Positions 1-64,000 of a stretch of DNA of 64,000 nt are shown piece by piece (the first letter of the stretch is position 1; each line of letters starts with the position of its first letter). This DNA is from an uncultured virus (IMG/VR IMGVR_UViG_3300028372_000001). Lineage: Duplodnaviria > Heunggongvirae > Uroviricota > Caudoviricetes. The notes beneath the pieces are model-generated. The model was not told the DNA's origin, searched no databases, and saw only the letters and a program-made list of their open reading frames with translations. The DNA lies in IMG/VR virus record IMGVR_UViG_3300028372_000001. One strand, written 5' to 3'. The position numbers were made by a program, and so were the translations under genes.

Positions 1-1022
<1,022 letters not shown>

Positions 1023-1087
1023 GCTGACATCTTGACACTCTATAATTTATCCCGTATGATGCCTTCCTCACTTTGGGGTAGGCACAT

Positions 1088-1480
1088 ATGCAACTGTCTA
1101 ACAGTCGTAAGAAGACCAAAAAAGACCGGGCTATCGAGATATACGAGAAGTCCCATAGTCTGCCGGACGAAGAAATCGTCAAGGTTTTTGTTACGGAATT
1201 GAACCTGCCCTCCGAAAATTCAGCACGTACCTATATTTCAATGTCGAAGAAAGCCCTTGCATCTAAGCTAAATCTGGGGTATAAATCTCGCAAGATTGAT
1301 CAGCGCAAGACCAAACGGGGCAGGGCTATGGAAATGTTCAATAAAAATCCACAGCTTACTCGTCAAGAAATCATCGATCTATTTAAAGAAAAGCTGGAAA
1401 TGAGTCCGGCAAGCGCAGCACAGCATTGCAGTATTTGCGCTCAAGAATATCATGGTGTCAAGCATAAGGCGATTGTATAA
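1088..1480 (+). CDS. Hypothetical basic protein with two tandem HTH-like repeats
   Basis: Internal repeat KTKKDRAIEIY / KTKRGRAMEMF; upstream TTGACA-N17-TATGAT. Confidence 0.55.
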   Translation: MQLSNSRKKTKKDRAIEIYEKSHSLPDEEIVKVFVTELNLPSENSARTYISMSKKALASKLNLGYKSRKIDQRKTKRGRAMEMFNKNPQLTRQEIIDLFKEKLEMSPASAAQHCSICAQEYHGVKHKAIV

Positions 1481-1704
1481 TGATGAAACTATTCGATAAC
1501 ATAACTTATTGGTTCTTCCAAACATTTTCATTAGCCGCATCCTGTCTGTTAATTATACATGCTTGGTTTACACCAGACTTCTTGAGTCCCACTATGTTCT
1601 TCTGGGCGAAATTTGTCCTTGGTGCTGGGCTGATTGGCAGAGTTGCATTTATCTGCATTGATAGACTGATAGTTAAAAGTCGGCGTGAACGGCCCTATCC
1701 GTAA
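1480..1704 (+). CDS. Small membrane protein
   Basis: Two hydrophobic segments; overlaps the upstream stop. Confidence 0.5.
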   Translation: MMKLFDNITYWFFQTFSLAASCLLIIHAWFTPDFLSPTMFFWAKFVLGAGLIGRVAFICIDRLIVKSRRERPYP

Positions 1705-1938
1705 GAGACAGAGTAATATTATGAAAAAAATATGGAACTTTTTGTGGAATAGGGTTGACCCGTACATGGGAATTATAGTATCATTGGTTTTCTGGACGGT
1801 ACTTGGTCATTTACTTCCATGGGAATGGCATACATTTCCTGTAGTTGGGTTGCTGATTACTTCCAGTTTTTTTGCATCACGGTTATTTTCCCACATGTAG
1901 AAACAGAAATGGACAATGATACTAAATAGTAGTACACT

Positions 1939-2016
1939 CGGAGTTTAGCTCAGTTTGGCCAGAGCGCTGCGTTTGGGGCGCAGAAGCCGCAGGTTCGAAT
2001 CCTGCAACTCCGACCA
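1939..2016 (+). tRNA. tRNA-Pro(UGG)
   Basis: Cloverleaf, anticodon arm ctgcg-tttgggg-cgcag, GTTCGAATC T-loop, encoded CCA. Confidence 0.95.
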
Positions 2017-2036
2017 AATAGATAAGGAGAAGGTAA

Positions 2037-2162
2037 GTGACTAAGAAGCAGAACAAGCGTTATGCTAAAAAGCGTGCTCTCCGTACTTCTAATGCTAGTC
2101 GAGAGCCGATGAGTGCTTGTCGTCGTAACTGGGGTCAGGGCGCAGGCTCCTGCTCGAAGTAA
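2037..2162 (+). CDS. 41-aa basic peptide between tRNAs (MTKKQNKRYAKKRALR...)
   Basis: GTG start after AGGAG/AAGG; not in the ORF track. Confidence 0.4.
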   Translation: MTKKQNKRYAKKRALRTSNASREPMSACRRNWGQGAGSCSK

Positions 2163-2297
2163 AACAACAGGTCTAAACAAGCGACAATTGTCGAAAAGGT
2201 GAAAGCTGTTGTTTAGGGTGAGTTGTTATCACATTGGAGTATTCAACGCGAATAGGGCGTGTTGATAAATACTATGAAGGTGTGATACCCCTTAATT

Positions 2298-2373
2298 GCG
2301 AATGTAGCTCAGTTGGTAGAGCATCTCGTTGCCAACGAGAAGGTCCGGGGTTCGAGCCCCCGTATTCGCTCCA
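2298..2373 (+). tRNA. tRNA-Gly(GCC)
   Basis: Cloverleaf, loop ttgccaa, CCA end. Confidence 0.95.
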
Positions 2374-2380
2374 ACACTAC

Positions 2381-2457
2381 GCGAGTGTAGCTCAGTCCGG
2401 TAGAGCGATTGCCTTCCAAGCAGACGGTCGCAGGTTCGAATCCTGTCTCTCGCACCA
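2381..2457 (+). tRNA. tRNA-Gly(UCC)
   Basis: Cloverleaf, loop cttccaa, CCA end. Confidence 0.9.
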
Positions 2458-2482
2458 AATACCTACACTAATCACATCTCAT

Positions 2483-2490
2483 TATAAATA
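2483..2490 (+). promoter_or_regulatory. T4-type late promoter TATAAATA (representative; similar boxes at 1922, 2265, 3908, 6647, 9266, 13230 on + and 8492, 10344, 10719, 15286, 18161, 21818, 25859 on -)
   Basis: TAAATA core repeatedly found shortly upstream of gene starts with no -35 box. Confidence 0.7.
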
Positions 2491-2507
2491 CTTTAAAGAG
2501 GTATTTT

Positions 2508-2732
2508 GTGATGCTACTTGAAGACTTAAAAAGTGTAAAAACATACTCACCTGAAGAAATTGCTAAGAAACATAGCGTGTCTCTTGATCGTATTATGTCA
2601 CAATTAAAAAAAGGCATGACTGTTGAGAAAGAGCACACTACCAATAAATCTCAAGCCCGCGAAATTGCCTTAGACCATTTATGGGAAGTCCCTGACTACT
2701 ATGATAAATTGAAAAAGGTTGAAGAAAAATGA
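2508..2732 (+). CDS. DUF5661-like phage protein
   Basis: Motif G..VEKEHT....AREIALDHL.E.PDYY.KL. Confidence 0.65.
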   Translation: MMLLEDLKSVKTYSPEEIAKKHSVSLDRIMSQLKKGMTVEKEHTTNKSQAREIALDHLWEVPDYYDKLKKVEEK

Positions 2733-3154
2733 GATTATACGAAGCAAAAAAATTAGAACTATCAGTAGTTAATGCAAAGAGAGTGGAAGAGGCTATTTGC
2801 TCTTGCCTATGCATGGTCACACAGGCCCACATATGGCATTGGCAAACCAAAAGCTATGCCACACATAAAGCACTGGGAGAATTCTATGAAGGTCTACAAG
2901 GCTCTGTGGATGAGTTGGCAGAAATATTCTTTGGCGCTGGCGGAAGCTTCACTTTCCGTCAACACAAAACAACAGACAACTTCATCTCCGTTGATGACGT
3001 TGCCGCCAAAGTGAAAAACTTTCGAAACGAGTTGGTTCAAGCTCAAGCTGAACTGATGAAAGACGAAAACGCACCATTACATTCTGCGGGCGACAAGATT
3101 CTAGAGATTGTTCAATCTGCTGATAAGCTATCGTATTTACTGACTTTAAAATAG
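2729..3154 (+). CDS. Dps/ferritin-like protein
   Basis: HIWHWQT.SYA.HKALGEFY...D.LAE motif; YLLTLK end. Confidence 0.75.
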   Translation: MRLYEAKKLELSVVNAKRVEEAICSCLCMVTQAHIWHWQTKSYATHKALGEFYEGLQGSVDELAEIFFGAGGSFTFRQHKTTDNFISVDDVAAKVKNFRNELVQAQAELMKDENAPLHSAGDKILEIVQSADKLSYLLTLK

Positions 3155-3212
3155 TATGCTAAAGATTATGGGTAGATACACATGGCTTTTGCTGGAAGGA
3201 CCGGGGCTGAGC

Positions 3213-3884
3213 ATGCAAATAATCAAATCCCTTACCGAATTAGATGAAATTCGTAAAATTCCCCATGGGGATATGGTTCCTACAGTCTTTATTCCGGGAT
3301 TTGGGGCGAGTAATGCTTCTACATACATCATGCGTAGGCTCTTGAACGAGAAGCACCATAACACCATAAAATGGGTTGAGCATAAAAACAATGGGTTTAA
3401 TCCCATTGCAATACAAAACACCCTTTCTCAAATTAAGCATCTTGCAGATAGTCACGGCACCCCTGTTAATATTGTGGGTCAAAGTTTAGGCGGCTGCTAT
3501 GCTAGGACTATAGGGAACGAAATACCCGACTATGTAAATGTGATTGTTACATTGGGCTCACCCATTAAAGGCATTGACAAAATCGACCCGCGCAGCGTTG
3601 ATAAGTACAATACCCTCGTGGGTCTAGCCGACGCCGCTTTCCTGCATCACAGTGAATATTTCCATTCCTTTAGTGTAAATCCGAGTGTTCCGACTACTTC
3701 ACTATACAGTAAATCGGATGGTGTTGTACATTGGTCACTCTCTGCAATTGATGAAAGTCCATTATCTGAGAATATTGAAATAAACGGAAACCACTTTGGT
3801 ATGGGGTTCGATATCTCGAATATTTCGGTAATTGGGGATAGAATCAAACAAAGTAAAGAAAATTGGAATAAATTTTACGGCTAA
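3213..3884 (+). CDS. Alpha/beta hydrolase (lipase/esterase-like)
   Basis: IPGF oxyanion motif, GQSLGG nucleophile elbow, DGVV, H.GMG. Confidence 0.8.
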   Translation: MQIIKSLTELDEIRKIPHGDMVPTVFIPGFGASNASTYIMRRLLNEKHHNTIKWVEHKNNGFNPIAIQNTLSQIKHLADSHGTPVNIVGQSLGGCYARTIGNEIPDYVNVIVTLGSPIKGIDKIDPRSVDKYNTLVGLADAAFLHHSEYFHSFSVNPSVPTTSLYSKSDGVVHWSLSAIDESPLSENIEINGNHFGMGFDISNISVIGDRIKQSKENWNKFYG

Positions 3885-3947
3885 GCAGCATCAGCATTTT
3901 TCCCACCTATAAATAATATCGATTAAAAAATATTTTGTAGGAGAAAT

Positions 3948-4877
3948 ATGATGAGCAATATTGACAGTAAAATTAATTCGAGACTAGAATCTGAGCGGCG
4001 TAAGAAACTATTCGAGGAAGCTGGTCTTGACGGCAGAATGATTGCAAACGCTGGCATTCAAATGACAGACCAGCGATTGATTCAAATAATTGAATCTAAA
4101 AAAATAATCGCTAAAGAAGTCGCCCAGAAAAATAGCAGAATCTATAAAACTAAAAAGAGAGTTACTGATTTCTTTTCAGTTAAAACAATTGATCAGGCAG
4201 CAGGTAATGCTGTAAATTGGTTTAAGAACATTAAGATCGTCAAAATAATCAATGACTATGACCGTTTTATTGGCACTGTGGATTATCTGAAAGAAGCAGT
4301 TGAGGACCATGACAAGAGAATCACGTCCGCAAACCACAAGGCAGCGAGAGCGGCTCGGGATGTGAATTATATTCACCAACCTACTGATGCCATGATTCAC
4401 AGCTATGTAGAACGGTTAAGACTTGTGAAAGAAACCCCAGATGGCCCACTAGTTATTCGGGGTTTGACCCAAAATCAACTCAAAGAAGAAAAAGAGGCAG
4501 AACATTTAAGGGCTGAAGCTGCAAGGGTAAAAAAAGAAGCTGCCGAAGCTGCCGAAGCTGCAAGGGTAAAAAAAGAAGCTGCCGAAGCTGCCGAAGCTGC
4601 AAGGGTAAAAAAAGAAGCTGCTGAAGCTGCTAAAGACCCCGAAAACGTCAAAAAAAAGGAGAAGAAGGTGGGAGATTTTGATGGTGTGAAAGAGGTCAAT
4701 ACTCCAATGACCCCTCTAGAAAAGCCTAATGGCGACAAGCGCTTGAAAGCTGAACAGCTGTTTGAACCTAGCGTTGACCCAGAGACTAAGGTTATCAGTT
4801 CCGGTATAAATACCAAAACCCCAAATCTCGACACTTCAAAAGATGGGTATGATATTACGGATAGTCCATTTTCCTGA
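3948..4877 (+). CDS. Hypothetical coiled-coil protein with 39-bp repeats (EAARVKKEAAEAA x3)
   Basis: Long ORF with RBS and late promoter; repeats at about 4512-4632. Confidence 0.6.
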   Translation: MMSNIDSKINSRLESERRKKLFEEAGLDGRMIANAGIQMTDQRLIQIIESKKIIAKEVAQKNSRIYKTKKRVTDFFSVKTIDQAAGNAVNWFKNIKIVKIINDYDRFIGTVDYLKEAVEDHDKRITSANHKAARAARDVNYIHQPTDAMIHSYVERLRLVKETPDGPLVIRGLTQNQLKEEKEAEHLRAEAARVKKEAAEAAEAARVKKEAAEAAEAARVKKEAAEAAKDPENVKKKEKKVGDFDGVKEVNTPMTPLEKPNGDKRLKAEQLFEPSVDPETKVISSGINTKTPNLDTSKDGYDITDSPFS

Positions 4878-4933
4878 TTGACACTATCATGAAAGGTTGA
4901 TATACTAAGAGGCTCAACAACTGAGGGCCGTTA

Positions 4934-5485
4934 ATGATCAACGTAACCAATATCACAGACTTTGACAGAACAGAAAGCGAACTCCAAGAGTACTTTCTGT
5001 TCTGTACTTGTGTAGCCGGAAAGACAGCATATATTCAATCCCAAAAACTTGAATCTTTCCTACAGCCCGCATGGTTTCGCACTCTAACCCCATTTGAATA
5101 TATTCGCGAACTTGTTGCAAACGATAAGCTTAGGCTTATGATCATGCAGGCTAAGTTGGGGCAATATACCAGACTGTCAGAAATTTTTAAGCAGTCAGTC
5201 ACATTGGACCTCGAAACCGCAACAGTTGAAGACCTAGAAAAAATTCCGGGCATTGGTCCGAAGACTTCTAGATTTTTCATGATACACAGTCGGCCTAATC
5301 AACGGTATGCTGTACTTGACACGCATATACTATCATGGTTGCAAGACAACGTTGAAGATGTTACTGTCCCCCGGACCACACCACAATCTATTGTACGCTA
5401 CAGAAAGCTAGAAAACCTTTTCCTCATCGAATGTGACAAACGAGGCATCAGCCCGGAAACATTTGATCTTGAAATATGCATGTAA
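4934..5485 (+). CDS. HhH DNA glycosylase-like protein (OGG/AGOG-like)
   Basis: LEKIPGIGPKTSRFF HhH followed by AVLDTHIL. Confidence 0.7.
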   Translation: MINVTNITDFDRTESELQEYFLFCTCVAGKTAYIQSQKLESFLQPAWFRTLTPFEYIRELVANDKLRLMIMQAKLGQYTRLSEIFKQSVTLDLETATVEDLEKIPGIGPKTSRFFMIHSRPNQRYAVLDTHILSWLQDNVEDVTVPRTTPQSIVRYRKLENLFLIECDKRGISPETFDLEICM

Positions 5486-5786
5486 TAGAATGGGAGTTAG
5501 CATTAACAAACCCAAGTCAAATCGACCAAATGGCGAAAGTGTCAAATTGTGAAAATATTACACTCCGAGTTGTCGCAAATGATAGTGAATCTGAAGTGTC
5601 AATATATCTTGATTCATTTAAAAATAATATATATGCGGAATTCAGTGATTTCAATATTTGCGATCAGCACAAAAACTTTATAAACGTGAAAATATGGTTT
5701 GAGGCCAACATAGAATTAGAATTAGAAATGTATTGACAGTGGATTCAAATCCCATATAATTGACCATTCTTTGATAGGAGAAAGAA

Positions 5787-6152
5787 ATGTCCAACTTGTA
5801 CCAGAACCTCAGTACAGTCCGAACTTCGATCATGAATGTAATTGCACATTCATATTTTGATGGTAAACAGCGAAACGGTGCAAAGATTTTACAAAAAGCA
5901 GCCGAAGAACTTTCGGATGGGTCGTTTGTTGCTGAATTGCTTGAACTTGAACTAGAAGAACTTCTAGACCTTGGGTTTGGGTATTTCGAAGACGCACTGG
6001 ACGGCTCTCTAATGTTGTTCCCTGTATGGCTTCTTCCGTTCATTCCGAATGGTACCGTTCTTGAAGCTGCGGATGGTGCAAGTGTAGAAGTTGGTATGGA
6101 CACTATTTCACCATATGCCGATCACTGGCTAATCGTTGGCATTAGATATTGA
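5787..6152 (+). CDS. Hypothetical protein
   Basis: TTGACA-N17-TATAAT promoter and AGGAG RBS. Confidence 0.55.
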   Translation: MSNLYQNLSTVRTSIMNVIAHSYFDGKQRNGAKILQKAAEELSDGSFVAELLELELEELLDLGFGYFEDALDGSLMLFPVWLLPFIPNGTVLEAADGASVEVGMDTISPYADHWLIVGIRY

Positions 6153-6206
6153 CAGCCAGAACCCACTGTAGTACAATTAACTAACACAATCAAGGAGATT
6201 AAAAAT

Positions 6207-6572
6207 ATGAATTTCAGAAATACTTCAACGCAGTCCTCGCTCACGGCAAGTGACGTTCTCGATATTCGTCGCCTTCATGATAATGAAGGATTCAACGATG
6301 CTCATCTTGGGAGAATTTTCAATGTTAGCCGCAAGGCCATCTATAACATTGTCAATCGCAAGACATGGACTCAGGTGCCGAACCCGGTTTCCGTTCGCGG
6401 CTACGGTAACTACTCAGTCTACCCAGACGGTCGAGTGCTTTCAAAAGCAACCGGCGAATTCTTGAGCACAATTCACCGAACTTCTGGACCCGCTGTTCGC
6501 CTCCGTAAGGCAAATGGTTCCCGTACTACCGTAGCGATTGAAAGTCTGCTTCGTACAGGCTTCAAAGCTTGA
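6207..6572 (+). CDS. HTH DNA-binding protein, resembling homing-endonuclease accessory domains
   Basis: LTASDVLDIR...LGRIFNVSRKAIYNIV.RKTW; sigma70 promoter and RBS. Confidence 0.6.
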   Translation: MNFRNTSTQSSLTASDVLDIRRLHDNEGFNDAHLGRIFNVSRKAIYNIVNRKTWTQVPNPVSVRGYGNYSVYPDGRVLSKATGEFLSTIHRTSGPAVRLRKANGSRTTVAIESLLRTGFKA

Positions 6573-6600
6573 TAAGCGTTTATAGTTTATATGTATGACG

Positions 6601-6626
6601 AGAGGGGCCGAAAGGCCCCTCTTTGT
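6601..6626 (+). terminator. Intrinsic terminator
   Basis: agaggggcc-gaaa-ggcccctct followed by T. Confidence 0.75.
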
Positions 6627-6684
6627 CTAAGCGAAAATATAGTTAGTTAAATAAACAACTGCCGTAAACCAGCCGCGATAAAAT

Positions 6685-7143
6685 ATGAGTGACAAACATA
6701 TAACTAAATTTGAAGAAGTAAAGAAAGGTAGCTTTGTTCGTTTCGTAGATCGAGACAGCGGGGGGCGTTTCGCGTATGTTGGTGAGGTTGTGGTTGTTAC
6801 TGCTTCCAAGAAGAATGAACCTGCATATTTTGAAATGCAGACCTTTGATGGCACTATGGGCTTTGTGTACGACGACAAAAATGGTTTTGATGTAGAATTA
6901 TATGAAAGTGCAAGTAAACCAAAGGGTTGGGCAAAGTTTATAAAAAACCCTGAAAAATTCTTAGAGGCAGAAGCCCCAACCCCAGTCAAGCCCACAAAGA
7001 CTAAAAAACAACAGGTCATGGAATTAGTAGCAGCTAACCCACGCAAACGTGAAGGTGGTCTCTTAACTCTTGCAAAGAAAGAAATAGGCGGAACAGATGG
7101 CCAATTGAAAACCTATATCAGATTAGCGCTTACAAAGAGTTAA
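6685..7143 (+). CDS. Hypothetical protein with a C-terminal HTH-like module related to 1088-1480
   Basis: KTKKQQVMELV...LKTYI. Confidence 0.55.
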   Translation: MSDKHITKFEEVKKGSFVRFVDRDSGGRFAYVGEVVVVTASKKNEPAYFEMQTFDGTMGFVYDDKNGFDVELYESASKPKGWAKFIKNPEKFLEAEAPTPVKPTKTKKQQVMELVAANPRKREGGLLTLAKKEIGGTDGQLKTYIRLALTKS

Positions 7144-7862
7144 CCCATTATTAGCTCAGGTATATGATCCATTTTGTGTTCAAACCCGATACACGCTTCA
7201 CCACCTTGACGCAACAATTTAGCAAAATCATCGAATGTAATATACGCGAATCCACCTTTCCCCCATGCGCGCCCCCAACTGTTTTTGATTCGAAACAGTT
7301 CCCTTTCCTCATCAACTCCATTTAGGAGATAAGCATGACCACCTTGTGGTTGACCGGAAGCACTAATAATACCGTTAAAGGGTGGGCTATTCATATCAGA
7401 ATACCAACGCGTACCCACGACAACCGGGCCAATATACTTAAGACTTTTGATCACATCATCAAGGCTAGTAGCCCATCGATATACTTCCAATACACCAACG
7501 CTCTTAAGTATCGTTGCACCCGCCCGCACTGACGTACCTTCGTAGTTTTCACCGGGCCACTGATCATGTAGTTGGCACAGATCATAAAACTCTCTGGGGT
7601 TATAGAAGGGTTTACTTCTACTCTCAGTAAGGGCATCCTGAATAATTGGACCATCTTCCAAACAATGCATCCATGCATACGCAACACAGTGGGAGAAACT
7701 ACCTTGATTGCCCCACCAACCATCCGCCCACCAAAATTTCTTGCTAATGTTTGGCAGTTGATTTGGATTTGCTTGCTCCAGAACTGCCGATATTGGAAAT
7801 TCTTTATCTCTCTCGTCGATGACCTCAATCCGGCCCAACGCTCGTTGGATGTTATTGCTCAT
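7140..7862 (-). CDS. Papain-like (C1) cysteine peptidase
   Basis: NQG..SHCVAYA, GGHAY, IKNSWG..WG..G. Confidence 0.85.
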   Translation of the reverse strand: MSNNIQRALGRIEVIDERDKEFPISAVLEQANPNQLPNISKKFWWADGWWGNQGSFSHCVAYAWMHCLEDGPIIQDALTESRSKPFYNPREFYDLCQLHDQWPGENYEGTSVRAGATILKSVGVLEVYRWATSLDDVIKSLKYIGPVVVGTRWYSDMNSPPFNGIISASGQPQGGHAYLLNGVDEERELFRIKNSWGRAWGKGGFAYITFDDFAKLLRQGGEACIGFEHKMDHIPELIMG

Positions 7863-8475
7863 TGTTTGGAGTCCTCTGGTTGCAGCGTTCACATGCTTTT
7901 TTGTGATTGATCTTAAGTATATTTACCAATGTATCGTAATCATCTGGTAAATTTAAAGTCTGCATCTTGACTACATTTTGTGGCATTTCGTCACCAAACA
8001 TGTACCGTAGGTATCGTTTAGAAACGGATGGTTCGTATGCAACAAAGACATTCTTTTCGGCTTCATCTTCACAACAACCGGTGACAGCGGCACTCAGACG
8101 AGTCATAATTACATCACGTAACAACCCATTAGTTCCGGTATTTGGATTGTGCGCTTGCATTCTGGCTATCAATGGGTATAGCCGTCTGTATGTTATTCTT
8201 TTAGTCTCGACATCCATCCACGGTGGAATATCCATACAACGCATGATTATGGTTGCGAGCTTGAGTTTGCTCGTATCGTGAATATGCTCTACTGTGGCCG
8301 GATCAATTGTTGTGAGTTTGTTTACACTGGTTGTAACGATGTTCACAGCATTGCGTCGTCGCTGTGTTTTCTTCCATTCGTTGTAGACTTCGTTTATTGC
8401 TGCAATAGCGTAGCCTATAGCTTCAGAAGCTTTCTTCTGGCTCTCCATTACTGTAAACTCTTTCAATAACTGCAT
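7852..8475 (-). CDS. Hypothetical late protein
   Basis: 207-aa ORF with RBS and late promoter. Confidence 0.55.
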   Translation of the reverse strand: MQLLKEFTVMESQKKASEAIGYAIAAINEVYNEWKKTQRRRNAVNIVTTSVNKLTTIDPATVEHIHDTSKLKLATIIMRCMDIPPWMDVETKRITYRRLYPLIARMQAHNPNTGTNGLLRDVIMTRLSAAVTGCCEDEAEKNVFVAYEPSVSKRYLRYMFGDEMPQNVVKMQTLNLPDDYDTLVNILKINHKKACERCNQRTPNNEQ

Positions 8476-8494
8476 AGTAGTGTCCTCTACTTAT

Positions 8495-8806
8495 TTATCG
8501 TCGTCTACTATTAGCCATTTTTGTTTTAGCATAAAAGTTTGGAGATTTTCTTTTTATCCACTGTACGAACTTACCAATCTCGGGATTAGCAACAATTCGT
8601 TCAGGGGTGTGGTAATATGCTGCTAATTCCGTCTCGGTCCATATGCTATGGATTTTTTCATGACATACGCGGTGTATCAATATCTTATCCCCATACTTGC
8701 CATTTTTGGCTTTAGGTATAAGATGATGTTCGTCAATATAACCGTTTTTAATTAGTGGGCGATTACAGATGCAGCAATCACCTACGTAATTAGCTTGCTT
8801 TTCCAT
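8495..8806 (-). CDS. HNH endonuclease-like protein
   Basis: C..C, EHHLIPK, HRVCHEKIH. Confidence 0.75.
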   Translation of the reverse strand: MEKQANYVGDCCICNRPLIKNGYIDEHHLIPKAKNGKYGDKILIHRVCHEKIHSIWTETELAAYYHTPERIVANPEIGKFVQWIKRKSPNFYAKTKMANSRRR

Positions 8807-9254
8807 TGTCTCGTCTATTTACATAAATTCGTAGGGCTTCTAGCAGATTTTCATCATATGCCTTAAAGTCTTCTTCAGATACCTTTTGATATGTCCCAAT
8901 AAACCTTTTGAAATCTTCCATGTATATATTATTGTCCATTATAACTTGCATAATCTCATCCTTAACACTCTCCTCAATTTTTCGCTTGAATGTTAACCGT
9001 TTAAATTCTACACTATTATCAGAATAGTTTATGATAGTATAAAGTGGTATGAGTTCCTTGGGGTCAAGCTCATCAAAATCACTAGAAGTAGCAACGTATT
9101 CAATCATCTGAGTCTCTTTATGGTACGTTGTCGAGATTGGAATCATCCTAGCCATAGCACTTAAAACAAGTTGTTCAGCACCATTAATCGTAGTTATATC
9201 GATCTGTATTTTTCCAAAGCGCGTAGTGCCCAAAATTTCAGAAAGTTCGCTCAT
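8790..9254 (-). CDS. Hypothetical protein
   Basis: ORF with GGAG RBS. Confidence 0.5.
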   Translation of the reverse strand: MSELSEILGTTRFGKIQIDITTINGAEQLVLSAMARMIPISTTYHKETQMIEYVATSSDFDELDPKELIPLYTIINYSDNSVEFKRLTFKRKIEESVKDEIMQVIMDNNIYMEDFKRFIGTYQKVSEEDFKAYDENLLEALRIYVNRRDNGKAS

Positions 9255-9306
9255 TTTAATCTCCGATAAATATTATAGGTATTTACTTTGTTACAGGGGC
9301 AGTGCA

Positions 9307-9702
9307 ATGGACAAACCAAAAAACATTCAATCATTTAAAAAACCAGAACGTGCAGAAACAATGGACGATCCGTTCCCCCGCCGTCCAGACCGTGATAGGC
9401 TTGATGATAAGGTTGAGCTTAAAGAAATACAACATATTTTACAAAGAGTCATGCAATGTCTTATGGCTAAAGCATTACATAGTGGTAGAAAAGCAGATAA
9501 GTATAATCAAACGTATTTGGGCGGTGTTTCGTTTTATGTCGATCACAACGATGTTACACAACAAACTAGACTAATGTTTGACAAGCATCCATCGACATGG
9601 CGGGAGAATGAAATCATCAAGGACGCTACCAATCTGGAGGCTGACATTATGATGGAAAAACAGGCCCAAGATGATATGTATGACAATCCGTTTACGTATT
9701 AG
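9307..9702 (+). CDS. Hypothetical protein
   Basis: ORF after an ATAAATA box. Confidence 0.45.
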   Translation: MDKPKNIQSFKKPERAETMDDPFPRRPDRDRLDDKVELKEIQHILQRVMQCLMAKALHSGRKADKYNQTYLGGVSFYVDHNDVTQQTRLMFDKHPSTWRENEIIKDATNLEADIMMEKQAQDDMYDNPFTY

Positions 9703-10322
9703 CGTTCTCGACTGCGGTCAGCTAGACGTTTTTCTACTTGTGGGATAATCTTCTTTATCTTCCTTAACATTGCATATCTGTGCTTGTGGAATTCTTCCGT
9801 GCTCTTCTTATTGTCTTCGCGGCCCATCGTGACTTCTTTCGCTGTAGCCCGATCCAGTTCCGCACGAACGTAAGGTGGGAAGTTGCCCATCAAGTCTTTT
9901 GGTCTAAGTTTTTCAACAGTTTCGGGATTATACCTATCTGCATATTTACGAGTAGGGTCATCTACATGTTTAGTTATAACAAATTTTAGATAAGACAAAG
10001 CTTTGTCGGTTAAGCCATAATCATTGTTAAGCAGACCCATGCGGACCATTTTATCTTCTAGCTGAGAATCGATGTTACTATCTAGTTCATCTGGAGAGTC
10101 CAACGCGCCGCCTTGTGGAACTTGCCTTTTTCGTGTAGATTTATACTTTATTATGTTGACAATTGAGTTGAACTCACGATAACTTCGTATCGAGTCTTCA
10201 ATTTTGGAAAAATTCTCTGAACGGTTTTCTTGGCGATCACCCTCACTGTCGGAATCAGCTTGTTTTAGCTGTGCCATAAAATCATCGAGTTCACCTTCAT
10301 TAAGAATATCAGTAACTTTCAT
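9699..10322 (-). CDS. Hypothetical late protein (N-terminus MKVTDILNE)
   Basis: ORF with RBS and late promoter. Confidence 0.55.
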   Translation of the reverse strand: MKVTDILNEGELDDFMAQLKQADSDSEGDRQENRSENFSKIEDSIRSYREFNSIVNIIKYKSTRKRQVPQGGALDSPDELDSNIDSQLEDKMVRMGLLNNDYGLTDKALSYLKFVITKHVDDPTRKYADRYNPETVEKLRPKDLMGNFPPYVRAELDRATAKEVTMGREDNKKSTEEFHKHRYAMLRKIKKIIPQVEKRLADRSRER

Positions 10323-10366
10323 GCATATCTCCACTGTTGACAGTATTTATTGACGGCGGGTGTCTT

Positions 10367-10696
10367 TTACATTTTTCCGGGCATGAATCTAGTTATTTCA
10401 ATACCAGACGCAGCTTTAGTGTATTCGTCGCGAAGTTCGTCGCGAGGCTCATACTCAAATACTACCCCAACTCGGTTTAGAGTAATTCGCTCAATGGCAT
10501 TGTTTTTTCGAGAATTAACAGCACCTAGTAGGGGATGGACAATCATTCCAAAATTAAGACTGATATTCCCGTTATCACTTTGATATACCGCTGCTGCAAA
10601 AACATCTTCCAGCACATAACTGGTATCTGTTTCTTCAACTACTTTACCAATATAATCGACGCCCTGTAGCGTCTTGAACACACGTACTTCAGACAT
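10367..10696 (-). CDS. Small beta-barrel (Sm-like) phage protein
   Basis: VRVFKTLQG.DYIGKVVEE pattern; RBS. Confidence 0.45.
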   Translation of the reverse strand: MSEVRVFKTLQGVDYIGKVVEETDTSYVLEDVFAAAVYQSDNGNISLNFGMIVHPLLGAVNSRKNNAIERITLNRVGVVFEYEPRDELRDEYTKAASGIEITRFMPGKM

Positions 10697-10736
10697 AAAT
10701 AACTCCTTTTTGTAAATCTATTTATGTCTAATTTTT

Positions 10737-11804
10737 TTAGTCGAATATCCCGTTGAGTTGATTACTGACTCTGACGAATGTTGTGCGTTTGGTTAGTTCT
10801 TTCAATTCTCTCGCACCCACGTATGTGAGAGTGCTACGAATACCGCCAAGAATATCATCCACAACATGCGCTACCCTTCCTTTGTAAGGAACAAGGACTT
10901 CTTTCCCCTCTGCTGCACGATAATCATTCAGCCCCCCAGCAAACGCATCATTTGCTTTGCGAGAAGACATACCATAAAATTCTAAGTGAGTGACTGGTAG
11001 ATTACACCCGGCAGCATCACACACAATCCCGTTGTTATCAACGTGTACCCTCGTACCGCCAGATTCATCGGTTCCGGCAAGCATACCACCAATCATGACG
11101 AAATCTGCACCACCACCGAAAGCTTTTGCAATGTCTCCCGGTACCGTGCAGCCACCATCTGCGCAAATAAGCCCACGGAGACCGTGGGCAGCATCCGCAC
11201 ATTCAATAATCGCAGATAGTTGTGGGTAGCCCACACCAGTTTTCATTCTGGTTGTGCATACTGATCCCGGACCAATACCAATTTTTACACAATCGGCACC
11301 CCCTTTGAGCACTTCTTCTGTTTTTTCAGGAGTTACTACATTGCCCGCCATTATAAACGTGTCAGGCATAAGATCACGAAGACGCTTTACGCTATCCAAA
11401 AACTTCTCAGTATAGCCATTTGCTACATCGACGCAAACCATTCTGGGCCAGCGGAGAGCTATGCTTTTGAATATTTGAAGCTTATCAAAGTCACCCTCAC
11501 TAATACCCATTGAATAAAATGAGTAAAATTCATTTGCTATGAGATGGTCTACCACTTCCTCAATATGATAGTGCTTGTGGAGAGCAACTGCCATTTCATA
11601 TTCACTGAAAACGTTAGCCATTCCCACCGTACCAGTCGTATTCATATTTGCTGCCACTATGGGAATACCAACCCAGTCCCATCCCGCATGTTTCAGTTTA
11701 AAACTTCGTGTCAAGCTAACATCTGATCGTGAGGTTAGTGTTGAAGTCTTTGGTAGTATAAGCACATCCGAAAAGTCTAACTTAATATCTTCTATAATTC
11801 TCAT
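10737..11804 (-). CDS. guaC: GMP reductase
   Basis: [46 protein letters not shown]. Confidence 0.95.
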
Positions 11805-11819
11805 ATAAATTTCCTATTG

Positions 11820-12227
11820 TTATATTTCATCGATAATAGCCATAAATTCTACGGAAGAAAAGAGCGCGATAATGAAACAGCTAAAAAAGACTATGGTTAG
11901 TAAAAAGTTTTCCTCCAGAAATGTTCCGACAATACAGTAACCCATTAATAGCATAGAATGGGCAAGCCCCAAAAACCCAAATTGTGATTTAAGGTTAAAT
12001 TCGCGTTGCAAGTGGGAGAAGAAGAAGAAGAGCATAAAACAACATGTAGCTGCAATACCTTCGCAAGGTATTGCAAGGGCATAGGGTATATCTTCGACTG
12101 TGAAGAAGAAGAGCATAGGTAGAATCAGAACCCCAAACACAATGGCTGTGAATCGAACAAGCTCAACTATAAAGTCATGTTGTATTAGGTCAAACTCCCT
12201 ATCATCATCGCCATAATCATCCATCAA
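11820..12227 (-). CDS. Four-TM membrane protein
   Basis: Four hydrophobic segments. Confidence 0.55.
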   Translation of the reverse strand: MMDDYGDDDREFDLIQHDFIVELVRFTAIVFGVLILPMLFFFTVEDIPYALAIPCEGIAATCCFMLFFFFSHLQREFNLKSQFGFLGLAHSMLLMGYCIVGTFLEENFLLTIVFFSCFIIALFSSVEFMAIIDEI

Positions 12228-12679
12228 TCGGCGCTCCTACAGCGCTTCAAGAACTGAACAAGCGGGAACTCATCCATTTCACGATCATTGTTTGTATATC
12301 CTTGGTTGCGCAAAATATCACGCTGATGGTCGATGTCATAGATTGTTCTCGGATCAAGAATCAAACCAAATGCAGTCATCTGGTCGTAAAAGTCGGGTTC
12401 CACGAAATGCGCTACTTCGAAATCATACTTTTCTCCGAGAGTAATCATTTCTGCGTAATTGCTCTGAAACATAGTGCCGGTCCCACCATTAAGCAACCGA
12501 ATAGCCTTGTGGCTGCTAGCCCACTCATATGCCATAGAATCGGGCATATCAGATTGAGCACCGTGCCCCTGATATTTCACAAACAATTCGGCTACAACAT
12601 GGGCGGACTGAATACCGACTTGAATGGTTCTGAGATATCCGTGAGTCCAGATATATGCTGCAGGAGACAGATTATACAT
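12224..12679 (-). CDS. Peptidyl-tRNA hydrolase II (Pth2)-like phage protein
   Basis: GIQSAHVV, W...HK.I.LL, F.EPD....TA pattern. Confidence 0.55.
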   Translation of the reverse strand: MYNLSPAAYIWTHGYLRTIQVGIQSAHVVAELFVKYQGHGAQSDMPDSMAYEWASSHKAIRLLNGGTGTMFQSNYAEMITLGEKYDFEVAHFVEPDFYDQMTAFGLILDPRTIYDIDHQRDILRNQGYTNNDREMDEFPLVQFLKRCRSAD

Positions 12680-12681
12680 AA

Positions 12682-13215
12682 TTATTCCTCGTATGTGTTT
12701 TCTCTTAATGAGAATGGACCTAACTCTAGTATTATCTCATTATCGTGTCTACCAGCAAAGTGCTTTTCGCTGTCAAACAGCAAACGATTAGACATTTTTG
12801 CCCCACCCAGATCGCGAGCCAATGATGCAAACATGCCCCAAGATGGACCGTTGTCCTCGGTAATGGTTGTGTGTATATTATGAATGTCTTCATAGCCGCG
12901 AGTGAGAATATCCATTATCATGGCTTTTCCAAGCCCCATCCCTCTAGCTTTTGGAGACACCGCAACTTGCCATATAAACAAGGTGTTGTCTGAATTGGGG
13001 ACCATATATCCTGATATAAACCCCCACAGTTCCCCGTTAGGGCACTCGACGGCACATGAAGTGTCTCGGAAATGGAACGTTTGAAGTAAGTTGCAATAGC
13101 GAGAATTTACATCCAACGGATCACACTCTTTGATTAGACGGAAAACCGTTGGCCCGTCCCCCGGATGCGGTGGACGTATACGCATATCTTCAAGAACATA
13201 TAGTTTTTCTGTCAT
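12682..13215 (-). CDS. ectA: L-2,4-diaminobutyrate acetyltransferase (EctA-like GNAT)
   Basis: C.PLD.NS.YCNLLQ..HF.DT, GFISGY, LFIWQVAV...ARG.GLG, TTIT.DN..SW.MF, HFAG.H..E. Confidence 0.85.
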   Translation of the reverse strand: MTEKLYVLEDMRIRPPHPGDGPTVFRLIKECDPLDVNSRYCNLLQTFHFRDTSCAVECPNGELWGFISGYMVPNSDNTLFIWQVAVSPKARGMGLGKAMIMDILTRGYEDIHNIHTTITEDNGPSWGMFASLARDLGGAKMSNRLLFDSEKHFAGRHDNEIILELGPFSLRENTYEE

Positions 13216-13293
13216 GATTATCCTTTACCATAAATAGTTATATGGCAGTATTATATCAAGTTGCCAAATGAAAAACAAGCTTAGGAGCTTACA

Positions 13294-14220
13294 ATGAGTC
13301 ATTTGAACGATCTTTTAGTCGAATATGATGTTTACCGTAAGGGAATGCGCGAGGACGATGGCATCAACATGGATGACGAGGACGAATTTGAATTTGACCT
13401 TGACGCATCTGATGATGATGAGCCAGATATGGGTATGGATGATGAGCCAGATATGGATTTGGATGATGAGCCAGATATGGATTTGGATGATGACGATGAT
13501 GGTGAGCTTGACGCGTTAGATTTCGATGACGAGGAAGAAGACGAGGAAGAGTTTGATGATGAGAGTGAAAGCCTTGAAGATCGTATAGATGATCTGGAAT
13601 CGAAATTGACTCAAGTCCTAAGTCAAATGGCTGCGGTTGTTGCAGACAAAATGGATACCGACGATGACATTGATGGCGAAATCATACCCAACGATGGTGG
13701 GGACGATGATGACATGGATATGGACGATGATGACATGGATATGGACGATCCCGATGACATGGATATGGGTGACAAAGAAGTTACCGAATATGAAGACCGT
13801 TTGCCACCAGCAGGCGATATGGACGATTCTGATTTTGAGGCAGACGGTAAGTTTGATATCAAGCCGTATGGTGCCATTAACCGTAAGCGTCTAGCACGTC
13901 GCCGTGGGCGCTATGCAAAGCATCGGTACACGGAAGAGGCTGATCCTACTGATGATGATGGGGAAGACATATATGGTTTCCTTCAAGCAATACACGCGCT
14001 GGGTGGTCAAAAATGCGATACTCCAATCAAGCTAAAAATAACTGATTATGATTCTCGCAAAAAAATAGATAAACTTCTAGTCCGTTACGCGGAATTGAAG
14101 GGGGGTGAATTAGATAAGGATGAACATCTAGAAGATGCATTCTTCTTCTGCATCACCGGTGAAGCTGCTTCTAAGGCAAAAGAACTAGAAAGAATGTGGC
14201 GCAATAGCGACAAGCTTTAA
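13294..14220 (+). CDS. Highly acidic low-complexity protein (possible scaffold or internal head protein)
   Basis: D/E-rich 21-bp repeats DDEPDMD; late promoter. Confidence 0.55.
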   Translation: MSHLNDLLVEYDVYRKGMREDDGINMDDEDEFEFDLDASDDDEPDMGMDDEPDMDLDDEPDMDLDDDDDGELDALDFDDEEEDEEEFDDESESLEDRIDDLESKLTQVLSQMAAVVADKMDTDDDIDGEIIPNDGGDDDDMDMDDDDMDMDDPDDMDMGDKEVTEYEDRLPPAGDMDDSDFEADGKFDIKPYGAINRKRLARRRGRYAKHRYTEEADPTDDDGEDIYGFLQAIHALGGQKCDTPIKLKITDYDSRKKIDKLLVRYAELKGGELDKDEHLEDAFFFCITGEAASKAKELERMWRNSDKL

Positions 14221-14909
14221 GGTCTGAGAACCTTCAAATAGACACCCGGTTCATATGGTTCAGGGAGACAAACCGTAGCCGGGTCGTGGAATAGATTCAT
14301 CCCATTGTCCATATAGATGCGATTTTTTCGCAACGCAATAATGGGTCCACCCTTTTTCATGCTATGTCCATGAATTACGATCTTTCTGTAGTCCGTATAA
14401 GTTTCTGGATCACGATGGAATTCCCACATCATGTCGTGTGCGTTTTGCTGAGCTAATGGAATATTAGGATCAATACCTGCATGGACAAACACATAATCGG
14501 GATCATGTGCAATCAACGGCAGGGCATCTATCCACTCAACATATTTGTCCAAAGCACCCGCATAAAATTCGCCCACCGTTACTCCGAAGGCAGCAAGTGT
14601 TTCTTCTCCACCGTGAAACTGCCACATATCCATCGTTTTATAATCACGAGGGTTGTGACGGCAATAGGTCATGAAATCCTCATGGTTCCCCTTTAAGAAA
14701 ATGTGCTTAACATTCTCACGGTCCTCAAGGCCCATAACGAAATCCATCACACGCTTGCTATCTGGTCCACGATCAATGTAGTCACCAAGAAAGACAATAG
14801 TCCCCCCAAACGCGGGGTCAATCCCAGCATCAATTTCTTCGATAATTCTGTCATAGAGTCTACGAGCATTCTCGTAATCCCCATGAATATCGCCAATAGG
14901 GAAGTACAT
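14217..14909 (-). CDS. Ser/Thr protein phosphatase (PPP/NinI-type metallophosphoesterase)
   Basis: GDIHG, GDYIDRG, GNHE, FVHAG, HGH. Confidence 0.9.
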   Translation of the reverse strand: MYFPIGDIHGDYENARRLYDRIIEEIDAGIDPAFGGTIVFLGDYIDRGPDSKRVMDFVMGLEDRENVKHIFLKGNHEDFMTYCRHNPRDYKTMDMWQFHGGEETLAAFGVTVGEFYAGALDKYVEWIDALPLIAHDPDYVFVHAGIDPNIPLAQQNAHDMMWEFHRDPETYTDYRKIVIHGHSMKKGGPIIALRKNRIYMDNGMNLFHDPATVCLPEPYEPGVYLKVLRP

Positions 14910-14927
14910 AGGTATTCTCCTGAATAA

Positions 14928-15218
14928 TTAAGTGCGAACGCTGTCTATTGCTTTTTTGACGTGGTTCGATATGCGGGCAGTATCGTTGCGGTAATTGATT
15001 TTGTCAAGTGTTGTGGGGTGATCTGGGTGAGGTTTGAAAGTGCATGCACCACCATCATCAACGTCAACAAAGAAGCGACCGATTTGTAGACCACCACGAT
15101 CTGTGACGGAGAACTCAACAGAGTCACCATCCATATCAATAGTAGCATCTTCTAACCTAAAGTGCAAACCATCTACATCAAACTTATCATGTAGACCTTT
15201 TAGTTCATTTAGTTTCAT
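14928..15218 (-). CDS. Hypothetical late protein
   Basis: MKLNEL start. Confidence 0.45.
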   Translation of the reverse strand: MKLNELKGLHDKFDVDGLHFRLEDATIDMDGDSVEFSVTDRGGLQIGRFFVDVDDGGACTFKPHPDHPTTLDKINYRNDTARISNHVKKAIDSVRT

Positions 15219-15291
15219 TTTACCGCGTCCATTGCACCGAGAATCCATAGTGTACGTTTGGTCACAAACAATCCTCTTTCAGGGATATTTA

Positions 15292-16410
15292 TCAGTAATA
15301 CTCGCTTTTATACTTCTGATAAAGAACGCGGTTCATGACTTTTGTAACTTCATCGATTGATACCGTGGGTGCAACATGATTATTGAACATATAATCCAGA
15401 GTGTCCTCGCTCGTTATATTGCCCACAATGTGCCCCTCCATATCATCTGGTGTGGCAATGCCAGTCGTAAAGATGATTTTGTCGCCACTGACCTTTATTT
15501 TAATCTCGTTTGAAATCAACGGCTCTAGAATTTCTTTAATCGGCTCAAGTGATTCGACAAATGGAATTACGAAACCTCTCGTATATTCAATAACTGGAGT
15601 GGTTTCACCATTTGACTCGAATCTCAGTTTGGAAATAAGATTAGGGCCATTGTTGTATGAACTCTTGATGATCGTATGTAAAACAATCGCCAATTTAGCA
15701 AGATTGACTCTACTTCCCTGAACATTAATAGCGCTCAGTACCTTTGCCAAATTATCTTCTTCTACTGCCCGCTTTGCCTCAACCTTATCTCGCATTTCAA
15801 TGACTTCGGGGTCATCTTTAAATTTATCGTATAGTCGATCAATTATGGCGTTGTGTTGGGGGGTAAGCAGTGTGCTTATCATAATATTCAGCAGAGGAAC
15901 AATATCAACATATTTATCATGGATAAGTTGATCATTTTCCTTATACTTCTCGATAATCTCCGCGTCGTCCATAATGAACATTGAACACGGCGCAACCTCT
16001 TGTAGCTTACCCGATCTAGATGGTGGGATTAGTGCAACCGTAAATATACGGGTATGCCTATCCGTAGAAAATAGTACTTCACCGTAACTCGAATACAGTT
16101 CGTCATTCAGAAATTCTTTCATGAATGCGCGGGCTACTTTAGAATATAATGCACTGTTCTTTTCCATAATCCATGCGTCGCTCTCGCTCACTACGGCAAT
16201 TTTTTTCATTTGCTCTAGTAGCGAAAGCTGATGGCAATGCCGCAAATCCTTACCCTCGAACTTTCGACCCTGCACATTTGCAAATCTCAAAGTAACCCAT
16301 GTAAGGAGGGATTTAAGTACCAATCGATCCTTACGCTGTGTAAAGTCACCATTTATGATTATAGATTGTTCTGTCATATTTGTATTTAGATTCTCGCTTG
16401 TTGTTTTCAT
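15292..16410 (-). CDS. Hypothetical protein
   Basis: 372-aa ORF in a co-oriented operon. Confidence 0.6.
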   Translation of the reverse strand: MKTTSENLNTNMTEQSIIINGDFTQRKDRLVLKSLLTWVTLRFANVQGRKFEGKDLRHCHQLSLLEQMKKIAVVSESDAWIMEKNSALYSKVARAFMKEFLNDELYSSYGEVLFSTDRHTRIFTVALIPPSRSGKLQEVAPCSMFIMDDAEIIEKYKENDQLIHDKYVDIVPLLNIMISTLLTPQHNAIIDRLYDKFKDDPEVIEMRDKVEAKRAVEEDNLAKVLSAINVQGSRVNLAKLAIVLHTIIKSSYNNGPNLISKLRFESNGETTPVIEYTRGFVIPFVESLEPIKEILEPLISNEIKIKVSGDKIIFTTGIATPDDMEGHIVGNITSEDTLDYMFNNHVAPTVSIDEVTKVMNRVLYQKYKSEYY

Positions 16411-16838
16411 AGAAAGTTACTTCCTCTTTTGAAACGGTTGAAATTTTCATCAACATCGAACCGACTAATAAATCCTTGGGCATCACCTATGGTTGATACT
16501 TTTGTTTGCATTTTTACATTTTTATTGGCTTCAACATCAACATCGTATGACATAAACTCAGCAGCCAAGCTTAATTCAGCAATACATGTTAGCACATCTA
16601 CTTGTAGTTTAGTATCTTCACATGCGACTATTCTTCCAAGACCAGCCCTGAATAGTCCATGTGCATCCGGCATTGTGCGAGCATAATCGCTACTAGCATT
16701 GTGAGCCTGTGTCATATGGGTGATTTCTGCTAGTGCAAATATTTCCAATAAACTAAGATCAGAGGTTATAAACTCTTCATTGAATTTGTATCGATATTTC
16801 GTCATCGTAATGAAAAAAATCTGTATTAAATGATTCAA
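16407..16838 (-). CDS. Hypothetical protein
   Basis: Overlaps the next start. Confidence 0.5.
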   Translation of the reverse strand: MNHLIQIFFITMTKYRYKFNEEFITSDLSLLEIFALAEITHMTQAHNASSDYARTMPDAHGLFRAGLGRIVACEDTKLQVDVLTCIAELSLAAEFMSYDVDVEANKNVKMQTKVSTIGDAQGFISRFDVDENFNRFKRGSNFL

Positions 16839-16868
16839 TGAGTTCGTTTATTTGATCTTCTATAGAAT

Positions 16869-17189
16869 TCATTCTTTGAGTTCCTTTATCTTGGCCTCAA
16901 TTTCCCTATGAACTACAAAAAGGTCTTGGTCGATCTTTTTTAGGGCTGGGATAATTACGGTGTTGATTAAATGCTTCTTATCAACCTCTGATAATTCATG
17001 AACATGGAGGTCATCAAAATCTAGCTCAAATGACACGCCGATAGGTTTGGAAATGACGTTAATACCACTTGTATCTTTATTGGTGAGCATCTCAGATGAT
17101 GTGACACCACTCGGCATATGGCTTTTAACAAAGTCCACAATTATTCTACCTACCGTTGTATCGCTAGTCTTACGTTTGAATAGATTCAT
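16869..17189 (-). CDS. Hypothetical protein
   Basis: Operonic ORF. Confidence 0.5.
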   Translation of the reverse strand: MNLFKRKTSDTTVGRIIVDFVKSHMPSGVTSSEMLTNKDTSGINVISKPIGVSFELDFDDLHVHELSEVDKKHLINTVIIPALKKIDQDLFVVHREIEAKIKELKE

Positions 17190-17192
17190 GTA

Positions 17193-17501
17193 TTACCCAA
17201 GGATGAAAAAATACCCAGCAAATCCCAAACACCCGAAGAAGAAAGCTGTGCATACGTAATAGTATATTCTCCTAAATTTATCGAACCAACTGGTCAGTCC
17301 AAGTTTAGTGTTGGGGCTTATGAACATTCCCAGAAAGAAAAATACTGAAGCAAACCCTAAGTGAGTTGCTGGGCTATTAGTTGGGTGTGACGCATATCCA
17401 TTAGCGGCGAGAATGCCCAAAGCAAATATAAGCAAGCTCAGGAAACCCAAGAATGCACTAATCGTATGCCGTTCAACTGAAGTAAAAGTATTGCTGGTCA
17501 T
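17193..17501 (-). CDS. Three-TM membrane protein
   Basis: Hydrophobic segments; sigma70 promoter upstream. Confidence 0.55.
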   Translation of the reverse strand: MTSNTFTSVERHTISAFLGFLSLLIFALGILAANGYASHPTNSPATHLGFASVFFFLGMFISPNTKLGLTSWFDKFRRIYYYVCTAFFFGCLGFAGYFFILG

Positions 17502-17537
17502 AGCGGTCTCCCGTATATGTATAGAATATGATATAAC

Positions 17538-18155
17538 CTATCTGTTGTCAAGGGGAATGTCATATCCAAATAATGCAATCTCTTTTTCACACATAGTCGC
17601 TACGGCTTCCTGAAATGCCGTGTTAGCGATTATTTCGCTTTCCATCACCTTGTATTTTTTAATCTTTTTATTAGCGTGTGGGAGCCTTTTGGGGGCTCTG
17701 AGCCCCATTGTGTCAAAGACTCTATCAATTTCAGCTTGGAAGTCATCAAAATTGATCATCATCAGGTTATCTGGAATCTGCCCATTGACTTCTATGAAGC
17801 TGAAAAAGTTTTCAGCGATACTGTGTTGCATATATTCTTCGATAGGTGGAAGCCTCTTGCGGTGCTTAAGTTCCGCATGCGCTTTGAGGTCGTGAACGTA
17901 CATTGAAGCATATCGAGCCCACGGGTTTCGTGCTACTGTAAAGATGTAGTATTCGGCCATATTGATTGGCTTAAAATCTTCATCTTTCTCATCGGGTAGC
18001 GCCAGCTTTTTATAAACCTGTTGCAACGTATGATGAGCACCGAACCTTCGATAAGGAGTTCCCACCTTACGGTTAGATTCCAACAAATTTTCGATGGTTG
18101 TGCCACCCGTCTTAGGTATATGAATGAAGATAATTTTGGGATCATGTATAATCAT
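17538..18155 (-). CDS. Sulfotransferase family 2 protein
   Basis: IFIHIPKTGGTTI (5'PSB) and FTVARNPWARYASMY (3'PB). Confidence 0.85.
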   Translation of the reverse strand: MIIHDPKIIFIHIPKTGGTTIENLLESNRKVGTPYRRFGAHHTLQQVYKKLALPDEKDEDFKPINMAEYYIFTVARNPWARYASMYVHDLKAHAELKHRKRLPPIEEYMQHSIAENFFSFIEVNGQIPDNLMMINFDDFQAEIDRVFDTMGLRAPKRLPHANKKIKKYKVMESEIIANTAFQEAVATMCEKEIALFGYDIPLDNR

Positions 18156-18163
18156 GGAGATAT

Positions 18164-18727
18164 TTATTCATGTTTCAGTTCTGTGATATGTGTCGATCCA
18201 ATGTCTGCAATCACGCTCTCTGCAAGGGCTTCATACTTAGTTCCACGGAACAACAAAAGGCGATTTGTAGCAGCTTCTTGTAGAACTATACTAAGGTTAA
18301 TTGCTACGCCAGTAAATAACACAATTGCATTGGAAGCCACCACCAATTCAACCATAGTCATTGTCGAGGTATCTATTTTGTTACCAGTCACCCCGCGTGC
18401 CATTGGGGAGTTACCAGCCAGAACATGCATATCACTATCAAGGCAGTTCCGCAATTCTTCCATTTGCTCAATAAGTGCTTGCATAGAAATGGAAAAATTA
18501 TCGGTTCTGAACGACTGAACTGTAAAACTATCACACTCCAGTGAAATTATAATCGCGTCGCCATTAAGCTCCCGTGTACTGTCGTTCCTATTGGCCAAAT
18601 CGGTACGAGTGTTGGTAAGCCGCCTCAACTTACTCGCAAATGTTGTTAGAGCCATACCATACCCCATAACAAATCCCACGACAACCCCTATGAACATTTC
18701 CACCATTTTATGCAGCCTCCTGCCCAA
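18164..18727 (-). CDS. Membrane-anchored hypothetical protein
   Basis: N-terminal TM segment. Confidence 0.5.
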   Translation of the reverse strand: MGRRLHKMVEMFIGVVVGFVMGYGMALTTFASKLRRLTNTRTDLANRNDSTRELNGDAIIISLECDSFTVQSFRTDNFSISMQALIEQMEELRNCLDSDMHVLAGNSPMARGVTGNKIDTSTMTMVELVVASNAIVLFTGVAINLSIVLQEAATNRLLLFRGTKYEALAESVIADIGSTHITELKHE

Positions 18728-19310
18728 TTATATTATCTTCCGCTTCTACAAATCGCCCACTAAGAACTTCTACAATAAGATTTTCAATCTCACCACCCTC
18801 ATCACCTTTCAGCAATAATATCATAGCACATTGTGTGTATTTCATAATGTATTGATTGAACATATCGTTAATTTGAACCAAATTAGCGATCACACCCCTA
18901 CTTGGATCATCATAATACACATATGGTCTGAGGGCAACCGCATCCATATATGCTCCCGACTCCAACATATCCTTAAACGCCATAAATGCCAGAATGTTGT
19001 CCGTAAGGCTGTTATTCTTAAAAATATAGCCCTTTTCAAGAATCATGTGCACATCCGGGTGATCGCCATTGGCCAGTCTAATCCAAAAATCAGTCTCAAG
19101 GGATTCTTTGAAATTTCTGGCATCGTGACGAAGGGTGAAGACGCTATAAAACAGGTTATGCGTTCTTTGAAGACGCCCGTCGTAAACCTGAATATATCGA
19201 TAACCGATGTATTCAATAATCATGCCCCCAAATATCATATAGACCATAGTAAGTATCAGGAAAAACATCATGAGTATATTAAACATGGTTATAATGTGGT
19301 GTAAGATCAT
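18708..19310 (-). CDS. Membrane-anchored paralog A (xxDFW family)
   Basis: N-terminal TM; FKESLETDFWIRLAN. Confidence 0.55.
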   Translation of the reverse strand: MILHHIITMFNILMMFFLILTMVYMIFGGMIIEYIGYRYIQVYDGRLQRTHNLFYSVFTLRHDARNFKESLETDFWIRLANGDHPDVHMILEKGYIFKNNSLTDNILAFMAFKDMLESGAYMDAVALRPYVYYDDPSRGVIANLVQINDMFNQYIMKYTQCAMILLLKGDEGGEIENLIVEVLSGRFVEAEDNIIGQEAA

Positions 19311-19364
19311 TGTATTATATCATCCATCTAAACAATATTGATGTAGTGATTGACAGTAACCACA

Positions 19365-19919
19365 TCACTTCCATGCCTCATCTAACTCTTCTTCCGTAAA
19401 ATATTTTGGCATAGTTTCTAAGATAGCACGATGAACCGCCCCACGCAACCCCACTGGCATACGTTTCATGTAAACAATTAGTGGGCGCAGGATCGCATTC
19501 ACGAAGAAGGCTTTGTCGGTAACTGCAAATCTATTTCCAGCCAGCACCAACCTTTGATAATAAACCAAACGCTCAAGAAGACTCATTTCACCAGTGTCAA
19601 TTTCATCATCGTTGGAAATAGATGGTAGCTTAGTATTAGCAACCAAAACCCAAAAATTGCTATTTAATGATTCAAGCAATTCTTTCCCATTAGAACGTGC
19701 GGAAAATTTAGATATGTATTGCGCTGGATGTACCCGGTAATCAGCAATGAACCGATTATCCCTCACGATGATAACGGTTCTATGGACGACGTTACTTTTT
19801 AGACTGCAAATTTTAATACAATCGAGACCATAACTCTCATAGCCCTCCCGCCATTGATGGTATGTCCGTGCAAAAAGAATTACCAATATAAAAATACTCA
19901 CAACAAATACAGTATTCAT
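19365..19919 (-). CDS. Membrane-anchored paralog B
   Basis: N-terminal TM; LLESLNSNFWVLVAN. Confidence 0.55.
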   Translation of the reverse strand: MNTVFVVSIFILVILFARTYHQWREGYESYGLDCIKICSLKSNVVHRTVIIVRDNRFIADYRVHPAQYISKFSARSNGKELLESLNSNFWVLVANTKLPSISNDDEIDTGEMSLLERLVYYQRLVLAGNRFAVTDKAFFVNAILRPLIVYMKRMPVGLRGAVHRAILETMPKYFTEEELDEAWK

Positions 19920-20626
19920 ATATTAGCCCTCCTTGCAATCTGATATACCACGTCATCACCAAACTGGTCTGCGCATTCAAACACTACAGTGTACAACTTT
20001 TTACAAAACCTTGGCCCCATTACGTCAAGTCGTTGTTCAAAGTTACACATTAGAGCAGAATGAATCGTATGATAATGATCATAGTCCGCAAAAGCATTTT
20101 TTTGATGATTAAGGTTAACAAACATAGCCATTTGCTTCGCAATAGCCATGCGTGAAATATCCAATGCCTCACCATCCATAACGGTGATTATGTCATTCTC
20201 AAAATTTAATGCCACAATCCAAAAATCATTATTCAGCGCCTTTATAAAATCAAGTACTTGGAGTTGTAGCAGGTACCCAGTATAATAATTCATACAATGA
20301 ATTATTGTACAATCTTTCCCAAAATTAAACCCAACGCTATATCGCGTATGGTGAAACACTCGCGTAAGTTTATGTTGAACGCAAAGTAGAATACATATAA
20401 TTGATGCAGTGGCAACATAATAATCCCATTGCTGAAAAAATGGGGTTTCGCGGAGTGGGATATGAAAATGTGCGTAAATGACACCTTGCAATCCATAAAA
20501 CACTTCCCAAAAAATAATATTGTAAGCAAAATAGATAACCCACGCCAGAATTTTCTTAGGGGTGGGTGATTCATATGGCGACCACCCCGTACTCTCTACT
20601 TTAAATCTAGGCCCAACTGTGATCAC
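19916..20626 (-). CDS. Membrane-anchored paralog C
   Basis: Two TMs; FIKALNNDFWIVALN. Confidence 0.55.
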   Translation of the reverse strand: MITVGPRFKVESTGWSPYESPTPKKILAWVIYFAYNIIFWEVFYGLQGVIYAHFHIPLRETPFFQQWDYYVATASIICILLCVQHKLTRVFHHTRYSVGFNFGKDCTIIHCMNYYTGYLLQLQVLDFIKALNNDFWIVALNFENDIITVMDGEALDISRMAIAKQMAMFVNLNHQKNAFADYDHYHTIHSALMCNFEQRLDVMGPRFCKKLYTVVFECADQFGDDVVYQIARRANI

Positions 20627-20791
20627 AATTATTCCTCCTAGAATGTAAGTTCGAATTCACTTTCAAGAAATTGCCGTATTTGATTTTGAAACTTATGGCC
20701 CCGACAAGCGCCCATATAATCGGATATGTGCTCTTCAAGTGAAGTGTAAATTTGATATAAGCGTTCATCACTATCCTGTGATGCAAAAACA

Positions 20792-21310
20792 CTAAATCTC
20801 ACATTTACTCCCACAGAATATACGTGTTGTGGGGGGCGGAAGGTCATCATAACTAACCTCTTCTGTCATGAATCTGCGAATAGCGACATACCGAACAACG
20901 TTCTCCAGCAAGCTGCTATTCTTCGAGTTCCAACCAAACTTAAACGTCGCCCGCACTAGAGCCTCTTCATGTTTGAAGACTTTAATCCAAAAATCGTGAT
21001 TGATGGAATGCATAAGCTCATTCACATTAGCATTACATACCTTGCTGTCAGTATGTTCATGATTGTGCAATGCAGAGTTGCTTTTAAGTAGAATGGGGTA
21101 TAGGACGCAGTGTTGAGACACTACACCTCCTACATAGGAACCCTTTCCACTAAGAGAGTTTAATGTACTGATAACATCATCATCATAATCATCATCAGTT
21201 ACGGACGTACTCTCTGGCGTGTTAGCAATGTTCCGGGTATGCTTATAACCAATAACATACCCAACGTAAATGCCAACCACGAGAGCAAGCAAAACATATA
21301 GTATGGGCAT
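20792..21310 (-). CDS. Membrane-anchored paralog D
   Basis: N-terminal TM; LMHSINHDFWIKVF. Confidence 0.55.
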   Translation of the reverse strand: MPILYVLLALVVGIYVGYVIGYKHTRNIANTPESTSVTDDDYDDDVISTLNSLSGKGSYVGGVVSQHCVLYPILLKSNSALHNHEHTDSKVCNANVNELMHSINHDFWIKVFKHEEALVRATFKFGWNSKNSSLLENVVRYVAIRRFMTEEVSYDDLPPPTTRIFCGSKCEI

Positions 21311-21381
21311 AAGTATTACTCCTTTGGAAAGGAGAATACCTATTCATGGGAGGTTTGTAAAGGCTTTAAGGACGAATGGTA

Positions 21382-21795
21382 TCAGGCAAAATCAGAACGA
21401 CTTAGGCCGCGATGGGCGTATGGGTCACTACGCTTAGATTCACGACCTGCAAATTCATCTTGCATATCAGGATTATCGCGCAACTCATCTTCGTTTTCAG
21501 CATAAAGCTTAAGCGCTTTCTGTACGTTCCTTTTTGCAGTTTCGATGAATTTTTTGACAATAGATTTGTTGACATATACGCCTTCTAGGTCGTCTACTGC
21601 ACGTTCAAGAGCTTGCGACACAGGGTGATCATCTCCCAGCTGGCTGTCTATTACGTCCAATATGGTAACGTATTCATCTTGCAATACGTCATCGAACCAC
21701 TTATCATAATCGTCCTGTGCCGCATCCTGTGCCGCATCATAGCGGTCATAGTCGTCAGAATATCGGCCTTCCTCTAGTATGTCAAATACTTTCAT
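21382..21795 (-). CDS. Acidic late protein (N-terminus MKVFDILEEG)
   Basis: Late promoter upstream. Confidence 0.55.
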   Translation of the reverse strand: MKVFDILEEGRYSDDYDRYDAAQDAAQDDYDKWFDDVLQDEYVTILDVIDSQLGDDHPVSQALERAVDDLEGVYVNKSIVKKFIETAKRNVQKALKLYAENEDELRDNPDMQDEFAGRESKRSDPYAHRGLSRSDFA

Positions 21796-21923
21796 GGTAT
21801 GATTGTCCCGTTTCTTATATTTATTGCAAAAGCAACACATTCAAGACTATTTATAGGCACGACACTTGACAACCCCCTCAAACGTCAAGTACACTGCGCC
21901 GCTCAAATTTAGGAGAACCATTT

Positions 21924-22925
21924 ATGCAACTTAATCATACCCATTCAGCTAATATTTTTCTAGAAGGCATGAAAATCCTATCAAGAATCGAACGTCTTCC
22001 CCCAATGACCAACGAAGAAGAAATGAATGAAATGCTCGAAGAGCTTCGTGTAGAAGATGCTCTCGACTCAGCAGCAGCTATCTTCGGTGGTACACTACTC
22101 AGCATTATGTCAGATGGTGAAACTCTTGTTATCGAATATCAGGATCACACTTATCTGGTATCTCGAATGCTGGACGATGAAAGCCCGCTCATGGATATTC
22201 AGGAAGACACACAATTCATTCGTGAAAATGACTTTTCCCAAGGAGACATCATTTTTCTCAACCCACACAACAGCCGAGAACTGGTGACCCAAAATGCATG
22301 ATCCCGATAACACACTCGATGATAAAAGCGCCTCCGGCATCTTTGCTCTGGCCCTAATGTTGATCCTCCAACCAAAGGAAGGCTTAGTCATTGAGTACGA
22401 AGAAAGGAAAGTCATCATCTGGAAGGAGGAATCCGGTGGAATCATCGTTGAGGATGGGGATGAAAATGACCACATTAGCAATCTGGAGCATGGTCAACTA
22501 TTGTGGGCAGCAGATACGCAAGAAGAAGCCGATGCTCGAAACGACCTCGAATCCTTCGGCATTCCAGTGAATCCAAATAACCCCCCGGAGATTCACTGAT
22601 GGAGAATACACTAGTCGAACACGACGTTGAAGATGCAATTGATAGTGACGAAGCAGCCGCAGTTTTTGGAACAGCACTCTACCACCTACTCGGTGTAAAT
22701 GAAGGCATTACCATAATCTATAATGACGAAATTGTCATTGTCCACAAAAACATCGACCTCGACGATAATCATCGCATCAATATCGACTATTTCGAGGATG
22801 CAGTCGGCCTCGAAGAAGGGCAGCTTGTTGTTCTTCAGTATGAGAACGGGGACAGGATTGGAGACGAGGATGAAGTTGCTACCATCATCCCCATTAATGC
22901 ACCTGCTGATCACACTATTCACTGA
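21924..22925 (+). CDS. Three tandem acidic paralogs (21924-22301, 22294-22599, 22599-22925)
   Basis: Shared D..AA.IF...L......E.LVI.Y motif; overlapping starts and stops; TTGACA..TACACT promoter. Confidence 0.6.
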
Positions 22926-23433
22926 TAAGAAACCAAGATGTGCACAAGAAGGGAAGAAGATAGTTGGATTATTCAGGCATTTGTTGATATGCTTGACCCC
23001 GGCGAAATGGTTCATACACGAGACAGAGATGGCAATCCAGTTCTTGTCCAGTATGGCTACATCAACCGTGATGTACTCGAAATCCAAGTCCTATGTTCAG
23101 AAGAACATGATTTCGAAATCAAAGAACGTGGCACCAGAGAATACGACCCTAACCTAGCGAGGAAACCCTAATGCCATTTACAGTCAACCATACCTATTAC
23201 CTACCCTTCTGAAAAATGATGATCCGGTTGCTGTAACCGAAGCCAATGGATCAGAGCCAGTTCATATAACTGCGGTGATTGATGCCATGGTCGAACACAT
23301 GAAGTCAAGAGCAATTCGAGCACACCAAGAAAGAAATGTTAAACCAATCGTTGCACACATTCTAGGAGAAGAAGCATGAGCTTTCAAATCACAAAAAACT
23401 ACATAATTGGTAGAACGAAAGGGCAAACGGTTT

Positions 23434-24812
23434 TTATTTAAGAGCTAGCAACTTGTATGCATATTCTAAAAAGCTCGTAGTAGCTTGCTCATCGTCTGGG
23501 ACAATGTTATGATCCATAACGAAATTTTTGAACCTGTCACGGGTGATTTTGTTCTTTATAGCTTCCAATCTCATGACTCTATGAAGCTCTGTAGGGGCTT
23601 CATGCCTCTTTTATAAATCTCATATACCATTTCAGGTAGTTCAGTTATAGAGTACTCTTGGGCCACTCCAAGCTTCTTAGCGACTATGTTGAGCATCTCC
23701 AATGGTTCTTGTGTTGGATCAACCTTCAGCCCGGAATCATTAATCAACTTGACCACTTTCTTCATGTACTCTTGACGAGCGGCGTTTTTGTCCAGACCTA
23801 GACCCAGTACTCTAACATATCGAAGCGTAGTATTCAAAATTTCTTCGTAGCGTAAATGATAGCCCTTGCCACCCGATGCCCTAAACTCGACATAATTGCC
23901 ATGACTGATGTTGAACGTGGAGTATTTCTCATGGCTGATCTGTGAGTTAAGTATTTTCACAACCTCATCAAATTTCTTTGAACTCAACCCTTCGGTCGAA
24001 ATAAAAGATTTGAGAACCTCCAACTGTTCTTGTGCAAAAATGTTATTCATGCGGTTGAATGCCTGTAGTACATAAGCTTCGCCCATGAAGAGACCAACCT
24101 TAACCCAATCCATCTCGGCATCACCCATACCGTCGATGCTTACGTTAATATGCAGACCCGTGGAATCATTGGTGTCACCATGTCGTTTGATCCAGTTTAA
24201 ATAATTGGCGAGAATTTTAGGTACCTTATCTAATGGGATAGGTTTGGTCACAATCTCTGCACCAATATATGATCCACTCGGTACTACGATACTGGAATCA
24301 CTAACAACTTTGTCCAAATATTCGTCCATGTCATCGTATTCCATGATATCATCCATTAGCAATTCATAAACCGCCGATGCATTGACCGATGCCGTTGGTT
24401 CTTCTGTATAAAACTCACCATAAGCAGCATCATGAACCCAACCATAAGTGGGCTCTAATCCGAAATGATTAACAAACTCTTCGAAGTCGTTGTTAAACAC
24501 ATCATCTATCCAGTCGTCTTCATCACCCTCGTCATTATCGGCTTCCCACTCACTGAATGCATTGCGAATAGCTCGTTTATCCCTAAGATTAACGTCAAAG
24601 TAATTCATAAGCTCGCCATAATCGTCAATGCGAGACAAGCGTTAACTTTCACCGGAGAATTGCTCTTCGTCCATGAATGCTGTACCATCAACAACAATTT
24701 CAAACTCAAAGCCAACAAGAGCACGATCACCATAAGACTGAAGAGTCCGAGACAGCTTAGAAGTGCTCATCTTGAGTTCGTTGAGAGGTTTAAAAACTTC
24801 GGCTACACGCAT
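23434..24812 (-). pseudogene. Amidoligase-like (COOH-NH2 ligase type 2) protein with an in-frame TAA (24642-24644) and a C-terminal frameshift near 23580
   Basis: VGFEFEI upstream of the stop; DSSI, AEIVT, TNDSTGLHINVS, KYSTFN, YVEFR downstream. Confidence 0.65.
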
Positions 24813-24830
24813 AATAACAATCCTTTATAA

Positions 24831-25352
24831 TTATTTAAATTGAATATCATTAGAATCAAATACAACATAGTTAGTAACATCAGGATTAGTACGGTCTGAA
24901 TAAGAGTTACCCACATATCCCATGTTACCTAAAAATAAACTAGCCTTCTTAGAAGAACCCAATACATGAGCAAGATAACGATACACCTGATCGTAGGTAG
25001 TGTCATACACATATTGCTCATCCATCATCTCATCACGATAATCATCTAACTCATCCTCAGAAACACCAGCCTCTTCCAATTCATCATAAATCCTCTGGGC
25101 AAAACTAGGACCAAGACCTTCATCAAAATCAAAGTAAGGACCACTTGGAATACGAAAGGCACGAACCTCACCACGCCCAGAAATATACTGTGAAGCAACT
25201 TCCTCAGATGTGGTAAAGTAAAAACCCCAACCACCCTTGTCCTGACCACTGGCATCACCTATCTTATCAGCATCAAACTTGTCAAAGGAATGATCACTAC
25301 CATGGTAAACATCCATTTCACGCAGCATACCGGTTATTTCATTTAGTTTCAT
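24831..25352 (-). CDS. ADP-ribosyltransferase-like domain of the polyvalent-protein type
   Basis: VYHGS...FDKFD..KIG...G.GFYFT....A..Y...NYVVFD...I. Confidence 0.65.
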   Translation of the reverse strand: MKLNEITGMLREMDVYHGSDHSFDKFDADKIGDASGQDKGGWGFYFTTSEEVASQYISGRGEVRAFRIPSGPYFDFDEGLGPSFAQRIYDELEEAGVSEDELDDYRDEMMDEQYVYDTTYDQVYRYLAHVLGSSKKASLFLGNMGYVGNSYSDRTNPDVTNYVVFDSNDIQFK

Positions 25353-25353
25353 A

Positions 25354-25827
25354 TTACTCCCCGTTATCTAAGACAACTAAAGCAGGCAGCGTAGGCTTAT
25401 TCAATAAAAACAAAGCTTCCCCTCTATGCCCACCTTCTAAAATATATAACCCCTCAGCGTCTTCAACAACAATTAAAGGATCAATCCAACCGTTGGAATC
25501 TATCTCAGCAGCCAAAGACCGAATTCTTTTATTCTCATTAACAGAATAAGAACGACCACTCAAATCAAACTCGGATAAAGGAATCTCATAAATGCCTTCA
25601 AGAATTTCGTAATCATCCAAAGAAGCAGCAATAGATTCCATATTGGGAACGTTATCAGTAACACGCAATCCAGAGACCGTCTTACCAGCAATCTCATAGG
25701 ATTCATCACACTGATCATATTCAGATTGAGCAGCTTTAACCATCGGTCCTTTTAGAGAATTCAGTTTGTCATTAGTAGTATTCAACTCTTCAGACAATGC
25801 CTCTTCAAGAATATCGGATACCCTCAT
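25354..25827 (-). CDS. ParB/Srx-like domain protein
   Basis: IDPLIVV....YILEGGHR..A...L. Confidence 0.65.
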   Translation of the reverse strand: MRVSDILEEALSEELNTTNDKLNSLKGPMVKAAQSEYDQCDESYEIAGKTVSGLRVTDNVPNMESIAASLDDYEILEGIYEIPLSEFDLSGRSYSVNENKRIRSLAAEIDSNGWIDPLIVVEDAEGLYILEGGHRGEALFLLNKPTLPALVVLDNGE

Positions 25828-25950
25828 AAAAATTCTCCAAAAAATTTGCAACTAATCATATTTAGGCCATACACACATAATGCACGCCATATATAAAAGC
25901 CAAACTTGTTTCTCAGATCGACATATGATATACTAACATAAGGATAAGAC

Positions 25951-26385
25951 ATGACAATCGTAACAAAAATGAATATACTCACATTCGATCAACTTATCAA
26001 AACACTAGTCAGTAAGATAAACAATATCGCAAGTGTATGCGTAAAATCAGACATACTGGAAGATACTTCAATACACATGATCTATGAATGGAAACAAAAT
26101 GAAGACCAACTAAAATTCATATGGGTAGAAGATAAACAATCAAGCAGTAGTAATGGAATCTACGATGTGGGATACCTCGATAGATCGTACCACGGACAAC
26201 TATTTAAAAACGATCAACTGATCGCACAATCATTAACTATAAACGAACATGAATGTATGATAGCATTGGACATTATACCAAATATACACGCATTCATGAA
26301 CAACGTGCAGGAATATATACGCTCCAGAAAAAAACAAGAAGCTGCAAAAAAAGTGGAATCATTCATGTTGGAACATTCCCTATAA
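25951..26385 (+). CDS. Hypothetical protein
   Basis: ORF with AGGA RBS. Confidence 0.5.
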   Translation: MTIVTKMNILTFDQLIKTLVSKINNIASVCVKSDILEDTSIHMIYEWKQNEDQLKFIWVEDKQSSSSNGIYDVGYLDRSYHGQLFKNDQLIAQSLTINEHECMIALDIIPNIHAFMNNVQEYIRSRKKQEAAKKVESFMLEHSL

Positions 26386-26388
26386 TAA

Positions 26389-26545
26389 AATGGTTGTATA
26401 GGGTAATGGTTGTAATGGGCAATAGGAACATGGTTGTATAGGGTAATGGTTGTAATGGTTGTAATGGTTGTAATGGTTGTAATGGGCAATAGGACCATGG
26501 TTGTATAGGGTAATGGTTGTAATGGGCAATAGGACCATGGTTGTG
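26389..26545. repeat. Nested tandem repeats (9-bp ATGGTTGTA inside roughly 40-bp units)
   Basis: ATGGTTGTATAGGGTAATGGTTGTA...ATGGGCAATAGGA(A/C)C about three times. Confidence 0.9.
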
Positions 26546-26662
26546 AGATAAAAATACGGTGTACACTGACTGCGGTTGAGCATGGGGTATAGGGTGTTGT
26601 CAAGCATTTTTTTATATGTTTTTTTTCTAATCCCAAACTTGTTTTTTAGTTTGTCAATAGCC

Positions 26663-26825
26663 ACCCGACGAACGGTCGGCCCGACCGTTCGTCAGCTGGG
26701 GGTTGACAACCATGGCCCGACCGTTCGTCAGCTGGGGGTTGACAACCATGGCCCGCCATGCTACGCACTGCCCTGACCCTACACCAATGGGCGATGACTG
26801 TCAACCCTTGACAACCATGGCCCGA
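26663..26825. repeat. Inverted repeat GACGAACGGTCGG/CCGACCGTTCGTC plus a 38-bp direct repeat and three TTGACAACCATGGCCCG copies
   Basis: Read directly from the sequence. Confidence 0.9.
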
Positions 26826-26834
26826 TCATGCTAG

Positions 26835-27743
26835 TCATGCAGCGGCCTTGACATCCTCATCATCCTGTGCCTGAGCCTCGCTTGCTTTGAGGATGAAGTC
26901 AACCGCTTTCTGAGCGAGCGAAGCAGCATCCTTGATCGCCTTAGCATCGCCACGCATGATGTCCAACCAATGTTTGACATACTTGACATGGTTGTGATCC
27001 TCTTCCTGCTCGATGCCGAAGTGAGCACACAGGAAGGTAGCGCCAAGCTCTGCCACTAGTTCTTCGAAGGCGTATGCATCGTCACCGAAGCGTGACGTGT
27101 TCAGGTCACGGTCGAGGCGACTGGAGTGTCCTGTCCAATGGACAAGCTCATGCAGCATGGTGCTGTAGTAGCCTGCTGCCGTGCTGAACGCCTCGCGAGC
27201 GGGCATCTGGATGCTGTCATGGCCGGGGGAATAGAACGCCCTGTCGGACTCTCCGTGAGCGATGAGAGCGCCCGTTGCTGCGATGGTTTGCTCTGCACCT
27301 TCCACATCATCGAAGGCTACAGCGTCAGCCTGCTCGGGCGTCCAGCCTTGCTGCTGCTGTGCGTTGAACACACCGAAGGCCCGGAACATGCGGAAGGTAT
27401 CAACGTCACCGCTTGCATTGACGACGGGATTGCCAGCGGCATCCTTGCGCTCGATGTTCATGGGAGCGAGCATGTAGGTGCACGCTTTCTGTCCGCCTTG
27501 AATCTGTCCGCCCACTTCGCCCCACTGCTTGTAGGTGCCGAATGCGCCGCCGCCTTGAATGATTCCTAGCAGGACGTTGATGCCACTATATGCCTTGCCC
27601 GTGAGGACGTTGTAGGGCATGAAGCCGCCGACACACTTCCACGGACGAATCCACTTGCCGCCCACCAAGCCGCCTTCGATGAGGTCGATGATCTGGTCCG
27701 TCATGACTTGAGCATGATCCACCTTCGCCTTCCGCTTCGCCAT
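26835..27743 (-). CDS. ardC: ArdC anti-restriction protein (ssDNA-binding domain plus zincin-like MPTase)
   Basis: W.RPW, N..TGK.YSGIN, TYKQW...GGQ, VFN..Q, AFYSP..D.I.MP, YY.T.LHEL.HWTGH..RL.R, YAFEELVAELGA. Confidence 0.9.
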   Translation of the reverse strand: MAKRKAKVDHAQVMTDQIIDLIEGGLVGGKWIRPWKCVGGFMPYNVLTGKAYSGINVLLGIIQGGGAFGTYKQWGEVGGQIQGGQKACTYMLAPMNIERKDAAGNPVVNASGDVDTFRMFRAFGVFNAQQQQGWTPEQADAVAFDDVEGAEQTIAATGALIAHGESDRAFYSPGHDSIQMPAREAFSTAAGYYSTMLHELVHWTGHSSRLDRDLNTSRFGDDAYAFEELVAELGATFLCAHFGIEQEEDHNHVKYVKHWLDIMRGDAKAIKDAASLAQKAVDFILKASEAQAQDDEDVKAAA

Positions 27744-27960
27744 GTTCGCTGCTCCTTTGATCCAGTGAAGCCATTGTGCCCTACCCAACCTAGTGTAGTC
27801 AATGCCGTTCGTCGGTGGAGGCGTGAGGTAGTGGGCGGCTATGCGAGACCATCCCCCCAACCGCCAACCTATGGTAGCACGTATTATACACGCTGTAAAT
27901 TACCGTTCGTCGGACAAAAGAAAGGGGCCTTTCGGCCCCCGGTGGTGGTAGGGTTGTGGC

Positions 27961-28371
27961 TTATGCGGCCCCCACACCACTCCAGATGCGGAGAGCTTCC
28001 TGTGCGTCGCCGCACACCGTCGCGATACCGGCGAGGGTGTCCATGCTATCACGCATGTCCGCGACCGCCTTCCAGAGCTTCCGTGCGTTGGCGGTGGTTG
28101 TCGTGAAGGCCATGGACGATCCCATATCATCGGCGTTGGGGGCGAACGTCACGCCAGCGACTTCCTGACCCGTGTAGGGCTCAACGATGAGAATGGAAGC
28201 CCCGCAACGGATAGCGTGGACGCCAGCATAGCCGTTGGTGGGGCGAGCGGGAAGGCGCATATCCGCTGCATGGTTTTCCGTGCGGTTGTTGCGGACGACG
28301 CGGGAGAGCACTTTGGCGGATTCGAAATTCGAGAGCATGTTGTCGATATCTGCGAAGGTGGCGTCGGACAT
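27961..28371 (-). CDS. Early hypothetical protein
   Basis: Own promoter and leader; terminator at 27916-27940. Confidence 0.6.
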   Translation of the reverse strand: MSDATFADIDNMLSNFESAKVLSRVVRNNRTENHAADMRLPARPTNGYAGVHAIRCGASILIVEPYTGQEVAGVTFAPNADDMGSSMAFTTTTANARKLWKAVADMRDSMDTLAGIATVCGDAQEALRIWSGVGAA

Positions 28372-28618
28372 GTGGGTGACTCCGTGGTTGGTATGGATCA
28401 AATATACCCCCCAACCCATATGCTGTCAACTCTTTTTTCAGCCGCCTACCATCAGCAGCCATTGCGGATCGAAGGGGACTTCCGGGGTTACTTCCGGTCC
28501 CTGATAACCGGGCAGTATCTTTCGGAGTCTGGACAGTGGGAATACGTTGTTCCCGTGGTAGGGTCCGCATTCACCACCATGGGATATGCAAGGGTAGCAG
28601 TGTCGCCGTGTTGCAGGC

Positions 28619-29794
28619 TCATGCTTCCTGCTCGCTGTACTTTACACGAGTCAGGACAGTTTGCTTTGTGCCGTTGAATTCATCGTGCTTTTTCACGGTG
28701 CCGTCGAGGGTCCACTGCTCACCGGCTTCCGGCTCGATGAACTTGGACGCGAACCATACCAGCGTGCGGCCTTCATCATCGCGAAGGGTGACGATTGAGG
28801 TGGTGCCATACATACCTTCGGAATAGCGTACACGCTGCACGGTCGCCTGTACGCCTTTCAGGCGGGCGTTGACTTCCCCTCGATGCTCATTAAGGGTTGC
28901 GGTGTTATCGGCCACTAGACGCTCAGTGTGGGCCTTGTAGACGCCAGCCACGGATGCGAGGATGCCAATACGCTTTTCCGTGACCCAACCAGCGTCGAGG
29001 GCCTTCACGACGTTCTCGATGTAATCGGATGCGAATGATTGCCCACGGATATGCTCAATGGCGTCGGTGGCGAATTGCTCATCCTCGGCAGTGGGGGAAT
29101 CCATGGTGCCCCGCATGATGCCCGGAAACAGATGGGTGTGGACGAGTGAGCCCGTGGGGGTATCGTTCCAGCTACCGGCCTTCACATATCCATGCTGGCG
29201 AACGTACATGCTGGCGATGGTGACGATATCGGCAGCATTGAGGTATGCAGTGGGGGAGCCCTGAAAGCGTGCCCCGTTGGCTTCCGTGACCATCTTGTGA
29301 AAGCTGAACAGGTCCACGAAGGATGATGCCGACTGATGTCCGAGAAAATCCTTGATGCACGACGTGCCGACCACCATGTAATCGATGAAATTTTTCGTGA
29401 TGAGCATGGCCTTTTTCCGGCCACGGTTGATGTTGCAGTGATCGCATTGACCGGGTTCGGCTTCGCGATGCTCGGGCAGGACCATCATACCGGGCACGGG
29501 GGAGGTGTAGCAGGTACGCTCACCGTCCGGGGCGATTGCCCAATCATAGACGGCCACGAGACTCCAGCCTTCCTGTACGGGGGTCTGGTAGCGAATCGTG
29601 ACCCAGTGATAGAGGTCAACGCCTTCACCGTTGGCGAGGGGGATGAAGTGATCCCGCACTGCCTCGATGGTCGGGGGATAGTCGGCGGCAGTCTTGCCTT
29701 TCTCGATTCGGCGGGCGAGCTTCTCTACGGCCTTTTCGAGGTCCGCGAGCCGGTCGCCGGGAATCATGATGCTGCCGTAGAATTCAGTTTCCAT
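28619..29794 (-). CDS. Conserved phage protein with a Cys motif and a C-terminal OB-fold-like domain
   Basis: CDHC...R.R, VGTSCIKDFLG, GTVKKH.EF.G.KQTVLTR. Confidence 0.6.
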   Translation of the reverse strand: METEFYGSIMIPGDRLADLEKAVEKLARRIEKGKTAADYPPTIEAVRDHFIPLANGEGVDLYHWVTIRYQTPVQEGWSLVAVYDWAIAPDGERTCYTSPVPGMMVLPEHREAEPGQCDHCNINRGRKKAMLITKNFIDYMVVGTSCIKDFLGHQSASSFVDLFSFHKMVTEANGARFQGSPTAYLNAADIVTIASMYVRQHGYVKAGSWNDTPTGSLVHTHLFPGIMRGTMDSPTAEDEQFATDAIEHIRGQSFASDYIENVVKALDAGWVTEKRIGILASVAGVYKAHTERLVADNTATLNEHRGEVNARLKGVQATVQRVRYSEGMYGTTSIVTLRDDEGRTLVWFASKFIEPEAGEQWTLDGTVKKHDEFNGTKQTVLTRVKYSEQEA

Positions 29795-30056
29795 TTTCTT
29801 GCTCCAGAATGATTGCCTTGAATCCCTGATATTCTTGAATCCACCGGCGATAAAAAAGGTTCCCACGGGTGCATGACAGTGCCGACCGGCGATATTGCCT
29901 CATCGTGGTTCTAGCCCACGCCAATGCCACATCGAGTCCGTCACGTTCCACCATAAATTGGAATCTAGCCGCTGGGCCTAGTTCGTGCATCGGGAGTGTC
30001 ATTTGAATCATCATGGGCTCATTCTAACAGGATCAGAAAATAGAATGCAAGGGAAA

Positions 30057-30383
30057 TTAGGCCGAAGCCTGAACTTCCCCGCGAGCCACCAGCAGCAGCT
30101 GGCGTGCATACTTCACCATCTTCTTACGGGCGAACTCAATCTGACGGGGCGACAACGTGCCACGCTTCATATACTGCTCGGCCAGCGACGACAGGAACTC
30201 AGAGTCCACACCATTGAAGCCCAGACCATTGTCCTCGGCAGTGACGCCCATAGCCTGCTCGGCCTCAGTCTGGAAACCGTAGATCACCACAAGGCCCCGC
30301 AGCAGCCATGCATCGGACGACTTGAGACCCTGACGGATCACTTCGAGGCTCGCTTTCTTCGTCATGCTCTTGAGGTCTGCCAT
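30057..30383 (-). CDS. Early conserved hypothetical protein
   Basis: QT..EQ....T...NG.GF...D..FLSSLA.Q; own promoter. Confidence 0.65.
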   Translation of the reverse strand: MADLKSMTKKASLEVIRQGLKSSDAWLLRGLVVIYGFQTEAEQAMGVTAEDNGLGFNGVDSEFLSSLAEQYMKRGTLSPRQIEFARKKMVKYARQLLLVARGEVQASA

Positions 30384-30391
30384 GGGTGCCG

Positions 30392-30453
30392 CTCCGTGGT
30401 TGGTATGGGTGTAATATACGGGTTGGGGTGATGGTTGTCAATGCCGTTCGTCG
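30392..30453 (-). promoter_or_regulatory. Class-1 early promoter and leader (representative): CGACGAACGG box, TTGACA-N17-TATATT, leader ACACCCATACCAAC(G/C)ACGGAG
   Basis: About 13 near-identical copies between 28380 and 37515, each directly ahead of a start codon. Confidence 0.9.
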
Positions 30454-30466
30454 CTGTATATTGGAC

Positions 30467-30525
30467 CGACGAACGGTACTTCCCAAGCTGTATATTATCT
30501 GCTACCATAGGCTGGCGGTTGGGGG
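30467..30525 (+). promoter_or_regulatory. Class-2 promoter (representative): box, -35, N17, TACCAT/TATAAT, then AGG(C/T)TGGCGGTTGGGG
   Basis: Seven copies with an exact 17-bp spacer. Confidence 0.75.
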
Positions 30526-30536
30526 AATGAGAGAGT

Positions 30537-30563
30537 AAAAAAAGCCCCGACCGGAGCCGGGGC
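30537..30563 (-). terminator. Intrinsic terminator, duplicated at about 32138-32164
   Basis: gccccggctccggtcggggc followed by T7 on the minus strand. Confidence 0.8.
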
Positions 30564-30598
30564 AAAAGGGGGCCATTGCGGTCCCCCAACGGAGTCTG

Positions 30599-30828
30599 TT
30601 ACGATGCTTCGAGTTGAGCCTGAACCGCCTGAAGGAAATTATACATGCGATTGGCTTCCGCGTTGCTGATTTCGCCGTCGCAGTGCAGGTTCTCGGGGGA
30701 CAGATCATTCTCGACCGACTGGAACAGGTCCTGTCGGTCCTCGAAGGAAAGCGGGAGGTGATCGCGGGCTTGTGGCGCATCTCGTTGACGATGTTCTTGA
30801 GAGCTATGTACTTGTTGAGTTAGCGCAT
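30599..30828 (-). pseudogene. Small early gene of the DLSPENL family with a TAA at codon 3 and a frameshift
   Basis: Leader and ATG at 30828, TAA at 30820-30822; paralog of 33441-33713. Confidence 0.5.
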
Positions 30829-31234
30829 TGGGCCGTTCTCCGTTGTCGGCATGGGTGCTATTATACACACCCATGCCGGGATTGCAAGGACTATTGTTGA
30901 GTTGGTGTGGGATTTATTTTATAGGTTCAACCGCTGGAGTCAATCAAAATTTCTGTGAAGATTGCAAAACCGGCTCCGAATGCTCCCGCCGATGCAAGGG
31001 CGAGGATGAAGAACAGGACGGATGCAACCATATCCATCATGCTAGGCTGGCGGAGCATACCGCTTTCTCTGGCGTCGAATGCTGCGGGCATGAAGATACG
31101 GATTCCGACAATGCCAGCGAGCATGAGTGTGAGGGAGAGTATGAACATGGTTCTAGAAGCTCCTGTGCTGCCCTGTACGGGACGGTATAGGAAAGGGGGA
31201 CCGATGGTCCCCCCGTGGTGGTTACTGTCCCCTG

Positions 31235-31957
31235 TCAGGCCGTCAGGCCCTCGGGAAGAATGGTACGCTTGTCCACCTTGAGGCTGGTGAAATTGTCCGA
31301 CTTCAAGGACAGGGAGCGGAACGAGACGCCGGGACGGTCGATGGCCCGCCTGATGGCATTTTTCATGAGCGTCAGCGGGCGGCTGTTGACCACCTTGCGC
31401 TGGCCTTCCACGACATAGGTGGTATTGAGGAAGTGTGCCTCGACCAAGATGCTCGCGATGGTCGGGTATCCGTTCATCAGGACCGGATGAGTTTCGCCGT
31501 CACGCTTCTCGGTTTCGAGGTGGATGCGGATGCCGTCGCTGATGCGGATGAAGCAACGGTCGGATGCCTGACGGCGAGCATCGGAACGGTCGCCCGACTG
31601 AGTTTTCTCGATGCTGGCGAGTTCAGCGTTCAGGGCTTCCGCGAACAGGGCACGCTGCTCGATACCGGTCAGGCTGGACAGCTTGGGTTCCGCAGCAATG
31701 GCGTCCTTCACGTCAGCCAGCGAAACGGTTGCGAGTGCAGCGGCCTTACGCTCCATCATCTTCGCATAGCTGATGCGGCTGATGAACTGGACGTTCATGG
31801 TCGGCGTGGTGATCCAGTCCTTGCTGGAAGGCTGATAGCCTTCGACGGCGGCGACGCCACCCTTGCGAGTTTCGAGAAGGGTAGCGACTGCCTCGACCTG
31901 CTCCGCGTTGGCCCACACGTTCTGATCGTCGATTTTGATGAGGGTGCGGTTGTTCAT
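31235..31957 (-). CDS. Early hypothetical protein
   Basis: GC3-biased ORF with its own leader. Confidence 0.65.
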   Translation of the reverse strand: MNNRTLIKIDDQNVWANAEQVEAVATLLETRKGGVAAVEGYQPSSKDWITTPTMNVQFISRISYAKMMERKAAALATVSLADVKDAIAAEPKLSSLTGIEQRALFAEALNAELASIEKTQSGDRSDARRQASDRCFIRISDGIRIHLETEKRDGETHPVLMNGYPTIASILVEAHFLNTTYVVEGQRKVVNSRPLTLMKNAIRRAIDRPGVSFRSLSLKSDNFTSLKVDKRTILPEGLTA

Positions 31958-32231
31958 GTTTTGCTTCTCCGTTGGTGTGGGTGCCATTCTACATGAGTTC
32001 ACGATACTGGCAAGCGTTTTCTTCACCTAAATTGTTACAGAGTGTTACAGAGCAGCGATACAAATTATTTGAAAAAAAGCGTGACTCCTTGTAAATTAGC
32101 TGCTACCATAGGTTGGCGGTTGGGGAGATGGGCAGGCAAAAAAAGCCCCGACCGGAGCCGGGGCAAAGCAGGGGACCATTGCGGTCCCCCGGTGGAGTGT
32201 GTTAGACGTGGTTGGCGATATAGACGATGGC

Positions 32232-32471
32232 TCAAATGATTGCCTGCTCCAGCGACTCGTTGGAAACATGAAGGCGCGTGAGGGGTTCCGTTCCCCAGCT
32301 GCTACCCGTGAGCGAGCGGAGCCCTTCGCCTTTCAGCACTTCGGAACCGAATGCTTCGAAGGGGCCGACCTGAAAGCTGTAACCAGCGTATTCGAACCGA
32401 CCAGCGTCGTCATACTGCACCGTCACAGATTCGCCGGTCCAGTTGTTTTTGTTCGTGGTGACTTCGTTCAT
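32232..32471 (-). CDS. Early hypothetical protein
   Basis: Own leader. Confidence 0.55.
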   Translation of the reverse strand: MNEVTTNKNNWTGESVTVQYDDAGRFEYAGYSFQVGPFEAFGSEVLKGEGLRSLTGSSWGTEPLTRLHVSNESLEQAII

Positions 32472-32776
32472 GTTTTGCTTCCCCGTCGTTGGTATGGGTT
32501 CATTATACAGACACCATACCAATACACAGGAACTTTCTGAAATTAATTTGAGTGCCGTCGAGCCTCCCGGCTATCAAGGACCGTACCCATGCCCACGATG
32601 AAGGCGAGGAAGGCGACAACGATCATGTAGTCTTGGAAGTATTCCGGGCGGAGCCAAGTCACAATGGCGACGGTTGTGAGCACTGCGAGGATCATGCGGA
32701 TCATGGTGCGTTCCTTCCGTTGACAGTGTTATGCTACATGGACAGCAAAGGGGGCACAAGGCCCCCCGTGGAAGGC

Positions 32777-33244
32777 TTAAGCCTTCCGGTTGTTGGCTGC
32801 GAGCCAGACACCACCGGCCATGCGGGTGAGAGTCCAGATACCGACCGGCAGTGCCATGCCGAAGGTAATCGCCAGACCCTGATGGAAGTAGCCTTCCGCG
32901 TTGGCATAGAATGCCATGCTGTTCAGGAGCATGGATGCGAGGACCGTGCCAATGACATACCGCTTCCCGTAAATGATGGTTTCGCGCAGCTTGCGGCCCA
33001 TGGTGATCGTGACCAGTTCGGCGGAGATCATGCCCGTATCGATTGCCACGGCTGCCGCGAAGCCAATCCAGAGAGACTGCCCGAAGATGCCCGAGATGCC
33101 CATTGCAAGGTGTTCCAGCGAGATTGCCATGAGTGCCAGATTCACCAGTGCAATGCTGGGCACAATGAACCGGTTTGCCATGCGCTTCTGGAAAGCGGTG
33201 AGCTTGAGGTCCGTTGCTTTTGCTTTGCGGGTTGCTGCTGCCAT
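32777..33244 (-). CDS. Early four-TM membrane protein
   Basis: Hydrophobic segments; own promoter. Confidence 0.65.
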   Translation of the reverse strand: MAAATRKAKATDLKLTAFQKRMANRFIVPSIALVNLALMAISLEHLAMGISGIFGQSLWIGFAAAVAIDTGMISAELVTITMGRKLRETIIYGKRYVIGTVLASMLLNSMAFYANAEGYFHQGLAITFGMALPVGIWTLTRMAGGVWLAANNRKA

Positions 33245-33440
33245 GTTTGCTGCTCCGTCGTTGGTATGGGTGAATTATGGGGGATGGGGTGGTGACTGTC
33301 AACAAGTTTCTCGATTATTTTCGAGAGACGAACGGTAGTAGACTCCTTGTAAATTAGCTGCTACCATAGGCTGGCGGTTGGGGGAATGAGGCCGTAAAAT
33401 GGGAGCCATTGCGGCTCCCGTCGTGCTACACTCGCGGGGT

Positions 33441-33713
33441 CTACCGGAGAGTCTGTGCCATGCTTTTCACCTGAGATAGAACAGTGTTCAGATAGTTTGC
33501 GGCTTCCTCCACCTGCTCGTTGGGCCGTGCTCCATCCCACGACAGATTCTCAGGGGACAAGTCATCCTCGATGGTTTCGATGAGTTCCTGACACTGCTCC
33601 TGAGTGAGCGTCTCCAGCTTGATCGGAGCGGCGTTGGGGTGATGAGTGACTACCCGGTGCCCATTGTGCCACCAGATATACCGTTCGAGTTCATCTGTTG
33701 CCATTGCCATCAT
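33441..33713 (-). CDS. Early protein, DLSPENL.xDG family
   Basis: AGGAG RBS; motif shared with the 30599 gene. Confidence 0.6.
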   Translation of the reverse strand: MMAMATDELERYIWWHNGHRVVTHHPNAAPIKLETLTQEQCQELIETIEDDLSPENLSWDGARPNEQVEEAANYLNTVLSQVKSMAQTLR

Positions 33714-34088
33714 CTCCTGTGAATGTGTGTTTATTATCAGGGATATCAGCTAGTCTGTCAACCGTTGTCGGGTACAACCTTGTGGGTGTATGCTGCCGCT
33801 TTCTGGTCAATGCCACGGAAGCTAGCGAGCCAGCGAGGGATGACAACATACGTCATGTTGTGCTTGTTATTGATGATGATTTGATCAATCGGTAGCCAGC
33901 AACAGTTTACTCTGCCACTATGGGAAAGCATCGCCAGACCAGAAACCAATACGTTAACGTCATAGCCTTCCGTGGTCACGTCCGTGAAGGTCAACCGGTC
34001 ATGCTCAGTTATGGGGATCGAACATAGGTCTAGAACCTCTCAGAATGGCTCGTGGCTGGCTTTAATGGTTTGGGGAGGGCCTTACCCC

Positions 34089-34430
34089 TCAGAAAGAGGG
34101 GTTGCGTTCTTCGTGGATACCGAGGACCAACCAGAAGCATCCGTCGGTCCACCCGTGCTGTTTGAACACGCGACCGTCGTTGTCGGTCATGGCCTTGCGA
34201 GGACGGCGGAAAGTGTTGCCCGTGCTTGTGACGATTTTCTCGCCGCTTTTGCTGATCGAAGCGATGGTGCCGACGTGATAGGAGTCACCATTGAACGACA
34301 TGGAGACCTCATCGCCAATCTGCGGGAACTGCTGGGTGGCATACTGAGCCATGCGGTTCGGGGCGAAGGTAACAACCTCATTTTCTGCGAGGGCTGCTTC
34401 TGCTTCTGCGAAGGTGTAGAAAAGATTCAT
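34089..34430 (-). CDS. Early hypothetical protein
   Basis: Own promoter and leader. Confidence 0.6.
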   Translation of the reverse strand: MNLFYTFAEAEAALAENEVVTFAPNRMAQYATQQFPQIGDEVSMSFNGDSYHVGTIASISKSGEKIVTSTGNTFRRPRKAMTDNDGRVFKQHGWTDGCFWLVLGIHEERNPSF

Positions 34431-34541
34431 GTTTTGCTTCTCCGTCGTTGGTATGGGTGTAATATACTCCCATACCAACAACCAGTCAATTCATGAGCGA
34501 CGAACGGTCATCCCACCGCCGGACCATCTGCAGGGTGGTTG

Positions 34542-35027
34542 TCAATACCTTTCATCTAGTTCTGCCCGGTGCTCGATGTACTCCAATACTATGGCTGGCA
34601 CCCCATTGTAAATATGCCCTTGCTTCGTTAGCATACGTTCAATTTCAGGCGGATCGGTTCTGTAATTGGCGAGGCAGTCCCCTAACATGTACCCGATACG
34701 CTCAGCCAGAAACGCAACCCTTTCCTCTAGTCTGTACAATGTGGTGCTATTCATTTTCGAGGCGGGGATATCTTCCGTCACCATCCCCTGCGAATAGTCA
34801 GGATCAGGTCCACACCCAAAATTCACAACCTTCCGTTGATTCGGCGTTGCCAAAATCCAGTGTGCTACTTCATGGAAGGCAAACCCGATCCCGTAGGCTT
34901 TTGCAGTATGCCCATCATATTGTGCTGTCGGGCGGTAAAATACATCCGGGCCTATTCGCTCCATACTGAACCCAAGGTATTCAGCCATTTGAATGGCATC
35001 CTTCCAGATTTCCGATTCGGCTCGCAT
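34542..35027 (-). CDS. HExxH protein reminiscent of EpmC/YfcM
   Basis: FHEVAHWILA....R...NFG...D motif. Confidence 0.45.
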   Translation of the reverse strand: MRAESEIWKDAIQMAEYLGFSMERIGPDVFYRPTAQYDGHTAKAYGIGFAFHEVAHWILATPNQRKVVNFGCGPDPDYSQGMVTEDIPASKMNSTTLYRLEERVAFLAERIGYMLGDCLANYRTDPPEIERMLTKQGHIYNGVPAIVLEYIEHRAELDERY

Positions 35028-35080
35028 TGTGGTTTCTCCGTAGTGGTATGGGTGCAATATACTCCATGGCTCACATCGTG

Positions 35081-35386
35081 TCAATACCTGTTAGCACTCC
35101 ATTCCAGTGAACGCTGGCGACGCTTTTCGTCCACTGTGTTATGGTATTGCGTTTTGCAGCGGTGTTTCCCATCCTTGTTGCAGAACGCTTGCTTCGGGTG
35201 TTTCTTCGTGAATTGCGTGTCACACATCGGACAGATACAGACTGAACCATTGGGTGCTGCCTGATTTTGTCCCTTGTGCACCACCCGAAGCATCCGGTAT
35301 GCTTCCCTTCCGCCTTCCGTGGCCAATTCATGATGCTCGCCTGCTACGTCAGCATCATATGCACCATCCCCTTTAGCGTAACTCAT
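35081..35386 (-). CDS. Zn-finger hypothetical protein
   Basis: CPMC...FC......C. Confidence 0.5.
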   Translation of the reverse strand: MSYAKGDGAYDADVAGEHHELATEGGREAYRMLRVVHKGQNQAAPNGSVCICPMCDTQFTKKHPKQAFCNKDGKHRCKTQYHNTVDEKRRQRSLEWSANRY

Positions 35387-35397
35387 GATGGTGTCCC

Positions 35398-35700
35398 TCA
35401 GAGGATTTTGTTGAGTGCGGACAGGACTCGCTTGCTGCCGCCACTTGCGTTCATCACGAACGTACCACCATCCATGATGCCAATGGCACCCATGCCACCA
35501 CCATCGGTTCCCCACACACTGCCGGAGCGGGTACGCGGGAGTGCGGACAGGACGCTGTAATATTCGCCGTCTGCCTGCACGAATTCCTCGCGATTGGCGA
35601 CATACTTGCGAATGGTCAGAAGGTCGCCACGAACGTCCACGGTCCAGCCGAAACGGTCGGCGGCTTCCTTGATCTTGAGTGCGTCGTCTGCTGCTGCCAT
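35398..35700 (-). CDS. Early hypothetical protein
   Basis: Own promoter and leader; WGTDGGG.G motif. Confidence 0.6.
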   Translation of the reverse strand: MAAADDALKIKEAADRFGWTVDVRGDLLTIRKYVANREEFVQADGEYYSVLSALPRTRSGSVWGTDGGGMGAIGIMDGGTFVMNASGGSKRVLSALNKIL

Positions 35701-35807
35701 GTTTGCTTCTCCGTCGTTGGTATGGGTGTAATATACAGGACAGTGAGTGTGAATTGCAAGCGTTTTTTAGAAAAAGGGGAGGGCATTGCCCCCCCTCATT
35801 CCGTGGA

Positions 35808-36092
35808 TCAGCTGGGCGTCAGACCCAAGTCTAGAAGTTTGCGGTAATGTTCGCGGGCAGCATCGGCCCGATACGCGCCAGCCGTCACAATCTCCCGGCC
35901 CAAGTCATCGCGGAACTGCGCGACCAGCACCCAAACCTGCTTGTCTCCCTTGTTCGCTGCGAATACAACCCGCGTCCCATTTTCGCCCATGAGAGTGTGC
36001 TGCTGCTTGCCAGCGGGTGCCGTATCGGAGAACATCTCAGCACTTTCGATGTAGTGCGTGATCCCGGAGAGTGCGCTTTTGATGGTGGACAT
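35808..36092 (-). CDS. Early hypothetical protein
   Basis: Own promoter and leader. Confidence 0.6.
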   Translation of the reverse strand: MSTIKSALSGITHYIESAEMFSDTAPAGKQQHTLMGENGTRVVFAANKGDKQVWVLVAQFRDDLGREIVTAGAYRADAAREHYRKLLDLGLTPS

Positions 36093-36287
36093 GAATTTCG
36101 CTCCGTCGTTGGTATGGGTGTAATATACTCCACTACCCATAAGCTGTCAATACCGTTCGTCGGGCGTGAGTGGTTGTAGCTGGAGGCGGCTTTGTGGAGT
36201 CATTCCCCCAACCGCCAGCCTATTTTACACCATAAAAAGCAAGGTGGGAAGTACCGTTCGTCGGCCCTTCCACCCTGTCATACTGTG

Positions 36288-36707
36288 CTATGCTTCAGCC
36301 TGCTCCAGCCACCGGATAGCAGTCTCCCGGTCGGCGGCTCCCATTTCCAGCATGGCACTGATGCTGGACTCGTAAGCGGCATCCTCGGCCAGCCGATCAC
36401 GCTCCCCTTGCTTGCAGAGGTCCTCGACTTCTGCCAGAATTTCCTCGGTGTTGAGAGCGTTGTAGTCGAAGGCACGCGGACGGAAACCGTAAACATCCTT
36501 GTAGCAATTCCAATGGGTAGCGATTGCCATATGCCGCTCGTACTGCTCGACAGAGTACACGCCCATTTCGGCCCAATGCTCGGCATCGACCACGGGCATC
36601 ATGGCCCAGCGGTTCTCAGAGTCCTCAGCCACCCATGCCATGGTTTTGGCGTTCGCAGCTTCGATGTAATCGACAAGGGCAATCTGGTCTGCGGTGAGGT
36701 TCGTCAT
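36288..36707 (-). CDS. Early conserved phage protein (YKDVYGFRPR)
   Basis: Own promoter; GA.DRETAIRW motif. Confidence 0.65.
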   Translation of the reverse strand: MTNLTADQIALVDYIEAANAKTMAWVAEDSENRWAMMPVVDAEHWAEMGVYSVEQYERHMAIATHWNCYKDVYGFRPRAFDYNALNTEEILAEVEDLCKQGERDRLAEDAAYESSISAMLEMGAADRETAIRWLEQAEA

Positions 36708-36803
36708 GGGGCGACTCCGTTGTTGGTATGGGTGTAATATACGGGTTGGGGAGGGTGTTGTCAATACCGCTCGTCGGTCGGAACGAAAGCTGTGCTAGTG
36801 CCC

Positions 36804-37046
36804 TCAGATTGCGAGGGCTTGCCCCAGATGGCGGAAGTAGTCGAGCACGTCCCCATTGATGAAATCAATTTTGACGATGACTGCCTTGATGGCAACCTGC
36901 TCCGTGGCGTTGGTTCCCTTGATGCCTTCGACCACGACACCATAGGGCATGACGTTGACGCCGCTCGGGCCTTCGACTTCGAAGGTCTGTTCCAGATCGA
37001 GACCTTTCTCGCTGATGAACGTGTCGAGCCAGTTGATGAAGGTCAT
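36804..37046 (-). CDS. Early hypothetical protein
   Basis: Own promoter and leader. Confidence 0.6.
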   Translation of the reverse strand: MTFINWLDTFISEKGLDLEQTFEVEGPSGVNVMPYGVVVEGIKGTNATEQVAIKAVIVKIDFINGDVLDYFRHLGQALAI

Positions 37047-37145
37047 GGGTCACTCCGTCTGAGGTATGGGTCTAATATACACCCCAACCCGGAAGGTGTC
37101 AACGACCGTTCGTCGGGGATGACAAACGGTCGTTGTGTGCTAGAC

Positions 37146-37457
37146 TCAGGTCAGGACGACCCACTGGTCAGGCTCGATGGAATGGAAGTAGCTAGCTCTG
37201 GCACCGAAATACTGGTGACCCTGTTCCTGCCAGAAGCCGCGACGGAAGCCCATGATGTTGCAGAGGGCATTGAGGCGGCTGCGGGTGGTCGGCGTCGGCC
37301 AGCCTGCGAGGGTGGCATAGATGCGGCCATTCTCCCGCTTGGCGATCACGTTGCCGTGCAGGCTGAGGGTGTCGCCCGTGGACGTGGTGTTGCCCATGGT
37401 CTTGGACTCACCCAGAACGAACGCGGTGCAGACTTCTTCTTCTTCGACCTTGCGCAT
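37146..37457 (-). CDS. Early conserved phage protein (GW.T.TT.SRLNA)
   Basis: Own promoter. Confidence 0.6.
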   Translation of the reverse strand: MRKVEEEEVCTAFVLGESKTMGNTTSTGDTLSLHGNVIAKRENGRIYATLAGWPTPTTRSRLNALCNIMGFRRGFWQEQGHQYFGARASYFHSIEPDQWVVLT

Positions 37458-37511
37458 GTGACGTGCTCCGTTGAAGTGATGAGGCAAATATACTCCCCAT
37501 CCCGGATACTG

Positions 37512-37881
37512 TCAAGTGTTTATTTCCACATCATTGGGGATTGCTATTGAATAGTTTTTGGTGATATTCTCCACGGCTGCCTCTACCTCATAGTTGTCCA
37601 TGTCTGATGCGCCGGTCACGCACCAGTGGACGCCAAAGGCAAAGGTGGCATCACATGCCAGAAGCTGACCATAGTAGAACATCTTCCATTGTTGCAGATT
37701 CGCGTACACTTGTGCGTGGCTGTCCTTCTGTCCCTGATCGCCCCCCCATGGTCGGGTGTCCACAGGTGGGGCACAGACGAGCTTCGGGACCATAAGTGTT
37801 CGCCCACGAATCGGCTTCTTGGACCATCAGCTTAGCCATATGCTCAATCATGTGACGAATTTCGCTGCGGGCAATCCCCAT
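37512..37881 (-). CDS. Hypothetical protein frameshifted at a C7 run (37741-37747)
   Basis: ORFs 37651-37881 and 37512-37793 join if one base is removed. Confidence 0.45.
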
Positions 37882-38031
37882 GGTCTGTTCCTCAATTGGT
37901 TGGATTAATGCTAACGCAAGCGTTAGTGTACCAGTCGCATGGTGCTCCGGTCAAGGCTTTACAGTGGGACTTTGTATAGACTTGAACGAACTTCACTGTT
38001 AAGTGTATTATAGGGGGTTGATCAACCCACG

Positions 38032-38406
38032 TCAACACCATTGTATGGAAGCGATCAGTTGTTTCCCGCGCTTGTGATCGGAAGCATTACCATCGGAACG
38101 CCACTCGAAGTCCTTGGCAATTTCACTTGCAGCGATGAGGATGGCCACTACAATCTCATCGTAAGGCTTCTCGGCAGTCTTGCAGAACTCCCGCTGTTCA
38201 TCGGCAACGATCATGAACGTCTCGTGTCCGTCCTCGCCCACACCATTCAGACGAATCGTGTCATTCGAGAGGCGCGGGGGGCTGGTATGATCACGCCCAT
38301 ACTGGACAGGAACGTCACTTTCTTTGATGATAGCTTTCGCGATGGGTAGGAGTTGGTTGAATTCGGTGGGGGTGATGTTGCCATTCCAGTAGTGAGTGTA
38401 ACCCAT
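38032..38406 (-). CDS. Conserved phage protein (MGYTHYW...FCKT..KPYD)
   Basis: Motif and GGAG RBS. Confidence 0.65.
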   Translation of the reverse strand: MGYTHYWNGNITPTEFNQLLPIAKAIIKESDVPVQYGRDHTSPPRLSNDTIRLNGVGEDGHETFMIVADEQREFCKTAEKPYDEIVVAILIAASEIAKDFEWRSDGNASDHKRGKQLIASIQWC

Positions 38407-38440
38407 GGTTGTTCTCCAAAAGTGTTTGATCATCATAACA

Positions 38441-38680
38441 AAAAAGGGGTTAGCCGTCCACCCCCAAGGTCCTATTCTTTATCCACTTTTTATTTAATCA
38501 ATCTACATTAAATTAATCTAGGTTATGGGTTACATAGCCGCCTACCTCCATGTCAGATTGTTTAAAAACTAAGGCCAGTTTAGAGACATGGCCGGGTCTA
38601 TCGCCGGGTGCTACGAGAAGTGTGCCTTTTCGGCGCTTTGCACTAGGGGTTCAACCTTACCTCACCCCCAAAGGGTTAAT
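38441..38680 (-). ncRNA. Candidate roughly 240-nt small RNA
   Basis: TTGACA-N17-CAGAAT at 38715-38687, no substantial ORF, hairpins, ends in a GC hairpin plus T-run. Confidence 0.45.
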
Positions 38681-38711
38681 GCGTGTATTCTGTACTAGTT
38701 GACGGTAGTTG

Positions 38712-39044
38712 TCAACCCTTACGGACGACCGGTAGCCTCCGCGATACGACCCAGCAGCAGCGAACTGCTGATCGAGGACAGAGGGCAATAGTACCATCAG
38801 TGTTGTATTTGGGGGCGAACACCCCGGATCGCAGCCCCAGAAAAGAGCCATAGTATACCACACCATTCATGCAGTATTCTTGAAAATGATCCACGAGATC
38901 ATCGGAGAAGCTCTTGAGACGTTCTTCTTGTTGTTCTTCGTGTGATGTTTTTATCTTTTCGTTGTCTACAACCACCCAAATCAGCAACGAGACTAGAACG
39001 ATTCCCAAGCTTATCCAGATTATCGCTGAATTATTTTTATACAT
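38712..39044 (-). CDS. Membrane-anchored hypothetical protein
   Basis: N-terminal TM segment. Confidence 0.5.
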   Translation of the reverse strand: MYKNNSAIIWISLGIVLVSLLIWVVVDNEKIKTSHEEQQEERLKSFSDDLVDHFQEYCMNGVVYYGSFLGLRSGVFAPKYNTDGTIALCPRSAVRCCWVVSRRLPVVRKG

Positions 39045-39243
39045 ACTCTCACCACTCCGTGCGGTTGGCGTGCTTGGGCTTGCGCTTGTAATCCCGCTTG
39101 GATTTGTGACCACCAGCACCACCCACACCGTTGAGGTTGTGGAGCAGTGCCATGTTGCGAGCCTTGGAAGTTTTCATTGTCTCAGTCCTGTATGAGTCGG
39201 TATGCTGTCTATTATACAGGACTATTTAGGGCTGTCAACCCCT

Positions 39244-39516
39244 CTATTCGCCTATTCCAAGCTGTTGTCGCATCACCACATTGTCGAAATCGGGGTTAGC
39301 CTTGAGGCCAGTAGACGTGGATTCACCATAGCAATCACCCGTAGCCGTATTGACGAACCCGGCAGAGACTGCCACGATTTCAGTGCCGAACACCCCCCAT
39401 CGTTTGTTGCTACACGCAACAGCCATCTCCTTGTGAGTCATGAGTTCAGAGAAGATCACGGGATAGCCGATACCGTGACCGTCGTCATCACGAAACATGA
39501 TGTACTTGGCTTTCAT
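39244..39516 (-). CDS. Small conserved phage protein
   Basis: PVIF...H...VSAGF....CYGES motif. Confidence 0.55.
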   Translation of the reverse strand: MKAKYIMFRDDDGHGIGYPVIFSELMTHKEMAVACSNKRWGVFGTEIVAVSAGFVNTATGDCYGESTSTGLKANPDFDNVVMRQQLGIGE

Positions 39517-40034
39517 CGTGAAAATGCCTTCCAGAACAACGCTGCGACAGATGCTACGAGACCTATGAGCGCAATTGTGAACACTGTCCAGATTTTCGGC
39601 AGAAGGGTGGACGGATCACTAAACACCTCGAACGCCATGAATGTAGTGACCCACACGATTACACCAGACCAGAACGAAATCCCCACTATGTACCAGTTAC
39701 CCAAGTTGCAATCATAGCTACAAAATTCATATACTTCTCCCGTAAGTGATGTGCCTCTATTGTAGCAGACGCATTGCTTTTGTCAACCTTCTGGTGCTCT
39801 ATCATATTCGGGCCAGTAAGCCCTTTCATTGGTTTCGATATAGATTACTTCGCCGCCATCTAGTACCATGGCAACGTCAGGGTGCTTGTTGGAATCTTCC
39901 TCGAAAAATCCTTCACACCACATAATGGCTCCGGTCTTATCCTCAAAAATGTTTACGTCTACTACTGCATCGTCAGAAATCGTCATTGCTTTGAACATGT
40001 CTATCCTCTCATTTAAGTGTTGGGTCTCTATTGT

Positions 40035-40862
40035 TCAGATTGTGATTACCAGCTTTGGATTGAACCCATCATTAAGATTGGGGACCGCACCATTGTAGCC
40101 ACGCGGGTTGTTGACGACCCGAGTTCCCCCAATGATGTAATCGGAGTTGGCGTGAACGTGACCGTGCAGCCACAGTGCGATATCGTTGTACATGATATCA
40201 GACAATTCAGTAGCATAGCAATCGTTTAGTTTGTTTTCCCTGAATTTTTCAGGAATACTCATCCACGACGGCGCATGATGCGTGACCACCACAGTCGGAC
40301 CATCGAACGGGGTTGCCGTGCGAGTCCTGATGTAGTCTACTGCAAGGGCATGTTCTGCAATAAAGTCGGCTGCCGAGAAGTTACGCGTGTTCTCACCATC
40401 ACGCATCCAGATGTGTTTGAAATCATTCATGCCATAGGCCGAATCAGTCGCACGCAGGGCAACCATAGGATCACCACCACGCATACTCGTCCAGAGAGTG
40501 CTGCCGATGAAACGCACACCATCAATGATGACGGTCTTGTTGTCAAGGAAGTGGAAGTTGTCCACAGTGGCATCCACATTTGCCCACCACTCTCGAACGT
40601 CCTCCATGACACCATGGTAGAACTCATGGTTCCCGGCGACCATCACGACAGCCTTGTGACGCTTGGCGAGGGCTTTCACCCAATTCGTATGGCGGGACCA
40701 GTAGCGACCGGCAAGGTTGTCCCGGTCCATTTCAGCAGTGATGTCACCAGCCAACACCAACACCATTTCAGACTCACCATCGAGGAAGGGCAGGGCAAAA
40801 TCGGTCCAACCACCCTCGGCGTCGAATTCTAGGTGTATGTCATTGAGGCAACGGATGTTCAT
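40035..40862 (-). CDS. Calcineurin-like metallophosphoesterase
   Basis: DIHLE, AGDI, GNHEFY, THHAP, HGHVH, NPRGY. Confidence 0.9.
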   Translation of the reverse strand: MNIRCLNDIHLEFDAEGGWTDFALPFLDGESEMVLVLAGDITAEMDRDNLAGRYWSRHTNWVKALAKRHKAVVMVAGNHEFYHGVMEDVREWWANVDATVDNFHFLDNKTVIIDGVRFIGSTLWTSMRGGDPMVALRATDSAYGMNDFKHIWMRDGENTRNFSAADFIAEHALAVDYIRTRTATPFDGPTVVVTHHAPSWMSIPEKFRENKLNDCYATELSDIMYNDIALWLHGHVHANSDYIIGGTRVVNNPRGYNGAVPNLNDGFNPKLVITI

Positions 40863-40967
40863 GGTTATATGCTCTTGAATGTGATGATGTGTACAATATA
40901 CAAAATCACGGGCACTGTCAACATATTAGAAAGGGGGCCTTTTATCGACTTGCCCCCGAGGTCCTTA

Positions 40968-41585
40968 TTAAATTCCATTAGATTCAATAGTTTGATTTTC
41001 CTCTACATTTTTCTTCTTTCTCCCACCCCGTCTGCCATAATATCTTGCAGAATAACAAGTTAAAATTTTCATAATATCCTCTGCTAATTCTTCTTCATAC
41101 TTCTGTTCTTTCGCCTCAACAATCTCAACGGTTATTTCTAAGTTTTTAAAAATAGCATCAAGATATTCATACCCAAATCTTGCAAGTCTATCTTTGTACT
41201 CAATTAAAATACGTTCCACTTTACCCTCAAAGCACAACTTAATCAGTTTATGTATGCCTTTTCTTTTCTCGTTTATCCCACTTGCCATTTCATCAATCAG
41301 GATAAATTTGTAACCTTTGTTTTCAGCGTGTTTTCTAAGTCTGTCTTTTTGTCTCTCAAGGTTTTCCTTCTGCTTTGCCGTTGAACATCTCGCATATATG
41401 ACCGTTAGCTTTTCCTGTTTCTCTTTCTCAACTCCCATATAAGCGTCTAAGTCATCTTGCCTAAAACGCCTATGGCTGCCAGAAGTTTTGAAAGAGTTTA
41501 TCTTGCCCCTATTTGCAAGTGTTTTAAGCGTATTGATTGATACACCTAAATATTCGCTTGCTTTGGTTATCTTATAGATTTTCAT
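40968..41585 (-). CDS. tnpA: IS607-family serine transposase (N-terminal MerR-like HTH plus resolvase domain)
   Basis: ASEYLGVSINTL..GSHRRF; IYARCST..QK.NLERQ; ASG; YKDRLARFG; SAR.YGRR. Confidence 0.9.
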   Translation of the reverse strand: MKIYKITKASEYLGVSINTLKTLANRGKINSFKTSGSHRRFRQDDLDAYMGVEKEKQEKLTVIYARCSTAKQKENLERQKDRLRKHAENKGYKFILIDEMASGINEKRKGIHKLIKLCFEGKVERILIEYKDRLARFGYEYLDAIFKNLEITVEIVEAKEQKYEEELAEDIMKILTCYSARYYGRRGGRKKKNVEENQTIESNGI

Positions 41586-42417
41586 TAAGCAAGCCCTTAA
41601 AAATGTGTGCTATTACATCAACAGTCCACCCGTTACCAATACATTTATATCTCTGTGTTTTGTTTAATGGCAAAGTGTATGTAGGAGGCAGCGTCTGGAA
41701 TCGTTCACATTCTTCGGGAGTAGCTGATCTCGTAATGCCTTCACCACGCCGTATCTTGTCTAAAGTATTGGATTCTAAAGCAATGAGAGCCTGTTTCAAA
41801 TCAACAACAATTCTGTATTTTGTCGCTGGCGATTGTGCAGCAAGAGAAGGGTATTTCTCAAAAAACTTTATTTCGTCTGATATATATCCATGCCCCAAAC
41901 GATATAAATAATCATTAAAACAGTCTGCATCTTTGTTTACTATTTTTGGTATTGAAATATTCGTCCAATATAACCTCTCTCTGTTTTGACATGAAAACAA
42001 AGAACTGTTTATCTTAGATACACTGACTCCTATATATTCACTAATCTTTTCTGCATACTCTTTTTTCATTTTTACATTTTCAAGCAAGAAGTGTTTTGGG
42101 TTAATTTCGTTTTTTAATCTGATAAACTCAAAAAATAATCTGCTTCTTGGGTCATCAAAATTTAATTGTTTACCAGCAAAACTAAACCCTTGGCAGGGGC
42201 TTCCGCCAATCAATAAATCAATCGTTGGCAAGTCCACCCCTTTTACCTTTGTTACATCACCTATATGTTTTGTGTTTGGGTAATTGCGTTTAGTTACTTG
42301 AATTGCATATTTATCAACCTCAGACGCAAAGTAATTATCCACATCTATTCCAGCCCTCTCTAATGCTATCTGACCACAAGATATCCCATCAAATAGACTT
42401 AGTACATTTATTCCCAT
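41572..42417 (-). CDS. DNA (cytosine-5)-methyltransferase
   Basis: LSLFDGI, GGSPCQGFS, LENV, QNRERLYW, ERFQT, GNGW. Confidence 0.92.
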   Translation of the reverse strand: MGINVLSLFDGISCGQIALERAGIDVDNYFASEVDKYAIQVTKRNYPNTKHIGDVTKVKGVDLPTIDLLIGGSPCQGFSFAGKQLNFDDPRSRLFFEFIRLKNEINPKHFLLENVKMKKEYAEKISEYIGVSVSKINSSLFSCQNRERLYWTNISIPKIVNKDADCFNDYLYRLGHGYISDEIKFFEKYPSLAAQSPATKYRIVVDLKQALIALESNTLDKIRRGEGITRSATPEECERFQTLPPTYTLPLNKTQRYKCIGNGWTVDVIAHIFKGLLNENL

Positions 42418-42562
42418 CTTTCGACTCCTTAATTAACTTTTTGTTTGCATTCACAATCTTCTGCATGTCCTCAACAGATATTTCTTTTTCCAAAGTCTCA
42501 AAGAAATAAACTTTTTCATCCTCTGTCTCGAAGTACTCTTTAGTCACTTTTATTATTTTCAT
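42407..42562 (-). CDS. Small ORF (MKIIKVTKEYFETEDEKVYFFE...)
   Basis: AGGAG RBS and promoter; overlaps the MTase start. Confidence 0.5.
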
Positions 42563-42920
42563 CTTTTACTCCTATAATATACTATGTTTTTGGTTAAAAA
42601 GCAAGTGGTTTTAACCGATTTCTTTTGGTTTTGTTGGATTTTCATAAGCAGTTACAACCTCCCGGGTGCGGCCCAGGAGGCTGGTCGATTCCCGCCGCAT
42701 CGCAGCATCTCCTCAGGCGTAACTGGATGCATGAACAGTATCCGATTGCTTGCCGATTGACGTGAGACATCTGCCATTGACGGTGTGGGAGGCCCGGCCG
42801 ATCATCCAGCAGCTATTTCGGAAATCCGAGTTGAACGGACGTTCTTCTATCCAGTTGATACGGCGTACTGGTATCCAGATATCAAAGCGTCCGTACAATA
42901 TCTGTTAGCACTCCCTATAC

Positions 42921-44066
42921 TCAAAACATCTCAGCAACAGTTTCTCCAATAGCGGTTCCAAGCAAGGGAGGCACTGCGTTGCCTATTTGCTTTGTAATTT
43001 GTGTCCTGGTTCCAAAAAATTGGAAAGTATCGTCAAAAGATTGAAGCCGAGCTCCTTCTCTTGGTGTGAGTGCTCTATCTAGCACAGGATGGATGCAACG
43101 GTTTGATGCAGGATGAACAAAGTTAACGGTGATGGTTACTGCCGGATGGTCCGCATCAAGTCGGCTATAACAGCTACTAAATCCGCTAGTTATGAGATGC
43201 TTAGGAATACAGTTTATATTCTTTCCTGAATGCTTAATAATCTCAAGCATCTTATTGGAGTGAGCGGTGGCTATATGTAGCTCTAAAATTTCTGAACTTT
43301 CCCTTCTATCCTTTTGGTATTGATTCTGTGGCGGCATGGAGTATTCACTGGCAATTTCACCTGATGAAATAGGAGGAAGGTCACTTATTGCATCCATAGC
43401 AGACAATGCATCTGGTAGGATTTGCTCCTCAAATAAATCAGGTTCTCGCGGTGCAAGGATTCTAACCTTGTCCCGATAGCCAATTGTCGAGCCTTTGTAA
43501 AAATGAGTAGGAGTTGGAAATAATATCTTCCCTCCCTTTTGAACCCCAATCATGACGAACCTTTCGCGCTTTTGAGGTACACCGAAATGTGCTGCATTAA
43601 GTAGTTTCCAATCGGTTTCATACCCGATTTTTTTAAAGCAATCTTGCATTTTTTCTAGCGTTGTTCCGCCTTTGTGTGTGGCAAGCCCAACAACATTCTC
43701 TAGAATGAAAACTTTCGGCCTGAAATAATTAACGAAAGAAGCGTATTCCTCAAAAAGCGAGTTCCTGGGATCATCTTCTTTAGACGACCTAAAAGGCCTG
43801 ATGGATGAAAAGCCTTGGCAGGGAGGCCCTCCAACGAGAACATCTAACTGATCCCTTTTAACTCCCGTTATTTCCTCTACTTCGTGCCGTCTTAATTGCC
43901 GTATATCTTTACATATGCCGATTCCGGCTCGGTGGTTCAGCTTAAATGTTTCGACAGAGGCTGGAAGCACGTCAATACCGAGTTTAACATCAAAATTTGC
44001 TTGCTTGGAGTTTTCCATGCCCTTGGAAAATCCCCCGGTACCGCAAAAAAGATCAAATACTTTCAT
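42921..44066 (-). CDS. DNA (cytosine-5)-methyltransferase, bacterial R-M type
   Basis: DLFCGTGG, GGPPCQGFS, ENV, PQKRER, REGARLQSF, QIGNAVPP. Confidence 0.95.
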   Translation of the reverse strand: MKVFDLFCGTGGFSKGMENSKQANFDVKLGIDVLPASVETFKLNHRAGIGICKDIRQLRRHEVEEITGVKRDQLDVLVGGPPCQGFSSIRPFRSSKEDDPRNSLFEEYASFVNYFRPKVFILENVVGLATHKGGTTLEKMQDCFKKIGYETDWKLLNAAHFGVPQKRERFVMIGVQKGGKILFPTPTHFYKGSTIGYRDKVRILAPREPDLFEEQILPDALSAMDAISDLPPISSGEIASEYSMPPQNQYQKDRRESSEILELHIATAHSNKMLEIIKHSGKNINCIPKHLITSGFSSCYSRLDADHPAVTITVNFVHPASNRCIHPVLDRALTPREGARLQSFDDTFQFFGTRTQITKQIGNAVPPLLGTAIGETVAEMF

Positions 44067-44164
44067 AAGGTTATCTCGTTTCTCAGCTCCGGTGGAGACT
44101 ATAGTCTCCTAGTCATGATTAGTCAAGTCCAATAAACTTGTTGATTTTCGGCAAGAGATGAAGT

Positions 44165-44362
44165 ATGGCGAAGGATACAGCAGTTACGGCAGCGTTCGTG
44201 GAGTTGGCGAAGAAAATTCGGGAGCAAAAAGGTCTTACCATCGAACAGCTAGCCGATATGGCCGGAGTTCATAGGACCACAATAGGTTTATTAGAACGCC
44301 ATGAGCGCACCCCAACGCTACAAGTAGCAAGTCAGATTGCAAAAGCCTTGAACCTCCTTTAA
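44165..44362 (+). CDS. XRE/C-protein-like HTH regulator, probably truncated
   Basis: IREQKGLTIEQLADMAGVHRTTIGLLER..RTPTL; divergent from the MTase. Confidence 0.75.
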   Translation: MAKDTAVTAAFVELAKKIREQKGLTIEQLADMAGVHRTTIGLLERHERTPTLQVASQIAKALNLL

Positions 44363-44615
44363 TATATTATATTCTCCTATATAAATTTTAAATCACAGCG
44401 GCCCGGCTCTGATTCTATTAGTCATTATCTATTCCTTTCACAATTTATTTTATGGTTTACATTTAAATAACATTTAAATAAAGAGTGTATCGCTTAAGGC
44501 CCGGCTCTGATTCTAATCATCGGAGTTATCCAAGTTAGCGGTGAGGCTGCTTAGGGTGAGCCCCGTAACCCGAGAGCGCTTACTATACCAACGGGAGTTC
44601 AGTGGGTCAAGTGTT

Positions 44616-44957
44616 TTAACGCGTGACGCCGATCATTTCCTGACCGCTGACTTCGTTGAGCCACACCCCGTAATACTTACCGGATGATTTTTCTTCATGC
44701 CACTCGACACGCTCTATATTGTCCTTCATGAAAGTCTGAGTGAACTCACTCGACAGGGCTGACGATCCAGTCTGCCCTCGGACATTGAAGATGGTCCGCT
44801 CGGCGTCAAGGAGCTGACCTTGAAGTTTCTGTTCTGCGTCCGGGTCAACATACATTGCAACCCTGCTACCATTGAGGCCGACCACCACACAGAGCGTTAC
44901 AGCATGCTGGTATTCGTACATGGTCGGCCAGTTACCAAGCTCTTCGGGATAATCCAT
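44616..44957 (-). CDS. Hypothetical protein
   Basis: GGAG RBS. Confidence 0.5.
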   Translation of the reverse strand: MDYPEELGNWPTMYEYQHAVTLCVVVGLNGSRVAMYVDPDAEQKLQGQLLDAERTIFNVRGQTGSSALSSEFTQTFMKDNIERVEWHEEKSSGKYYGVWLNEVSGQEMIGVTR

Positions 44958-44989
44958 GATTGTCTCCAGTTGATGCGGGTAATTTACAC

Positions 44990-46120
44990 CTACATGATAA
45001 GTTTGTCAAGAAGTTTACGACGCTCAACAAAAATTGCATCGCTGATTTCCTTGCCCTTCAGCGAAGCCTGTTGATCTTCACTGAGGTTATCGAAGCCAAC
45101 CAGTCCCGCTTGAACGACAGCAGACACCACATCATTCGCTATGTGTGCCGCGTCTTCAGAATACGTCATCCACATCATGTATTCCCATTGAATGCACAAC
45201 CGGTCTATGTTATGACTGCTGTCCAGCCTGAAGCGTTTCATGACACCCACCAGAGCATCGAGCAATTCTTCACGACCATCGGTGCGGAACGCTTTGGACA
45301 TAGCTACAGCGAACACGCATTGGTTACGCAGGATGCTCGGCATTTTGGCAGCAACGGCAAAATCGTGTACAACATCTTCGTTCCAGTCTTGGAAGATTGC
45401 CATCCACCGCACCACTTTCGAAGCATCACGGGAGCCAAGTGATCGAAGATTGCAGATAGAGTCCAATAGCACCGAAGCAACATCAGCACCGAACAGTGGC
45501 TCCAGAGCGCCAGCCTCATCGAGCACTTCAATGAAGCGATGGGGATGCGGCTCCATTATGGCATGCTGGCATTCCTTCCATACACGCTCTTTCACAAGCG
45601 AATCAAGGTCACCGTCTGCTACCATGTCCATCATGAAAGCCATCGTCTCCGGGGCAACACTGAAGTTGAAGCGAGCCGCGAATCGTGCAGCACGCAGGAC
45701 ACGCAACGGGTCTTCACGGAATGCAGGCGAAACGTGACGGATGATACCATCAGCGATATCAGCACGACCATTGAAGGGGTCGATGATCTTATCGTCCCAG
45801 CTTCGAGCGATGGCGTTCATCGTGAAGTCACGACGCACCAGATCCTCTTTCAGCGTCACATCTGGAGAGTGGTCCGTCTCGAAGCCTTTGTGACCAGAGC
45901 CAACCTTACGCTCCGTGCGGGCGAGCGCAAACTCATCACCATTTTTATCGAGGAACACGGGGAAGTCTGCACCAACATGCTGAAACCCAGCACGCAGCAT
46001 TTGCTCGGGCGTAGCATTGACTACGACGAAATCGAAATCGTGCGGCTCCCGACCCATGAGTTCGTCACGAACAGCGCCGCCGACCAGAAAGATTTTTGAG
46101 TTGTCAAGAAAGCGGCGCAC
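44990..46120 (-). CDS. cca: tRNA nucleotidyltransferase (CCA-adding enzyme, class II)
   Basis: LVGGAVRD, DFDFVV, ALARTERK, DLVRRDFTMNA, EDPLRVLRAARF, ERVWKE. Confidence 0.93.
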   Translation of the reverse strand: MRRFLDNSKIFLVGGAVRDELMGREPHDFDFVVVNATPEQMLRAGFQHVGADFPVFLDKNGDEFALARTERKVGSGHKGFETDHSPDVTLKEDLVRRDFTMNAIARSWDDKIIDPFNGRADIADGIIRHVSPAFREDPLRVLRAARFAARFNFSVAPETMAFMMDMVADGDLDSLVKERVWKECQHAIMEPHPHRFIEVLDEAGALEPLFGADVASVLLDSICNLRSLGSRDASKVVRWMAIFQDWNEDVVHDFAVAAKMPSILRNQCVFAVAMSKAFRTDGREELLDALVGVMKRFRLDSSHNIDRLCIQWEYMMWMTYSEDAAHIANDVVSAVVQAGLVGFDNLSEDQQASLKGKEISDAIFVERRKLLDKLIM

Positions 46121-46462
46121 AGTATGTCTCCAGTTGATTCCAGTATATTACTCGAAGTCGGTAGGTTCATAGGGTCGGCTCAGGTGATCCCGTTGGATAG
46201 CTTTGACCACCTTTGCACCGAAGTCCCTGTCGTCTTCGATTTCGTGCAGGTGGTCATTCAGAACCAAAATTGCACTGTTGAACCCATCAGATTTCTCCAA
46301 GGTAAATGATTGAGTCGGCCCGACAATCTTCAATGGTATTGAAGAGCCCTTCGGACATTGCTTCCCCATCGTTTACGTCATGCCACTCCCAACCCTGAAA
46401 AGTTGGCCCGTTGTCAACATAGAAGAACCGAATGTCGGGAGTGTTATGTTCGATACCATTTA

Positions 46463-47050
46463 TCATATTTCCCCCTGCTTACGCAGTCTGCGGCATTTGT
46501 AGATGTATTGTACCGTAGTGGTCTCGGGTACGTCCAGTTCCTCGGCAATCTTTTTTGCAAGCTCATCGACACGATTGGACTTGTCGAAGGTCTCAGGATT
46601 GTCCAACATGTACTCTTGAACCTTGTTGAACGTGCCCCCGCTTCGACCACGCTTGGCTCCACCCTCACCGTCCTCATCGGAGACCAGACCAGCGTACTTC
46701 ACAGCTTCGGCCTTTGCGTACTCGACTGCCTCCATGTAGTCTTTCAGGGTGAAGGGGAGCATACTCGTCCACTCACGACCCTTGATATGCTTGTGATTGA
46801 CCGGAGCATCTTCGTCGATGCCTTCGGTAATGGATTCCTTGCGGTGCTTGAATTCGATCAGCACCAGCTTGCAGGTTGCCAGACGGGCAACGATGTGATC
46901 GGTGGGGGTCTCGAACGGACCCTCGACCATATCACGCAGTAGGCGGCGGACGGGACCAGCCTTCATCCCCATGATTTCCTGCACGACACCCGACCCAGAG
47001 AAGGGCGTGATGCGGGAATTCTTGATATGCTGCTCGAAGATGTCGGGCAT
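46463..47050 (-). CDS. Hypothetical protein with a C-terminal HTH-like module
   Basis: GGAG RBS and promoter. Confidence 0.6.
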   Translation of the reverse strand: MPDIFEQHIKNSRITPFSGSGVVQEIMGMKAGPVRRLLRDMVEGPFETPTDHIVARLATCKLVLIEFKHRKESITEGIDEDAPVNHKHIKGREWTSMLPFTLKDYMEAVEYAKAEAVKYAGLVSDEDGEGGAKRGRSGGTFNKVQEYMLDNPETFDKSNRVDELAKKIAEELDVPETTTVQYIYKCRRLRKQGEI

Positions 47051-47783
47051 TTGATTCTCCAGTTGATGCCGATATTATACAGCTATGCTTTACGGTATGC
47101 AAGCATATATTTGCGACTGCTTCGTACTATTTCACGATGAGTCGTGGCATATTCATAGTGAGAAGCCATTTCTCGCTGCTCTCGCGTTATGTCAAGGTCT
47201 TTTTTAGGGGATGTTCGGCCATTCCCCCAACCGCCAGCCTAGTATAAGCTATAAATTATAAGGAATCAATCTTTTTTACAGATATTTTTCGACCACCATT
47301 CCCCTGCCTTTCCACCGGGGAGTGTGTGACGATATCGACGATGAGCCCGTGAGAGCGCCTCTCGGTATGCTGCGGGTTGTTTGTCGGTCATAATCATGAG
47401 ACTTCTTCCCCGAAAATTTGCTCGTGTGAATAGTTCAGGAGTGCTAGAGTGCAGTCTAGATCAGCGAAGCCGCACCCACGCAACAGCCAGTAGGAGTACA
47501 ACGGCCCACACCACGGTTTAGCCTTCATCTGCAGGCACCGGGACGGCGATCATCACGCTACATCCTGATAGGTTTCCACTGGCGGAAGGCTGTCAACCCA
47601 TTCGTCCATCTCGTCCATGTACTGGAAAGTGTCAAAGCCACAATCCATACAGAAACCACTGAGGGTATCGATGGAACCTTCACAGTCTACACACTTGATC
47701 ATGACAGTCTCCCTTGAAGTGATGAGCCCATTTTACGCTAGTCGGGGCACCTTGTCAAGTAGAAACCGGACCCCGAATTTACA

Positions 47784-48542
47784 TCACGCGGCCTTTCGTG
47801 CTATCAGATTGGCGTCACGAACGAAGCCGCTAGTATCATACCGGGCCTTCCCCTTTGCCGTCAGTGCCACAATGGCACCACCATTCGGGTCGAAGAAACG
47901 CACGTCAGACGTATCGCCATCCACCACCGGAAAGCCCATCCACTGTGAAGGCTTCGCATCTTTTTTGCGAAGGTTCATAACCACGGCAACATTGTATCCT
48001 TCACGAATCGCCATGAACGCATCGGTATCGTTATCCTCTGCAAGACTGAAAGTCAAGTGATAGTTGGGGAGAGCAATGGCAGACTTGCGCCCGCGAATTT
48101 TTGTGTAATCATAGAATTGCAGGTCAGGGAAGGCGACCATGAGATTGCGATGATTCACACCATCCACAGTCACGCGGTACTTTTCCCATGCAATGTCAGA
48201 CGTGCCATTGAGACGCACTGCGGGAACCATGCCTTTGCGGGCAGCTTTGCGAATCAGACGCTGAATGTCAGCGACAAGGGTATCCATGAAGCTGTCGCGA
48301 TCCTCATGGAGCCACAACGTCCGATTGATACGTCCAGCAACAACGGGTGCCATGACCCCACGCCCTGCCGTATACAGGCATGCTGCCTTGCATCCGGCTG
48401 ATGCTTTCGGGCACACTTCATAGCCTGATACGTCAGCCGGAGCGAGATACAGCACTCCCGTGAGTATACCGAGCTTTTCACCTTTGACAGTCTTGGCGTC
48501 AGTGGAGATGGTCAGGAGATTCTTGCGCTGGACGTGTGCCAT
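47784..48542 (-). CDS. GP88-like Cys-cluster phage protein
   Basis: VCP.AS.GC...CL..AGRG, RLNGTSDI.WE, QFYDYTK, NYHLTFS. Confidence 0.7.
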   Translation of the reverse strand: MAHVQRKNLLTISTDAKTVKGEKLGILTGVLYLAPADVSGYEVCPKASAGCKAACLYTAGRGVMAPVVAGRINRTLWLHEDRDSFMDTLVADIQRLIRKAARKGMVPAVRLNGTSDIAWEKYRVTVDGVNHRNLMVAFPDLQFYDYTKIRGRKSAIALPNYHLTFSLAEDNDTDAFMAIREGYNVAVVMNLRKKDAKPSQWMGFPVVDGDTSDVRFFDPNGGAIVALTAKGKARYDTSGFVRDANLIARKAA

Positions 48543-49437
48543 GTTCGTGCTCCGTTTCGTTTCGATGGGGTCCATTATACGGAATAATTTGTTTATTGCA
48601 AGGTATTGACAGAAAAAAGTTTGGGTGTATGGTTCGCTGACATTGAGGAGGTTTCCCATGGATTTTTTCGACATTCTAATGAGTTTCGGCCTTTTGGCTG
48701 TCGCGATTCTTGCAATCGTGGTATTCTTGGTTGCGGCGCTCGTATCCGTGTTCACCGGTACAGGTATCGTTCGAGTGCTGAGCAATATGTTCGTCGCGCT
48801 GTTCGAACAGTATTGGCAGTATGTGCTGGTCTTGGGTATCTTGGGTATCTTGGGTGGACTTTCTTACATCTGGGTGGTATGATACGCAACAGGCAATATC
48901 ACCCCCAATCAGGAGCATGGCATGGTACATTGGAAATATCACGGTAACGGTTGAGTTCGAGGTGGATGACGAACACGCTGCCGAAAACCATCTGAACAAT
49001 ATTGGCAATGATATCGTGGATAGTTACAGGGACTACGGTACCACCGAGTCGAGCATTCACGACTACTCGGAATTTGAAAATGAGTAAAAAGCTAACGCAA
49101 ACGTTAGCCTTTGGAGATACAGTATGTGTGTAGAACTTGGCTATGACGTGTTTGAGACCGACGATGGGCTTCAGCTTCAGAAAGAAGATGAGAAGTCTCC
49201 GTATGAAAATGACATCGAAGCAGCCATTGCGTGTCTGAACGACGCATGGTATGGTGATGTTCGATCCCGCAACATGATTGCTGCGGTGCTGACGCAGGAT
49301 TCCAAGTACCTTGAGGGTTGACAAATGAAGTATGGGGCTATAACTTGGAAAGGCGTGTGGAAGCACCGCGCTCGTAGGGCACTCAAGCGGCTGGCTCGAA
49401 AGCAAGAGCGTCAAGCGGCAAAGAAGGAGTTGATGTA

Positions 49438-49809
49438 ATGTCGGAGTCAACAGAGTGTAATTGTGGCCATGCCAAGCTCATGTACTACTGCCTCATGTGT
49501 CCGGTGTGTGAGATGGCACAACGGAGGATGGTTACTACCATCAATTTCATCGAGGCGATGTATAAGACCGAAGCTTTGAATGGGCTTGTGCACCGCCAAG
49601 ACAACATCTCAGATGAATTCTGGAAGCAAATCATTTATTGGGATTTGATTAAGGGTAATGACACCACGTTCCAACATGATTTCGTGGATAGGTTGATCGA
49701 AGACGACACGGTTTGGAAGTATCCGGGGGCGAAAAAATTCACGGAATTGTTCGTCAACGCCCTTGACTTGCAGCACAAAGAAAGGATCATATGGATAGTT
49801 TCGTGGTAA
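49438..49809 (+). CDS. Hypothetical Cys-rich protein
   Basis: Operonic ORF. Confidence 0.5.
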   Translation: MSESTECNCGHAKLMYYCLMCPVCEMAQRRMVTTINFIEAMYKTEALNGLVHRQDNISDEFWKQIIYWDLIKGNDTTFQHDFVDRLIEDDTVWKYPGAKKFTELFVNALDLQHKERIIWIVSW

Positions 49810-49848
49810 GAGTTGACACAAGAAGGTAGGTGATGTACAGTATCATAC

Positions 49849-49992
49849 ATAGCCTAGTGGAATTTCAAGAGTAGCGAGGTCTCGTTTAGGGTAGCTCCCA
49901 GTTCCACTAGACTATTTTATTTGAGGTTTGGTAAGTGCCCTGTAGTAACGGGGGTGCCAGTCAAAGGTCGTTGATGGGGGCACTTTGACACA
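49849..49992 (+). ncRNA. Two structured RNA hairpin domains after a sigma70 promoter
   Basis: TTGACA-N17-TACAGT at 49813-49841; stems ctagtggaa/ttccactag and aagtgccc/gggcactt. Confidence 0.45.
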
Positions 49993-50000
49993 AGTTCATT

Positions 50001-50189
50001 GAACCGGTAGTTTATATTCTCCTAGACCAACGGGAGACGAAGGGGCCAAGCTAGCTCCGGGCTGTTTAAAACACACCTTGACTGTAGCGGTGAAGGTTTG
50101 ATTAAGGATACGTCGGTGATCCTTAGCACATGGGGATGCGCCAGTTGGCCCCATGAAGTGAAGAGGTTAGAAGCCTTTCCGGTTCGCCA
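50001..50189 (+). ncRNA. 189-nt enlarged tRNA-like RNA
   Basis: Acceptor GAACCGG/CCGGTTC-G-CCA; T-arm agagg-ttagaag-ccttt; extra hairpins in the D and variable regions. Confidence 0.7.
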
Positions 50190-50233
50190 ATTTAAGTGTT
50201 GACATGAGTCGATTAACCGTCTACACTGTGCAG

Positions 50234-50920
50234 CATGAGTTAGGGAGTTGCGTCCCTTAATGATGTGAGTACTCTCACGAAAGAGAGGGAGGCAGCCGGA
50301 TCGACGGTAGCGAAGCATCAGACTCTATCCGAGGTGGCCTCCATAAGAGTGGGGGAGATTCAAAGGCCGAGGTCGGGAGGCGCTTTGGAACGATAAGAGT
50401 GGGTGAGTCACTCGCCCGAAACAAGGAAAGCCTGATTATGCTTCGGCCTTAAATGGTTCAAGACAAAGGGATTGCCAGTGACAATATAATTAAAGGGCAG
50501 TAAAGGTTGGCAGTTTTCTACGATAAACTGCCTTTGGTGAGGTGCTAGAAAGGACCGGCCCCGTCACCGCGATAACAGGTCCACCAAAATGTGTTTAAAG
50601 TAATTAATGTGGGATAGCAGTAGACCCACCCCCTGAAACTAGGGTTAATAAATACTGTCGATAACTTTGCCCCGTGAAGCGTCGCCTTTTGGGTTGGATG
50701 GCTAAACCCAAATGAGTTACCGGACTCTAAAACCGGATAGAGGTGTCTGGTTGCCTCGAAAATATGAGCCAGATAGGCGGAGGTGTGAAGGCGACCGTAC
50801 ATCAAAGCTGAATCTAATTTTAGCGGAGCCCTTTGTAGTTGGGTGGTTAAACTACCATAATTAGTAGCCGGGAGCGTCACGTCCCCACCTGAGCGGCTAA
50901 AACCGCAACGTGACCGAATT
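50234..50920 (+). ncRNA. Large structured ncRNA of about 690 nt (GOLLD/ROOL-like size class)
   Basis: Own TTGACA-N17-TACACT promoter; no credible ORF; many hairpins and long-range helices. Confidence 0.65.
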
Positions 50921-50936
50921 GAGTGTTGACTAAGCT

Positions 50937-51092
50937 ATGGAACCAACTGATAAGCAAATCAAAGAACATATGGAGTCAACTGGTTTAAATTTTTATAATG
51001 CCAGAGAAGAACTCCGTGAAATGGAATATAAAGACGAACACCCCGACAAACCAAGCGATATGAGTTGGGGCGATTATTGGAAAACATATTAA
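50937..51092 (+). CDS. 51-aa hypothetical protein (MEPTDKQIKEHM...)
   Basis: Short AT-rich ORF filling the gap between RNAs; not in the ORF track. Confidence 0.45.
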   Translation: MEPTDKQIKEHMESTGLNFYNAREELREMEYKDEHPDKPSDMSWGDYWKTY

Positions 51093-51101
51093 CAAGGTTA
51101 T

Positions 51102-51222
51102 CGAGAGTGTACGAAAAGCAGCATAGTAGAATAGCTATTCTCTATGCTCTGGCAACCCGGCGGCACTTGAAAGCCGTGCTCTTAGCGGAGCTTGTAGGTT
51201 CGATCCCTACCACTCTCGACCA
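51102..51222 (+). tRNA. Atypical tRNA-Ser(UGA)-like RNA with an 8-bp acceptor and a hairpin inserted in the D-loop
   Basis: cgagagtg/cactctcg-A-CCA; T-arm gtagg-ttcgatc-cctac; long variable arm; anticodon region acttgaaa. Confidence 0.7.
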
Positions 51223-51289
51223 ATTTCCCTTGACAACCATTCAATAATCCCTTATAATTTATAAATTATAAGCAGGAGACACCCCCCCA

Positions 51290-52432
51290 ATGAACGAACT
51301 TCAAACAACTTTGTACTCGAACCTCATGGCGTTGTGTGATGGGGATGAGGCGTTCTTCTATTCGGATCAAGTGTTGACCCCGAAGACCCGTCCGGGTCAT
51401 TTTCGCATCTTCAACTATCGTCTGGCATCCTATACCCAGTGGCTCCATCCCGGTGCTCTGGAGTGCCGTGGCGTGATGTTCCTCATGGACTCGGAATTCA
51501 AGAATCCGATGTCTCTGATGTCGTGGCCGTTCGAGAAGTTCTTCAACCTCAACGAGAACCCAATGACCATGGGCCTCGATATGAATGATGTTCGCTCGAT
51601 TCAAGCAAAGATGGACGGTTCGCTCATCAGCACGTTCTACTTCGATGGTCATGTTCGAGTCAAGTCGAAGGGATCACTACATTCGGATCAGGCAGTAGCT
51701 GCACAAAGATTGCTTGAATCACCGAAGTGGGATGCACTGTACAACGCATTGGAACAACATGTAATGTTTATGGATCACACTGTCATCATGGAGTACACTG
51801 CTCCTGATAACCGTATCGTGGTTCCGACAGAAGAGCCGACTCTTACTGTGCTTGCGGTTCGAGACAACCGTACTGGTAAATACGTGGGTGATCTTCACGG
51901 GTATATGGTAGAGTACATGACTGACGAAATTATCAACGATGTTGGTGAGGATATTCCGGCGTTCATCGAGGACATTCCGAAAATGACCGGCATCGAGGGG
52001 TTTGTGCTGACCATGGCATCAGGCCAGCGTGTGAAGATCAAGACTGATTGGTACGCGGCACTACATCACTTGAAGGACTCAATCAACTCTCAGCGTCGGC
52101 TGTTCGAGTGTGCAGTGAACGATGCAACTGATGACCTCAAGGCTCAGTTCTGGGATGATTTGCAAGCTGTCGCAATGATCAACCACATGGAAGCCAAGGT
52201 GGCATCCATATACAATCACATGGTGGATCAGGTAGAACGGTTCTACCAGCGGAACAAGCACATGGAGCGTAAGGACTTCGCTATCAAGGGGCAGGCTGAA
52301 CTTGACAAACTGTGCTTCGGGCTGGTGATGGCTAAGTATTCCGGTAAGGAAGTGGACTACAAGGCTACGCTCATCAAGCACCGTAAAAACTTCGGGATCA
52401 AGGATGATCCTGAAATGGGAGCAGAACAATGA
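51290..52432 (+). CDS. rnlA: T4 Rnl1-like RNA ligase
   Basis: IFNYRLASY, ECRG.MF, EKFFNLNEN, KMDGSL, EY.AP.NRIV, IEGFV, KIKTDWY. Confidence 0.92.
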   Translation: MNELQTTLYSNLMALCDGDEAFFYSDQVLTPKTRPGHFRIFNYRLASYTQWLHPGALECRGVMFLMDSEFKNPMSLMSWPFEKFFNLNENPMTMGLDMNDVRSIQAKMDGSLISTFYFDGHVRVKSKGSLHSDQAVAAQRLLESPKWDALYNALEQHVMFMDHTVIMEYTAPDNRIVVPTEEPTLTVLAVRDNRTGKYVGDLHGYMVEYMTDEIINDVGEDIPAFIEDIPKMTGIEGFVLTMASGQRVKIKTDWYAALHHLKDSINSQRRLFECAVNDATDDLKAQFWDDLQAVAMINHMEAKVASIYNHMVDQVERFYQRNKHMERKDFAIKGQAELDKLCFGLVMAKYSGKEVDYKATLIKHRKNFGIKDDPEMGAEQ

Positions 52433-52769
52433 TGAAACGTAAAGGCCACCGCAGTGATCGGGAGAAACTGCTTGATCAAGTGTTTAACCATCTGAAAGGT
52501 ATTGGGGTGTGGCGTGGCGACGAGTTTCATAGTTTTTGTAAGTGGGCAAAGGGTAAACCCAGTGATGAACTCAAACGCGAAATGGAGTATTGACACTCCC
52601 ACACCATAGCGATACAATGATCATCCACTCACCAATGGCTGCATCGGGTGATCCTGCAACGGATATCCCACACCCACCGCTTGATGCCAGCAGTTCTATC
52701 TCCGAGAACGAAGAAAAGGGTTGCAACAACCCTTTTCTTTGTGTATAATTCCTTATAATTTATGGGAGG

Positions 52770-53087
52770 TTGAATATGAACAAGGGGCTGCACGTACTTA
52801 TCGATGATATGCGGACGTTGGATGTGGATATCATTTCCCGTAATGGTCAGGTTGCTATGCGCCTCATGGAAGAAGGTGAAGTCAGCCACCTCTACATGGA
52901 CAATGACCTCGGTGAGAACGTTTCCATGGAAGGTATTGACATCCTCAAGTGGGCGAGGGATAATAAAGTCATGCCCCCCAACGTAACGATTGTGTCGGCA
53001 AATATCGTGTGTCGAAAGCGAATGGAAGACCTTTTGCGCTTCGACATGGAATACATTCAGGATGGCAATTGGTGGAGAAAGCATTGA
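52770..53087 (+). CDS. Cyclic-phosphate-processing receiver-like domain
   Basis: LIDDMR...LYMDNDLG....GIDILKW...IVSAN. Confidence 0.65.
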   Translation: MNMNKGLHVLIDDMRTLDVDIISRNGQVAMRLMEEGEVSHLYMDNDLGENVSMEGIDILKWARDNKVMPPNVTIVSANIVCRKRMEDLLRFDMEYIQDGNWWRKH

Positions 53088-53787
53088 GTTCTGTTATGTA
53101 TGAATCGAAATCAAAAATAAACCTGAACTATATGCTCTTGCTTCTGATCATGGCGAATAGTTTTCTTGGGTGGACATGGGCGTTGAGCATCGTAGAATGG
53201 GGTGTCAATATAATGGGCACGATTTCTATTACGCTCATGGTGTTTATGCTGTTCTACCTAAAACGTGCTGTTCGTGACGTTATCATCAATGGCAAGTTAT
53301 CGGAATTGCGAGTGAATTTGAGGCTGGCGGATTTTCGAGCGAAAGAACCGACGGCACGCATCCAGAAAGTGGTTTACCTTTTGATCACACTGCTGGCAAT
53401 TCACACCTTTTACATCAACGAATTGTTTTACACGATGGTCGTAATTGTGCTATTATATACCGTCACTCACGTTGTGAGTGCGTACTACAAAAATCTTGTG
53501 ATGACCGCAAAGGAGATTTAATCACATGAGCATGAGCATCATGAAGTGGAATCAACAGCTTCTTAGCACGACGGAAGCACTGATGAGGGCACGTCAGGAT
53601 GGTGACGCTGACCTCACTGAAGAACTGGAAGCTGAACTGGCTGAAATTGAGGAAGCACTCGAAGCCATCGAAGCCGACAACGCTGACGATCACCGTTTCG
53701 GTCGAATGTGAAAAAAGTCGAGGGAAAGGGTTGACCTCTCCCTCGACTGATGTATAATAGACTCCATCAACACGACGGAGACAGTAC

Positions 53788-54369
53788 ATGATCATTCGTA
53801 AGCGCGGTGCTGTCACGACTTCCTTCCCCCGGAAGCAGGAGTTCATCAGTAAGGTTCGTGATTGTCAGGCACTTGCTCGTTATAAGTTCTTTGACTTCAA
53901 CCTCTTCGATGAAGACCTTCCCATCGTGTTTGTTGCGAAGGGCGCTAATGCTGGAAGCGCCCGGTGGAGACGTGTTCGTGAAGGTATGACCACCAAGATG
54001 GTCTACAACCTCGAATTCAGTATCGAAGCAATCGGCATCGAGTGGGATGACATGACGGGTGATACCATCCCGCACGAAATGGCTCACATCGTGGACTTCG
54101 TGATCAACGAGAAGAGCAACAACCACAATCGTGTGTGGCAGAACATTGCTCGGCGGCTCGGATGCTCAGGTAAGCGAACCCATGATTACCAGATCACGAA
54201 GGCACGCCAACACAAGAAGTACGTCTACGTGGCTACGTGTGGCAAGAAGCATCTAGTGGGTGGTAAGGTCCACAACAAAATTCAACGCGGTTCGGTATAT
54301 ACAGACCGCACAACTGGTGGTAAACTGACTGCCGATACATTCACCGGGATTTGTGCCTACAACAGCTGA
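53788..54369 (+). CDS. SprT-like metalloprotease
   Basis: AGSA, TIPHEMAH, H...WQ..A..LG, H, C.C. Confidence 0.85.
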   Translation: MIIRKRGAVTTSFPRKQEFISKVRDCQALARYKFFDFNLFDEDLPIVFVAKGANAGSARWRRVREGMTTKMVYNLEFSIEAIGIEWDDMTGDTIPHEMAHIVDFVINEKSNNHNRVWQNIARRLGCSGKRTHDYQITKARQHKKYVYVATCGKKHLVGGKVHNKIQRGSVYTDRTTGGKLTADTFTGICAYNS

Positions 54370-54381
54370 TGGAGGTTTGAT

Positions 54382-54953
54382 ATGATTGAATATACAGTTA
54401 AGGTTGATGTTAATGGTGATCGTGGGTGGTATTTGAATGGAAAGGTTCATAGGGAAGATGGTCCGGCTATTGAGCGGGCTGATGGTTCTCGTTGGTGGTA
54501 TTTGAATGGAAAGGTTCACAGGGAAGATGGTCCTGCTGTTGAGCGGGCTAATGGTTCTCGTGCGTGGTGGGTTAATGGAAAACGCCATAGGGAAGATGGT
54601 CCTGCTGTTGAGTTTGCTGATGGTTCTCGTTTTTGGTATTTGAATGGAAAGTTTCATAGGGAAGATGGTCCGGCTATTGAGTGGACTAATGGTGATCGTT
54701 CGTGGTATTTGAATGGAGAGCTTCACAGGGAAGATGGTCCTGCTGTTGAGTTGGCTAATGGTGGTTGTGTGTGGTATTTGAATGGGAAACGCCAAGGGAA
54801 GATGGACCGGCTATTGAGTGGGCTAGTGGCACTCGTAAATGGTATTTGAATGGGACGCAACTTACGGAAGCTGAGTTCAATGCTAGACAACACCCTACCT
54901 GTAATGGTAAGGTAGTAGAAATTGATGGCAAGAAATATAAACTGAGGAAGTGA
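54382..54953 (+). CDS. 23-aa repeat protein (WYLNGK.HREDGPA.E x6) frameshifted near 54794
   Basis: 69-bp repeats; the sixth copy lacks one base. Confidence 0.75.
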
Positions 54954-54955
54954 AC

Positions 54956-55529
54956 ATGTCCAACACACATCGCAAATCGTCGCCCGATCACCGTTACGTT
55001 CGTATGTGGGGATATCACCACACAGAATGTTGATATCATTGTCAATGCCGCCAATGAGACCCTTCTGGGTGGTGGCGGTGTTGACGGGGCAATCCATGCC
55101 GCAGCCGGTCCCGGACTTCGCGAAGCCTGTGAAGAGCTTGGGGGATGCCGCACTGGCGCAGCAAAGGGCACGCTGGCATTCGGGATTACTCAGGCAAAAA
55201 TTATCTATCATACGGTTGGCCCTCGTTATTCTGATCATCCGCCCATGGTGTCCGAAGAGTATCTGGATGCTTGCTATGACGTATGTCTGGACCTTGCTGT
55301 CAAGAGCAAGTACCGCTCGGTTGCATTTCCGTCGATCAGCACTGGTATCTACGGATACCCGCTCGAACTGGCAGCCAAGGTGGTCGCGAAGAAGTTCGCA
55401 TGGTATACCCGTCATGCCTTGGAAACCACGAACTTGCGCGAGATTCGTATGGTGTGCTATGATCTGTGTGATCTACAGGCATATACCAATGCCTTCGCCG
55501 CCGAAATCGAAGCCACCGGGCGGCATTGA
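54956..55529 (+). CDS. Macro domain protein (YmdB/Tk.4-like ADP-ribose hydrolase), apparent frameshift just after the start
   Basis: Manual translation: GDIT...DIIVNAAN..LLGGGGVDGAIH.AAG...HTVGP...VAFPSISTGIYGYP. Confidence 0.85.
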
Positions 55530-55944
55530 TCAACGCTCCACCTTAACCGATGAGGAAGTGAACATGGAACCCGAAATCGAACGTATCATCCGTGAGTTTG
55601 GACTGGACAACAATTCGTTCACCCGTGATGCTCTCGAAGAGATGTATATGGTTGGCGCTCGTGACTCAATCGGTAACTTGGATATTCAACTCGACGCCCT
55701 TGAGTTTTTCGGTGAAGACGAGTAAGATTCGATAATTCACAATATACGCGGAGTCGTTAACATGTTCTTTGAAGTCACCATTCTATCTGCAATTGCATTT
55801 ATGGGTTTCGTCTTGTCCTCCACGCTCCTTACCCGTCAAAAGTCGGCGGTGCAATTTCTTGTGTGGGGTAGTATGGTCCCTCATCACTTTTATTTGTGCG
55901 ATTGTGGCCTATACAACATCTAGACTTACTAGCGTGCATTCGTA

Positions 55945-56020
55945 GGGCCTGTAGCTTAATGGTTAGAGCAACGCACTCATAATGCGCAGGTTCTCGGTTC
56001 AAGTCCGAGCAGGCCCACCA
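55945..56020 (+). tRNA. tRNA with CAU anticodon (probably Ile2, possibly Met)
   Basis: GGGCCTG acceptor, loop ctcataa, CCA. Confidence 0.88.
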
Positions 56021-56442
56021 ACAGGAGAATGTGAAATGCAAGACAAAACCCTCGACAAAAACCCTCGATACCATTATCGGTGAGTTTGGATTGGATGCCA
56101 CGGAAACCACTCGTAAAGCTCTTGTAGAGATGTTTTGGACCGGCGCTCTTCAAGCGGCTATGGCACCCATTGTCGAAGAACAAGCCTTCGATTACTTCAG
56201 GGAGAAATCGTGATGTGGAACAAGATTGACAACTATGACTATTCGGTGGTTCCCGAGGGTAAGGTGAAACTCAGGGTTGCACCCGCTGTTGATCCTGATG
56301 CTTCCCTTCTCAAACTGGATGCGGAATGCACCCACTACACGTTCTTTGGAAAGACACAGGCTCGGTTCGAGCTTGACAATGGCGGCGCTGGTCTGTATTA
56401 TCTCGATCTTGCAGACTACGTTATTATGTTCTGGAGCAATGA

Positions 56443-56838
56443 TTGATGATGATTTCTGAAAACGCATACCAATGTGTGCTACTCGGTGAAGAACTGGGTG
56501 ATATCATGAATAAGGGCAATGATCTTGCTACGTGGGTCCCACTTGAGTACCTTCTCAAGCGTTATCATGGGGAATATGCGTCAGAGTTTCATGGCGATGT
56601 AACCGCTACCATGAGTCTTGCAATCAGGCTCATTGCGTATATGATGGGGCACGAGGATGAGGAAATTGATACCCTTCTCGACATTGACCAAAAACACTTC
56701 AGGTGCCCGTGCGGTATGACTCATGAGCCCGGTGATGAAGATAAGCAGGTGTACTGGGATTACTTTACTCAAGCCGCTGTTCGTGAGAATATAGCCATCA
56801 TCAAGGCGAACCACGAGGCTGCAAAAGCCCTTCGATAA
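56443..56838 (+). CDS. Hypothetical protein
   Basis: Operonic ORF. Confidence 0.5.
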   Translation: MMMISENAYQCVLLGEELGDIMNKGNDLATWVPLEYLLKRYHGEYASEFHGDVTATMSLAIRLIAYMMGHEDEEIDTLLDIDQKHFRCPCGMTHEPGDEDKQVYWDYFTQAAVRENIAIIKANHEAAKALR

Positions 56839-56898
56839 CTGGAGCATAATCAGCCATAAAGTGTAGGGTAAATATACTCACCACAGTTGGAGAGTATA

Positions 56899-57354
56899 AT
56901 GGACCGTGATGCGGCTATTAGGAAGATCATAAAGCTGATTGACCTTTTTCATGGGTCGGATGCCACTGAAGAAAGAGAGACCGCAAAGAGACAGGCGCTA
57001 TGGTTGTCTGAGAAGTATGATGTAACCCGACATGAAATCTGGCGGACCCGTGGTGGTCCAGCATACGGGCAGAAGGCACCAGCACCTATATACAATAGGC
57101 CAGAGTCTCGGTCCCACCGGTCACAGTCATGGACAAGACCACAGTCGAGGCCACAGCCTAAACCACAACCACAGCCTAAACCACAACCACAGCCTAAACC
57201 ACAACCACAACGCCCCAACGCGGCGATGGATAACGAATTTAAAGATAGACATGAAGCTCCGGCTGAGATAGTATATCGTAGCTTCATAGGGAAGCCAGAG
57301 CCAAAGAAGCCAGAACCAACACCAAAGGAATATTGTCCAACGGAATTTTATTAA
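56899..57354 (+). CDS. DUF2786-like N-terminus with PQPK repeats
   Basis: AIRKIIKL......EERETA...A..L..KY; 18-bp repeats. Confidence 0.5.
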   Translation: MDRDAAIRKIIKLIDLFHGSDATEERETAKRQALWLSEKYDVTRHEIWRTRGGPAYGQKAPAPIYNRPESRSHRSQSWTRPQSRPQPKPQPQPKPQPQPKPQPQRPNAAMDNEFKDRHEAPAEIVYRSFIGKPEPKKPEPTPKEYCPTEFY

Positions 57355-57359
57355 CCAAT

Positions 57360-57445
57360 GCCGGGGTGGCGGAACTGGTAGACGCGCTGGATTCAAAATC
57401 CAGTTCCCTTGTGGAGTGAGGGTTCAAGTCCCTCCCCCGGTACCA
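57360..57445 (+). tRNA. tRNA-Leu(CAA)
   Basis: Cloverleaf with long variable arm, loop ttcaaaa, CCA. Confidence 0.95.
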
Positions 57446-57466
57446 ATAAATTTAGAGTAAAACATA

Positions 57467-57868
57467 ATGAATAAGTTGACTTCGTACATTCTCATCAACG
57501 GTACATCCTTCGGTATCCTCATCTGGGCCGGGATCAGTGGAAGTTCATTTGCACATGGACTGTGGACGGCAACCAGCATGATAACCCTTATCATGAGCGT
57601 TATTTGTGGCCTTGTTACTCTCGGTCCATGGGCTGATACCCTCCTGCCCGCCATGGCGAAACAAGACACTTTTGAGATTCCGACTCGAAGCGTTCCACTA
57701 AAGGTAGATATTATGCTAGACTTGGTTACCTTCTTGGTCTGTTTCGCCTTTGAGTTCTATTTCACGGCAGGAATCTGGTTGTTCCTTACGTTCTTCGGCA
57801 ACGCGTTTGTAAGTAAGATGTTTGACCCCAACAGTTTCATTCAACCGGAGAATAAAGACTCCTTTTAA
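57467..57868 (+). CDS. Membrane protein
   Basis: Several hydrophobic segments. Confidence 0.55.
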   Translation: MNKLTSYILINGTSFGILIWAGISGSSFAHGLWTATSMITLIMSVICGLVTLGPWADTLLPAMAKQDTFEIPTRSVPLKVDIMLDLVTFLVCFAFEFYFTAGIWLFLTFFGNAFVSKMFDPNSFIQPENKDSF

Positions 57869-57889
57869 GCTAACGCAAACATTAGTATG

Positions 57890-57931
57890 CTAAGCTATTG
57901 GTCGTAGGTTCGAATCCTACCGAGCGCGCCA
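57890..57931 (+). pseudogene. 3' half of a tRNA (probably Arg-UCU)
   Basis: ctaa-gctat-tggtc-gtagg-ttcgaat-cctac-cgagcgc-g-cca; no 5' half upstream. Confidence 0.7.
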
Positions 57932-58271
57932 AATCAATCTTCGTGGAGAACCACATGACAACCTACCTCCAAGACCCAGAACGTCTCGATACAAACGTCA
58001 CCATCAAAATGCCCGAGAAGATTGTTGTCGAATATGTACACCCCAAGGGTTGGGCCATCCTCCTTGATGGCAACCTCGTGGGCACGATTACGGAGGGTGG
58101 CACGGACTACGTTAGTGATCACCCCATGGCAGAAGCCTCCCATTGCAAGTATTTTGCTGACGCGGGCGACGCTACCGATTGGTTGATCAAACGTGACCTT
58201 CTCAAGACCAAGGCGTATGCCGAACTCCACAAGAAAGTCAAGAAGGCAAAGAAGAAAGAAGCGAAAGAAAC

Positions 58272-58853
58272 GTGAAAAACCTATTCGATAGCATCTGGCT
58301 TACAGTGTTGATGGCTGTTGGTACGTACATCATTGTCATCATTGGTGCCATCATATTCCAGACGTTGCCGCCAGCTACAACCACACTGGAACTTCCTCCC
58401 ATGGAAGATTCACCCAATCGTAATTGGGGTGTTGTATGGGATGAAGAAGACCTGTATTGTCTGGCCCTCAACATCTATTTCGAAGCACGTGGTGAACCGG
58501 TGGCAGGCAAGTATGCAGTCGGTGATGTGGTCATGTATCGTACACAGAATGCCAACTACCCGAACACCATATGTGGAGTGATCAAGGATGGAGTTCATTA
58601 TGCGTGGAACCCATCGATCCCTATACCCAATCGATGTGCGTTTAGTTGGTACTGCAATCAACAAAGCGATGATCCTGTTGATGGTGACGCGTTTGAAGAA
58701 GCATTGTTTATTTCTTACGATATTTTGACTAACCCAATGTATCAGAGCGCTGTTAAACCGGCATTGTTTTATCATGCTGGTTATGTTGAGCCTTATTGGG
58801 CAGCATCACAAACATTTGTCAAGCAAATCGGGCACCATTTGTTTTATTTTTAA
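58272..58853 (+). CDS. SleB/Hydrolase_2 cell wall hydrolase
   Basis: CLALNIYFEARGE...G..AV..V...R...YP.TICGV; C.FSWYC; ALFYHA.YV.P.W; IGHH.FY. Confidence 0.9.
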   Translation: MKNLFDSIWLTVLMAVGTYIIVIIGAIIFQTLPPATTTLELPPMEDSPNRNWGVVWDEEDLYCLALNIYFEARGEPVAGKYAVGDVVMYRTQNANYPNTICGVIKDGVHYAWNPSIPIPNRCAFSWYCNQQSDDPVDGDAFEEALFISYDILTNPMYQSAVKPALFYHAGYVEPYWAASQTFVKQIGHHLFYF

Positions 58854-59329
58854 TCCATATAAGGGGTTGACATTTAAGCGCTCCTTGTTATATAGTAAGT
58901 ATTCATGTCGCCATCCAAGCATCATGAAAGCTCAAGTGGACAACACGTGTTGTCTTGTTTTTAACCCAGCAATAAGGCAGACCAAATGCGTCTTACCTAC
59001 GTAAACCACGGCACCAAATTCTCCTTCCGAACTGACAAGATGACCAAACATCCTGATGGCAATCGTGGAGCCACCATGCTCCAAGTGCATGCGGAACTCG
59101 TTCTCCAGCAGAGTAATGAATGCATCTATATCCTCGGTGAGGATGGTCGCCAACTCGATATCCAGACCGTGAAGTACTGCGCGAAGACGGGGGCTTTCCC
59201 TATCCATTGATCAACCACCGGGGTGGCCATAAACCACCTTCGGTTAGATCAAAAAAACATCTTGACATTATACACTGTATAATGTAGTATTTAATAGCGC
59301 AATTCCGCGCACACTAGGAGATTTACAAG

Positions 59330-59896
59330 ATGGCTAAGAAAGAATCACCCAAGCATGAGAATGTGAACGTCCCGGAACTCTTCTATCAGCACTTCATGAA
59401 GGGCCACGTAGGTCTGCCGGGTTCCGCCCTCGAACTGATCCACACCGTTGTTCCGGTCAAGAAGGGTCGCGGCTTTACTCGAATTCTGCCGAAGATCACT
59501 CAAGCCCAGTACGATGAACTGTACTCATACGGTATCCACGCCCGTAGCTCGATGTCTGGTGCTGATCGCAAAACCGTGCTCCGTGCGGCAATCTGCGCCA
59601 AGGCCATGTGTGAGCGTATGGAACTGGCAGGGGTGACCGACCCGAAGCCGTTCGTTCCGACGCGTGCCTCGAAGAAGCGTGCAGCTGATGAAACGGCACC
59701 GCCCATCACGAGCACGGATGATGGCACGGCTGCAGCTCTTACCGCCATCGCAGAAGACGCCACGAAGACCGAAGAGGACACCAGTCTCAACAGTATCGTG
59801 CCGACCGAACCGGCTACGCTCGATACCGTCGATGACCTCGAAGAAGTCACCGGTGAGGAACTGGACAACTTCGGCAAGGATATCAGCTACGGCTGA
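59330..59896 (+). CDS. Hypothetical protein
   Basis: Strong sigma70 promoter and AGGAG RBS. Confidence 0.6.
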   Translation: MAKKESPKHENVNVPELFYQHFMKGHVGLPGSALELIHTVVPVKKGRGFTRILPKITQAQYDELYSYGIHARSSMSGADRKTVLRAAICAKAMCERMELAGVTDPKPFVPTRASKKRAADETAPPITSTDDGTAAALTAIAEDATKTEEDTSLNSIVPTEPATLDTVDDLEEVTGEELDNFGKDISYG

Positions 59897-60376
59897 TACC
59901 TCTGAAGCTTGACAGCACGACGAGAGGGTGGCTATAATGGCCACCCTTTTTGTGTATATGGAGTTTAAAAATGGATTGCGCGATGGAGTTGAAAGCAGCA
60001 ATGGAGGTCTTGTTGAGTGAGACTGCACAAGATATCAGTGACCCAGACGTTGCACTCGCCAGAGAATGTGTGCGTGCGTGCCTTGATGATTGTATTGATG
60101 AAGTCAACCTCAACAATGTCTACTTGACTCACGAAAATATGAAGAGACTGCAATGATATGTCCCCACGGAAACCCAGCAGACGATTGCTTCAAGTGTGAT
60201 TACCCCGAGGAAGATCGGGAGCTTAAGCGGCTGCGTGCACGTGAGAGAGTGCTGGTGGATCATATTGCAGAGATATACGCACACACCTTATCCCCGGATG
60301 GCAACAACCCGGAACAACCAATGTCAATCAAAGAGATATGCGAGAACTGTATCGAATCTCTCAAAGGAGTAGACCA

Positions 60377-60730
60377 ATGATGCGAGTAGAAACTGCAATA
60401 CCAATGATGCTGGAACTGGCAGAACAGAATGCCCTGCAAGGGTACGAAGCATCTGGAGAAGATGACTACGTGACTATCGAGGATCAGCAGGAAGCGCTGG
60501 AGGTTGTCCAGAACTACATCGATACCGACTACGGCTTGACCATGCCGCAGTACACTCGTGACGAGACTTGCGATGCACTCGAACTGATCTATGAACTCGG
60601 ACAGGACAACATCCTCGATGAACTCCTGACCGACAGTGATGAGGTTCTGGAAGCTCAGCGTGCAATGCAACTGGAAGCGGCGGTTGTTATGCACGATCAC
60701 ATCGTAAATCACGCTGTGGGGCTTAACTGA
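60377..60730 (+). CDS. Acidic protein with an internal duplication
   Basis: ELAEQNAL / ELGQDNIL repeat. Confidence 0.55.
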   Translation: MMRVETAIPMMLELAEQNALQGYEASGEDDYVTIEDQQEALEVVQNYIDTDYGLTMPQYTRDETCDALELIYELGQDNILDELLTDSDEVLEAQRAMQLEAAVVMHDHIVNHAVGLN

Positions 60731-60842
60731 TGCCTCTTGCTGCTGGTCTTCTGGCCTACGCCATTACCAGTAATGTGGCCTTGGCTATTTTGTGGTTCTT
60801 GATAGTGTGGTTAATCTGTGATTAATACAAAGGCGAGGCATG

Positions 60843-60867
60843 AAAAAGGGGGCTTTCGCCCCCTTTT
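60843..60867. terminator. Bidirectional intrinsic terminator
   Basis: aaaaagggggc-tttc-gccccctttt between convergent genes. Confidence 0.8.
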
Positions 60868-60869
60868 CA

Positions 60870-61331
60870 TTACTTCAGTGTTGACCCTACCCATACCTCC
60901 CGTAGAGCACTCAATTCCACGAACTGATCCGGTTCAACTTCAACCTCCGTACCGCTCAGGAACTGAAAGCAATCCATCTTGTAAGGGTTGTAGGTGACAC
61001 GCTCCCCATCCACCAGAGTCAGGTTCGACACACGCTCCAGACACCCCGGAGTGAAGCTCTTGATACCGAACACAGGGTGACGGATATCGATAGCCGACAC
61101 GAAATGCAGACGACCCACAACGCCAGCATGCACGTTCTTGCGTTGTTCATTGATCACACGCTGACGCCCAGCTGCCGACACCTTGAACTGTGCATCCTTC
61201 AGCACGACGTGACTTGCGTGGATAGCCACCAGTCCATTTATACGAATGGACCAGCAGTGCTTGTGAAGATTACGATACACGAACCCTACAGGCTCCTGTA
61301 GGTTATCCCATGCCCCATGCAGTATTTTCAT
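60870..61331 (-). CDS. Conserved phage protein (YRNLHK.CWS...RKNVHAGV.G)
   Basis: Motif; leader resembles the early class. Confidence 0.65.
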   Translation of the reverse strand: MKILHGAWDNLQEPVGFVYRNLHKHCWSIRINGLVAIHASHVVLKDAQFKVSAAGRQRVINEQRKNVHAGVVGRLHFVSAIDIRHPVFGIKSFTPGCLERVSNLTLVDGERVTYNPYKMDCFQFLSGTEVEVEPDQFVELSALREVWVGSTLK

Positions 61332-61491
61332 AGCCTTCCTCCGTTGGTGATGAATGCATTATACACAACCACTCTAACTACACAATGATTAATTTACAAT
61401 GGTTAACTCACCTCCATCCCCAACCACCATCCTATTATAATTTATAAATTATAAACAGTCAAGGGGGGGGTTGCCCTCCCCCGATGAACGG

Positions 61492-61980
61492 TCAGCTGGT
61501 AATGAAGTAGTCTCGGAAGGTCGGCCAAAACTCCAAACCCAGAGCCTTGACTTCAGGTTTGAGGTCTACCCCGGCGTCAATGATCCAGTAGGCTTCATCA
61601 AGGTCAAGGTCTGCTGACGAACCACAGTCTCCGGCTTGCATACACCACAGACCAATGGTTACACCAGTACGCTCTTTGAAGGCGTCAGTGACGACATCGA
61701 GAGCTTCCACAGCCTCTTCATAGACCATCTGTTTGTATTCGATTTCGCTCATTTCATAAAGCTGTGGGATGGGCTCACTGTCATCGTCTTCGGTTTCGAT
61801 TTCCATGGCGTCCAGAGCCTGCTCATCATCACCTTGATGTACGGCATTTGCCCACATACCAAGATTGATGCTGTAGCGATCCACCAGTTTGTTGAAGTGT
61901 GCAAATTCTTCGGGGACGTGTTTTTCAAGCAGTTCTTTGGGCAACACATTGACGAAGCCCGGATAGGTTCCAATACCCAT
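61492..61980 (-). CDS. Acidic hypothetical protein
   Basis: ORF. Confidence 0.5.
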   Translation of the reverse strand: MGIGTYPGFVNVLPKELLEKHVPEEFAHFNKLVDRYSINLGMWANAVHQGDDEQALDAMEIETEDDDSEPIPQLYEMSEIEYKQMVYEEAVEALDVVTDAFKERTGVTIGLWCMQAGDCGSSADLDLDEAYWIIDAGVDLKPEVKALGLEFWPTFRDYFITS

Positions 61981-62408
61981 AACAGTTTTCCAAGAGGTTG
62001 TTTGATGTACCCGTCGGCACATGCATACTCTAGGAGAACTGCGATGGAAAGTCAAGCAGGGCGGGGGAGGACAGTACCCTGCGAGGAAGGTGGGTAGTAC
62101 CCAGTCTCCCCCGACCCCTCTTTACCCTGCTTAGCTCACCAACCCCTTGGAGAGGTACTACGTGTCAATCCAGTCGGTGGTACCGTCATAAGTCGTGTCC
62201 GGCTCGCTCGAAGCTTTCAGTTCGCGAACGACTTCACCGTCGTGGTCAATGATCAGAATCGTTCTCCACCCACCGTAGCGCTTGTACAACCTATTGGCCA
62301 CCACTTCAGCCTGCGGAAAGTTTTCAAATAATAGCCCATCCACGTGGAACATGTTCATTACTCCGTGTTGATGTACGTATAGTATAGTACTGCACGGAAC
62401 TGCTGGTG

Positions 62409-62954
62409 TCAACTGCCCACCAGCGCCCGTGCGGCTTCCATTTCAGCCTCATACAACTTCACTGCGAGGCTACCATACTTGCTGCCCCTGAATGCTTCCG
62501 TGAACAGGGTGCTGAATGTAGCATCCTCGGTCACATACATGGACAGCTTCCGTACATTTTCGGTCCTGAGACCAGTCCGAAGGTTGGCAATCCGGTCTGC
62601 CATCTTGACCGTCAGTGCATCGATTCGAACAACATCCCTTGATGCAAAACTAATGCCCCTCATCCTGAACATGAACTCGGCCTTCCTATCCGCTCTCGTC
62701 GGAAGATCAGCATCAGTGATGAGAGCAACCGTGTCGCCAACCGTGATGCCGAATCTGGTCCTAACATCCGTAATGGTGGCATCAGTGTCTTCTACCACAT
62801 CATGCAACCATCCAACGGTGATCAGGTGCGATTCCGATTCGACATTAAACTCCATAAGGAGAATGTTGACGACTTCGGCCAGATGCACCACATAGGGTGC
62901 CCCACCATACTTCATATCTTCGTGTACAAACATTGCGAAGGTACTAGCATGCAT
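62409..62954 (-). CDS. HD-domain RelA/SpoT-type hydrolase (small alarmone hydrolase / Mesh1-like)
   Basis: FA...H....Y.G.PY..HL..V, GWLHDVVEDT, V.L.T, VKMADRIANL. Confidence 0.8.
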   Translation of the reverse strand: MHASTFAMFVHEDMKYGGAPYVVHLAEVVNILLMEFNVESESHLITVGWLHDVVEDTDATITDVRTRFGITVGDTVALITDADLPTRADRKAEFMFRMRGISFASRDVVRIDALTVKMADRIANLRTGLRTENVRKLSMYVTEDATFSTLFTEAFRGSKYGSLAVKLYEAEMEAARALVGS

Positions 62955-63261
62955 CGTCTTTCTCCTTGTCGCTGTAGTCCCAACCGCACATGCGGCAGGA
63001 GTAATGAATGAGTGATCCTAACACTCCAATTGGTGCATTGCAAGCAGCACACTGGGGGCAATCCAGACCGTCGTCCATCTCTTCATCCATCATCTCATCC
63101 ATGGCCTTCCACGTTTCTTCTTCTTCCTCTTCACCATCATAGTATTTGGAATACTCCCAACCACATGAGCGGCAGTAGTAGTGAATGGTACATCCTAGCG
63201 TACCCAAGGGGGCGTTGCAAGTACCACACATCGGGCAGTCCAGAGCATCATCTGCCATCAT
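62944..63261 (-). CDS. Double Zn-ribbon protein
   Basis: Two copies of LDCP.C..CNAP.G.LG..IHY.CR.CGW.YS. Confidence 0.65.
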   Translation of the reverse strand: MMADDALDCPMCGTCNAPLGTLGCTIHYYCRSCGWEYSKYYDGEEEEEETWKAMDEMMDEEMDDGLDCPQCAACNAPIGVLGSLIHYSCRMCGWDYSDKEKDDAC

Positions 63262-63592
63262 GGTTGTCTCCGTTTAAGAGTGAAGAGTATACCGGTAATG
63301 TAAAAAATCCACAACAGGGTTGTGATTATATTCTGCCTCGAACCATTCATTGATTTCATGACTCGTAGTAGGAGCAGTCTCGTCACAGAACCCATAAGCA
63401 TCACGAAACATGTTACTCACAATCCCCGGAAACGCAGTGTCAAAATCTAGACCCAACCAACCAGTTTCACCATCCTCGTGTTTGACGAAAAAATAATTGA
63501 GTTCCGACTCGTAGTTGATGTTTTCAATCTCATCTTTGGTGAACATAATGGTTATCTCCGCTTCTAAAGTGTAGAGCATACACGAACCTCAG

Positions 63593-63621
63593 AAAAAGAA
63601 AAGGGGACCGAAGTCCCCTTT
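63593..63621 (-). terminator. Intrinsic terminator
   Basis: ggggac-ttcg-gtcccc followed by a T-run. Confidence 0.8.
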
Positions 63622-63642
63622 CTCAGTGCCACTTGGAGGCAC

Positions 63643-63972
63643 TTAGGTATTGAAGCGCACCGGCCAGACTTCGCGGCTGGAAGCGTTCACATTCGGCCAC
63701 GAACGACCGTCACGGATGCGGGCGATGGTCTCCCGATGCACACCATAGGCCGCACCGATTGCCGTCAGACTCAGGTCGCCGCGATGAATCAGCAGTGCCC
63801 GAATATTCGCCACCTGAACTTCGTTCAGCGTCCCCGAGGTCGAGGCGGGCGTCGGGACAGGTGCGGGAGTGTCCTCATCGAAGTCCTCATCGAAGTCCTC
63901 ATCGAAGTCCTCATCGAGCATATCGAGCACATCATCGATGGAACTTTCATCATTCAAGTCCTCCACGGTCAT
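63643..63972 (-). CDS. HTH protein related to 6207-6572; may extend past the window end
   Basis: LNEVQVANIR...IGAAYGVHRETIARIRDGRSW. Confidence 0.6.
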   Translation of the reverse strand: MTVEDLNDESSIDDVLDMLDEDFDEDFDEDFDEDTPAPVPTPASTSGTLNEVQVANIRALLIHRGDLSLTAIGAAYGVHRETIARIRDGRSWPNVNASSREVWPVRFNT

Positions 63973-64000
63973 GCGAGAGTCGAGTTCCGAATCGACGCCA

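Follow-up and report, generated by a model that had tools for sequence, protein, structure and literature searches.

The 64-kb stretch of DNA analysed here (the window) belongs to an uncultured giant (jumbo) phage from lake water and carries, at positions 49813-51290 and directly upstream of the RNA ligase gene rnl1, an island for which the initial annotation had proposed a dedicated non-coding RNA module. This raises the question of whether the island specifies functional RNAs associated with the RNA-repair genes beside it, or consists of small protein genes, a long leader or the remains of tRNA genes. The observation behind the proposal proved largely real and was confirmed in part, and its interpretation is partly supported. 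The island is probably a functional array of non-coding RNA cassettes representing a new family, albeit on thin support.

Composition and coding potential of the island

The features considered below are, in order of position:

44990..46120, minus strand: CCA-adding/poly(A) polymerase family nucleotidyltransferase gene, cca (PF01743, 8.4e-22), 3.7 kb from the island
49813..49841, plus strand: predicted promoter P1, TTGACA-N17-TACAGT, preceding small RNA S
49848..49921, plus strand: predicted small RNA S, about 70 nt; an outer stem around a conserved core (49862-49910), then a U-rich tail
49921..50198, plus strand: unsupported stretch with a hairpin, a weak promoter match and a claimed second tRNA mimic (50020-50165); fold z -1.5 and -1.1
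49985-50013, plus strand: the weak promoter match, inside the unsupported stretch
50199..50227, plus strand: predicted promoter P3, TTGACA-N17-TACACT, serving the large RNA
50234..50400, plus strand: large RNA, 5' domain, aligned to L104 1053-1226
50298..50909, no strand assigned: segment swapped in the alternative (L098-type) allele, with about 900 nt in its place
50395..50500, plus strand: large RNA, M module; 70% of alignment columns identical to L104
50500..50690, plus strand: large RNA, variable middle; 290 nt here versus 166 nt in L104
50690..50916, plus strand: large RNA, 3' domain; 66% of alignment columns identical to L104
50937-51092, plus strand: 51-aa ORF, matching the last 50 positions of phrog_23875 (E 7e-12)
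51102..51222, plus strand: tRNA-derived RNA, about 120 nt, CCA-ended; fold -46.7 kcal/mol, z -4.1, 0/200 shuffles as stable
51230..51258, plus strand: predicted rnl1 promoter, TTGACA-N17-TATAAT (12/12)
51290..52432, plus strand: Rnl1, T4-type RNA ligase 1 (PF09511, 6.5e-22; PF20819, 1.7e-19)
52770..53087, plus strand: cRec (cyclic-phosphate processing receiver) domain protein (PF20274, 6.4e-15)

The 51-aa ORF is the sole supported protein gene in 49813-51290. The assertion that the region holds only this ORF is too strong, as mechanical ORFs of 43-111 aa occur on both strands (the longest, of 111 aa, at 50545-50880 on the minus strand); what stands is that none of them has a Pfam match or a conserved frame. 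A Pfam scan of these ORFs returned no match, and none of the 52 stop-to-stop pieces compared with L104, a related metagenomic phage, has a conserved translation longer than 29 aa. The DNA matches between the window and L104 fall in several frames and on both strands, with indels of 1-5 nt that are not multiples of three. Conserved protein-coding ORFs across the region, which the initial annotation had set against an RNA module, were thus not found in this one relative, and the island is non-coding apart from the 51-aa ORF.

It is therefore highly improbable that the island is made up of overlooked small protein genes or serves the 51-aa ORF and rnl1 as a long regulatory 5' leader. The mechanical ORFs speak for such a reading, as does an alternative allele in which the same promoter and the first ~65 nt run into a protein gene whose ribosome-binding site reads GGAGG. 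Further, the window shows no plus-strand terminator after the large RNA and ahead of the genes downstream, up to rnl1; a long leader could thus account for part of the island. Against this, besides the unconserved frames, the indels and the lack of Pfam matches, what comes after the 3' domain in L104 is not an ORF but RNA S, then a hairpin, a tRNA and a terminator.

At least two sigma70 promoters had been claimed for the region, and four matches to the pattern TTGACA-N16-18-TANNNT were found within 1.45 kb, at 49813, 49985, 50199 and 51230; the same pattern has 35 matches in the 64-kb window, compared to 1.9 expected by chance for the whole window. The -35 and -10 elements of P3 are the same in L104 while its spacer has diverged, and the rnl1 promoter is near-identical there. 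The large-RNA cassette is flanked by 17-nt direct repeats that include the -35 element. Transcription of the island RNAs from these sites is predicted; none of the 24 runs listed for the locus is an RNA run, which weighs neither for nor against it.

Conservation and folding of the RNAs

The conservation of the island was examined by comparison with L104, whose Rnl1 is 71% identical over its 89 available residues. The rnl1 coding DNA of the two phages is 75% identical and the ORFs upstream are unrelated (21% amino-acid identity). Counterparts of the S RNA and of the large RNA's 5' and 3' domains, together with their promoters, are present in L104 in a different order and again directly upstream of rnl1. 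To this extent the proposal of a dedicated module beside rnl1, namely a promoter-driven non-coding block, is borne out; it does not extend to the farther relatives or to the deeper contigs with a protein cassette described below. The L104 array ends, before the rnl1 promoter, in a 77-nt tRNA (Rfam tRNA model, 45.9 bits) that has a 6-nt anticodon loop and is closest to phage tRNA-Thr genes.

Within the large RNA, the 5' domain matches L104 at 77% of alignment columns, or 84% once gapped columns are left out, and its indels span 1-3 nt; the final ~90 nt of the 3' domain (50826-50916) are 89% identical (MAFFT). The M module is part of a separate promoter-driven RNA (RNA A) in L104, upstream of another (RNA B). 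The annotated 690-nt RNA thus holds up in its 5' and 3' domains, and is modular with a modest thermodynamic signal (z -3.0 on the plus strand and -2.25 on the minus strand, 20 shuffles each; the L104 version, at z -0.7, is no better than shuffles). It may be more than one RNA.

All covariation figures derive from two independent sequences, the window and L104. RNAalifold on three block alignments found two-sided changes at 4/42 pairs (5' domain), 7/41 and 4/11, and no pair broken. With single-sequence minimum free energy (MFE) structures, the rate at which changed pairs are retained does not exceed that of slid controls for either the 5' domain or the 3' domain as a whole. An independent pair test on the last 90 nt found that all four changed pairs stay paired, against 8/32 in slid controls. 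Structural covariation, and with it the structural conservation sought by the initial annotation, is therefore clear only in the 3' terminal domain. Two other proposals for the large RNA were rejected. A T-box-like GGGUGGU in the 3' domain shows no covariation between the window and L104 at the presumed discriminator-pairing base, and Rfam reports no T-box. An origin of the repeated modules from decayed tRNAs was assessed with seven tRNA or tRNA-like sequences against three RNA targets, which scored no better than shuffles; the best local alignment score was reached by 4/200 shuffles and is not significant over 21 tests.

The fold of small RNA S has a z of -2.6, with 4/200 shuffles equally stable. 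Its core recurs at L104 1655-1706, where three outer-stem pairs are changed on both sides, and a covariance model of S (R2) matches only the window's own lineage and L104. For the stretch that follows (49921..50198) a homolog in L104 was not found, and one low-depth relative skips 50104-50184.

Two enlarged tRNA mimics had been described in the island, one of which holds up. The candidate at ~50020-50165 was rejected (z -1.1, 24/200 shuffles as stable, no homolog). The element at 51102-51222 combines an 8-bp acceptor stem, a D hairpin of 14 bp closed by a 4-nt loop, an anticodon arm made up of a 5-bp stem and the 8-nt loop ACUUGAAA, and a long variable arm (5 bp with a 4-nt loop in the MFE fold, which gives an acceptor/T branch of 8/5, or 9/5). 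The T arm, GUAGG-UUCGAUC-CCUAC, has the canonical T loop of a tRNA and abuts the acceptor's 3' strand, followed by A and an encoded 3' CCA. A C>T polymorphism at 51140 converts a G-C to a G-U pair within the D hairpin. The 3' part weakly resembles the 3' ends of phage tRNA genes, and the element could not be aligned to L104 1700-1830. It received no call as a canonical tRNA with a 7-nt anticodon loop from either ARAGORN or RF00005 (at least 29 bits), and the tRNA-Sec anticodon UCA is absent from its loop. ARAGORN, run with introns and lowered thresholds, gave only implausible calls; among these, a 'tRNA-Gln' with a 1187-nt intron (49949-51222), obtained only at the 90% threshold, was rejected as neither a D arm nor an anticodon arm is convincing in its 5' half. 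No tmRNA was predicted in the window or the island, also at lowered thresholds. We infer that the tRNA-derived element is a non-decoder because of its 8-base anticodon loop and 14-pair D hairpin.

Distribution, population alleles and RNA-repair neighbours

The initial annotation had called for a search of Rfam, and the island matches no known family. Rfam 15 at E<=10 gave no match in window 49700-51400, whether to tRNA, tRNA-Sec, tmRNA, Y RNA/YrlA, RNase P and 6S or to GOLLD, ROOL and T-box; the whole window, also scanned at the gathering score, has ordinary tRNAs only. In L104 780-2040 only the tRNA model passes, and two other matches are at chance level. Comparison with 50,697 phage records by BLASTN returned no match for the window island and only tRNA-Thr genes for that of L104. 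Homologs were further sought with nhmmer, covering 96, 28, 7 and 30 loci. Exact-motif matches in IMG/VR (7 and 30) appeared chance-like on inspection, and three in GTDB genomes were excluded by covariance model R1. Models R1 and R2, run on 41 sources and the whole genomes of the named relatives Xoo-sp13 and RAS14, recovered only the input lineages. Homologs beyond L104 were found in none of the collections searched. The linkage of the island with rnl1 accordingly holds in two lineages, the window's and that of L104; it is absent at Rnl1 relatives of 54-58% identity and in Xoo-sp13 and RAS14, and at more distant Rnl1 loci its place upstream is taken by rIIA-rIIB or small ORFs.

The island is also polymorphic within the population. 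In the L098-type replacement there is an ORF of 110 aa, accompanied by direct repeats and by a gene of the AlpA-like HTH type. The swap was seen bridged by a contig in two runs only, X5 and X8, where the swap contigs have depths of 35.7 and 8.4 versus 9.0 and ~2 for the contigs that keep the RNA. As the deeper contigs in these runs carry a protein cassette in place of 50298-50909, which is most of the large RNA, that RNA is dispensable and the island accessory. Other samples have an ISL3-family insertion at 51254/51261, or a 1-nt deletion at 51041 that shortens the 51-aa ORF to 41 aa. An 82-aa ORF over the tRNA-like element in L098 was discarded as spurious, since it arises only through the 1-nt deletion and has no family match.

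Such turnover would be expected if the island were a set of relics in a recombination hot spot, i.e. tRNA genes in decay together with remnants of leader or intergenic sequence, lying between swappable cassettes and without RNA function. The swap, the insertion and the frameshift all occur in the same population, the wrong-sized anticodon loops and disrupted D arm give the tRNA elements the look of pseudo-tRNAs, and the signal from folding energy and from covariation is weak across most of the large RNA. Decay is nevertheless a rather improbable explanation, given that the RNA blocks are conserved at least as well as the rnl1 coding DNA while the neighbouring upstream genes are unrelated, that promoter hexamers are kept while a spacer drifts, and that several hairpins show two-sided changes.

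The three RNA-processing genes named in the initial annotation, which placed cca about 4 kb away, were all confirmed by Pfam. Rnl1 contains the nucleotidyltransferase and Rnl1 C-terminal domains with a K107-M-D-G110 motif (K107, D109 and G110 invariant in 16 sequences), and is 42-46% identical to Rnl1 of named phages, T4-like Klebsiella phages among them; homologs from ENA and Logan show 55-76% identity. The cRec gene lies 338 nt downstream of rnl1 and scores 56 bits against a cut-off of 27; linkage of cRec with an RNA ligase is a described RNA-repair pairing in jumbo phages, in the cited part of PMC7824862. No polynucleotide kinase or HAD end-healing phosphatase was found by Pfam among the 91 ORFs of the 64-kb window that were scanned, which also has two Metallophos genes at distances of 10 and 36 kb. 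No TROVE domain (Ro/Y-RNA, Rsr-YrlA) was matched in the scanned window ORFs, nor was a Y RNA. Genes associated with counter-defence (ArdC, two C5 methylases, an ART domain) are abundant in the window.

In a decoy-and-repair scheme, the idea put forward in the initial annotation, the tRNA-derived RNAs, and perhaps the large RNA, would bind or absorb anticodon nucleases or tRNA-sensing defences, and Rnl1, cRec and the CCA enzyme would re-seal or re-tail the decoys or host tRNAs. The two phages do share, directly before rnl1, a tRNA with an odd anticodon loop (8 and 6 nt) and a normal acceptor/T branch; phage tRNAs with altered loops have been proposed to evade tRNA-targeting defences (in the cited parts of PMC10264068, PMC11464382 and PMC11555353), and the described Rnl1-cRec linkage and the richness of the window in counter-defence genes point in the same direction. 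This scheme is tentative and appears unlikely: no nuclease, target or cleavage site is known, the window ORFs include no kinase or end-healing phosphatase by Pfam, the linkage holds in two lineages with other genes upstream of farther rnl1 loci, and the large RNA has no significant similarity to the seven tRNA or tRNA-like sequences.

The reading we favour, with about an even chance of being correct, is that the island is an accessory array of promoter-bounded non-coding RNA cassettes in a jumbo phage. Host-type (sigma70-like) promoters would give rise to S (~70 nt), the modular ~690-nt RNA and, further along the same strand, the 120-nt tRNA-derived RNA. The latter keeps precisely the parts read by RNase P, the CCA enzyme and other acceptor/T-branch binders (the 8/5 branch, the T loop and the CCA); it is therefore most likely a maturation and stability handle, and its processing would yield a stable CCA-ended tRNA surrogate. 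The cassettes would travel with rnl1 and cRec, being shuffled and swapped at conserved promoters and dispensable, which fits an accessory conflict module dealing with tRNA or RNA damage, and not a core function.

A bolder and quite unlikely extension is that the ~690-nt RNA, S and the misshapen CCA-ended tRNA form a new RNA-based counter-defence kit inherited with Rnl1-cRec, where non-decoding tRNA surrogates and a large scaffold RNA would absorb or sense tRNA-directed host nucleases and the adjacent ligase would re-seal. If so, the large RNA would be a new class of ornate phage RNA.

Comparison with known systems

The tRNA region of T4 specifies a pair of stable RNAs, species 1 and 2 (RNA C/D), to which no function is assigned, and tRNA repair by T4 Pnkp-Rnl1 counters PrrC. 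The present locus is similar in having stable-RNA candidates among or beside tRNA-type genes, a T4-type Rnl1 and an encoded CCA end, and differs in that Pnkp was not found in the 64-kb window, cRec lies beside Rnl1 instead, and the main RNA, at ~690 nt, is far larger. GOLLD and ROOL also adjoin tRNA-type genes. To our knowledge, such phage orphan RNAs beside tRNA genes (the T4 stable RNAs, GOLLD and ROOL) have had no assigned function for decades. The large RNA resembles GOLLD and ROOL, as described in the cited parts of 10.1101/2024.12.08.627333 and PMC5737381, in being a large (0.6-0.7 kb) orphan phage RNA beside tRNA-type genes; sequence and host range are unrelated, the covariation here is far thinner and there is no Rfam match at E<=10.

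Bacterial tRNA-Sec, as characterised in part of PMC7609411, combines an 8/5 acceptor/T branch with a long variable arm and has a D stem of 6 bp that ends in a 4-nt loop. Like tRNA-Sec and class II allo-tRNAs (as outlined in parts of PMC7609411 and PMC5389517), the tRNA-derived element shows, in its MFE fold, a 13-bp acceptor/T branch (8/5), a long variable arm and a 4-base D loop. It departs from the tRNA-Sec of these accounts in a D hairpin of 14 pairs, not 6, and an 8-base loop that holds UGA, not UCA; it also received no Rfam tRNA-Sec or ARAGORN call, and the window showed no Sec machinery. Irregular tRNAs are also found within polycistrons, carrying extra loops that separate the acceptor stem from the D stem (same parts of PMC7609411 and PMC5389517). 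In the defence-escaping phage tRNAs (cited parts of PMC10264068; PMC11464382; PMC11555353) the differences likewise concentrate in the anticodon loop; the tRNAs there are functional and have 7-base loops, whereas the two here, with loops of 8 and 6 bases, would not decode normally.

RNase P makes the 3' end of the long non-coding RNA MALAT1 at a downstream tRNA-like structure, mascRNA, according to the cited part of PMC8457004. The arrangement in the window is alike in that a long non-coding RNA is followed downstream, on the same strand, by a tRNA-like element that is canonical in its acceptor/T branch alone. The MALAT1-mascRNA case described there is eukaryotic and nuclear and serves as an analogy only, and in the window the RNA is separated from the tRNA-like element by the 51-aa ORF. 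Set beside these systems, the present locus offers orphan-type RNAs in a compact array of cassettes, delimited by promoters and in physical linkage with RNA-repair genes, with a tRNA-derived element that adds a natural example of the 8/5, long-D-hairpin, 8-base-loop architecture, and with alleles with and without the RNA coexisting naturally in one population, which would provide a ready-made comparison if the host were found.

The island and its gene setting

The 64-kb window contains numerous small genes, five ordinary tRNAs and abundant counter-defence genes (ArdC-like, two C5 DNA methylases and an ART domain), and its DNA was found in lake-water and salt-lake metagenomes. The nearest named relatives at the protein level are the jumbo phages Xanthomonas Xoo-sp13 and XacN1 and Stenotrophomonas RAS14 and CM1, with about 60% identity in the GP88-family protein and 41-44% in Rnl1. 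The RNA-processing genes reported in the initial annotation next to the candidate non-coding RNA island (49813-51290) were recovered as follows.

51290-52432: Rnl1, with both T4 Rnl1 Pfam domains and a KxDG motif invariant in 16 homologs
52770-53087: cRec domain protein, first read as a cyclic-phosphate receiver-like gene
44990-46120, minus strand: CCA-enzyme/poly(A) polymerase family gene, first read as cca

The Rnl1-cRec pairing is described as a jumbo-phage RNA-repair linkage in PMC7824862. The promoter pattern TTGACA-N16-18-TANNNT has 35 matches in the 64-kb window against 1.9 expected by chance; four lie inside the island (49813, 49985, 50199 and 51230), in agreement with the at least two sigma70 promoters noticed earlier.

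Promoter-like repeats were also observed on the minus strand at 28000-38000, a stretch with few long ORFs and a GC content of 0.52-0.58 (about 0.43 elsewhere). Seven near-identical copies (28401, 30413, 35056, 36122, 36736, 37074 and 37487) consist of TTGACA, a G-rich spacer and GTATATT; RNAs or small cassettes may be arrayed here as well. On the same strand, at 40968-44066, two genes for C5 cytosine methylases come after a serine-recombinase gene (resolvase plus HTH); one of the two looks truncated or split (281 aa vs 381 aa).

The statement that the island has only one 51-aa ORF does not hold literally, mechanical ORFs reaching 111 aa; none of these has a Pfam match. A PHROG family is matched by the 51-aa ORF over its last 50 positions, at the C-terminal end. 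The proposed Rfam search of the island found no family even at E<=10, and ARAGORN found nothing there. The 52 stop-to-stop translations of the island were compared with L104, a related metagenomic phage contig carrying an island counterpart. A conserved protein frame across the island is excluded at the level of sequence comparison, because no conserved peptide longer than 29 aa was found, a given DNA block matches L104 in several frames and on both strands, and the conserved blocks differ by indels of 1-5 nt; the reading of the region as non-coding is thus upheld.

Conservation of the island in relatives

There are 1217 homologs of Rnl1 at E<=1e-30, with nearest identities of 100%, 76%, 69% and 63%. 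The contigs compared were three of the same phage (L097-L099), L104 (partial, 71%) and four at 54-58% (L100-L102 and L107); among them, L097-L099 and L104 alone gave nhmmer matches to the island. In L104, a 79-aa ORF and rnl1 are immediately preceded by an ORF-poor 1.2-kb island. It holds the following elements, of which those related to the window's small RNA S (49848-49921) and its ~690-nt large RNA (5' domain, M module, variable middle and 3' domain) stand in a different order.

RNA A: promoter-driven, its 3' part being the window M module
RNA B: promoter-driven, its 5' and 3' domains being those of the window large RNA
Core of RNA S
Long hairpin
1822-1898: tRNA of 77 nt with a 6-base anticodon loop (GCGUCA), 45.9 bits in Rfam (above the Rfam tRNA threshold)
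Island end: terminator and rnl1 promoter near-identical to the window's

The tRNA at 1822-1898 is closest to phage tRNA-Thr genes and could either be truly non-decoding or owe its loop to an indel from assembly; its acceptor stem carries G3:U70.

Identity between window and L104 over alignment columns is 77% in the 5' domain, 70% in M, 66% in the 3' domain and 75% in rnl1 coding DNA, and reaches 89% (MAFFT) in the last 90 nt of the 3' domain; the ORFs that precede the two islands show no relationship (21% amino-acid identity). Both the -35 and the -10 element of the large-RNA promoter are conserved, the spacer having drifted. Such conservation of blocks and promoters weakens the explanation of the island as a relic. 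The proposed linkage with rnl1 recurs in L104 and fails in other relatives: in Xoo-sp13 and RAS14, where DNA searches and covariance models gave no match to the island, rIIA-rIIB precede rnl1, and L100 and L102 have small ORFs where the island would stand.

Structure of the RNAs

RNAalifold on the two sequences gave 42 pairs in the 5' domain, 41 in the 3' domain and 11 in RNA S, with 4, 7 and 4 two-sided pair changes, respectively, and none broken. Since this structure is fitted to the same two sequences being scored, a more independent test was performed, in which the MFE fold of one sequence was scored on the other and the partner slid by 1-3 columns served as control. The only clear signal came from the last 90 nt (changed pairs kept in 4/4 cases vs 8/32 in slid controls), the whole 5' and whole 3' domains of window and L104 giving none. 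Thermodynamic z values of the large RNA are -3.0 (plus strand) and -2.25 (minus strand), and that of L104 RNA B is -0.7. Taken together, the evidence for structure is suggestive, not conclusive.

Within the large RNA, AUAAGAGUGGG(G/U)GAG occurs twice at 50343-50407 with a spacing of 50 nt, and similar starts of units recur three or four times in L104 RNAs A and B; the large RNA may be built of repeated ~50-nt hairpin units.

Only one of the two enlarged tRNA mimics initially proposed was retained, that at 51102-51222 (plus strand; z -4.1, with 0/200 shuffles equally stable). The other (about 50020-50165; z -1.1) and the hairpin at 49921-49985 (z -1.5) fold no better than shuffles and have no homolog. 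The parts of the retained element are:

Acceptor stem: 8 or 9 pairs
D-arm position: 14-pair hairpin with a 4-base loop
Anticodon arm: 5-pair stem with the 8-base loop ACUUGAAA
Variable arm: long
T arm: canonical, GUAGG-UUCGAUC-CCUAC
3' end: A-CCA

By the usual U33/purine-37 convention, the last seven bases of ACUUGAAA would read as the loop of a UGA-anticodon tRNA. The element resembles bacterial tRNA-Sec and irregular allo-tRNA-like species (PMC7609411) in its 8/5 branch, its long variable arm and the 4-base loop of its D hairpin; membership in either is excluded, since its anticodon and the length of its D stem do not fit and no model matches it.

Population variation and probable role

Contigs from four metagenome runs (X5, X8, X12 and X13) were compared at the locus. 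A bridging contig in X5 and X8 joins 50298 to 50909 via about 900 other letters and is deeper than the large-RNA allele (35.7 vs 9.0 in X5; 8.4 vs about 2 in X8). The left junction of the replacement is present as loose ends in X12 and X13. Two contigs of the same phage carry these alternatives:

L098 800-1700, in place of window 50298-50909: replacement cassette with a 110-aa ORF (GGAGG ribosome-binding site; no family), a strong terminator, two ~20-nt direct repeats and a 63-aa AlpA-like HTH gene
L099 654-2773, at window 51254/51261: ISL3-family insertion sequence with a 436-aa transposase (Pfam 1.6e-64) and a 270-aa ORF of no family, found also in a deep X5 contig

As its leader the L098 cassette uses the promoter of the large RNA together with the first ~65 nt of that RNA, and the ISL3 insertion lies between the tRNA-like RNA and the rnl1 promoter in a lytic-looking jumbo phage. 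Deletion of 1 nt at 51041 reduces the 51-aa ORF to 41 aa, and the large-RNA cassette is bounded by 17-nt direct repeats containing the -35 element. Because of the replacement contigs, the ISL3 insertion, this deletion and the flanking repeats, the locus is a hot spot for swapping promoter-bounded cassettes and the large RNA is dispensable.

The best-supported reading of the sequences is that the island represents an array of accessory cassettes for non-coding RNAs, which form a new family and are inherited together with rnl1 in two lineages; the dedicated RNA module first proposed beside rnl1 survives in this form, with a single mimic. The array would terminate in a tRNA-derived element and, as just the acceptor/T branch and CCA are kept, this element probably serves as a handle for processing and stability and as a tRNA surrogate that does not decode, rather than as a translating tRNA. 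Island RNAs might also serve as nuclease decoys mended by the repair genes, an idea compatible with the gene context and with the abnormal anticodon loops. No kinase or phosphatase partner was found within the window. Phages are already known to encode tRNA-like RNAs and structured RNAs of the orphan type, and the accessory array would be a further form of these, present in two lineages.

What the first reader, a model, noticed from the sequence alone, without database searches (positions are those of the whole stretch)
50001..50189. 189-nt tRNA-like RNA with canonical acceptor and T arms but multi-hairpin insertions
Seen: a perfect 7-bp acceptor (50001-50007/50179-50185), G discriminator, CCA and a 5-bp T-arm in exact tRNA register, TA at positions 8-9, and a possible D-stem gttt/aaac. 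The D-loop holds about 55 nt with hairpins ctcc..ggag and ggggc..gctcc. A long anticodon-like arm (acctt/aaggt, apex ctgtagc) is followed by two variable-region hairpins, taaggat/atcctta and catgggg/ccccatg. It lacks the Ala acceptor of tmRNA. Inference: a tRNA mimic comparable to YrlA Y RNAs or T4 species 1 RNA, which standard tRNA finders would probably miss.
Basis: partly seen in the sequence, partly recalled or inferred. Interest (0 to 1): 0.8.

Follow-up and report, generated by a model that had tools for sequence, protein, structure and literature searches.

The report
Oversized tRNA-like RNA in a phage
An uncultured lake phage carries a 189-base gene whose RNA would have the two ends of a transfer RNA but a different, much larger middle, most like the unexplained small stable RNAs that phage T4 makes beside its tRNAs.

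Summary
The tRNA-like ends are real. 50001-50007 pairs perfectly with 50179-50185. A 5-bp T stem with the 7-nt loop TTAGAAG abuts the 3' strand, followed by G and CCA. A strict scan for this architecture found only tRNA genes plus this site, and 1 hit in 300 shuffled windows.

ARAGORN and Rfam do not call it. No 7-nt anticodon loop or GG D-loop is visible, so it is not a decoding tRNA.

The window is an uncultured jumbo-phage-like contig from lake and salt-lake metagenomes. The RNA lies in a roughly 1.4-kb ORF-poor island of structured RNAs, between a CCA-adding enzyme gene and a T4 RnlA-type RNA ligase with a cRec gene. The island holds a second oversized tRNA-like RNA (51103-51221) and a hairpin motif that sits inside tRNA arrays of other phages.

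No diverged homologue of the 189-nt RNA was found, so there is no covariation test and no expression data. The internal fold is unresolved: two models lie 4 kcal/mol apart.

Best reading (about 0.55): an RNase P-processed, CCA-ended stable tRNA mimic, architecturally like T4 species 1 RNA. Its function is inferred only. A weak promoter-like site at 49985 could start transcription inside it.

The parts
49813..49841 (+). Promoter-like site TTGACA-17-TACAGT. Likely start of the transcript that carries the sRNA1 hairpin, the spacer hairpin and the tRNA-like RNA.
   Evidence: 10 of 12 consensus matches.
49845..49916 (+). Conserved hairpin RNA ('sRNA1'). A long closing stem leads to a three-way junction with invariant loops GTAGCGAGGTC and GGTAGCTCC.
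   Evidence: the core motif is found in L018 and in 5 IMG/VR loci, there always between tRNA genes; the same architecture is kept with unrelated stem sequences. No Rfam family.
49917..50000 (+). Spacer or leader with hairpin aagtgccc...gggcactt. It would be the 5' leader removed by RNase P; U at -1 (50000).
   Evidence: MFE -24.8, z -1.52, which is weak. One natural variant, G49956T.
49985..50013 (+). Promoter-like TTGACA-17-TAGTTT overlapping the 5' acceptor strand. If active it would start transcription near 50019-50022, inside the RNA.
   Evidence: One search lists it. One search's scan did not list it (only 3 of 6 in the -10); the 3-of-6 class occurs 4 times against 2.14 by chance.
50001..50007 (+). 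5' strand of the 7-bp acceptor stem (GAACCGG).
50018..50037 (+). Hairpin A (UCUCCU / 8-nt loop AGACCAAC / GGGAGA), at the place of a D arm but without GG.
   Evidence: pair probabilities 0.83-1.0.
50042..50152 (+). Large central domain. It is closed by the long-range helix GGGGCCAA/UUGGCCCC in the MFE. It contains an 11-bp arm (50072-50100, UAG triloop) and either the taaggat/atcctta hairpin (50103-50125) or alternative pairings. In the rival fold, catgggg/ccccatg (50129-50155) forms instead.
   Evidence: The natural variant G50115T lies in this domain and leaves the MFE almost unchanged (-66.0 against -66.4).
50162..50178 (+). T arm: AGAGG / UUAGAAG / CCUUU.
50179..50189 (+). 3' acceptor strand CCGGUUC, discriminator G, encoded CCA.
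50199..50227 (+). Next promoter-like site, TTGACA-17-TACACT, 10 nt after the CCA. It drives the next conserved non-coding unit (50228-50544).
   Evidence: One search shows the repeat CCAATTTAAGTGTTGAC / CCGAATTGAGTGTTGAC.
51103..51221 (+). Second oversized tRNA-like RNA (TL2). Acceptor GAGAGTG/CACTCTC, extendable to 8 bp by C51102:G; canonical T arm GTAGG-TTCGATC-CCTAC; then G-A-CCA.
   Evidence: MFE -43.5, z -3.57, 0 of 200 shuffles fold as well.
44990..46120 (-). CCA-adding tRNA nucleotidyltransferase gene.
   Evidence: PolyA_pol head, 8e-22; phrog_2244, 3e-98.
51290..52432 (+). T4 RnlA-family RNA ligase gene behind a perfect TTGACA-17-TATAAT promoter (51230-51258).
   Evidence: TIGR02308, 330 bits against a cutoff of 242.
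52770..53087 (+). cRec (cyclic-phosphate-processing receiver) domain gene.
   Evidence: PF20274, 6e-15, 56 bits against a cutoff of 27.

Best explanation
50001-50189 encodes a small stable phage RNA that mimics only the acceptor/T-arm half of a tRNA.

Proposed route; every step is inferred and none is shown:
1. It is transcribed by host sigma-70 polymerase as part of a longer early transcript, most likely from the promoter-like site at 49813, through the conserved sRNA1 hairpin and an 84-nt spacer.
2. Host RNase P recognises the 12-bp acceptor/T-arm stack with its 3' GCCA. It cuts between U50000 and G50001.
3. The 3' end is trimmed to the genome-encoded CCA. It can be kept intact by the phage's own CCA-adding enzyme.
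4. The remaining ~150 nt fold into three or more extra helices. They offer no 7-nt anticodon loop and no GG D-loop, so the RNA cannot decode.

Its tRNA-like ends serve as a processing and stability handle. They may also let it engage tRNA-binding proteins. Given its place between the CCA-adding enzyme and the RnlA/cRec repair genes, the favoured functional guess is a decoy or scaffold in the conflict over tRNA cleavage and repair.
For: - The architecture is far beyond chance: 1 hit in 300 shuffles for the strict pattern.
- 6 of 7 T-arm invariants are kept, with U at -1, G73 and CCA (tRNA numbering recalled).
- All 5 tRNA genes of this phage also encode CCA.
- No + strand ORF of 40 aa or more lies between 49810 and 50264. 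The antisense ORF 50022-50318 has no Pfam family and no homologue.
- It lies in an ORF-poor island whose other units are conserved as non-coding sequence in L018, a relative whose ligase is 71% identical.
- A second RNA with the same design lies 900 nt downstream.
- In 5 IMG/VR contigs the upstream sRNA1 motif is flanked by tRNA genes. This RNA therefore occupies a tRNA slot.
- The block 49724-50298 is retained with 2 single-base differences. Its flanks are swapped in strain variants from four metagenome runs and in L012.
- RNA-repair genes are adjacent. Their reading as jumbo-phage counter-defence comes from passages of PMC7824862.
- Precedent: T4 species I and II RNAs are cut from the tRNA-cluster precursor (passage of PMC2330249). 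The annotated T4 rnaC has a T arm at its 3' end.
Against: - No diverged homologue exists. nhmmer and a covariance model found only identical copies (L011, L012) in 150-280 kb of related loci. There were no matches in phage GenBank records, IMG/VR or species genomes. There is therefore no covariation support, and L018 lacks this RNA.
- The fold z-score is only -2.42.
- Internal pairing is ambiguous.
- T loop position 56 is A, and no partner D-loop is evident.
- TTGACA-17-TAGTTT at 49985 would start transcription inside the RNA.
- The sRNA1 hairpin ends in ATTTTATTT, which could terminate the upstream transcript.
- The function is pure inference.
Confidence: 0.55

Rival explanations
1. Decayed or chance relic. 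A former tRNA gene, or a fortuitous inverted repeat next to a T-arm-like hairpin, that is no longer a functional RNA.
For: It is an orphan, found only in near-identical strains and absent from L018. The T loop has A56 and there are no D-loop or anticodon features. The z-score is modest.
Against: A perfect 7-bp acceptor, an exact register and an intact GCCA are unlikely to survive decay or to arise by chance. A second RNA of the same design lies nearby. The block is retained while its flanks are exchanged.
Confidence: 0.15
2. The real transcript starts at the 49985 promoter, near 50020. The 5' acceptor strand is then not in the RNA, and the product is a ~170-nt sRNA or leader that merely ends in a T-arm-like hairpin.
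For: Perfect -35, 17-nt spacer and TAnnnT -10. Sites of this form are 7-fold enriched in the window, 42 against 5.8. Other island units have their own promoters immediately upstream.
Against: The -10 matches only 3 of 6. That class is barely enriched, 4 against 2.14. No purine lies 5-9 nt downstream. This reading leaves the exact 7-nt complement, which sits in tRNA register, unexplained. Both transcripts could coexist.
Confidence: 0.12
3. A Y RNA (YrlA-like) partner of a Ro60/Rsr protein encoded elsewhere in the phage genome.
For: YrlA RNAs are tRNA mimics, occur in phages, and can be cut by RNase P and receive CCA (PMC4201824, passages). E3 contains GACGAAG at 50036-50042, which fits the GNCGAAN0-1G motif. 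Some jumbo phages carry TROVE proteins (PMC7824862 passage).
Against: There is no Rfam match at E<=10. No TROVE domain was found in 101 ORFs of the 64-kb window, whereas YrlA genes lie within 4 kb of rsr. The motif is expected 0.11 times per 189 nt by chance. Here the termini form the acceptor stem, not a Ro-binding stem.
Confidence: 0.05
4. One module of a single very large ornate RNA spanning the island (GOLLD/ROOL-like), not an independent RNA.
For: About 1.4 kb is nearly ORF-free and densely structured, from lake metagenomes and next to tRNAs. GOLLD and ROOL are phage- and tRNA-associated; this is recalled, apart from the listing of PMC12286853.
Against: No GOLLD or ROOL match at E<=10. 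There are several internal promoter-like sites. Units are shuffled, duplicated or missing between the window, L012 and L018.
Confidence: 0.05
5. A phage attachment site that copies the 3' end of a host tRNA or tmRNA gene.
For: attP sites often carry a T arm, a 3' acceptor strand and CCA of a host tRNA gene (recalled).
Against: The matching 5' acceptor strand is present too. No integrase gene lies nearby; the only recombinase, at 40968-41585, is a small HTH-resolvase type 9 kb away. The non-canonical T loop does not fit a copy of a working host tRNA.
Confidence: 0.02

Closest known systems
Phage T4 species 1 and species 2 RNAs (rnaC, rnaD)
   Same: Small non-decoding RNAs encoded in a phage tRNA region. 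T4's are cut from the tRNA-cluster precursor (PMC2330249 passage). rnaC (139 nt as annotated) has a T arm (CCGGG-UUCGAAU-CCCGG) close to its 3' end and long hairpins in place of the D and anticodon arms. Their function has not been established (recalled).
   Different: There is no detectable sequence or covariance-model similarity (L044 included). This RNA is longer (189 nt), has a perfect 7-bp acceptor and encodes CCA. As I read, the rnaC termini pair only 5 of 7 and no CCA is encoded. Its T loop is canonical; this one has A56.
YrlA bacterial and phage Y RNAs
   Same: Non-coding tRNA mimic. The M. smegmatis YrlA has a 7-bp acceptor-like stem, is cut by RNase P and receives CCA (PMC4201824 passages). 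YrlA is linked to RNA repair and decay.
   Different: YrlA is defined by a Ro60-binding module and by lying near rsr. Neither was found here. YrlA mimics the D arm as well; no D-arm mimic is visible here.
tmRNA
   Same: Acceptor plus T-arm tRNA-like domain formed by the two ends, a large non-tRNA middle, and a CCA end.
   Different: No G3:U70 (A3-U70 here), no tag reading frame, and no Rfam or ARAGORN tmRNA call for this site. It is far shorter than the tmRNAs I recall.
Canonical phage tRNA genes
   Same: 7-bp acceptor, U8 A9, T arm, discriminator and encoded CCA, as in the five tRNAs of this window.
   Different: 189 nt, with no 7-nt anticodon loop and no G18 G19. It scores nothing against RF00005.

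Membership tests
tRNA (Rfam RF00005 / ARAGORN) | 7-bp acceptor stem, discriminator and CCA. | tested here: met
tRNA (Rfam RF00005 / ARAGORN) | T arm: 5-bp stem with G53-C61 and loop U54 U55 C56 R57 A58. | tested here: inconclusive
   all kept except C56, which is A; one G-U in the stem. Numbering is recalled.
tRNA (Rfam RF00005 / ARAGORN) | D arm with G18 G19, and a 5-bp anticodon stem with a 7-nt loop. | tested here: not met
   predicted loops are 8, 3 and 9 or more nt, and no GG loop is seen. The proposed D stem has probability of at most 0.0006.
tRNA (Rfam RF00005 / ARAGORN) | Score above the family threshold. | tested here: not met
   No RF00005 match even at E<=10. ARAGORN gives none at default settings or in intron mode.
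tmRNA | G3:U70 alanine identity pair, tag ORF and pseudoknots. | tested here: not met
   A3-U70. No tmRNA call at this site. The only low-threshold ARAGORN tmRNA call lies elsewhere, 50870-51218.
YrlA / Y RNA | Match to the YrlA covariance model. | tested here: not met
   No Rfam match of any family at E<=10.
YrlA / Y RNA | Encoded within a few kb of a Ro60/Rsr (TROVE) gene on the same strand. | tested here: not met
   No TROVE domain in 23 + 5 + 73 ORFs of the window. The rest of the phage genome was not available.
YrlA / Y RNA | GNCGAAN0-1G motif near the 5' end. | tested here: inconclusive
   GACGAAG at 50036-50042, but 0.11 such motifs are expected per 189 nt.
T4 species 1/2-type phage stable RNAs | Encoded among phage tRNA genes, with an acceptor/T-arm-like 3' part and a non-tRNA body. 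| tested here: met
   Within 64 kb that hold 5 tRNA genes it occupies the slot that tRNAs hold after the sRNA1 motif in other phages.
T4 species 1/2-type phage stable RNAs | Sequence or structure homology to rnaC or rnaD. | tested here: not met
   Covariance model R1 found nothing in L044.
T4 species 1/2-type phage stable RNAs | Stable RNA processed from a polycistronic precursor by RNase P. | not testable with these tools
   No RNA run holds the stretch.
GOLLD / ROOL large ornate RNAs | Match to the Rfam models. | tested here: not met
   0 matches at E<=10 over 49300-51400.

The most novel reading that the evidence does not exclude
The 49.8-51.2 kb island is a dedicated battery of phage non-coding RNAs of families not yet described. 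It includes two 'armoured' tRNA mimics: this 189-nt RNA and TL2 at 51103-51221. They keep only the acceptor/T-arm face of tRNA, with CCA ends serviced by the phage's own CCA-adding enzyme. They act as decoys or scaffolds that divert host tRNA-directed defence nucleases or toxins, or recruit the adjacent RnlA/cRec repair enzymes. This would be an RNA-based counter-defence class, and it could finally suggest a role for T4 species 1 and 2 RNAs.
Probability: 0.12. Interest if true: 0.8.

Novelty: new variant of a known kind. Interest (0 to 1): 0.5.

Why it matters
Phage tRNA regions have long been known to hold non-decoding, tRNA-ended stable RNAs (T4 species 1 and 2). Their role has never been explained.

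This site shows the same design principle in an unrelated lake phage. It occurs twice, next to a CCA-adding enzyme and an RnlA/cRec repair module, within a cluster of other conserved but unclassified RNAs.

If these RNAs are made and processed as proposed, they give a second, independent system in which to ask what such mimics do. One option is decoys for tRNA-targeting defences; another is scaffolds for repair enzymes; a third is mere processing handles.

They also show that tRNA finders and Rfam systematically miss this class.

Tried and rejected
Homologue searches that found nothing:
- blastn of 49400-50900 against 50,697 phage records: no match.
- IMG/VR: an exact 20-mer of the 3' end and a 16-mer of the next unit gave 0 matches. 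Ligase relatives there are only 23-29% identical.
- Species genomes: a 25-base island pattern gave 0 matches. Ligase relatives are at most 30% identical.
- Metagenome scan with the ligase: 28 loci. Only L011 and L012 hold the RNA, both 100% identical. L013 ends before it.
- nhmmer of the RNA against 44 loci found only those two copies.
- nhmmer against the window found no paralogue.
- Covariance model R1 over 18 sources (150,291 bases) found the query itself plus two weak hits, E 0.65 and 5.9, at 43454 and 43600 on the minus strand. I regard those as noise.
No whole genome is held for the window.

Expression:
- No RNA holder was listed among the 24 runs.
- The four runs laid were contigs only, so they gave no ends or strand.

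Other attempts:
- Strain variation was too low to test structure. There was 1 difference in the RNA (G50115T), and the same MFE class results with or without it.
- ARAGORN at lowered thresholds (ps60-80) gave mutually overlapping calls across the island, on both strands. I treat them as noise.
It was corrected to -52.7.
- The earlier-findings look-up returned nothing.
- Two literature searches failed on a too-short term.
- The two searches for phage tRNA-like, decoy or array RNAs listed no paper describing an RNA like this one. I read only listings and the passages cited.
- The attP reading and the antisense protein-coding reading were considered and rejected.

Full report
**What the window is.** No genome is held for it, and blastn of the region finds nothing among GenBank phages.

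Its genes are phage genes:
- a CCA-adding enzyme at 44990-46120 (-);
- a GP88-family protein;
- a T4 RnlA-type RNA ligase at 51290-52432 (+), above NCBIfam's cutoff;
- a cRec domain protein, SprT, an endolysin, ArdC-like and methyltransferase genes;
- five tRNA genes.

The closest cultured phages by protein are Xanthomonas jumbo phages at 40-44% identity. The stretch is held by 24 lake-water and salt-lake DNA runs. Sigma-70-type sites (TTGAC[ATG]-N16-18-TAnnnT) number 42, against 5.8 in shuffles.

**The observation.** The sequence shows:
- a perfect 7-bp inverted repeat, 50001-50007 with 50179-50185;
- a directly abutting 5-bp stem, AGAGG/CCTTT, with the 7-nt loop TTAGAAG;
- then G and CCA;
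- TA follows the 5' strand.

In recalled tRNA numbering the T arm keeps G53-C61, U54, U55, R57 and A58, and has A instead of C56.

A strict pattern scan found this site and tRNA genes only, with 1 hit in 300 shuffled windows. The strict scan demands a perfect acceptor, so it missed three of the five real tRNAs. The relaxed scan finds four of the five plus this site, TL2 and two probable chance hits, against 0.78 per shuffle. All five tRNA genes encode CCA, as this RNA does.

ARAGORN and Rfam do not report the site, even at E<=10 and in intron mode.

**Internal fold.** The unconstrained MFE (-66.4 kcal/mol; z -2.42; 1 of 200 shuffles as good) is itself cloverleaf-like in topology:
- the acceptor;
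- a 6-bp hairpin (50018-50037);
- a large arm closed by GGGGCCAA/UUGGCCCC (50042-49 with 50145-52; pair probability 0.96 for 50042-47, 0.75 and 0.46 for 50048 and 50049);
- a 9-nt linker;
- the T arm.

Scored exactly it gives -52.7. The best fold that keeps all of its helices gives -62.4. A gap of 4 kcal/mol does not decide between them, and no comparative data exist. Neither model offers a 7-nt anticodon loop or a GG D-loop, so I conclude it is not a decoding tRNA.

**Surroundings.** From about 49810 to 51230 there is almost no credible coding sequence.
- The antisense ORF 50022-50318 has no family and no homologue.
- ORF 50545-50880 (-) overlaps sequence that is conserved in L018, where no ORF exists.

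The island reads as a string of units:
1. promoter-like 49813;
2. a hairpin RNA (49845-49916);
3. a spacer hairpin;
4. the 189-nt RNA;
5. promoter-like 50199, 10 nt after its CCA;
6. a ~300-nt structured unit;
7. a further conserved element (50704-50918);
8. a 51-codon ORF;
9. a second oversized tRNA-like RNA, TL2 (51103-51221);
10. the perfect promoter of the ligase.

TL2 has a 7-bp acceptor that extends to 8 bp, a fully canonical T arm (GTAGG-TTCGATC-CCTAC), then A-CCA. Its fold gives z -3.57. It has no promoter-like site directly upstream, so it would need 5' processing.

**Relatives.** A metagenome scan with the ligase gave 28 loci.
- L011 and L012 carry the RNA unchanged.
- L018 has a ligase 71% identical over its first 89 residues on a 2.9-kb contig. 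It has a comparable ~1.2-kb ORF-free stretch with homologues of the hairpin RNA, the 50228 unit (twice) and the 50704 element. It has no homologue of the 189-nt RNA or of TL2.
- Just before its ligase promoter, L018 has instead a 72-nt tRNA (Rfam 45.9 bits) with a 6-nt anticodon loop.

The hairpin core (GTAGCGAGGTC ... GGTAGCTCC) recurs in five IMG/VR contigs. There it always lies between tRNA genes in arrays of 7-14 tRNAs. The same three-way-junction architecture is kept, but the closing stems are unrelated in sequence. In those phages the next gene after the hairpin is a tRNA. Here it is the 189-nt RNA.

**Strain variants.** Contigs from four runs show that 49724-50298 is kept with two single-base differences: G49956T, and G50115T inside the RNA. 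Sequence before 49672 (X3), or after 50298 (X7, X12, X17, and L012), is replaced by something else. The variation is too small to test pairing.

**The promoter caveat.** TTGACA-17-TAGTTT at 49985 would start transcription around 50020, inside the RNA.
- The consensus scan did not list it.
- Among my 42 sites, those whose -10 matches only 3 of 6 number 4, against 2.14 expected by chance. The 5-of-6 class numbers 19 against 0.97.
- No purine lies 5-9 nt downstream.

I give it roughly even odds of being active. If it is, it could coexist with read-through from 49813. Against read-through, the hairpin RNA ends in ATTTTATTT.

**Interpretation.** The features that are kept (acceptor/T-arm stack, U-1, G73, CCA) are, from established knowledge that I recall here, the ones RNase P and CCA-adding enzymes use. 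[quoted passage not shown] The features lost are those needed for decoding.

That pattern, the genomic slot and the twin RNA TL2 point to a processed, stable tRNA mimic. The closest known analogues are T4 species 1 and 2 RNAs. Those are cut from the tRNA-cluster precursor (PMC2330249 passage). The annotated rnaC has a T arm near its 3' end and hairpins elsewhere.

I found no homology to them, so this is likeness of design, not membership. YrlA, tmRNA and GOLLD/ROOL fail the membership tests listed.

The functional step, decoy or scaffold in tRNA damage and repair, rests only on neighbourhood. It also rests on the view of jumbo-phage RNA-repair genes as counter-defence (PMC7824862 passages). 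It is inference.

**Verdict.** This is a real and statistically unusual tRNA-ended element, probably an RNA gene and an orphan. The internal structure and function are unresolved and there is no expression evidence. It is a new variant of a known but poorly understood kind. The surrounding island of unclassified conserved RNAs is at least as interesting as the finding itself.

Noticed in passing
window 51102-51221 (+): Second oversized tRNA-like RNA (TL2). Acceptor GAGAGTG/CACTCTC, 8 bp with C-1:G; TA at positions 8-9; a 12-bp hairpin with an AGCT tetraloop where a D arm would be; a 5-bp stem with the 8-nt loop ACTTGAAA; a 5-bp extra hairpin; a canonical T arm; then A-CCA. Not called by ARAGORN or Rfam. 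Identical in L011-L013.
   Followed up: partly
window 49845-49916 (+); L018 1636-1706; L039-L043: Unclassified conserved hairpin RNA. Invariant loops GTAGCGAGGTC and GGTAGCTCC sit in a three-way junction closed by a long stem that differs completely between lineages. In five IMG/VR contigs it sits between tRNA genes of large arrays. No Rfam family.
   Followed up: partly
window 50228-50544 (+); L018 816-1016 and 1020-1224: Structured non-coding unit of about 300 nt behind promoter-like 50199. It is conserved (about 75% identity) and duplicated in tandem in L018. In strain variants (L012; runs X7, X12, X17) everything after 50298 is replaced by a cassette with protein genes.
   Followed up: partly
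window 50704-50918 (+); L018 1405-1624: Another conserved element, with at least one compensatory stem change (tagt...acta against cagt...actg). It is overlapped by ORF 50545-50880 (-), which is therefore probably not a gene.
   Followed up: no
L018 1823-1898: A tRNA (Rfam 45.9 bits) with a 6-nt anticodon loop GCGTCA and a possible 8-bp acceptor followed by T-CCA. It lies just upstream of the ligase promoter, in the position TL2 holds in the window.
   Followed up: no
window 28429-37515 (-): Eight near-identical promoter-plus-leader modules (TTGACA-17-TATATT followed by ACACCCATACCAAC or a close variant). They lie in the GC-rich block 26-38 kb, which is 51-58% GC against about 40-49% elsewhere.
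   Followed up: no
window 2248-2254 (+): GCGAATA, a perfect complement of the 3' acceptor strand of tRNA-Gly (2298-2373), lies 50 nt upstream of the real 5' strand GCGAATG. It may be a competing leader pairing or chance.
   Followed up: no
window 40968-44066 (-): A small HTH-resolvase-type recombinase (phrog 'transposase') lies next to two C5 cytosine methyltransferase genes (41572-42417 and 42921-44066).
   Followed up: no

What the first reader, a model, noticed from the sequence alone, without database searches (positions are those of the whole stretch)
50234..50920. Large ornate ncRNA candidate of about 690 nt
Seen: promoter TTGACA-N17-TACACT (50199-50227); long-range complementary pairs ctctatccg (50323)/cggatagag (50734), acaaaggg (50463)/ccctttgt (50829), gtcgcctt (50681)/aaggcgac (50788) and gtcacgt/acgtgac near the 3' end; local hairpins ctctc-acgaaa-gagag, gggtgag/ctcgccc, ggcagttt/aaactgcc and tttgggtt/aacccaaa. 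Known: GOLLD and ROOL RNAs are large phage RNAs often found next to tRNAs. I cannot assign the family by eye, so it may be new.
Basis: partly seen in the sequence, partly recalled or inferred. Interest (0 to 1): 0.75.

Follow-up and report, generated by a model that had tools for sequence, protein, structure and literature searches.

The report
Strain-variable gene-free RNA cassette in phage
A lake phage carries, behind a strong promoter and next to its RNA-repair genes, a 690-base stretch with no gene that probably makes folded non-coding RNA, but it has no known relatives and sister strains carry a different insert in its place, so it is an unproven candidate rather than a new giant RNA class.

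Summary
The promoter at 50199-50227 belongs to a motif found 27 times in the window against 1.0 expected. Unlike 16 of those 27 sites, no Shine-Dalgarno/ATG gene follows it. No Rfam family matches, and no reading frame matches a protein family.

The case for one large ornate RNA is weak:
- The fold is better than shuffles (z -2.7 to -3.2), but 2 of 12 coding controls reach -2.6.
- No homologue was found in any collection, so covariation could not be tested.

New findings:
- In other lake samples, 50299-50908 is replaced by 900 other bases, bounded by promoter/stem-loop repeats.
- The stretch contains diverged internal repeats, one hairpin pair with 3 compensatory changes.
- tRNA-like elements ending in CCA flank it (50001-50189, 51101-51222). 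It lies upstream of a T4-type RNA ligase.

Best reading (about 0.45): an accessory, modular non-coding RNA unit in a phage RNA island. It resembles T4 RnaC/RnaD and PeSL cassettes in kind, and is not GOLLD or ROOL. Expression and function are untested.

The parts
49813..49841 (+). Promoter P1 (TTGACA-N17-TACAGT). No ORF of 40 codons or more starts within 420 nt downstream.
49933..49990 (+). Module M1a, a two-hairpin unit paralogous to M1b inside the cassette.
   Evidence: Second hairpin: 10 of 10 pairs kept in both copies, 1 compensatory and 2 one-sided changes. The alignment score of 29 is not significant on its own.
50001..50189 (+). tRNA-like element A. Closing helix GAACCGG/CCGGTTC, T-arm-like AGAGG-TTAGAAG-CCTTT, then G and CCA, followed by ATTT and the next promoter.
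   Evidence: (z -2.29, 6 of 200 shuffles as good)
50199..50227 (+).
50234..50298 (+). Shared leader holding a 50-nt hairpin (50247-50296). It is conserved in strains that carry the other cassette, and the replacement begins right at its base.
   Evidence: helix probabilities 0.58-0.96
50299..50908 (+). 610-nt ORF-free cassette, replaced by 900 other bases in a contig of run X8. Contigs of X12 and X13 diverge at the same left junction.
   Evidence: (no coding signal)
50323..50742 (+). Predicted 420-nt multibranched domain closed by CUCUAUCCG/CGGAUAGAG.
   Evidence: closing helix probability 0.86; z -3.68, 0 of 100 shuffles. The bounds were chosen after seeing the fold.
50332..50389 (+). Module M1b. 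Contains the 15-nt repeat ATAAGAGTGGGGGAG, whose second copy is at 50393-50407.
   Evidence: (D1)
50675..50725 (+). Module M2a. Hairpin TTTGGGTT[GGATGGCTA]AACCCAAA at 50688-50712.
   Evidence: (probability 0.85)
50748..50792 (+). Module M1c, a weaker third copy of M1.
   Evidence: A score of 33 is reached as the best score by 14 of 100 whole-region shuffles.
50822..50872 (+). Module M2b. Hairpin GTAGTT[GGGTGGTTA]AACTAC at 50835-50855. Its 5' flank TTAGCGGAGC..TTGTAG is also found in the tRNA-like element C.
   Evidence: (D4)
50876..50914 (+). 3' minihelix GTCACGT...ACGTGAC enclosing GCGG-CTAAAA-CCGC. It spans the right junction of the cassette. It is followed by CCGAATTGAGTGTTGAC, an 82% copy of the block in front of P2.
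   Evidence: (D2, D5)
50937..51092 (+). 51-codon ORF matching the C-terminal 50 positions of phrog_23875 (E 7e-12). It has no clear Shine-Dalgarno sequence.
51101..51222 (+). tRNA-like element C. 8-9 bp acceptor-like helix, canonical T arm GTAGG-TTCGATC-CCTAC, then A and CCA. It carries extra hairpins and is not called as a tRNA.
   Evidence: (z about -4, 0 of 200 shuffles). A C>T variant at 51140 would keep its pair as G-U.
51230..51258 (+). Perfect consensus promoter P3 (12 of 12) in front of the RNA ligase gene.
51290..52432 (+). T4-type RNA ligase 1 gene. It is followed by a cREC_REC (cyclic-phosphate processing) gene at 52770-53087.

Best explanation
Window 50234-50920 is one transcription unit of a phage RNA island (about 49810-51260). 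It probably yields one or more folded non-coding RNAs, not a protein.

Shown:
- The window is phage DNA from lake metagenomes.
- A sigma-70-type promoter of a strongly over-represented class sits at 50199-50227 with no gene behind it.
- The unit has a 5' hairpin leader, a 610-nt ORF-free body and a 3' minihelix.
- The body contains diverged copies of short hairpin modules that also occur in the flanking non-coding DNA.
- tRNA-like elements ending in CCA lie on both sides.
- In co-occurring strains the body is exchanged for 900 unrelated bases, exactly between the promoter/stem-loop and a degenerate copy of the promoter-upstream block.

Inferred:
- The unit is transcribed early by host RNA polymerase.
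- The transcript is trimmed at the tRNA-like or minihelix ends by tRNA-processing enzymes, as in phage tRNA clusters.
- The cassette is an accessory module swapped by recombination between promoter/stem-loop repeats, as with PeSL cassettes.

Speculative: because it adjoins RNA ligase 1, a cyclic-phosphate-processing gene and a CCA-adding-type enzyme gene (44990-46120), the RNA may act in the conflict over tRNA cleavage, for example as a decoy or binding platform.
For: - Promoter class: 27 sites vs 1.01 expected, 0 of 100 shuffles.
- 16 of the 27 sites are followed by an ATG ORF of 40 codons or more within 21-33 nt. P1 (49813) and P2 (50199) are not; the only candidate is a 43-codon GTG frame without a Shine-Dalgarno sequence.
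- No coding signal. All stop types occur in all + frames. None of the 17 stop-to-stop frames tested has a Pfam or PHROG match at E 0.001 or better; the 14 lying inside the ORF-free stretch have only two PHROG hits, at E 0.15 and 0.35. The 129-codon minus-strand frame has no homologue.
- Fold: + strand z -2.72 (cassette) and -3.18 (50234-50920), 0 of 100 shuffles each, stronger than the minus strand (-2.20, -2.51). The 420-nt domain has z -3.68.
- Internal repeats: the best self-alignment scores 40, against a shuffle best of 28.8 +/- 3.4 (maximum 39; 0 of 100). Ten window pairs score 29 or more, against 0.88 in shuffles (0 of 100).
- The M2a/M2b hairpins keep 7 of the 9 loop bases while 3 of 8 stem pairs change on both sides.
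- tRNA-like 3' ends: among 28 loosely defined T-arm-like hairpins, 9 are followed by 7-8 nt, one base, CCA and A. Five of these are the tRNAs and four are not: 50162, 51194, 57904 and 49571.
- Strain replacement and its boundaries. 17-nt repeat at 50187 and 50914.
- Context genes.
Against: - No homologue was found anywhere, so there is no conservation or covariation between genomes.
- No RNA data (one search listed no RNA holder; this is no evidence either way).
- The energy z-score is within the range of coding DNA of the same phage: 2 of 12 controls at -2.58 and -2.65.
- The 3' third folds no better than chance (z -1.59).
- Apart from M2a/M2b, the single repeat alignments (scores 29-33) are reached as the best score by 14 to 47 of 100 whole-region shuffles.
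- The two-sequence covariation counts are weak by construction (65 of 500 and 260 of 500 shuffles).
- The cassette is dispensable in nature, which also fits non-functional DNA.
- No terminator follows the unit.
- Rfam and default ARAGORN do not call the flanking tRNA-like elements.
Confidence: 0.45

Rival explanations
1. It is a single large, ornate structured RNA of a new class, in the GOLLD/ROOL size range.
For: - Length and ORF-free state.
- Phage context with tRNA genes within about 5-7 kb.
- No Rfam match.
- A predicted 420-nt multibranched domain with z -3.68 whose minimum-energy and centroid folds nearly agree.
- Runs of 8 nt or more of complementarity enriched, 7 vs 2.23.
Against: - No homologues, so no covariation.
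- The unbiased whole-length z equals the best coding controls.
- The body is a mosaic of repeated 50-nt modules shared with neighbouring elements.
- It is replaced wholesale between strains, unlike a conserved core RNA.
- The 3' 178 nt fold at chance level.
Confidence: 0.12
2. It is non-functional filler: decayed duplicates of neighbouring promoter, hairpin and tRNA-like sequences left by recombination in a hyperplastic region. It may be transcribed but has no role.
For: - Dispensable between co-occurring strains.
- Built of diverged copies of flanking sequence.
- The 3' end looks like a degenerate tRNA-like end with CGA in place of CCA.
- Energy signal no better than coding DNA.
- No relatives found.
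Against: - The pieces of this cassette seen in two other runs (50311-50493 in X8, 50585-50844 in X12) show no differences.
- The promoter is intact.
- Stem changes between M2a and M2b are compensatory while the loop is kept.
- The rest of the window is gene-dense, so a 1.1-kb gap is unusual.
Confidence: 0.25
3. It is a long structured 5' leader that controls the 51-codon ORF at 50937-51092.
For: - No terminator between the cassette and the ORF.
- The ORF has no clear Shine-Dalgarno sequence or working promoter of its own.
- In the other strain a gene occupies the same slot upstream of this ORF.
Against: - A 700-nt leader for a 51-codon ORF is out of proportion: the 16 sites with a typical ATG gene have it 21-33 nt after the -10 box.
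- The ORF is present with either cassette, so it does not depend on this leader.
Confidence: 0.1
4. It acts at the DNA level (replication origin, packaging or recombination site), or it encodes a protein that was missed: the minus-strand 111/129-codon frame, or a recoded frame.
For: - Direct and inverted repeats.
- An open minus-strand frame at 50545-50934.
Against: - The minus-strand frame has no homologue, family match or promoter.
- All three stop codons occur in every + frame, so a changed code does not open one.
- There are only two or three copies of any repeat and no AT-rich unwinding tract.
Confidence: 0.06

Closest known systems
GOLLD (RF01998) and ROOL (RF03087) large phage-associated RNAs
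   Same: Size range, ORF-free state, phage location and nearby tRNA genes. ROOL averages 581 nt, and both are often near tRNAs and in prophages (PMC5737381, passages read).
   Different: No match to either covariance model even at E 10 or below. No conserved relatives were found. This stretch is modular and strain-variable, not a conserved fold.
Phage T4 RnaC and RnaD (species 1 and 2 stable RNAs of the tRNA region)
   Same: Small stable RNAs of unknown role transcribed from a phage tRNA region (PMC3014915, passage read; T4 annotation). T4 RnaC folds with a canonical T arm plus extra hairpins, like the flanking element 51101-51222. A homing endonuclease gene (segB) sits among the T4 tRNA genes, which recalls the gene-for-RNA swap seen here.
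   Different: The T4 RNAs are 119-139 nt, while the unit here is about 690 nt. Sequence similarity was not tested. Processing at tRNA-like ends is recalled for T4 and only inferred here.
PeSL (promoter-early stem-loop) cassettes of T4-type phages
   Same: Strong sigma-70-like promoters joined to stem-loops, lying at the borders of insertions, deletions and replacements between close relatives (PMC2839356, abstract and section 13 read; PMC4122927, abstract read). Here the replacement starts at the base of the post-promoter hairpin and ends at a degenerate copy of the promoter-upstream block.
   Different: PeSL cassettes carry ORFan protein genes, while this one has no ORF. The phage is not shown to be T4-type. 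Only two copies of this particular repeat were seen.

Membership tests
GOLLD RNA (RF01998) | Match to the family covariance model | tested here: not met
   No match at gathering score or at E 10 or below.
ROOL RNA (RF03087) | Match to the family covariance model. [quoted passage not shown] | tested here: not met
   No match. The consensus fold could not be compared beyond the model search.
OLE, RNase P, group I and group II introns | Match to the Rfam models | tested here: not met
   Only three chance-level hits to unrelated families (E 2.9-9, 12.9-13.8 bits against cut-offs of 38-100).
tRNA (RF00005) | Cloverleaf recognised by the covariance model or by ARAGORN | tested here: not met
   No tRNA call in 49400-51400. 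ARAGORN finds 51102-51222 only at a lowered threshold, with a 37-nt 'intron' and poor D and anticodon arms.
tRNA-like 3' module (T arm stacked on an acceptor helix, ending NCCA) | T-arm-type hairpin directly followed by 7-8 paired nt, one base and CCA | tested here: met
   Met by the flanking elements 50001-50189 and 51101-51222. The candidate's own 3' end (50876-50914) has the layout but ends in CGA, with a 4-bp stem and 6-nt loop, so it is only a degenerate match.
T4 RnaC/RnaD-type stable RNAs | Stable processed RNA from a phage tRNA region | not testable with these tools
   No RNA data. The structural analogy covers the flanking element only.
PeSL-bounded mobile cassette | Sigma-70-like early promoter plus adjacent stem-loop | tested here: met
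   Promoter. 50-nt hairpin at 50247-50296.
PeSL-bounded mobile cassette | Lies at the border of a replacement between close relatives, with repeats on both sides | tested here: met
   Replacement of 50299-50908 by 900 nt. 17-nt repeat at 50187 and 50914, 82% identical.
PeSL-bounded mobile cassette | Cassette carries an ORFan protein gene; host phage is T4-type | tested here: not met
   No ORF. Lineage is unresolved: the best RNA ligase matches are about 45% identical.

The most novel reading that the evidence does not exclude
The cassette encodes a new kind of large accessory phage RNA, assembled from tRNA-derived and hairpin modules. Strains swap it like a gene. It works with the adjacent RNA ligase 1, cyclic-phosphate and CCA-adding genes, for instance as a decoy or scaffold against host nucleases that cut tRNA.
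Probability: 0.12. Interest if true: 0.75.

Novelty: new variant of a known kind. Interest (0 to 1): 0.4.

Why it matters
If the RNA is real, a phage can fill an accessory-gene slot with a 600-nt non-coding RNA in place of a protein gene. It would also tie such RNAs physically to tRNA-like elements and RNA-repair enzymes. That would give a concrete, testable locus, with two natural alleles in the same lakes, for asking what large phage RNAs near tRNAs are for. That question is still open for GOLLD, ROOL and T4 RnaC/RnaD. If it is filler, it is an ordinary by-product of modular shuffling.

Tried and rejected
**Homologue searches, all empty**
- blastn (distant mode) of 49800-51300 against phages and plasmids.
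- megablast of 44000-64000 against phages.
- Flank pattern in viral contigs: 0 matches.
- Flank pattern in metagenome contigs: only one contig, identical over 6027 of 6027 bases.
- Two-motif scan: 0 matches.
- Motif scans that gave 81, 5 and 54 loci. None resembled the region beyond the seed motif.
- Loci near relatives of the RNA ligase: 10 loci at 23-29% identity, not examined further.
- Loci near relatives of the 123-codon ORF: none.
- Earlier notes of this scan, by place and by sequence: nothing.
- No whole genome is held for this window.

**Expression**
- No RNA holder was listed.

**Population variation**
- The four runs laid gave only three substitutions outside the cassette and none inside it, so there are no covariation data.

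**Ideas rejected**
- Intron splitting a DprA-like gene: rejected. No upstream exon frame matches, and no intron model matches.
- CsrA-type GGA sponge: about 17 GGA counted by eye against about 16 expected from base composition. This was not computed by a tool, and the idea was dropped.
- Targets complementary to the repeated 9-nt loops: apart from the two loops themselves, three other sites fit the pattern in the window (5 matches vs 1.43 expected; 2 of 100 shuffles reach 5), none in an evident target. Not followed up.
- Tandem repeats: none in the stretch; the one row returned, 51252-51271, lies downstream at promoter P3.
- Additional copies of M1 or M2 elsewhere in the window: none.

**Unused**
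- The genome-contig scan and one viral-contig scan were not used, for lack of a pattern likely to be conserved.

Full report
**What the window is.** No whole genome is held for it. The DNA of 49800-51300 is held by lake-water and salt-lake metagenome runs; 24 runs were listed, none on record as RNA. The genes are those of a large phage:
- T4-type RNA ligase 1 at 51290-52432
- a cREC_REC cyclic-phosphate-processing domain at 52770-53087
- an SprT-like protein and a cell-wall hydrolase
- a GP88-family protein
- a poly(A)-polymerase/CCA-adding-type enzyme at 44990-46120
- DNA methylases and an ArdC-like protein
- five tRNA genes

The phage has no close relative in the collections searched. The best RNA ligase matches are about 45% identical in named phages and 23-29% in IMG/VR.

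**Checking the observation.**
- The promoter is convincing. TTGACA-N16-18-TAYNNT occurs 27 times in the window against 1.01 +/- 1.05 in shuffles, 0 of 100.
- Sixteen of the 27 sites are followed within 21-33 nt by an ATG ORF of at least 40 codons, usually with a GGAG-type ribosome site. The sites at 49813 and 50199 are not.
- From 49810 to 50936 there is no credible ORF. All three stop codons occur in each + frame. None of the 17 stop-to-stop frames I tested matches a Pfam or PHROG family at E 0.001 or better; the 14 inside the ORF-free stretch give only two PHROG hits, at E 0.15 and 0.35. The 129-codon minus-strand frame has no homologue.
- The long-range complementarities are only mildly more than chance. 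Runs of 8 nt or more number 7 against 2.23 +/- 1.47 (4 of 300 shuffles reach 7); runs of 9 or more, and of 7 or more, are not enriched.
- In the nested ensemble only the 50323/50734 helix is favoured (0.86). The acaaaggg/ccctttgt and gtcgcctt/aaggcgac pairs get about 0.1 and 0.07. They could only be alternatives or pseudoknots.

**Known families.** Rfam gives only the five tRNAs at gathering score. It gives nothing at E 10 or below in 49400-51400. On 50228-50925 alone it gives three chance-level hits (E 2.9-9). It gives nothing in 49810-50235. The stretch is therefore not GOLLD, ROOL, OLE, RNase P or an intron by these models.

**Folding.**
- The + strand folds better than dinucleotide shuffles: cassette z -2.72 and 50234-50920 z -3.18, 0 of 100 shuffles each. 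The minus strand gives -2.20 and -2.51. One search gave -2.34 with 20 shuffles.
- Twelve 610-nt coding segments of the same window, folded on their sense strand, give z from +1.76 to -2.65. Two of the 12 are at or below -2.58. Energy alone does not separate this stretch from coding DNA.
- A predicted 420-nt domain (50323-50742) has z -3.68 (0 of 100), and its minimum-energy and centroid folds nearly agree. I chose its bounds after seeing the fold.
- The 3' 178 nt are at chance level (z -1.59).

**A strain-variable cassette.** I laid contigs of four runs on 49400-51700.
- One 3783-nt contig of run X8 matches 49672-50298 and 50909-51700 but has 900 other bases in place of 50299-50908.
- Contigs of X12 and X13 diverge at the same left junction with the same continuation. 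It shows a Shine-Dalgarno-like motif and an ATG about 20 nt in.
- Pieces of the present cassette also occur in X8 (50311-50493) and X12 (50585-50844) without differences. Both alleles therefore coexist.
- The left junction is at the base of a 50-nt hairpin that follows the promoter.
- The right junction lies inside the 3' minihelix. It is followed by CCGAATTGAGTGTTGAC, an 82% copy of the 17 nt in front of promoter P2 (D2).
- This is the pattern described for PeSL cassettes of T4-type phages: strong sigma-70-like promoters with stem-loops at the borders of replacements between close relatives (PMC2839356, abstract and section 13; PMC4122927, abstract). Those cassettes carry ORFan genes, and this one has no ORF.
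- The only other copy of the window's junctions that I could fetch (L011) is identical and may come from the same data.

**Internal modules.**
- Self-comparison of 49810-51260 in 231 window pairs gives a best local score of 40. The best score in shuffles is 28.8 +/- 3.4 (maximum 39; 0 of 100). Ten pairs score 29 or more, against 0.88 in shuffles (0 of 100). Overlapping windows count one alignment more than once, and about five distinct alignments are involved.
- Only the top pair, M2a 50675-50725 against M2b 50822-50872, is significant on its own. Scores of 33, 31 and 29 are reached as the best score by 14, 29 and 47 of 100 shuffles.
- The M2a and M2b hairpins keep 7 of 9 loop bases (GGATGGCTA / GGGTGGTTA). 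Of their 8 stem pairs, 3 change on both sides and 1 breaks. With two sequences the shuffle control is weak (65 of 500).
- M1 has copies at 49933-49990, 50332-50389 and, more weakly, 50748-50792. In M1a and M1b a 10-pair hairpin is kept, with 1 compensatory and 2 one-sided changes. In the full-length fold a different pairing of M1b is preferred.
- Bases 50792-50838 resemble the anticodon-arm to T-stem part of the tRNA-like element at 51158-51197 (score 29; 2 of 300 and 1 of 300 single-pair shuffles).

**tRNA-like neighbours.**
- 51101-51222 has an 8-9 bp acceptor-like helix, a canonical T arm and ACCA (z about -4). It is not a callable tRNA.
- 50001-50189 closes with GAACCGG/CCGGTTC beside AGAGG-TTAGAAG-CCTTT, then G and CCA.
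- Of 28 loosely defined T-arm-like hairpins in the window, 9 are followed by 7-8 nt, one base, CCA and A. Five are the tRNAs. The others are at 50162, 51194, 57904 and 49571, the last inside an ORF.
- Both flanking elements are followed by ATTT and a promoter. The candidate's own 3' end (50876-50914) has the same layout in degenerate form.
- T4 RnaC, a stable RNA of unknown role from the T4 tRNA region (PMC3014915, passage), folds with a canonical T arm plus extra hairpins. It gets only a sub-threshold tRNA-Sec hit (E 0.92). Missing model hits for such elements are therefore not telling.

**Interpretation.** The best-supported reading is a promoter-driven, non-coding, accessory unit in an RNA island upstream of the RNA-repair genes. 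The unit is modular and strain-variable. The available evidence does not support a conserved giant RNA. Processing at the tRNA-like ends and any role in tRNA-directed conflict are inferences. Earlier notes of this scan describe similar loci in other phages. They are unchecked leads, not support. Without homologues or RNA data, the rival that this is transcribed filler left by modular shuffling cannot be excluded.

Noticed in passing
window 51101-51222 (+): A 122-nt tRNA-like RNA candidate directly after the 51-codon ORF. It has an 8-9 bp acceptor-like helix, a canonical T arm and ACCA, plus extra hairpins and an 8-nt anticodon-like loop. Neither Rfam nor default ARAGORN calls it. It resembles T4 RnaC in design.
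   Followed up: partly
window 50001-50189 (+): A second tRNA-like closed element: 7-8 bp closing helix, T-arm-like hairpin, then G and CCA. It ends 10 nt before promoter P2. This part is conserved in the strain that carries the other cassette.
   Followed up: partly
window 57869-57931 (+): Right after the stop codon of ORF 57467-57868 lies a canonical T arm (GTAGG-TTCGAAT-CCTAC) followed by CGAGCGC, G, CCA and AA. It is a tRNA 3'-half-like element with only a weak 5' partner (z -1.41).
   Followed up: partly
window 49571-49598 (+): A T-arm-like hairpin followed by 7 nt, G and CCA inside the 123-codon ORF 49438-49809, which has no family match. It may be chance, or the ORF call may need a second look.
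   Followed up: no
window 28401-37515 (-): The GC-rich block (27-38 kb, 52-59% GC) holds 7 promoters ending in TATATT. The spacers of 5 of them carry GGGTTGGGG-like or the complementary CCCCAACCC tracts, so this is a repeated promoter cassette family, distinct from the promoters around the finding.
   Followed up: no
window 1-64000: GC content changes in blocks: about 41% for 1-27 kb, 52-59% for 27-38 kb, and about 48-50% for 45-64 kb. This suggests a mosaic genome.
   Followed up: no
window 44990-46120 (-), 52770-53087 (+): A CCA-adding/poly(A)-polymerase-type enzyme gene and a cREC_REC cyclic-phosphate-processing gene flank the RNA island. With RNA ligase 1 they form a tRNA-repair gene set.
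   Followed up: no
window 50343-50357 and 50393-50407 (+): A 15-nt direct repeat, ATAAGAGTGGG[G/T]GAG, 50 nt apart inside the cassette. By my own estimate about 0.01 such pairs are expected by chance. No function is known.
   Followed up: partly
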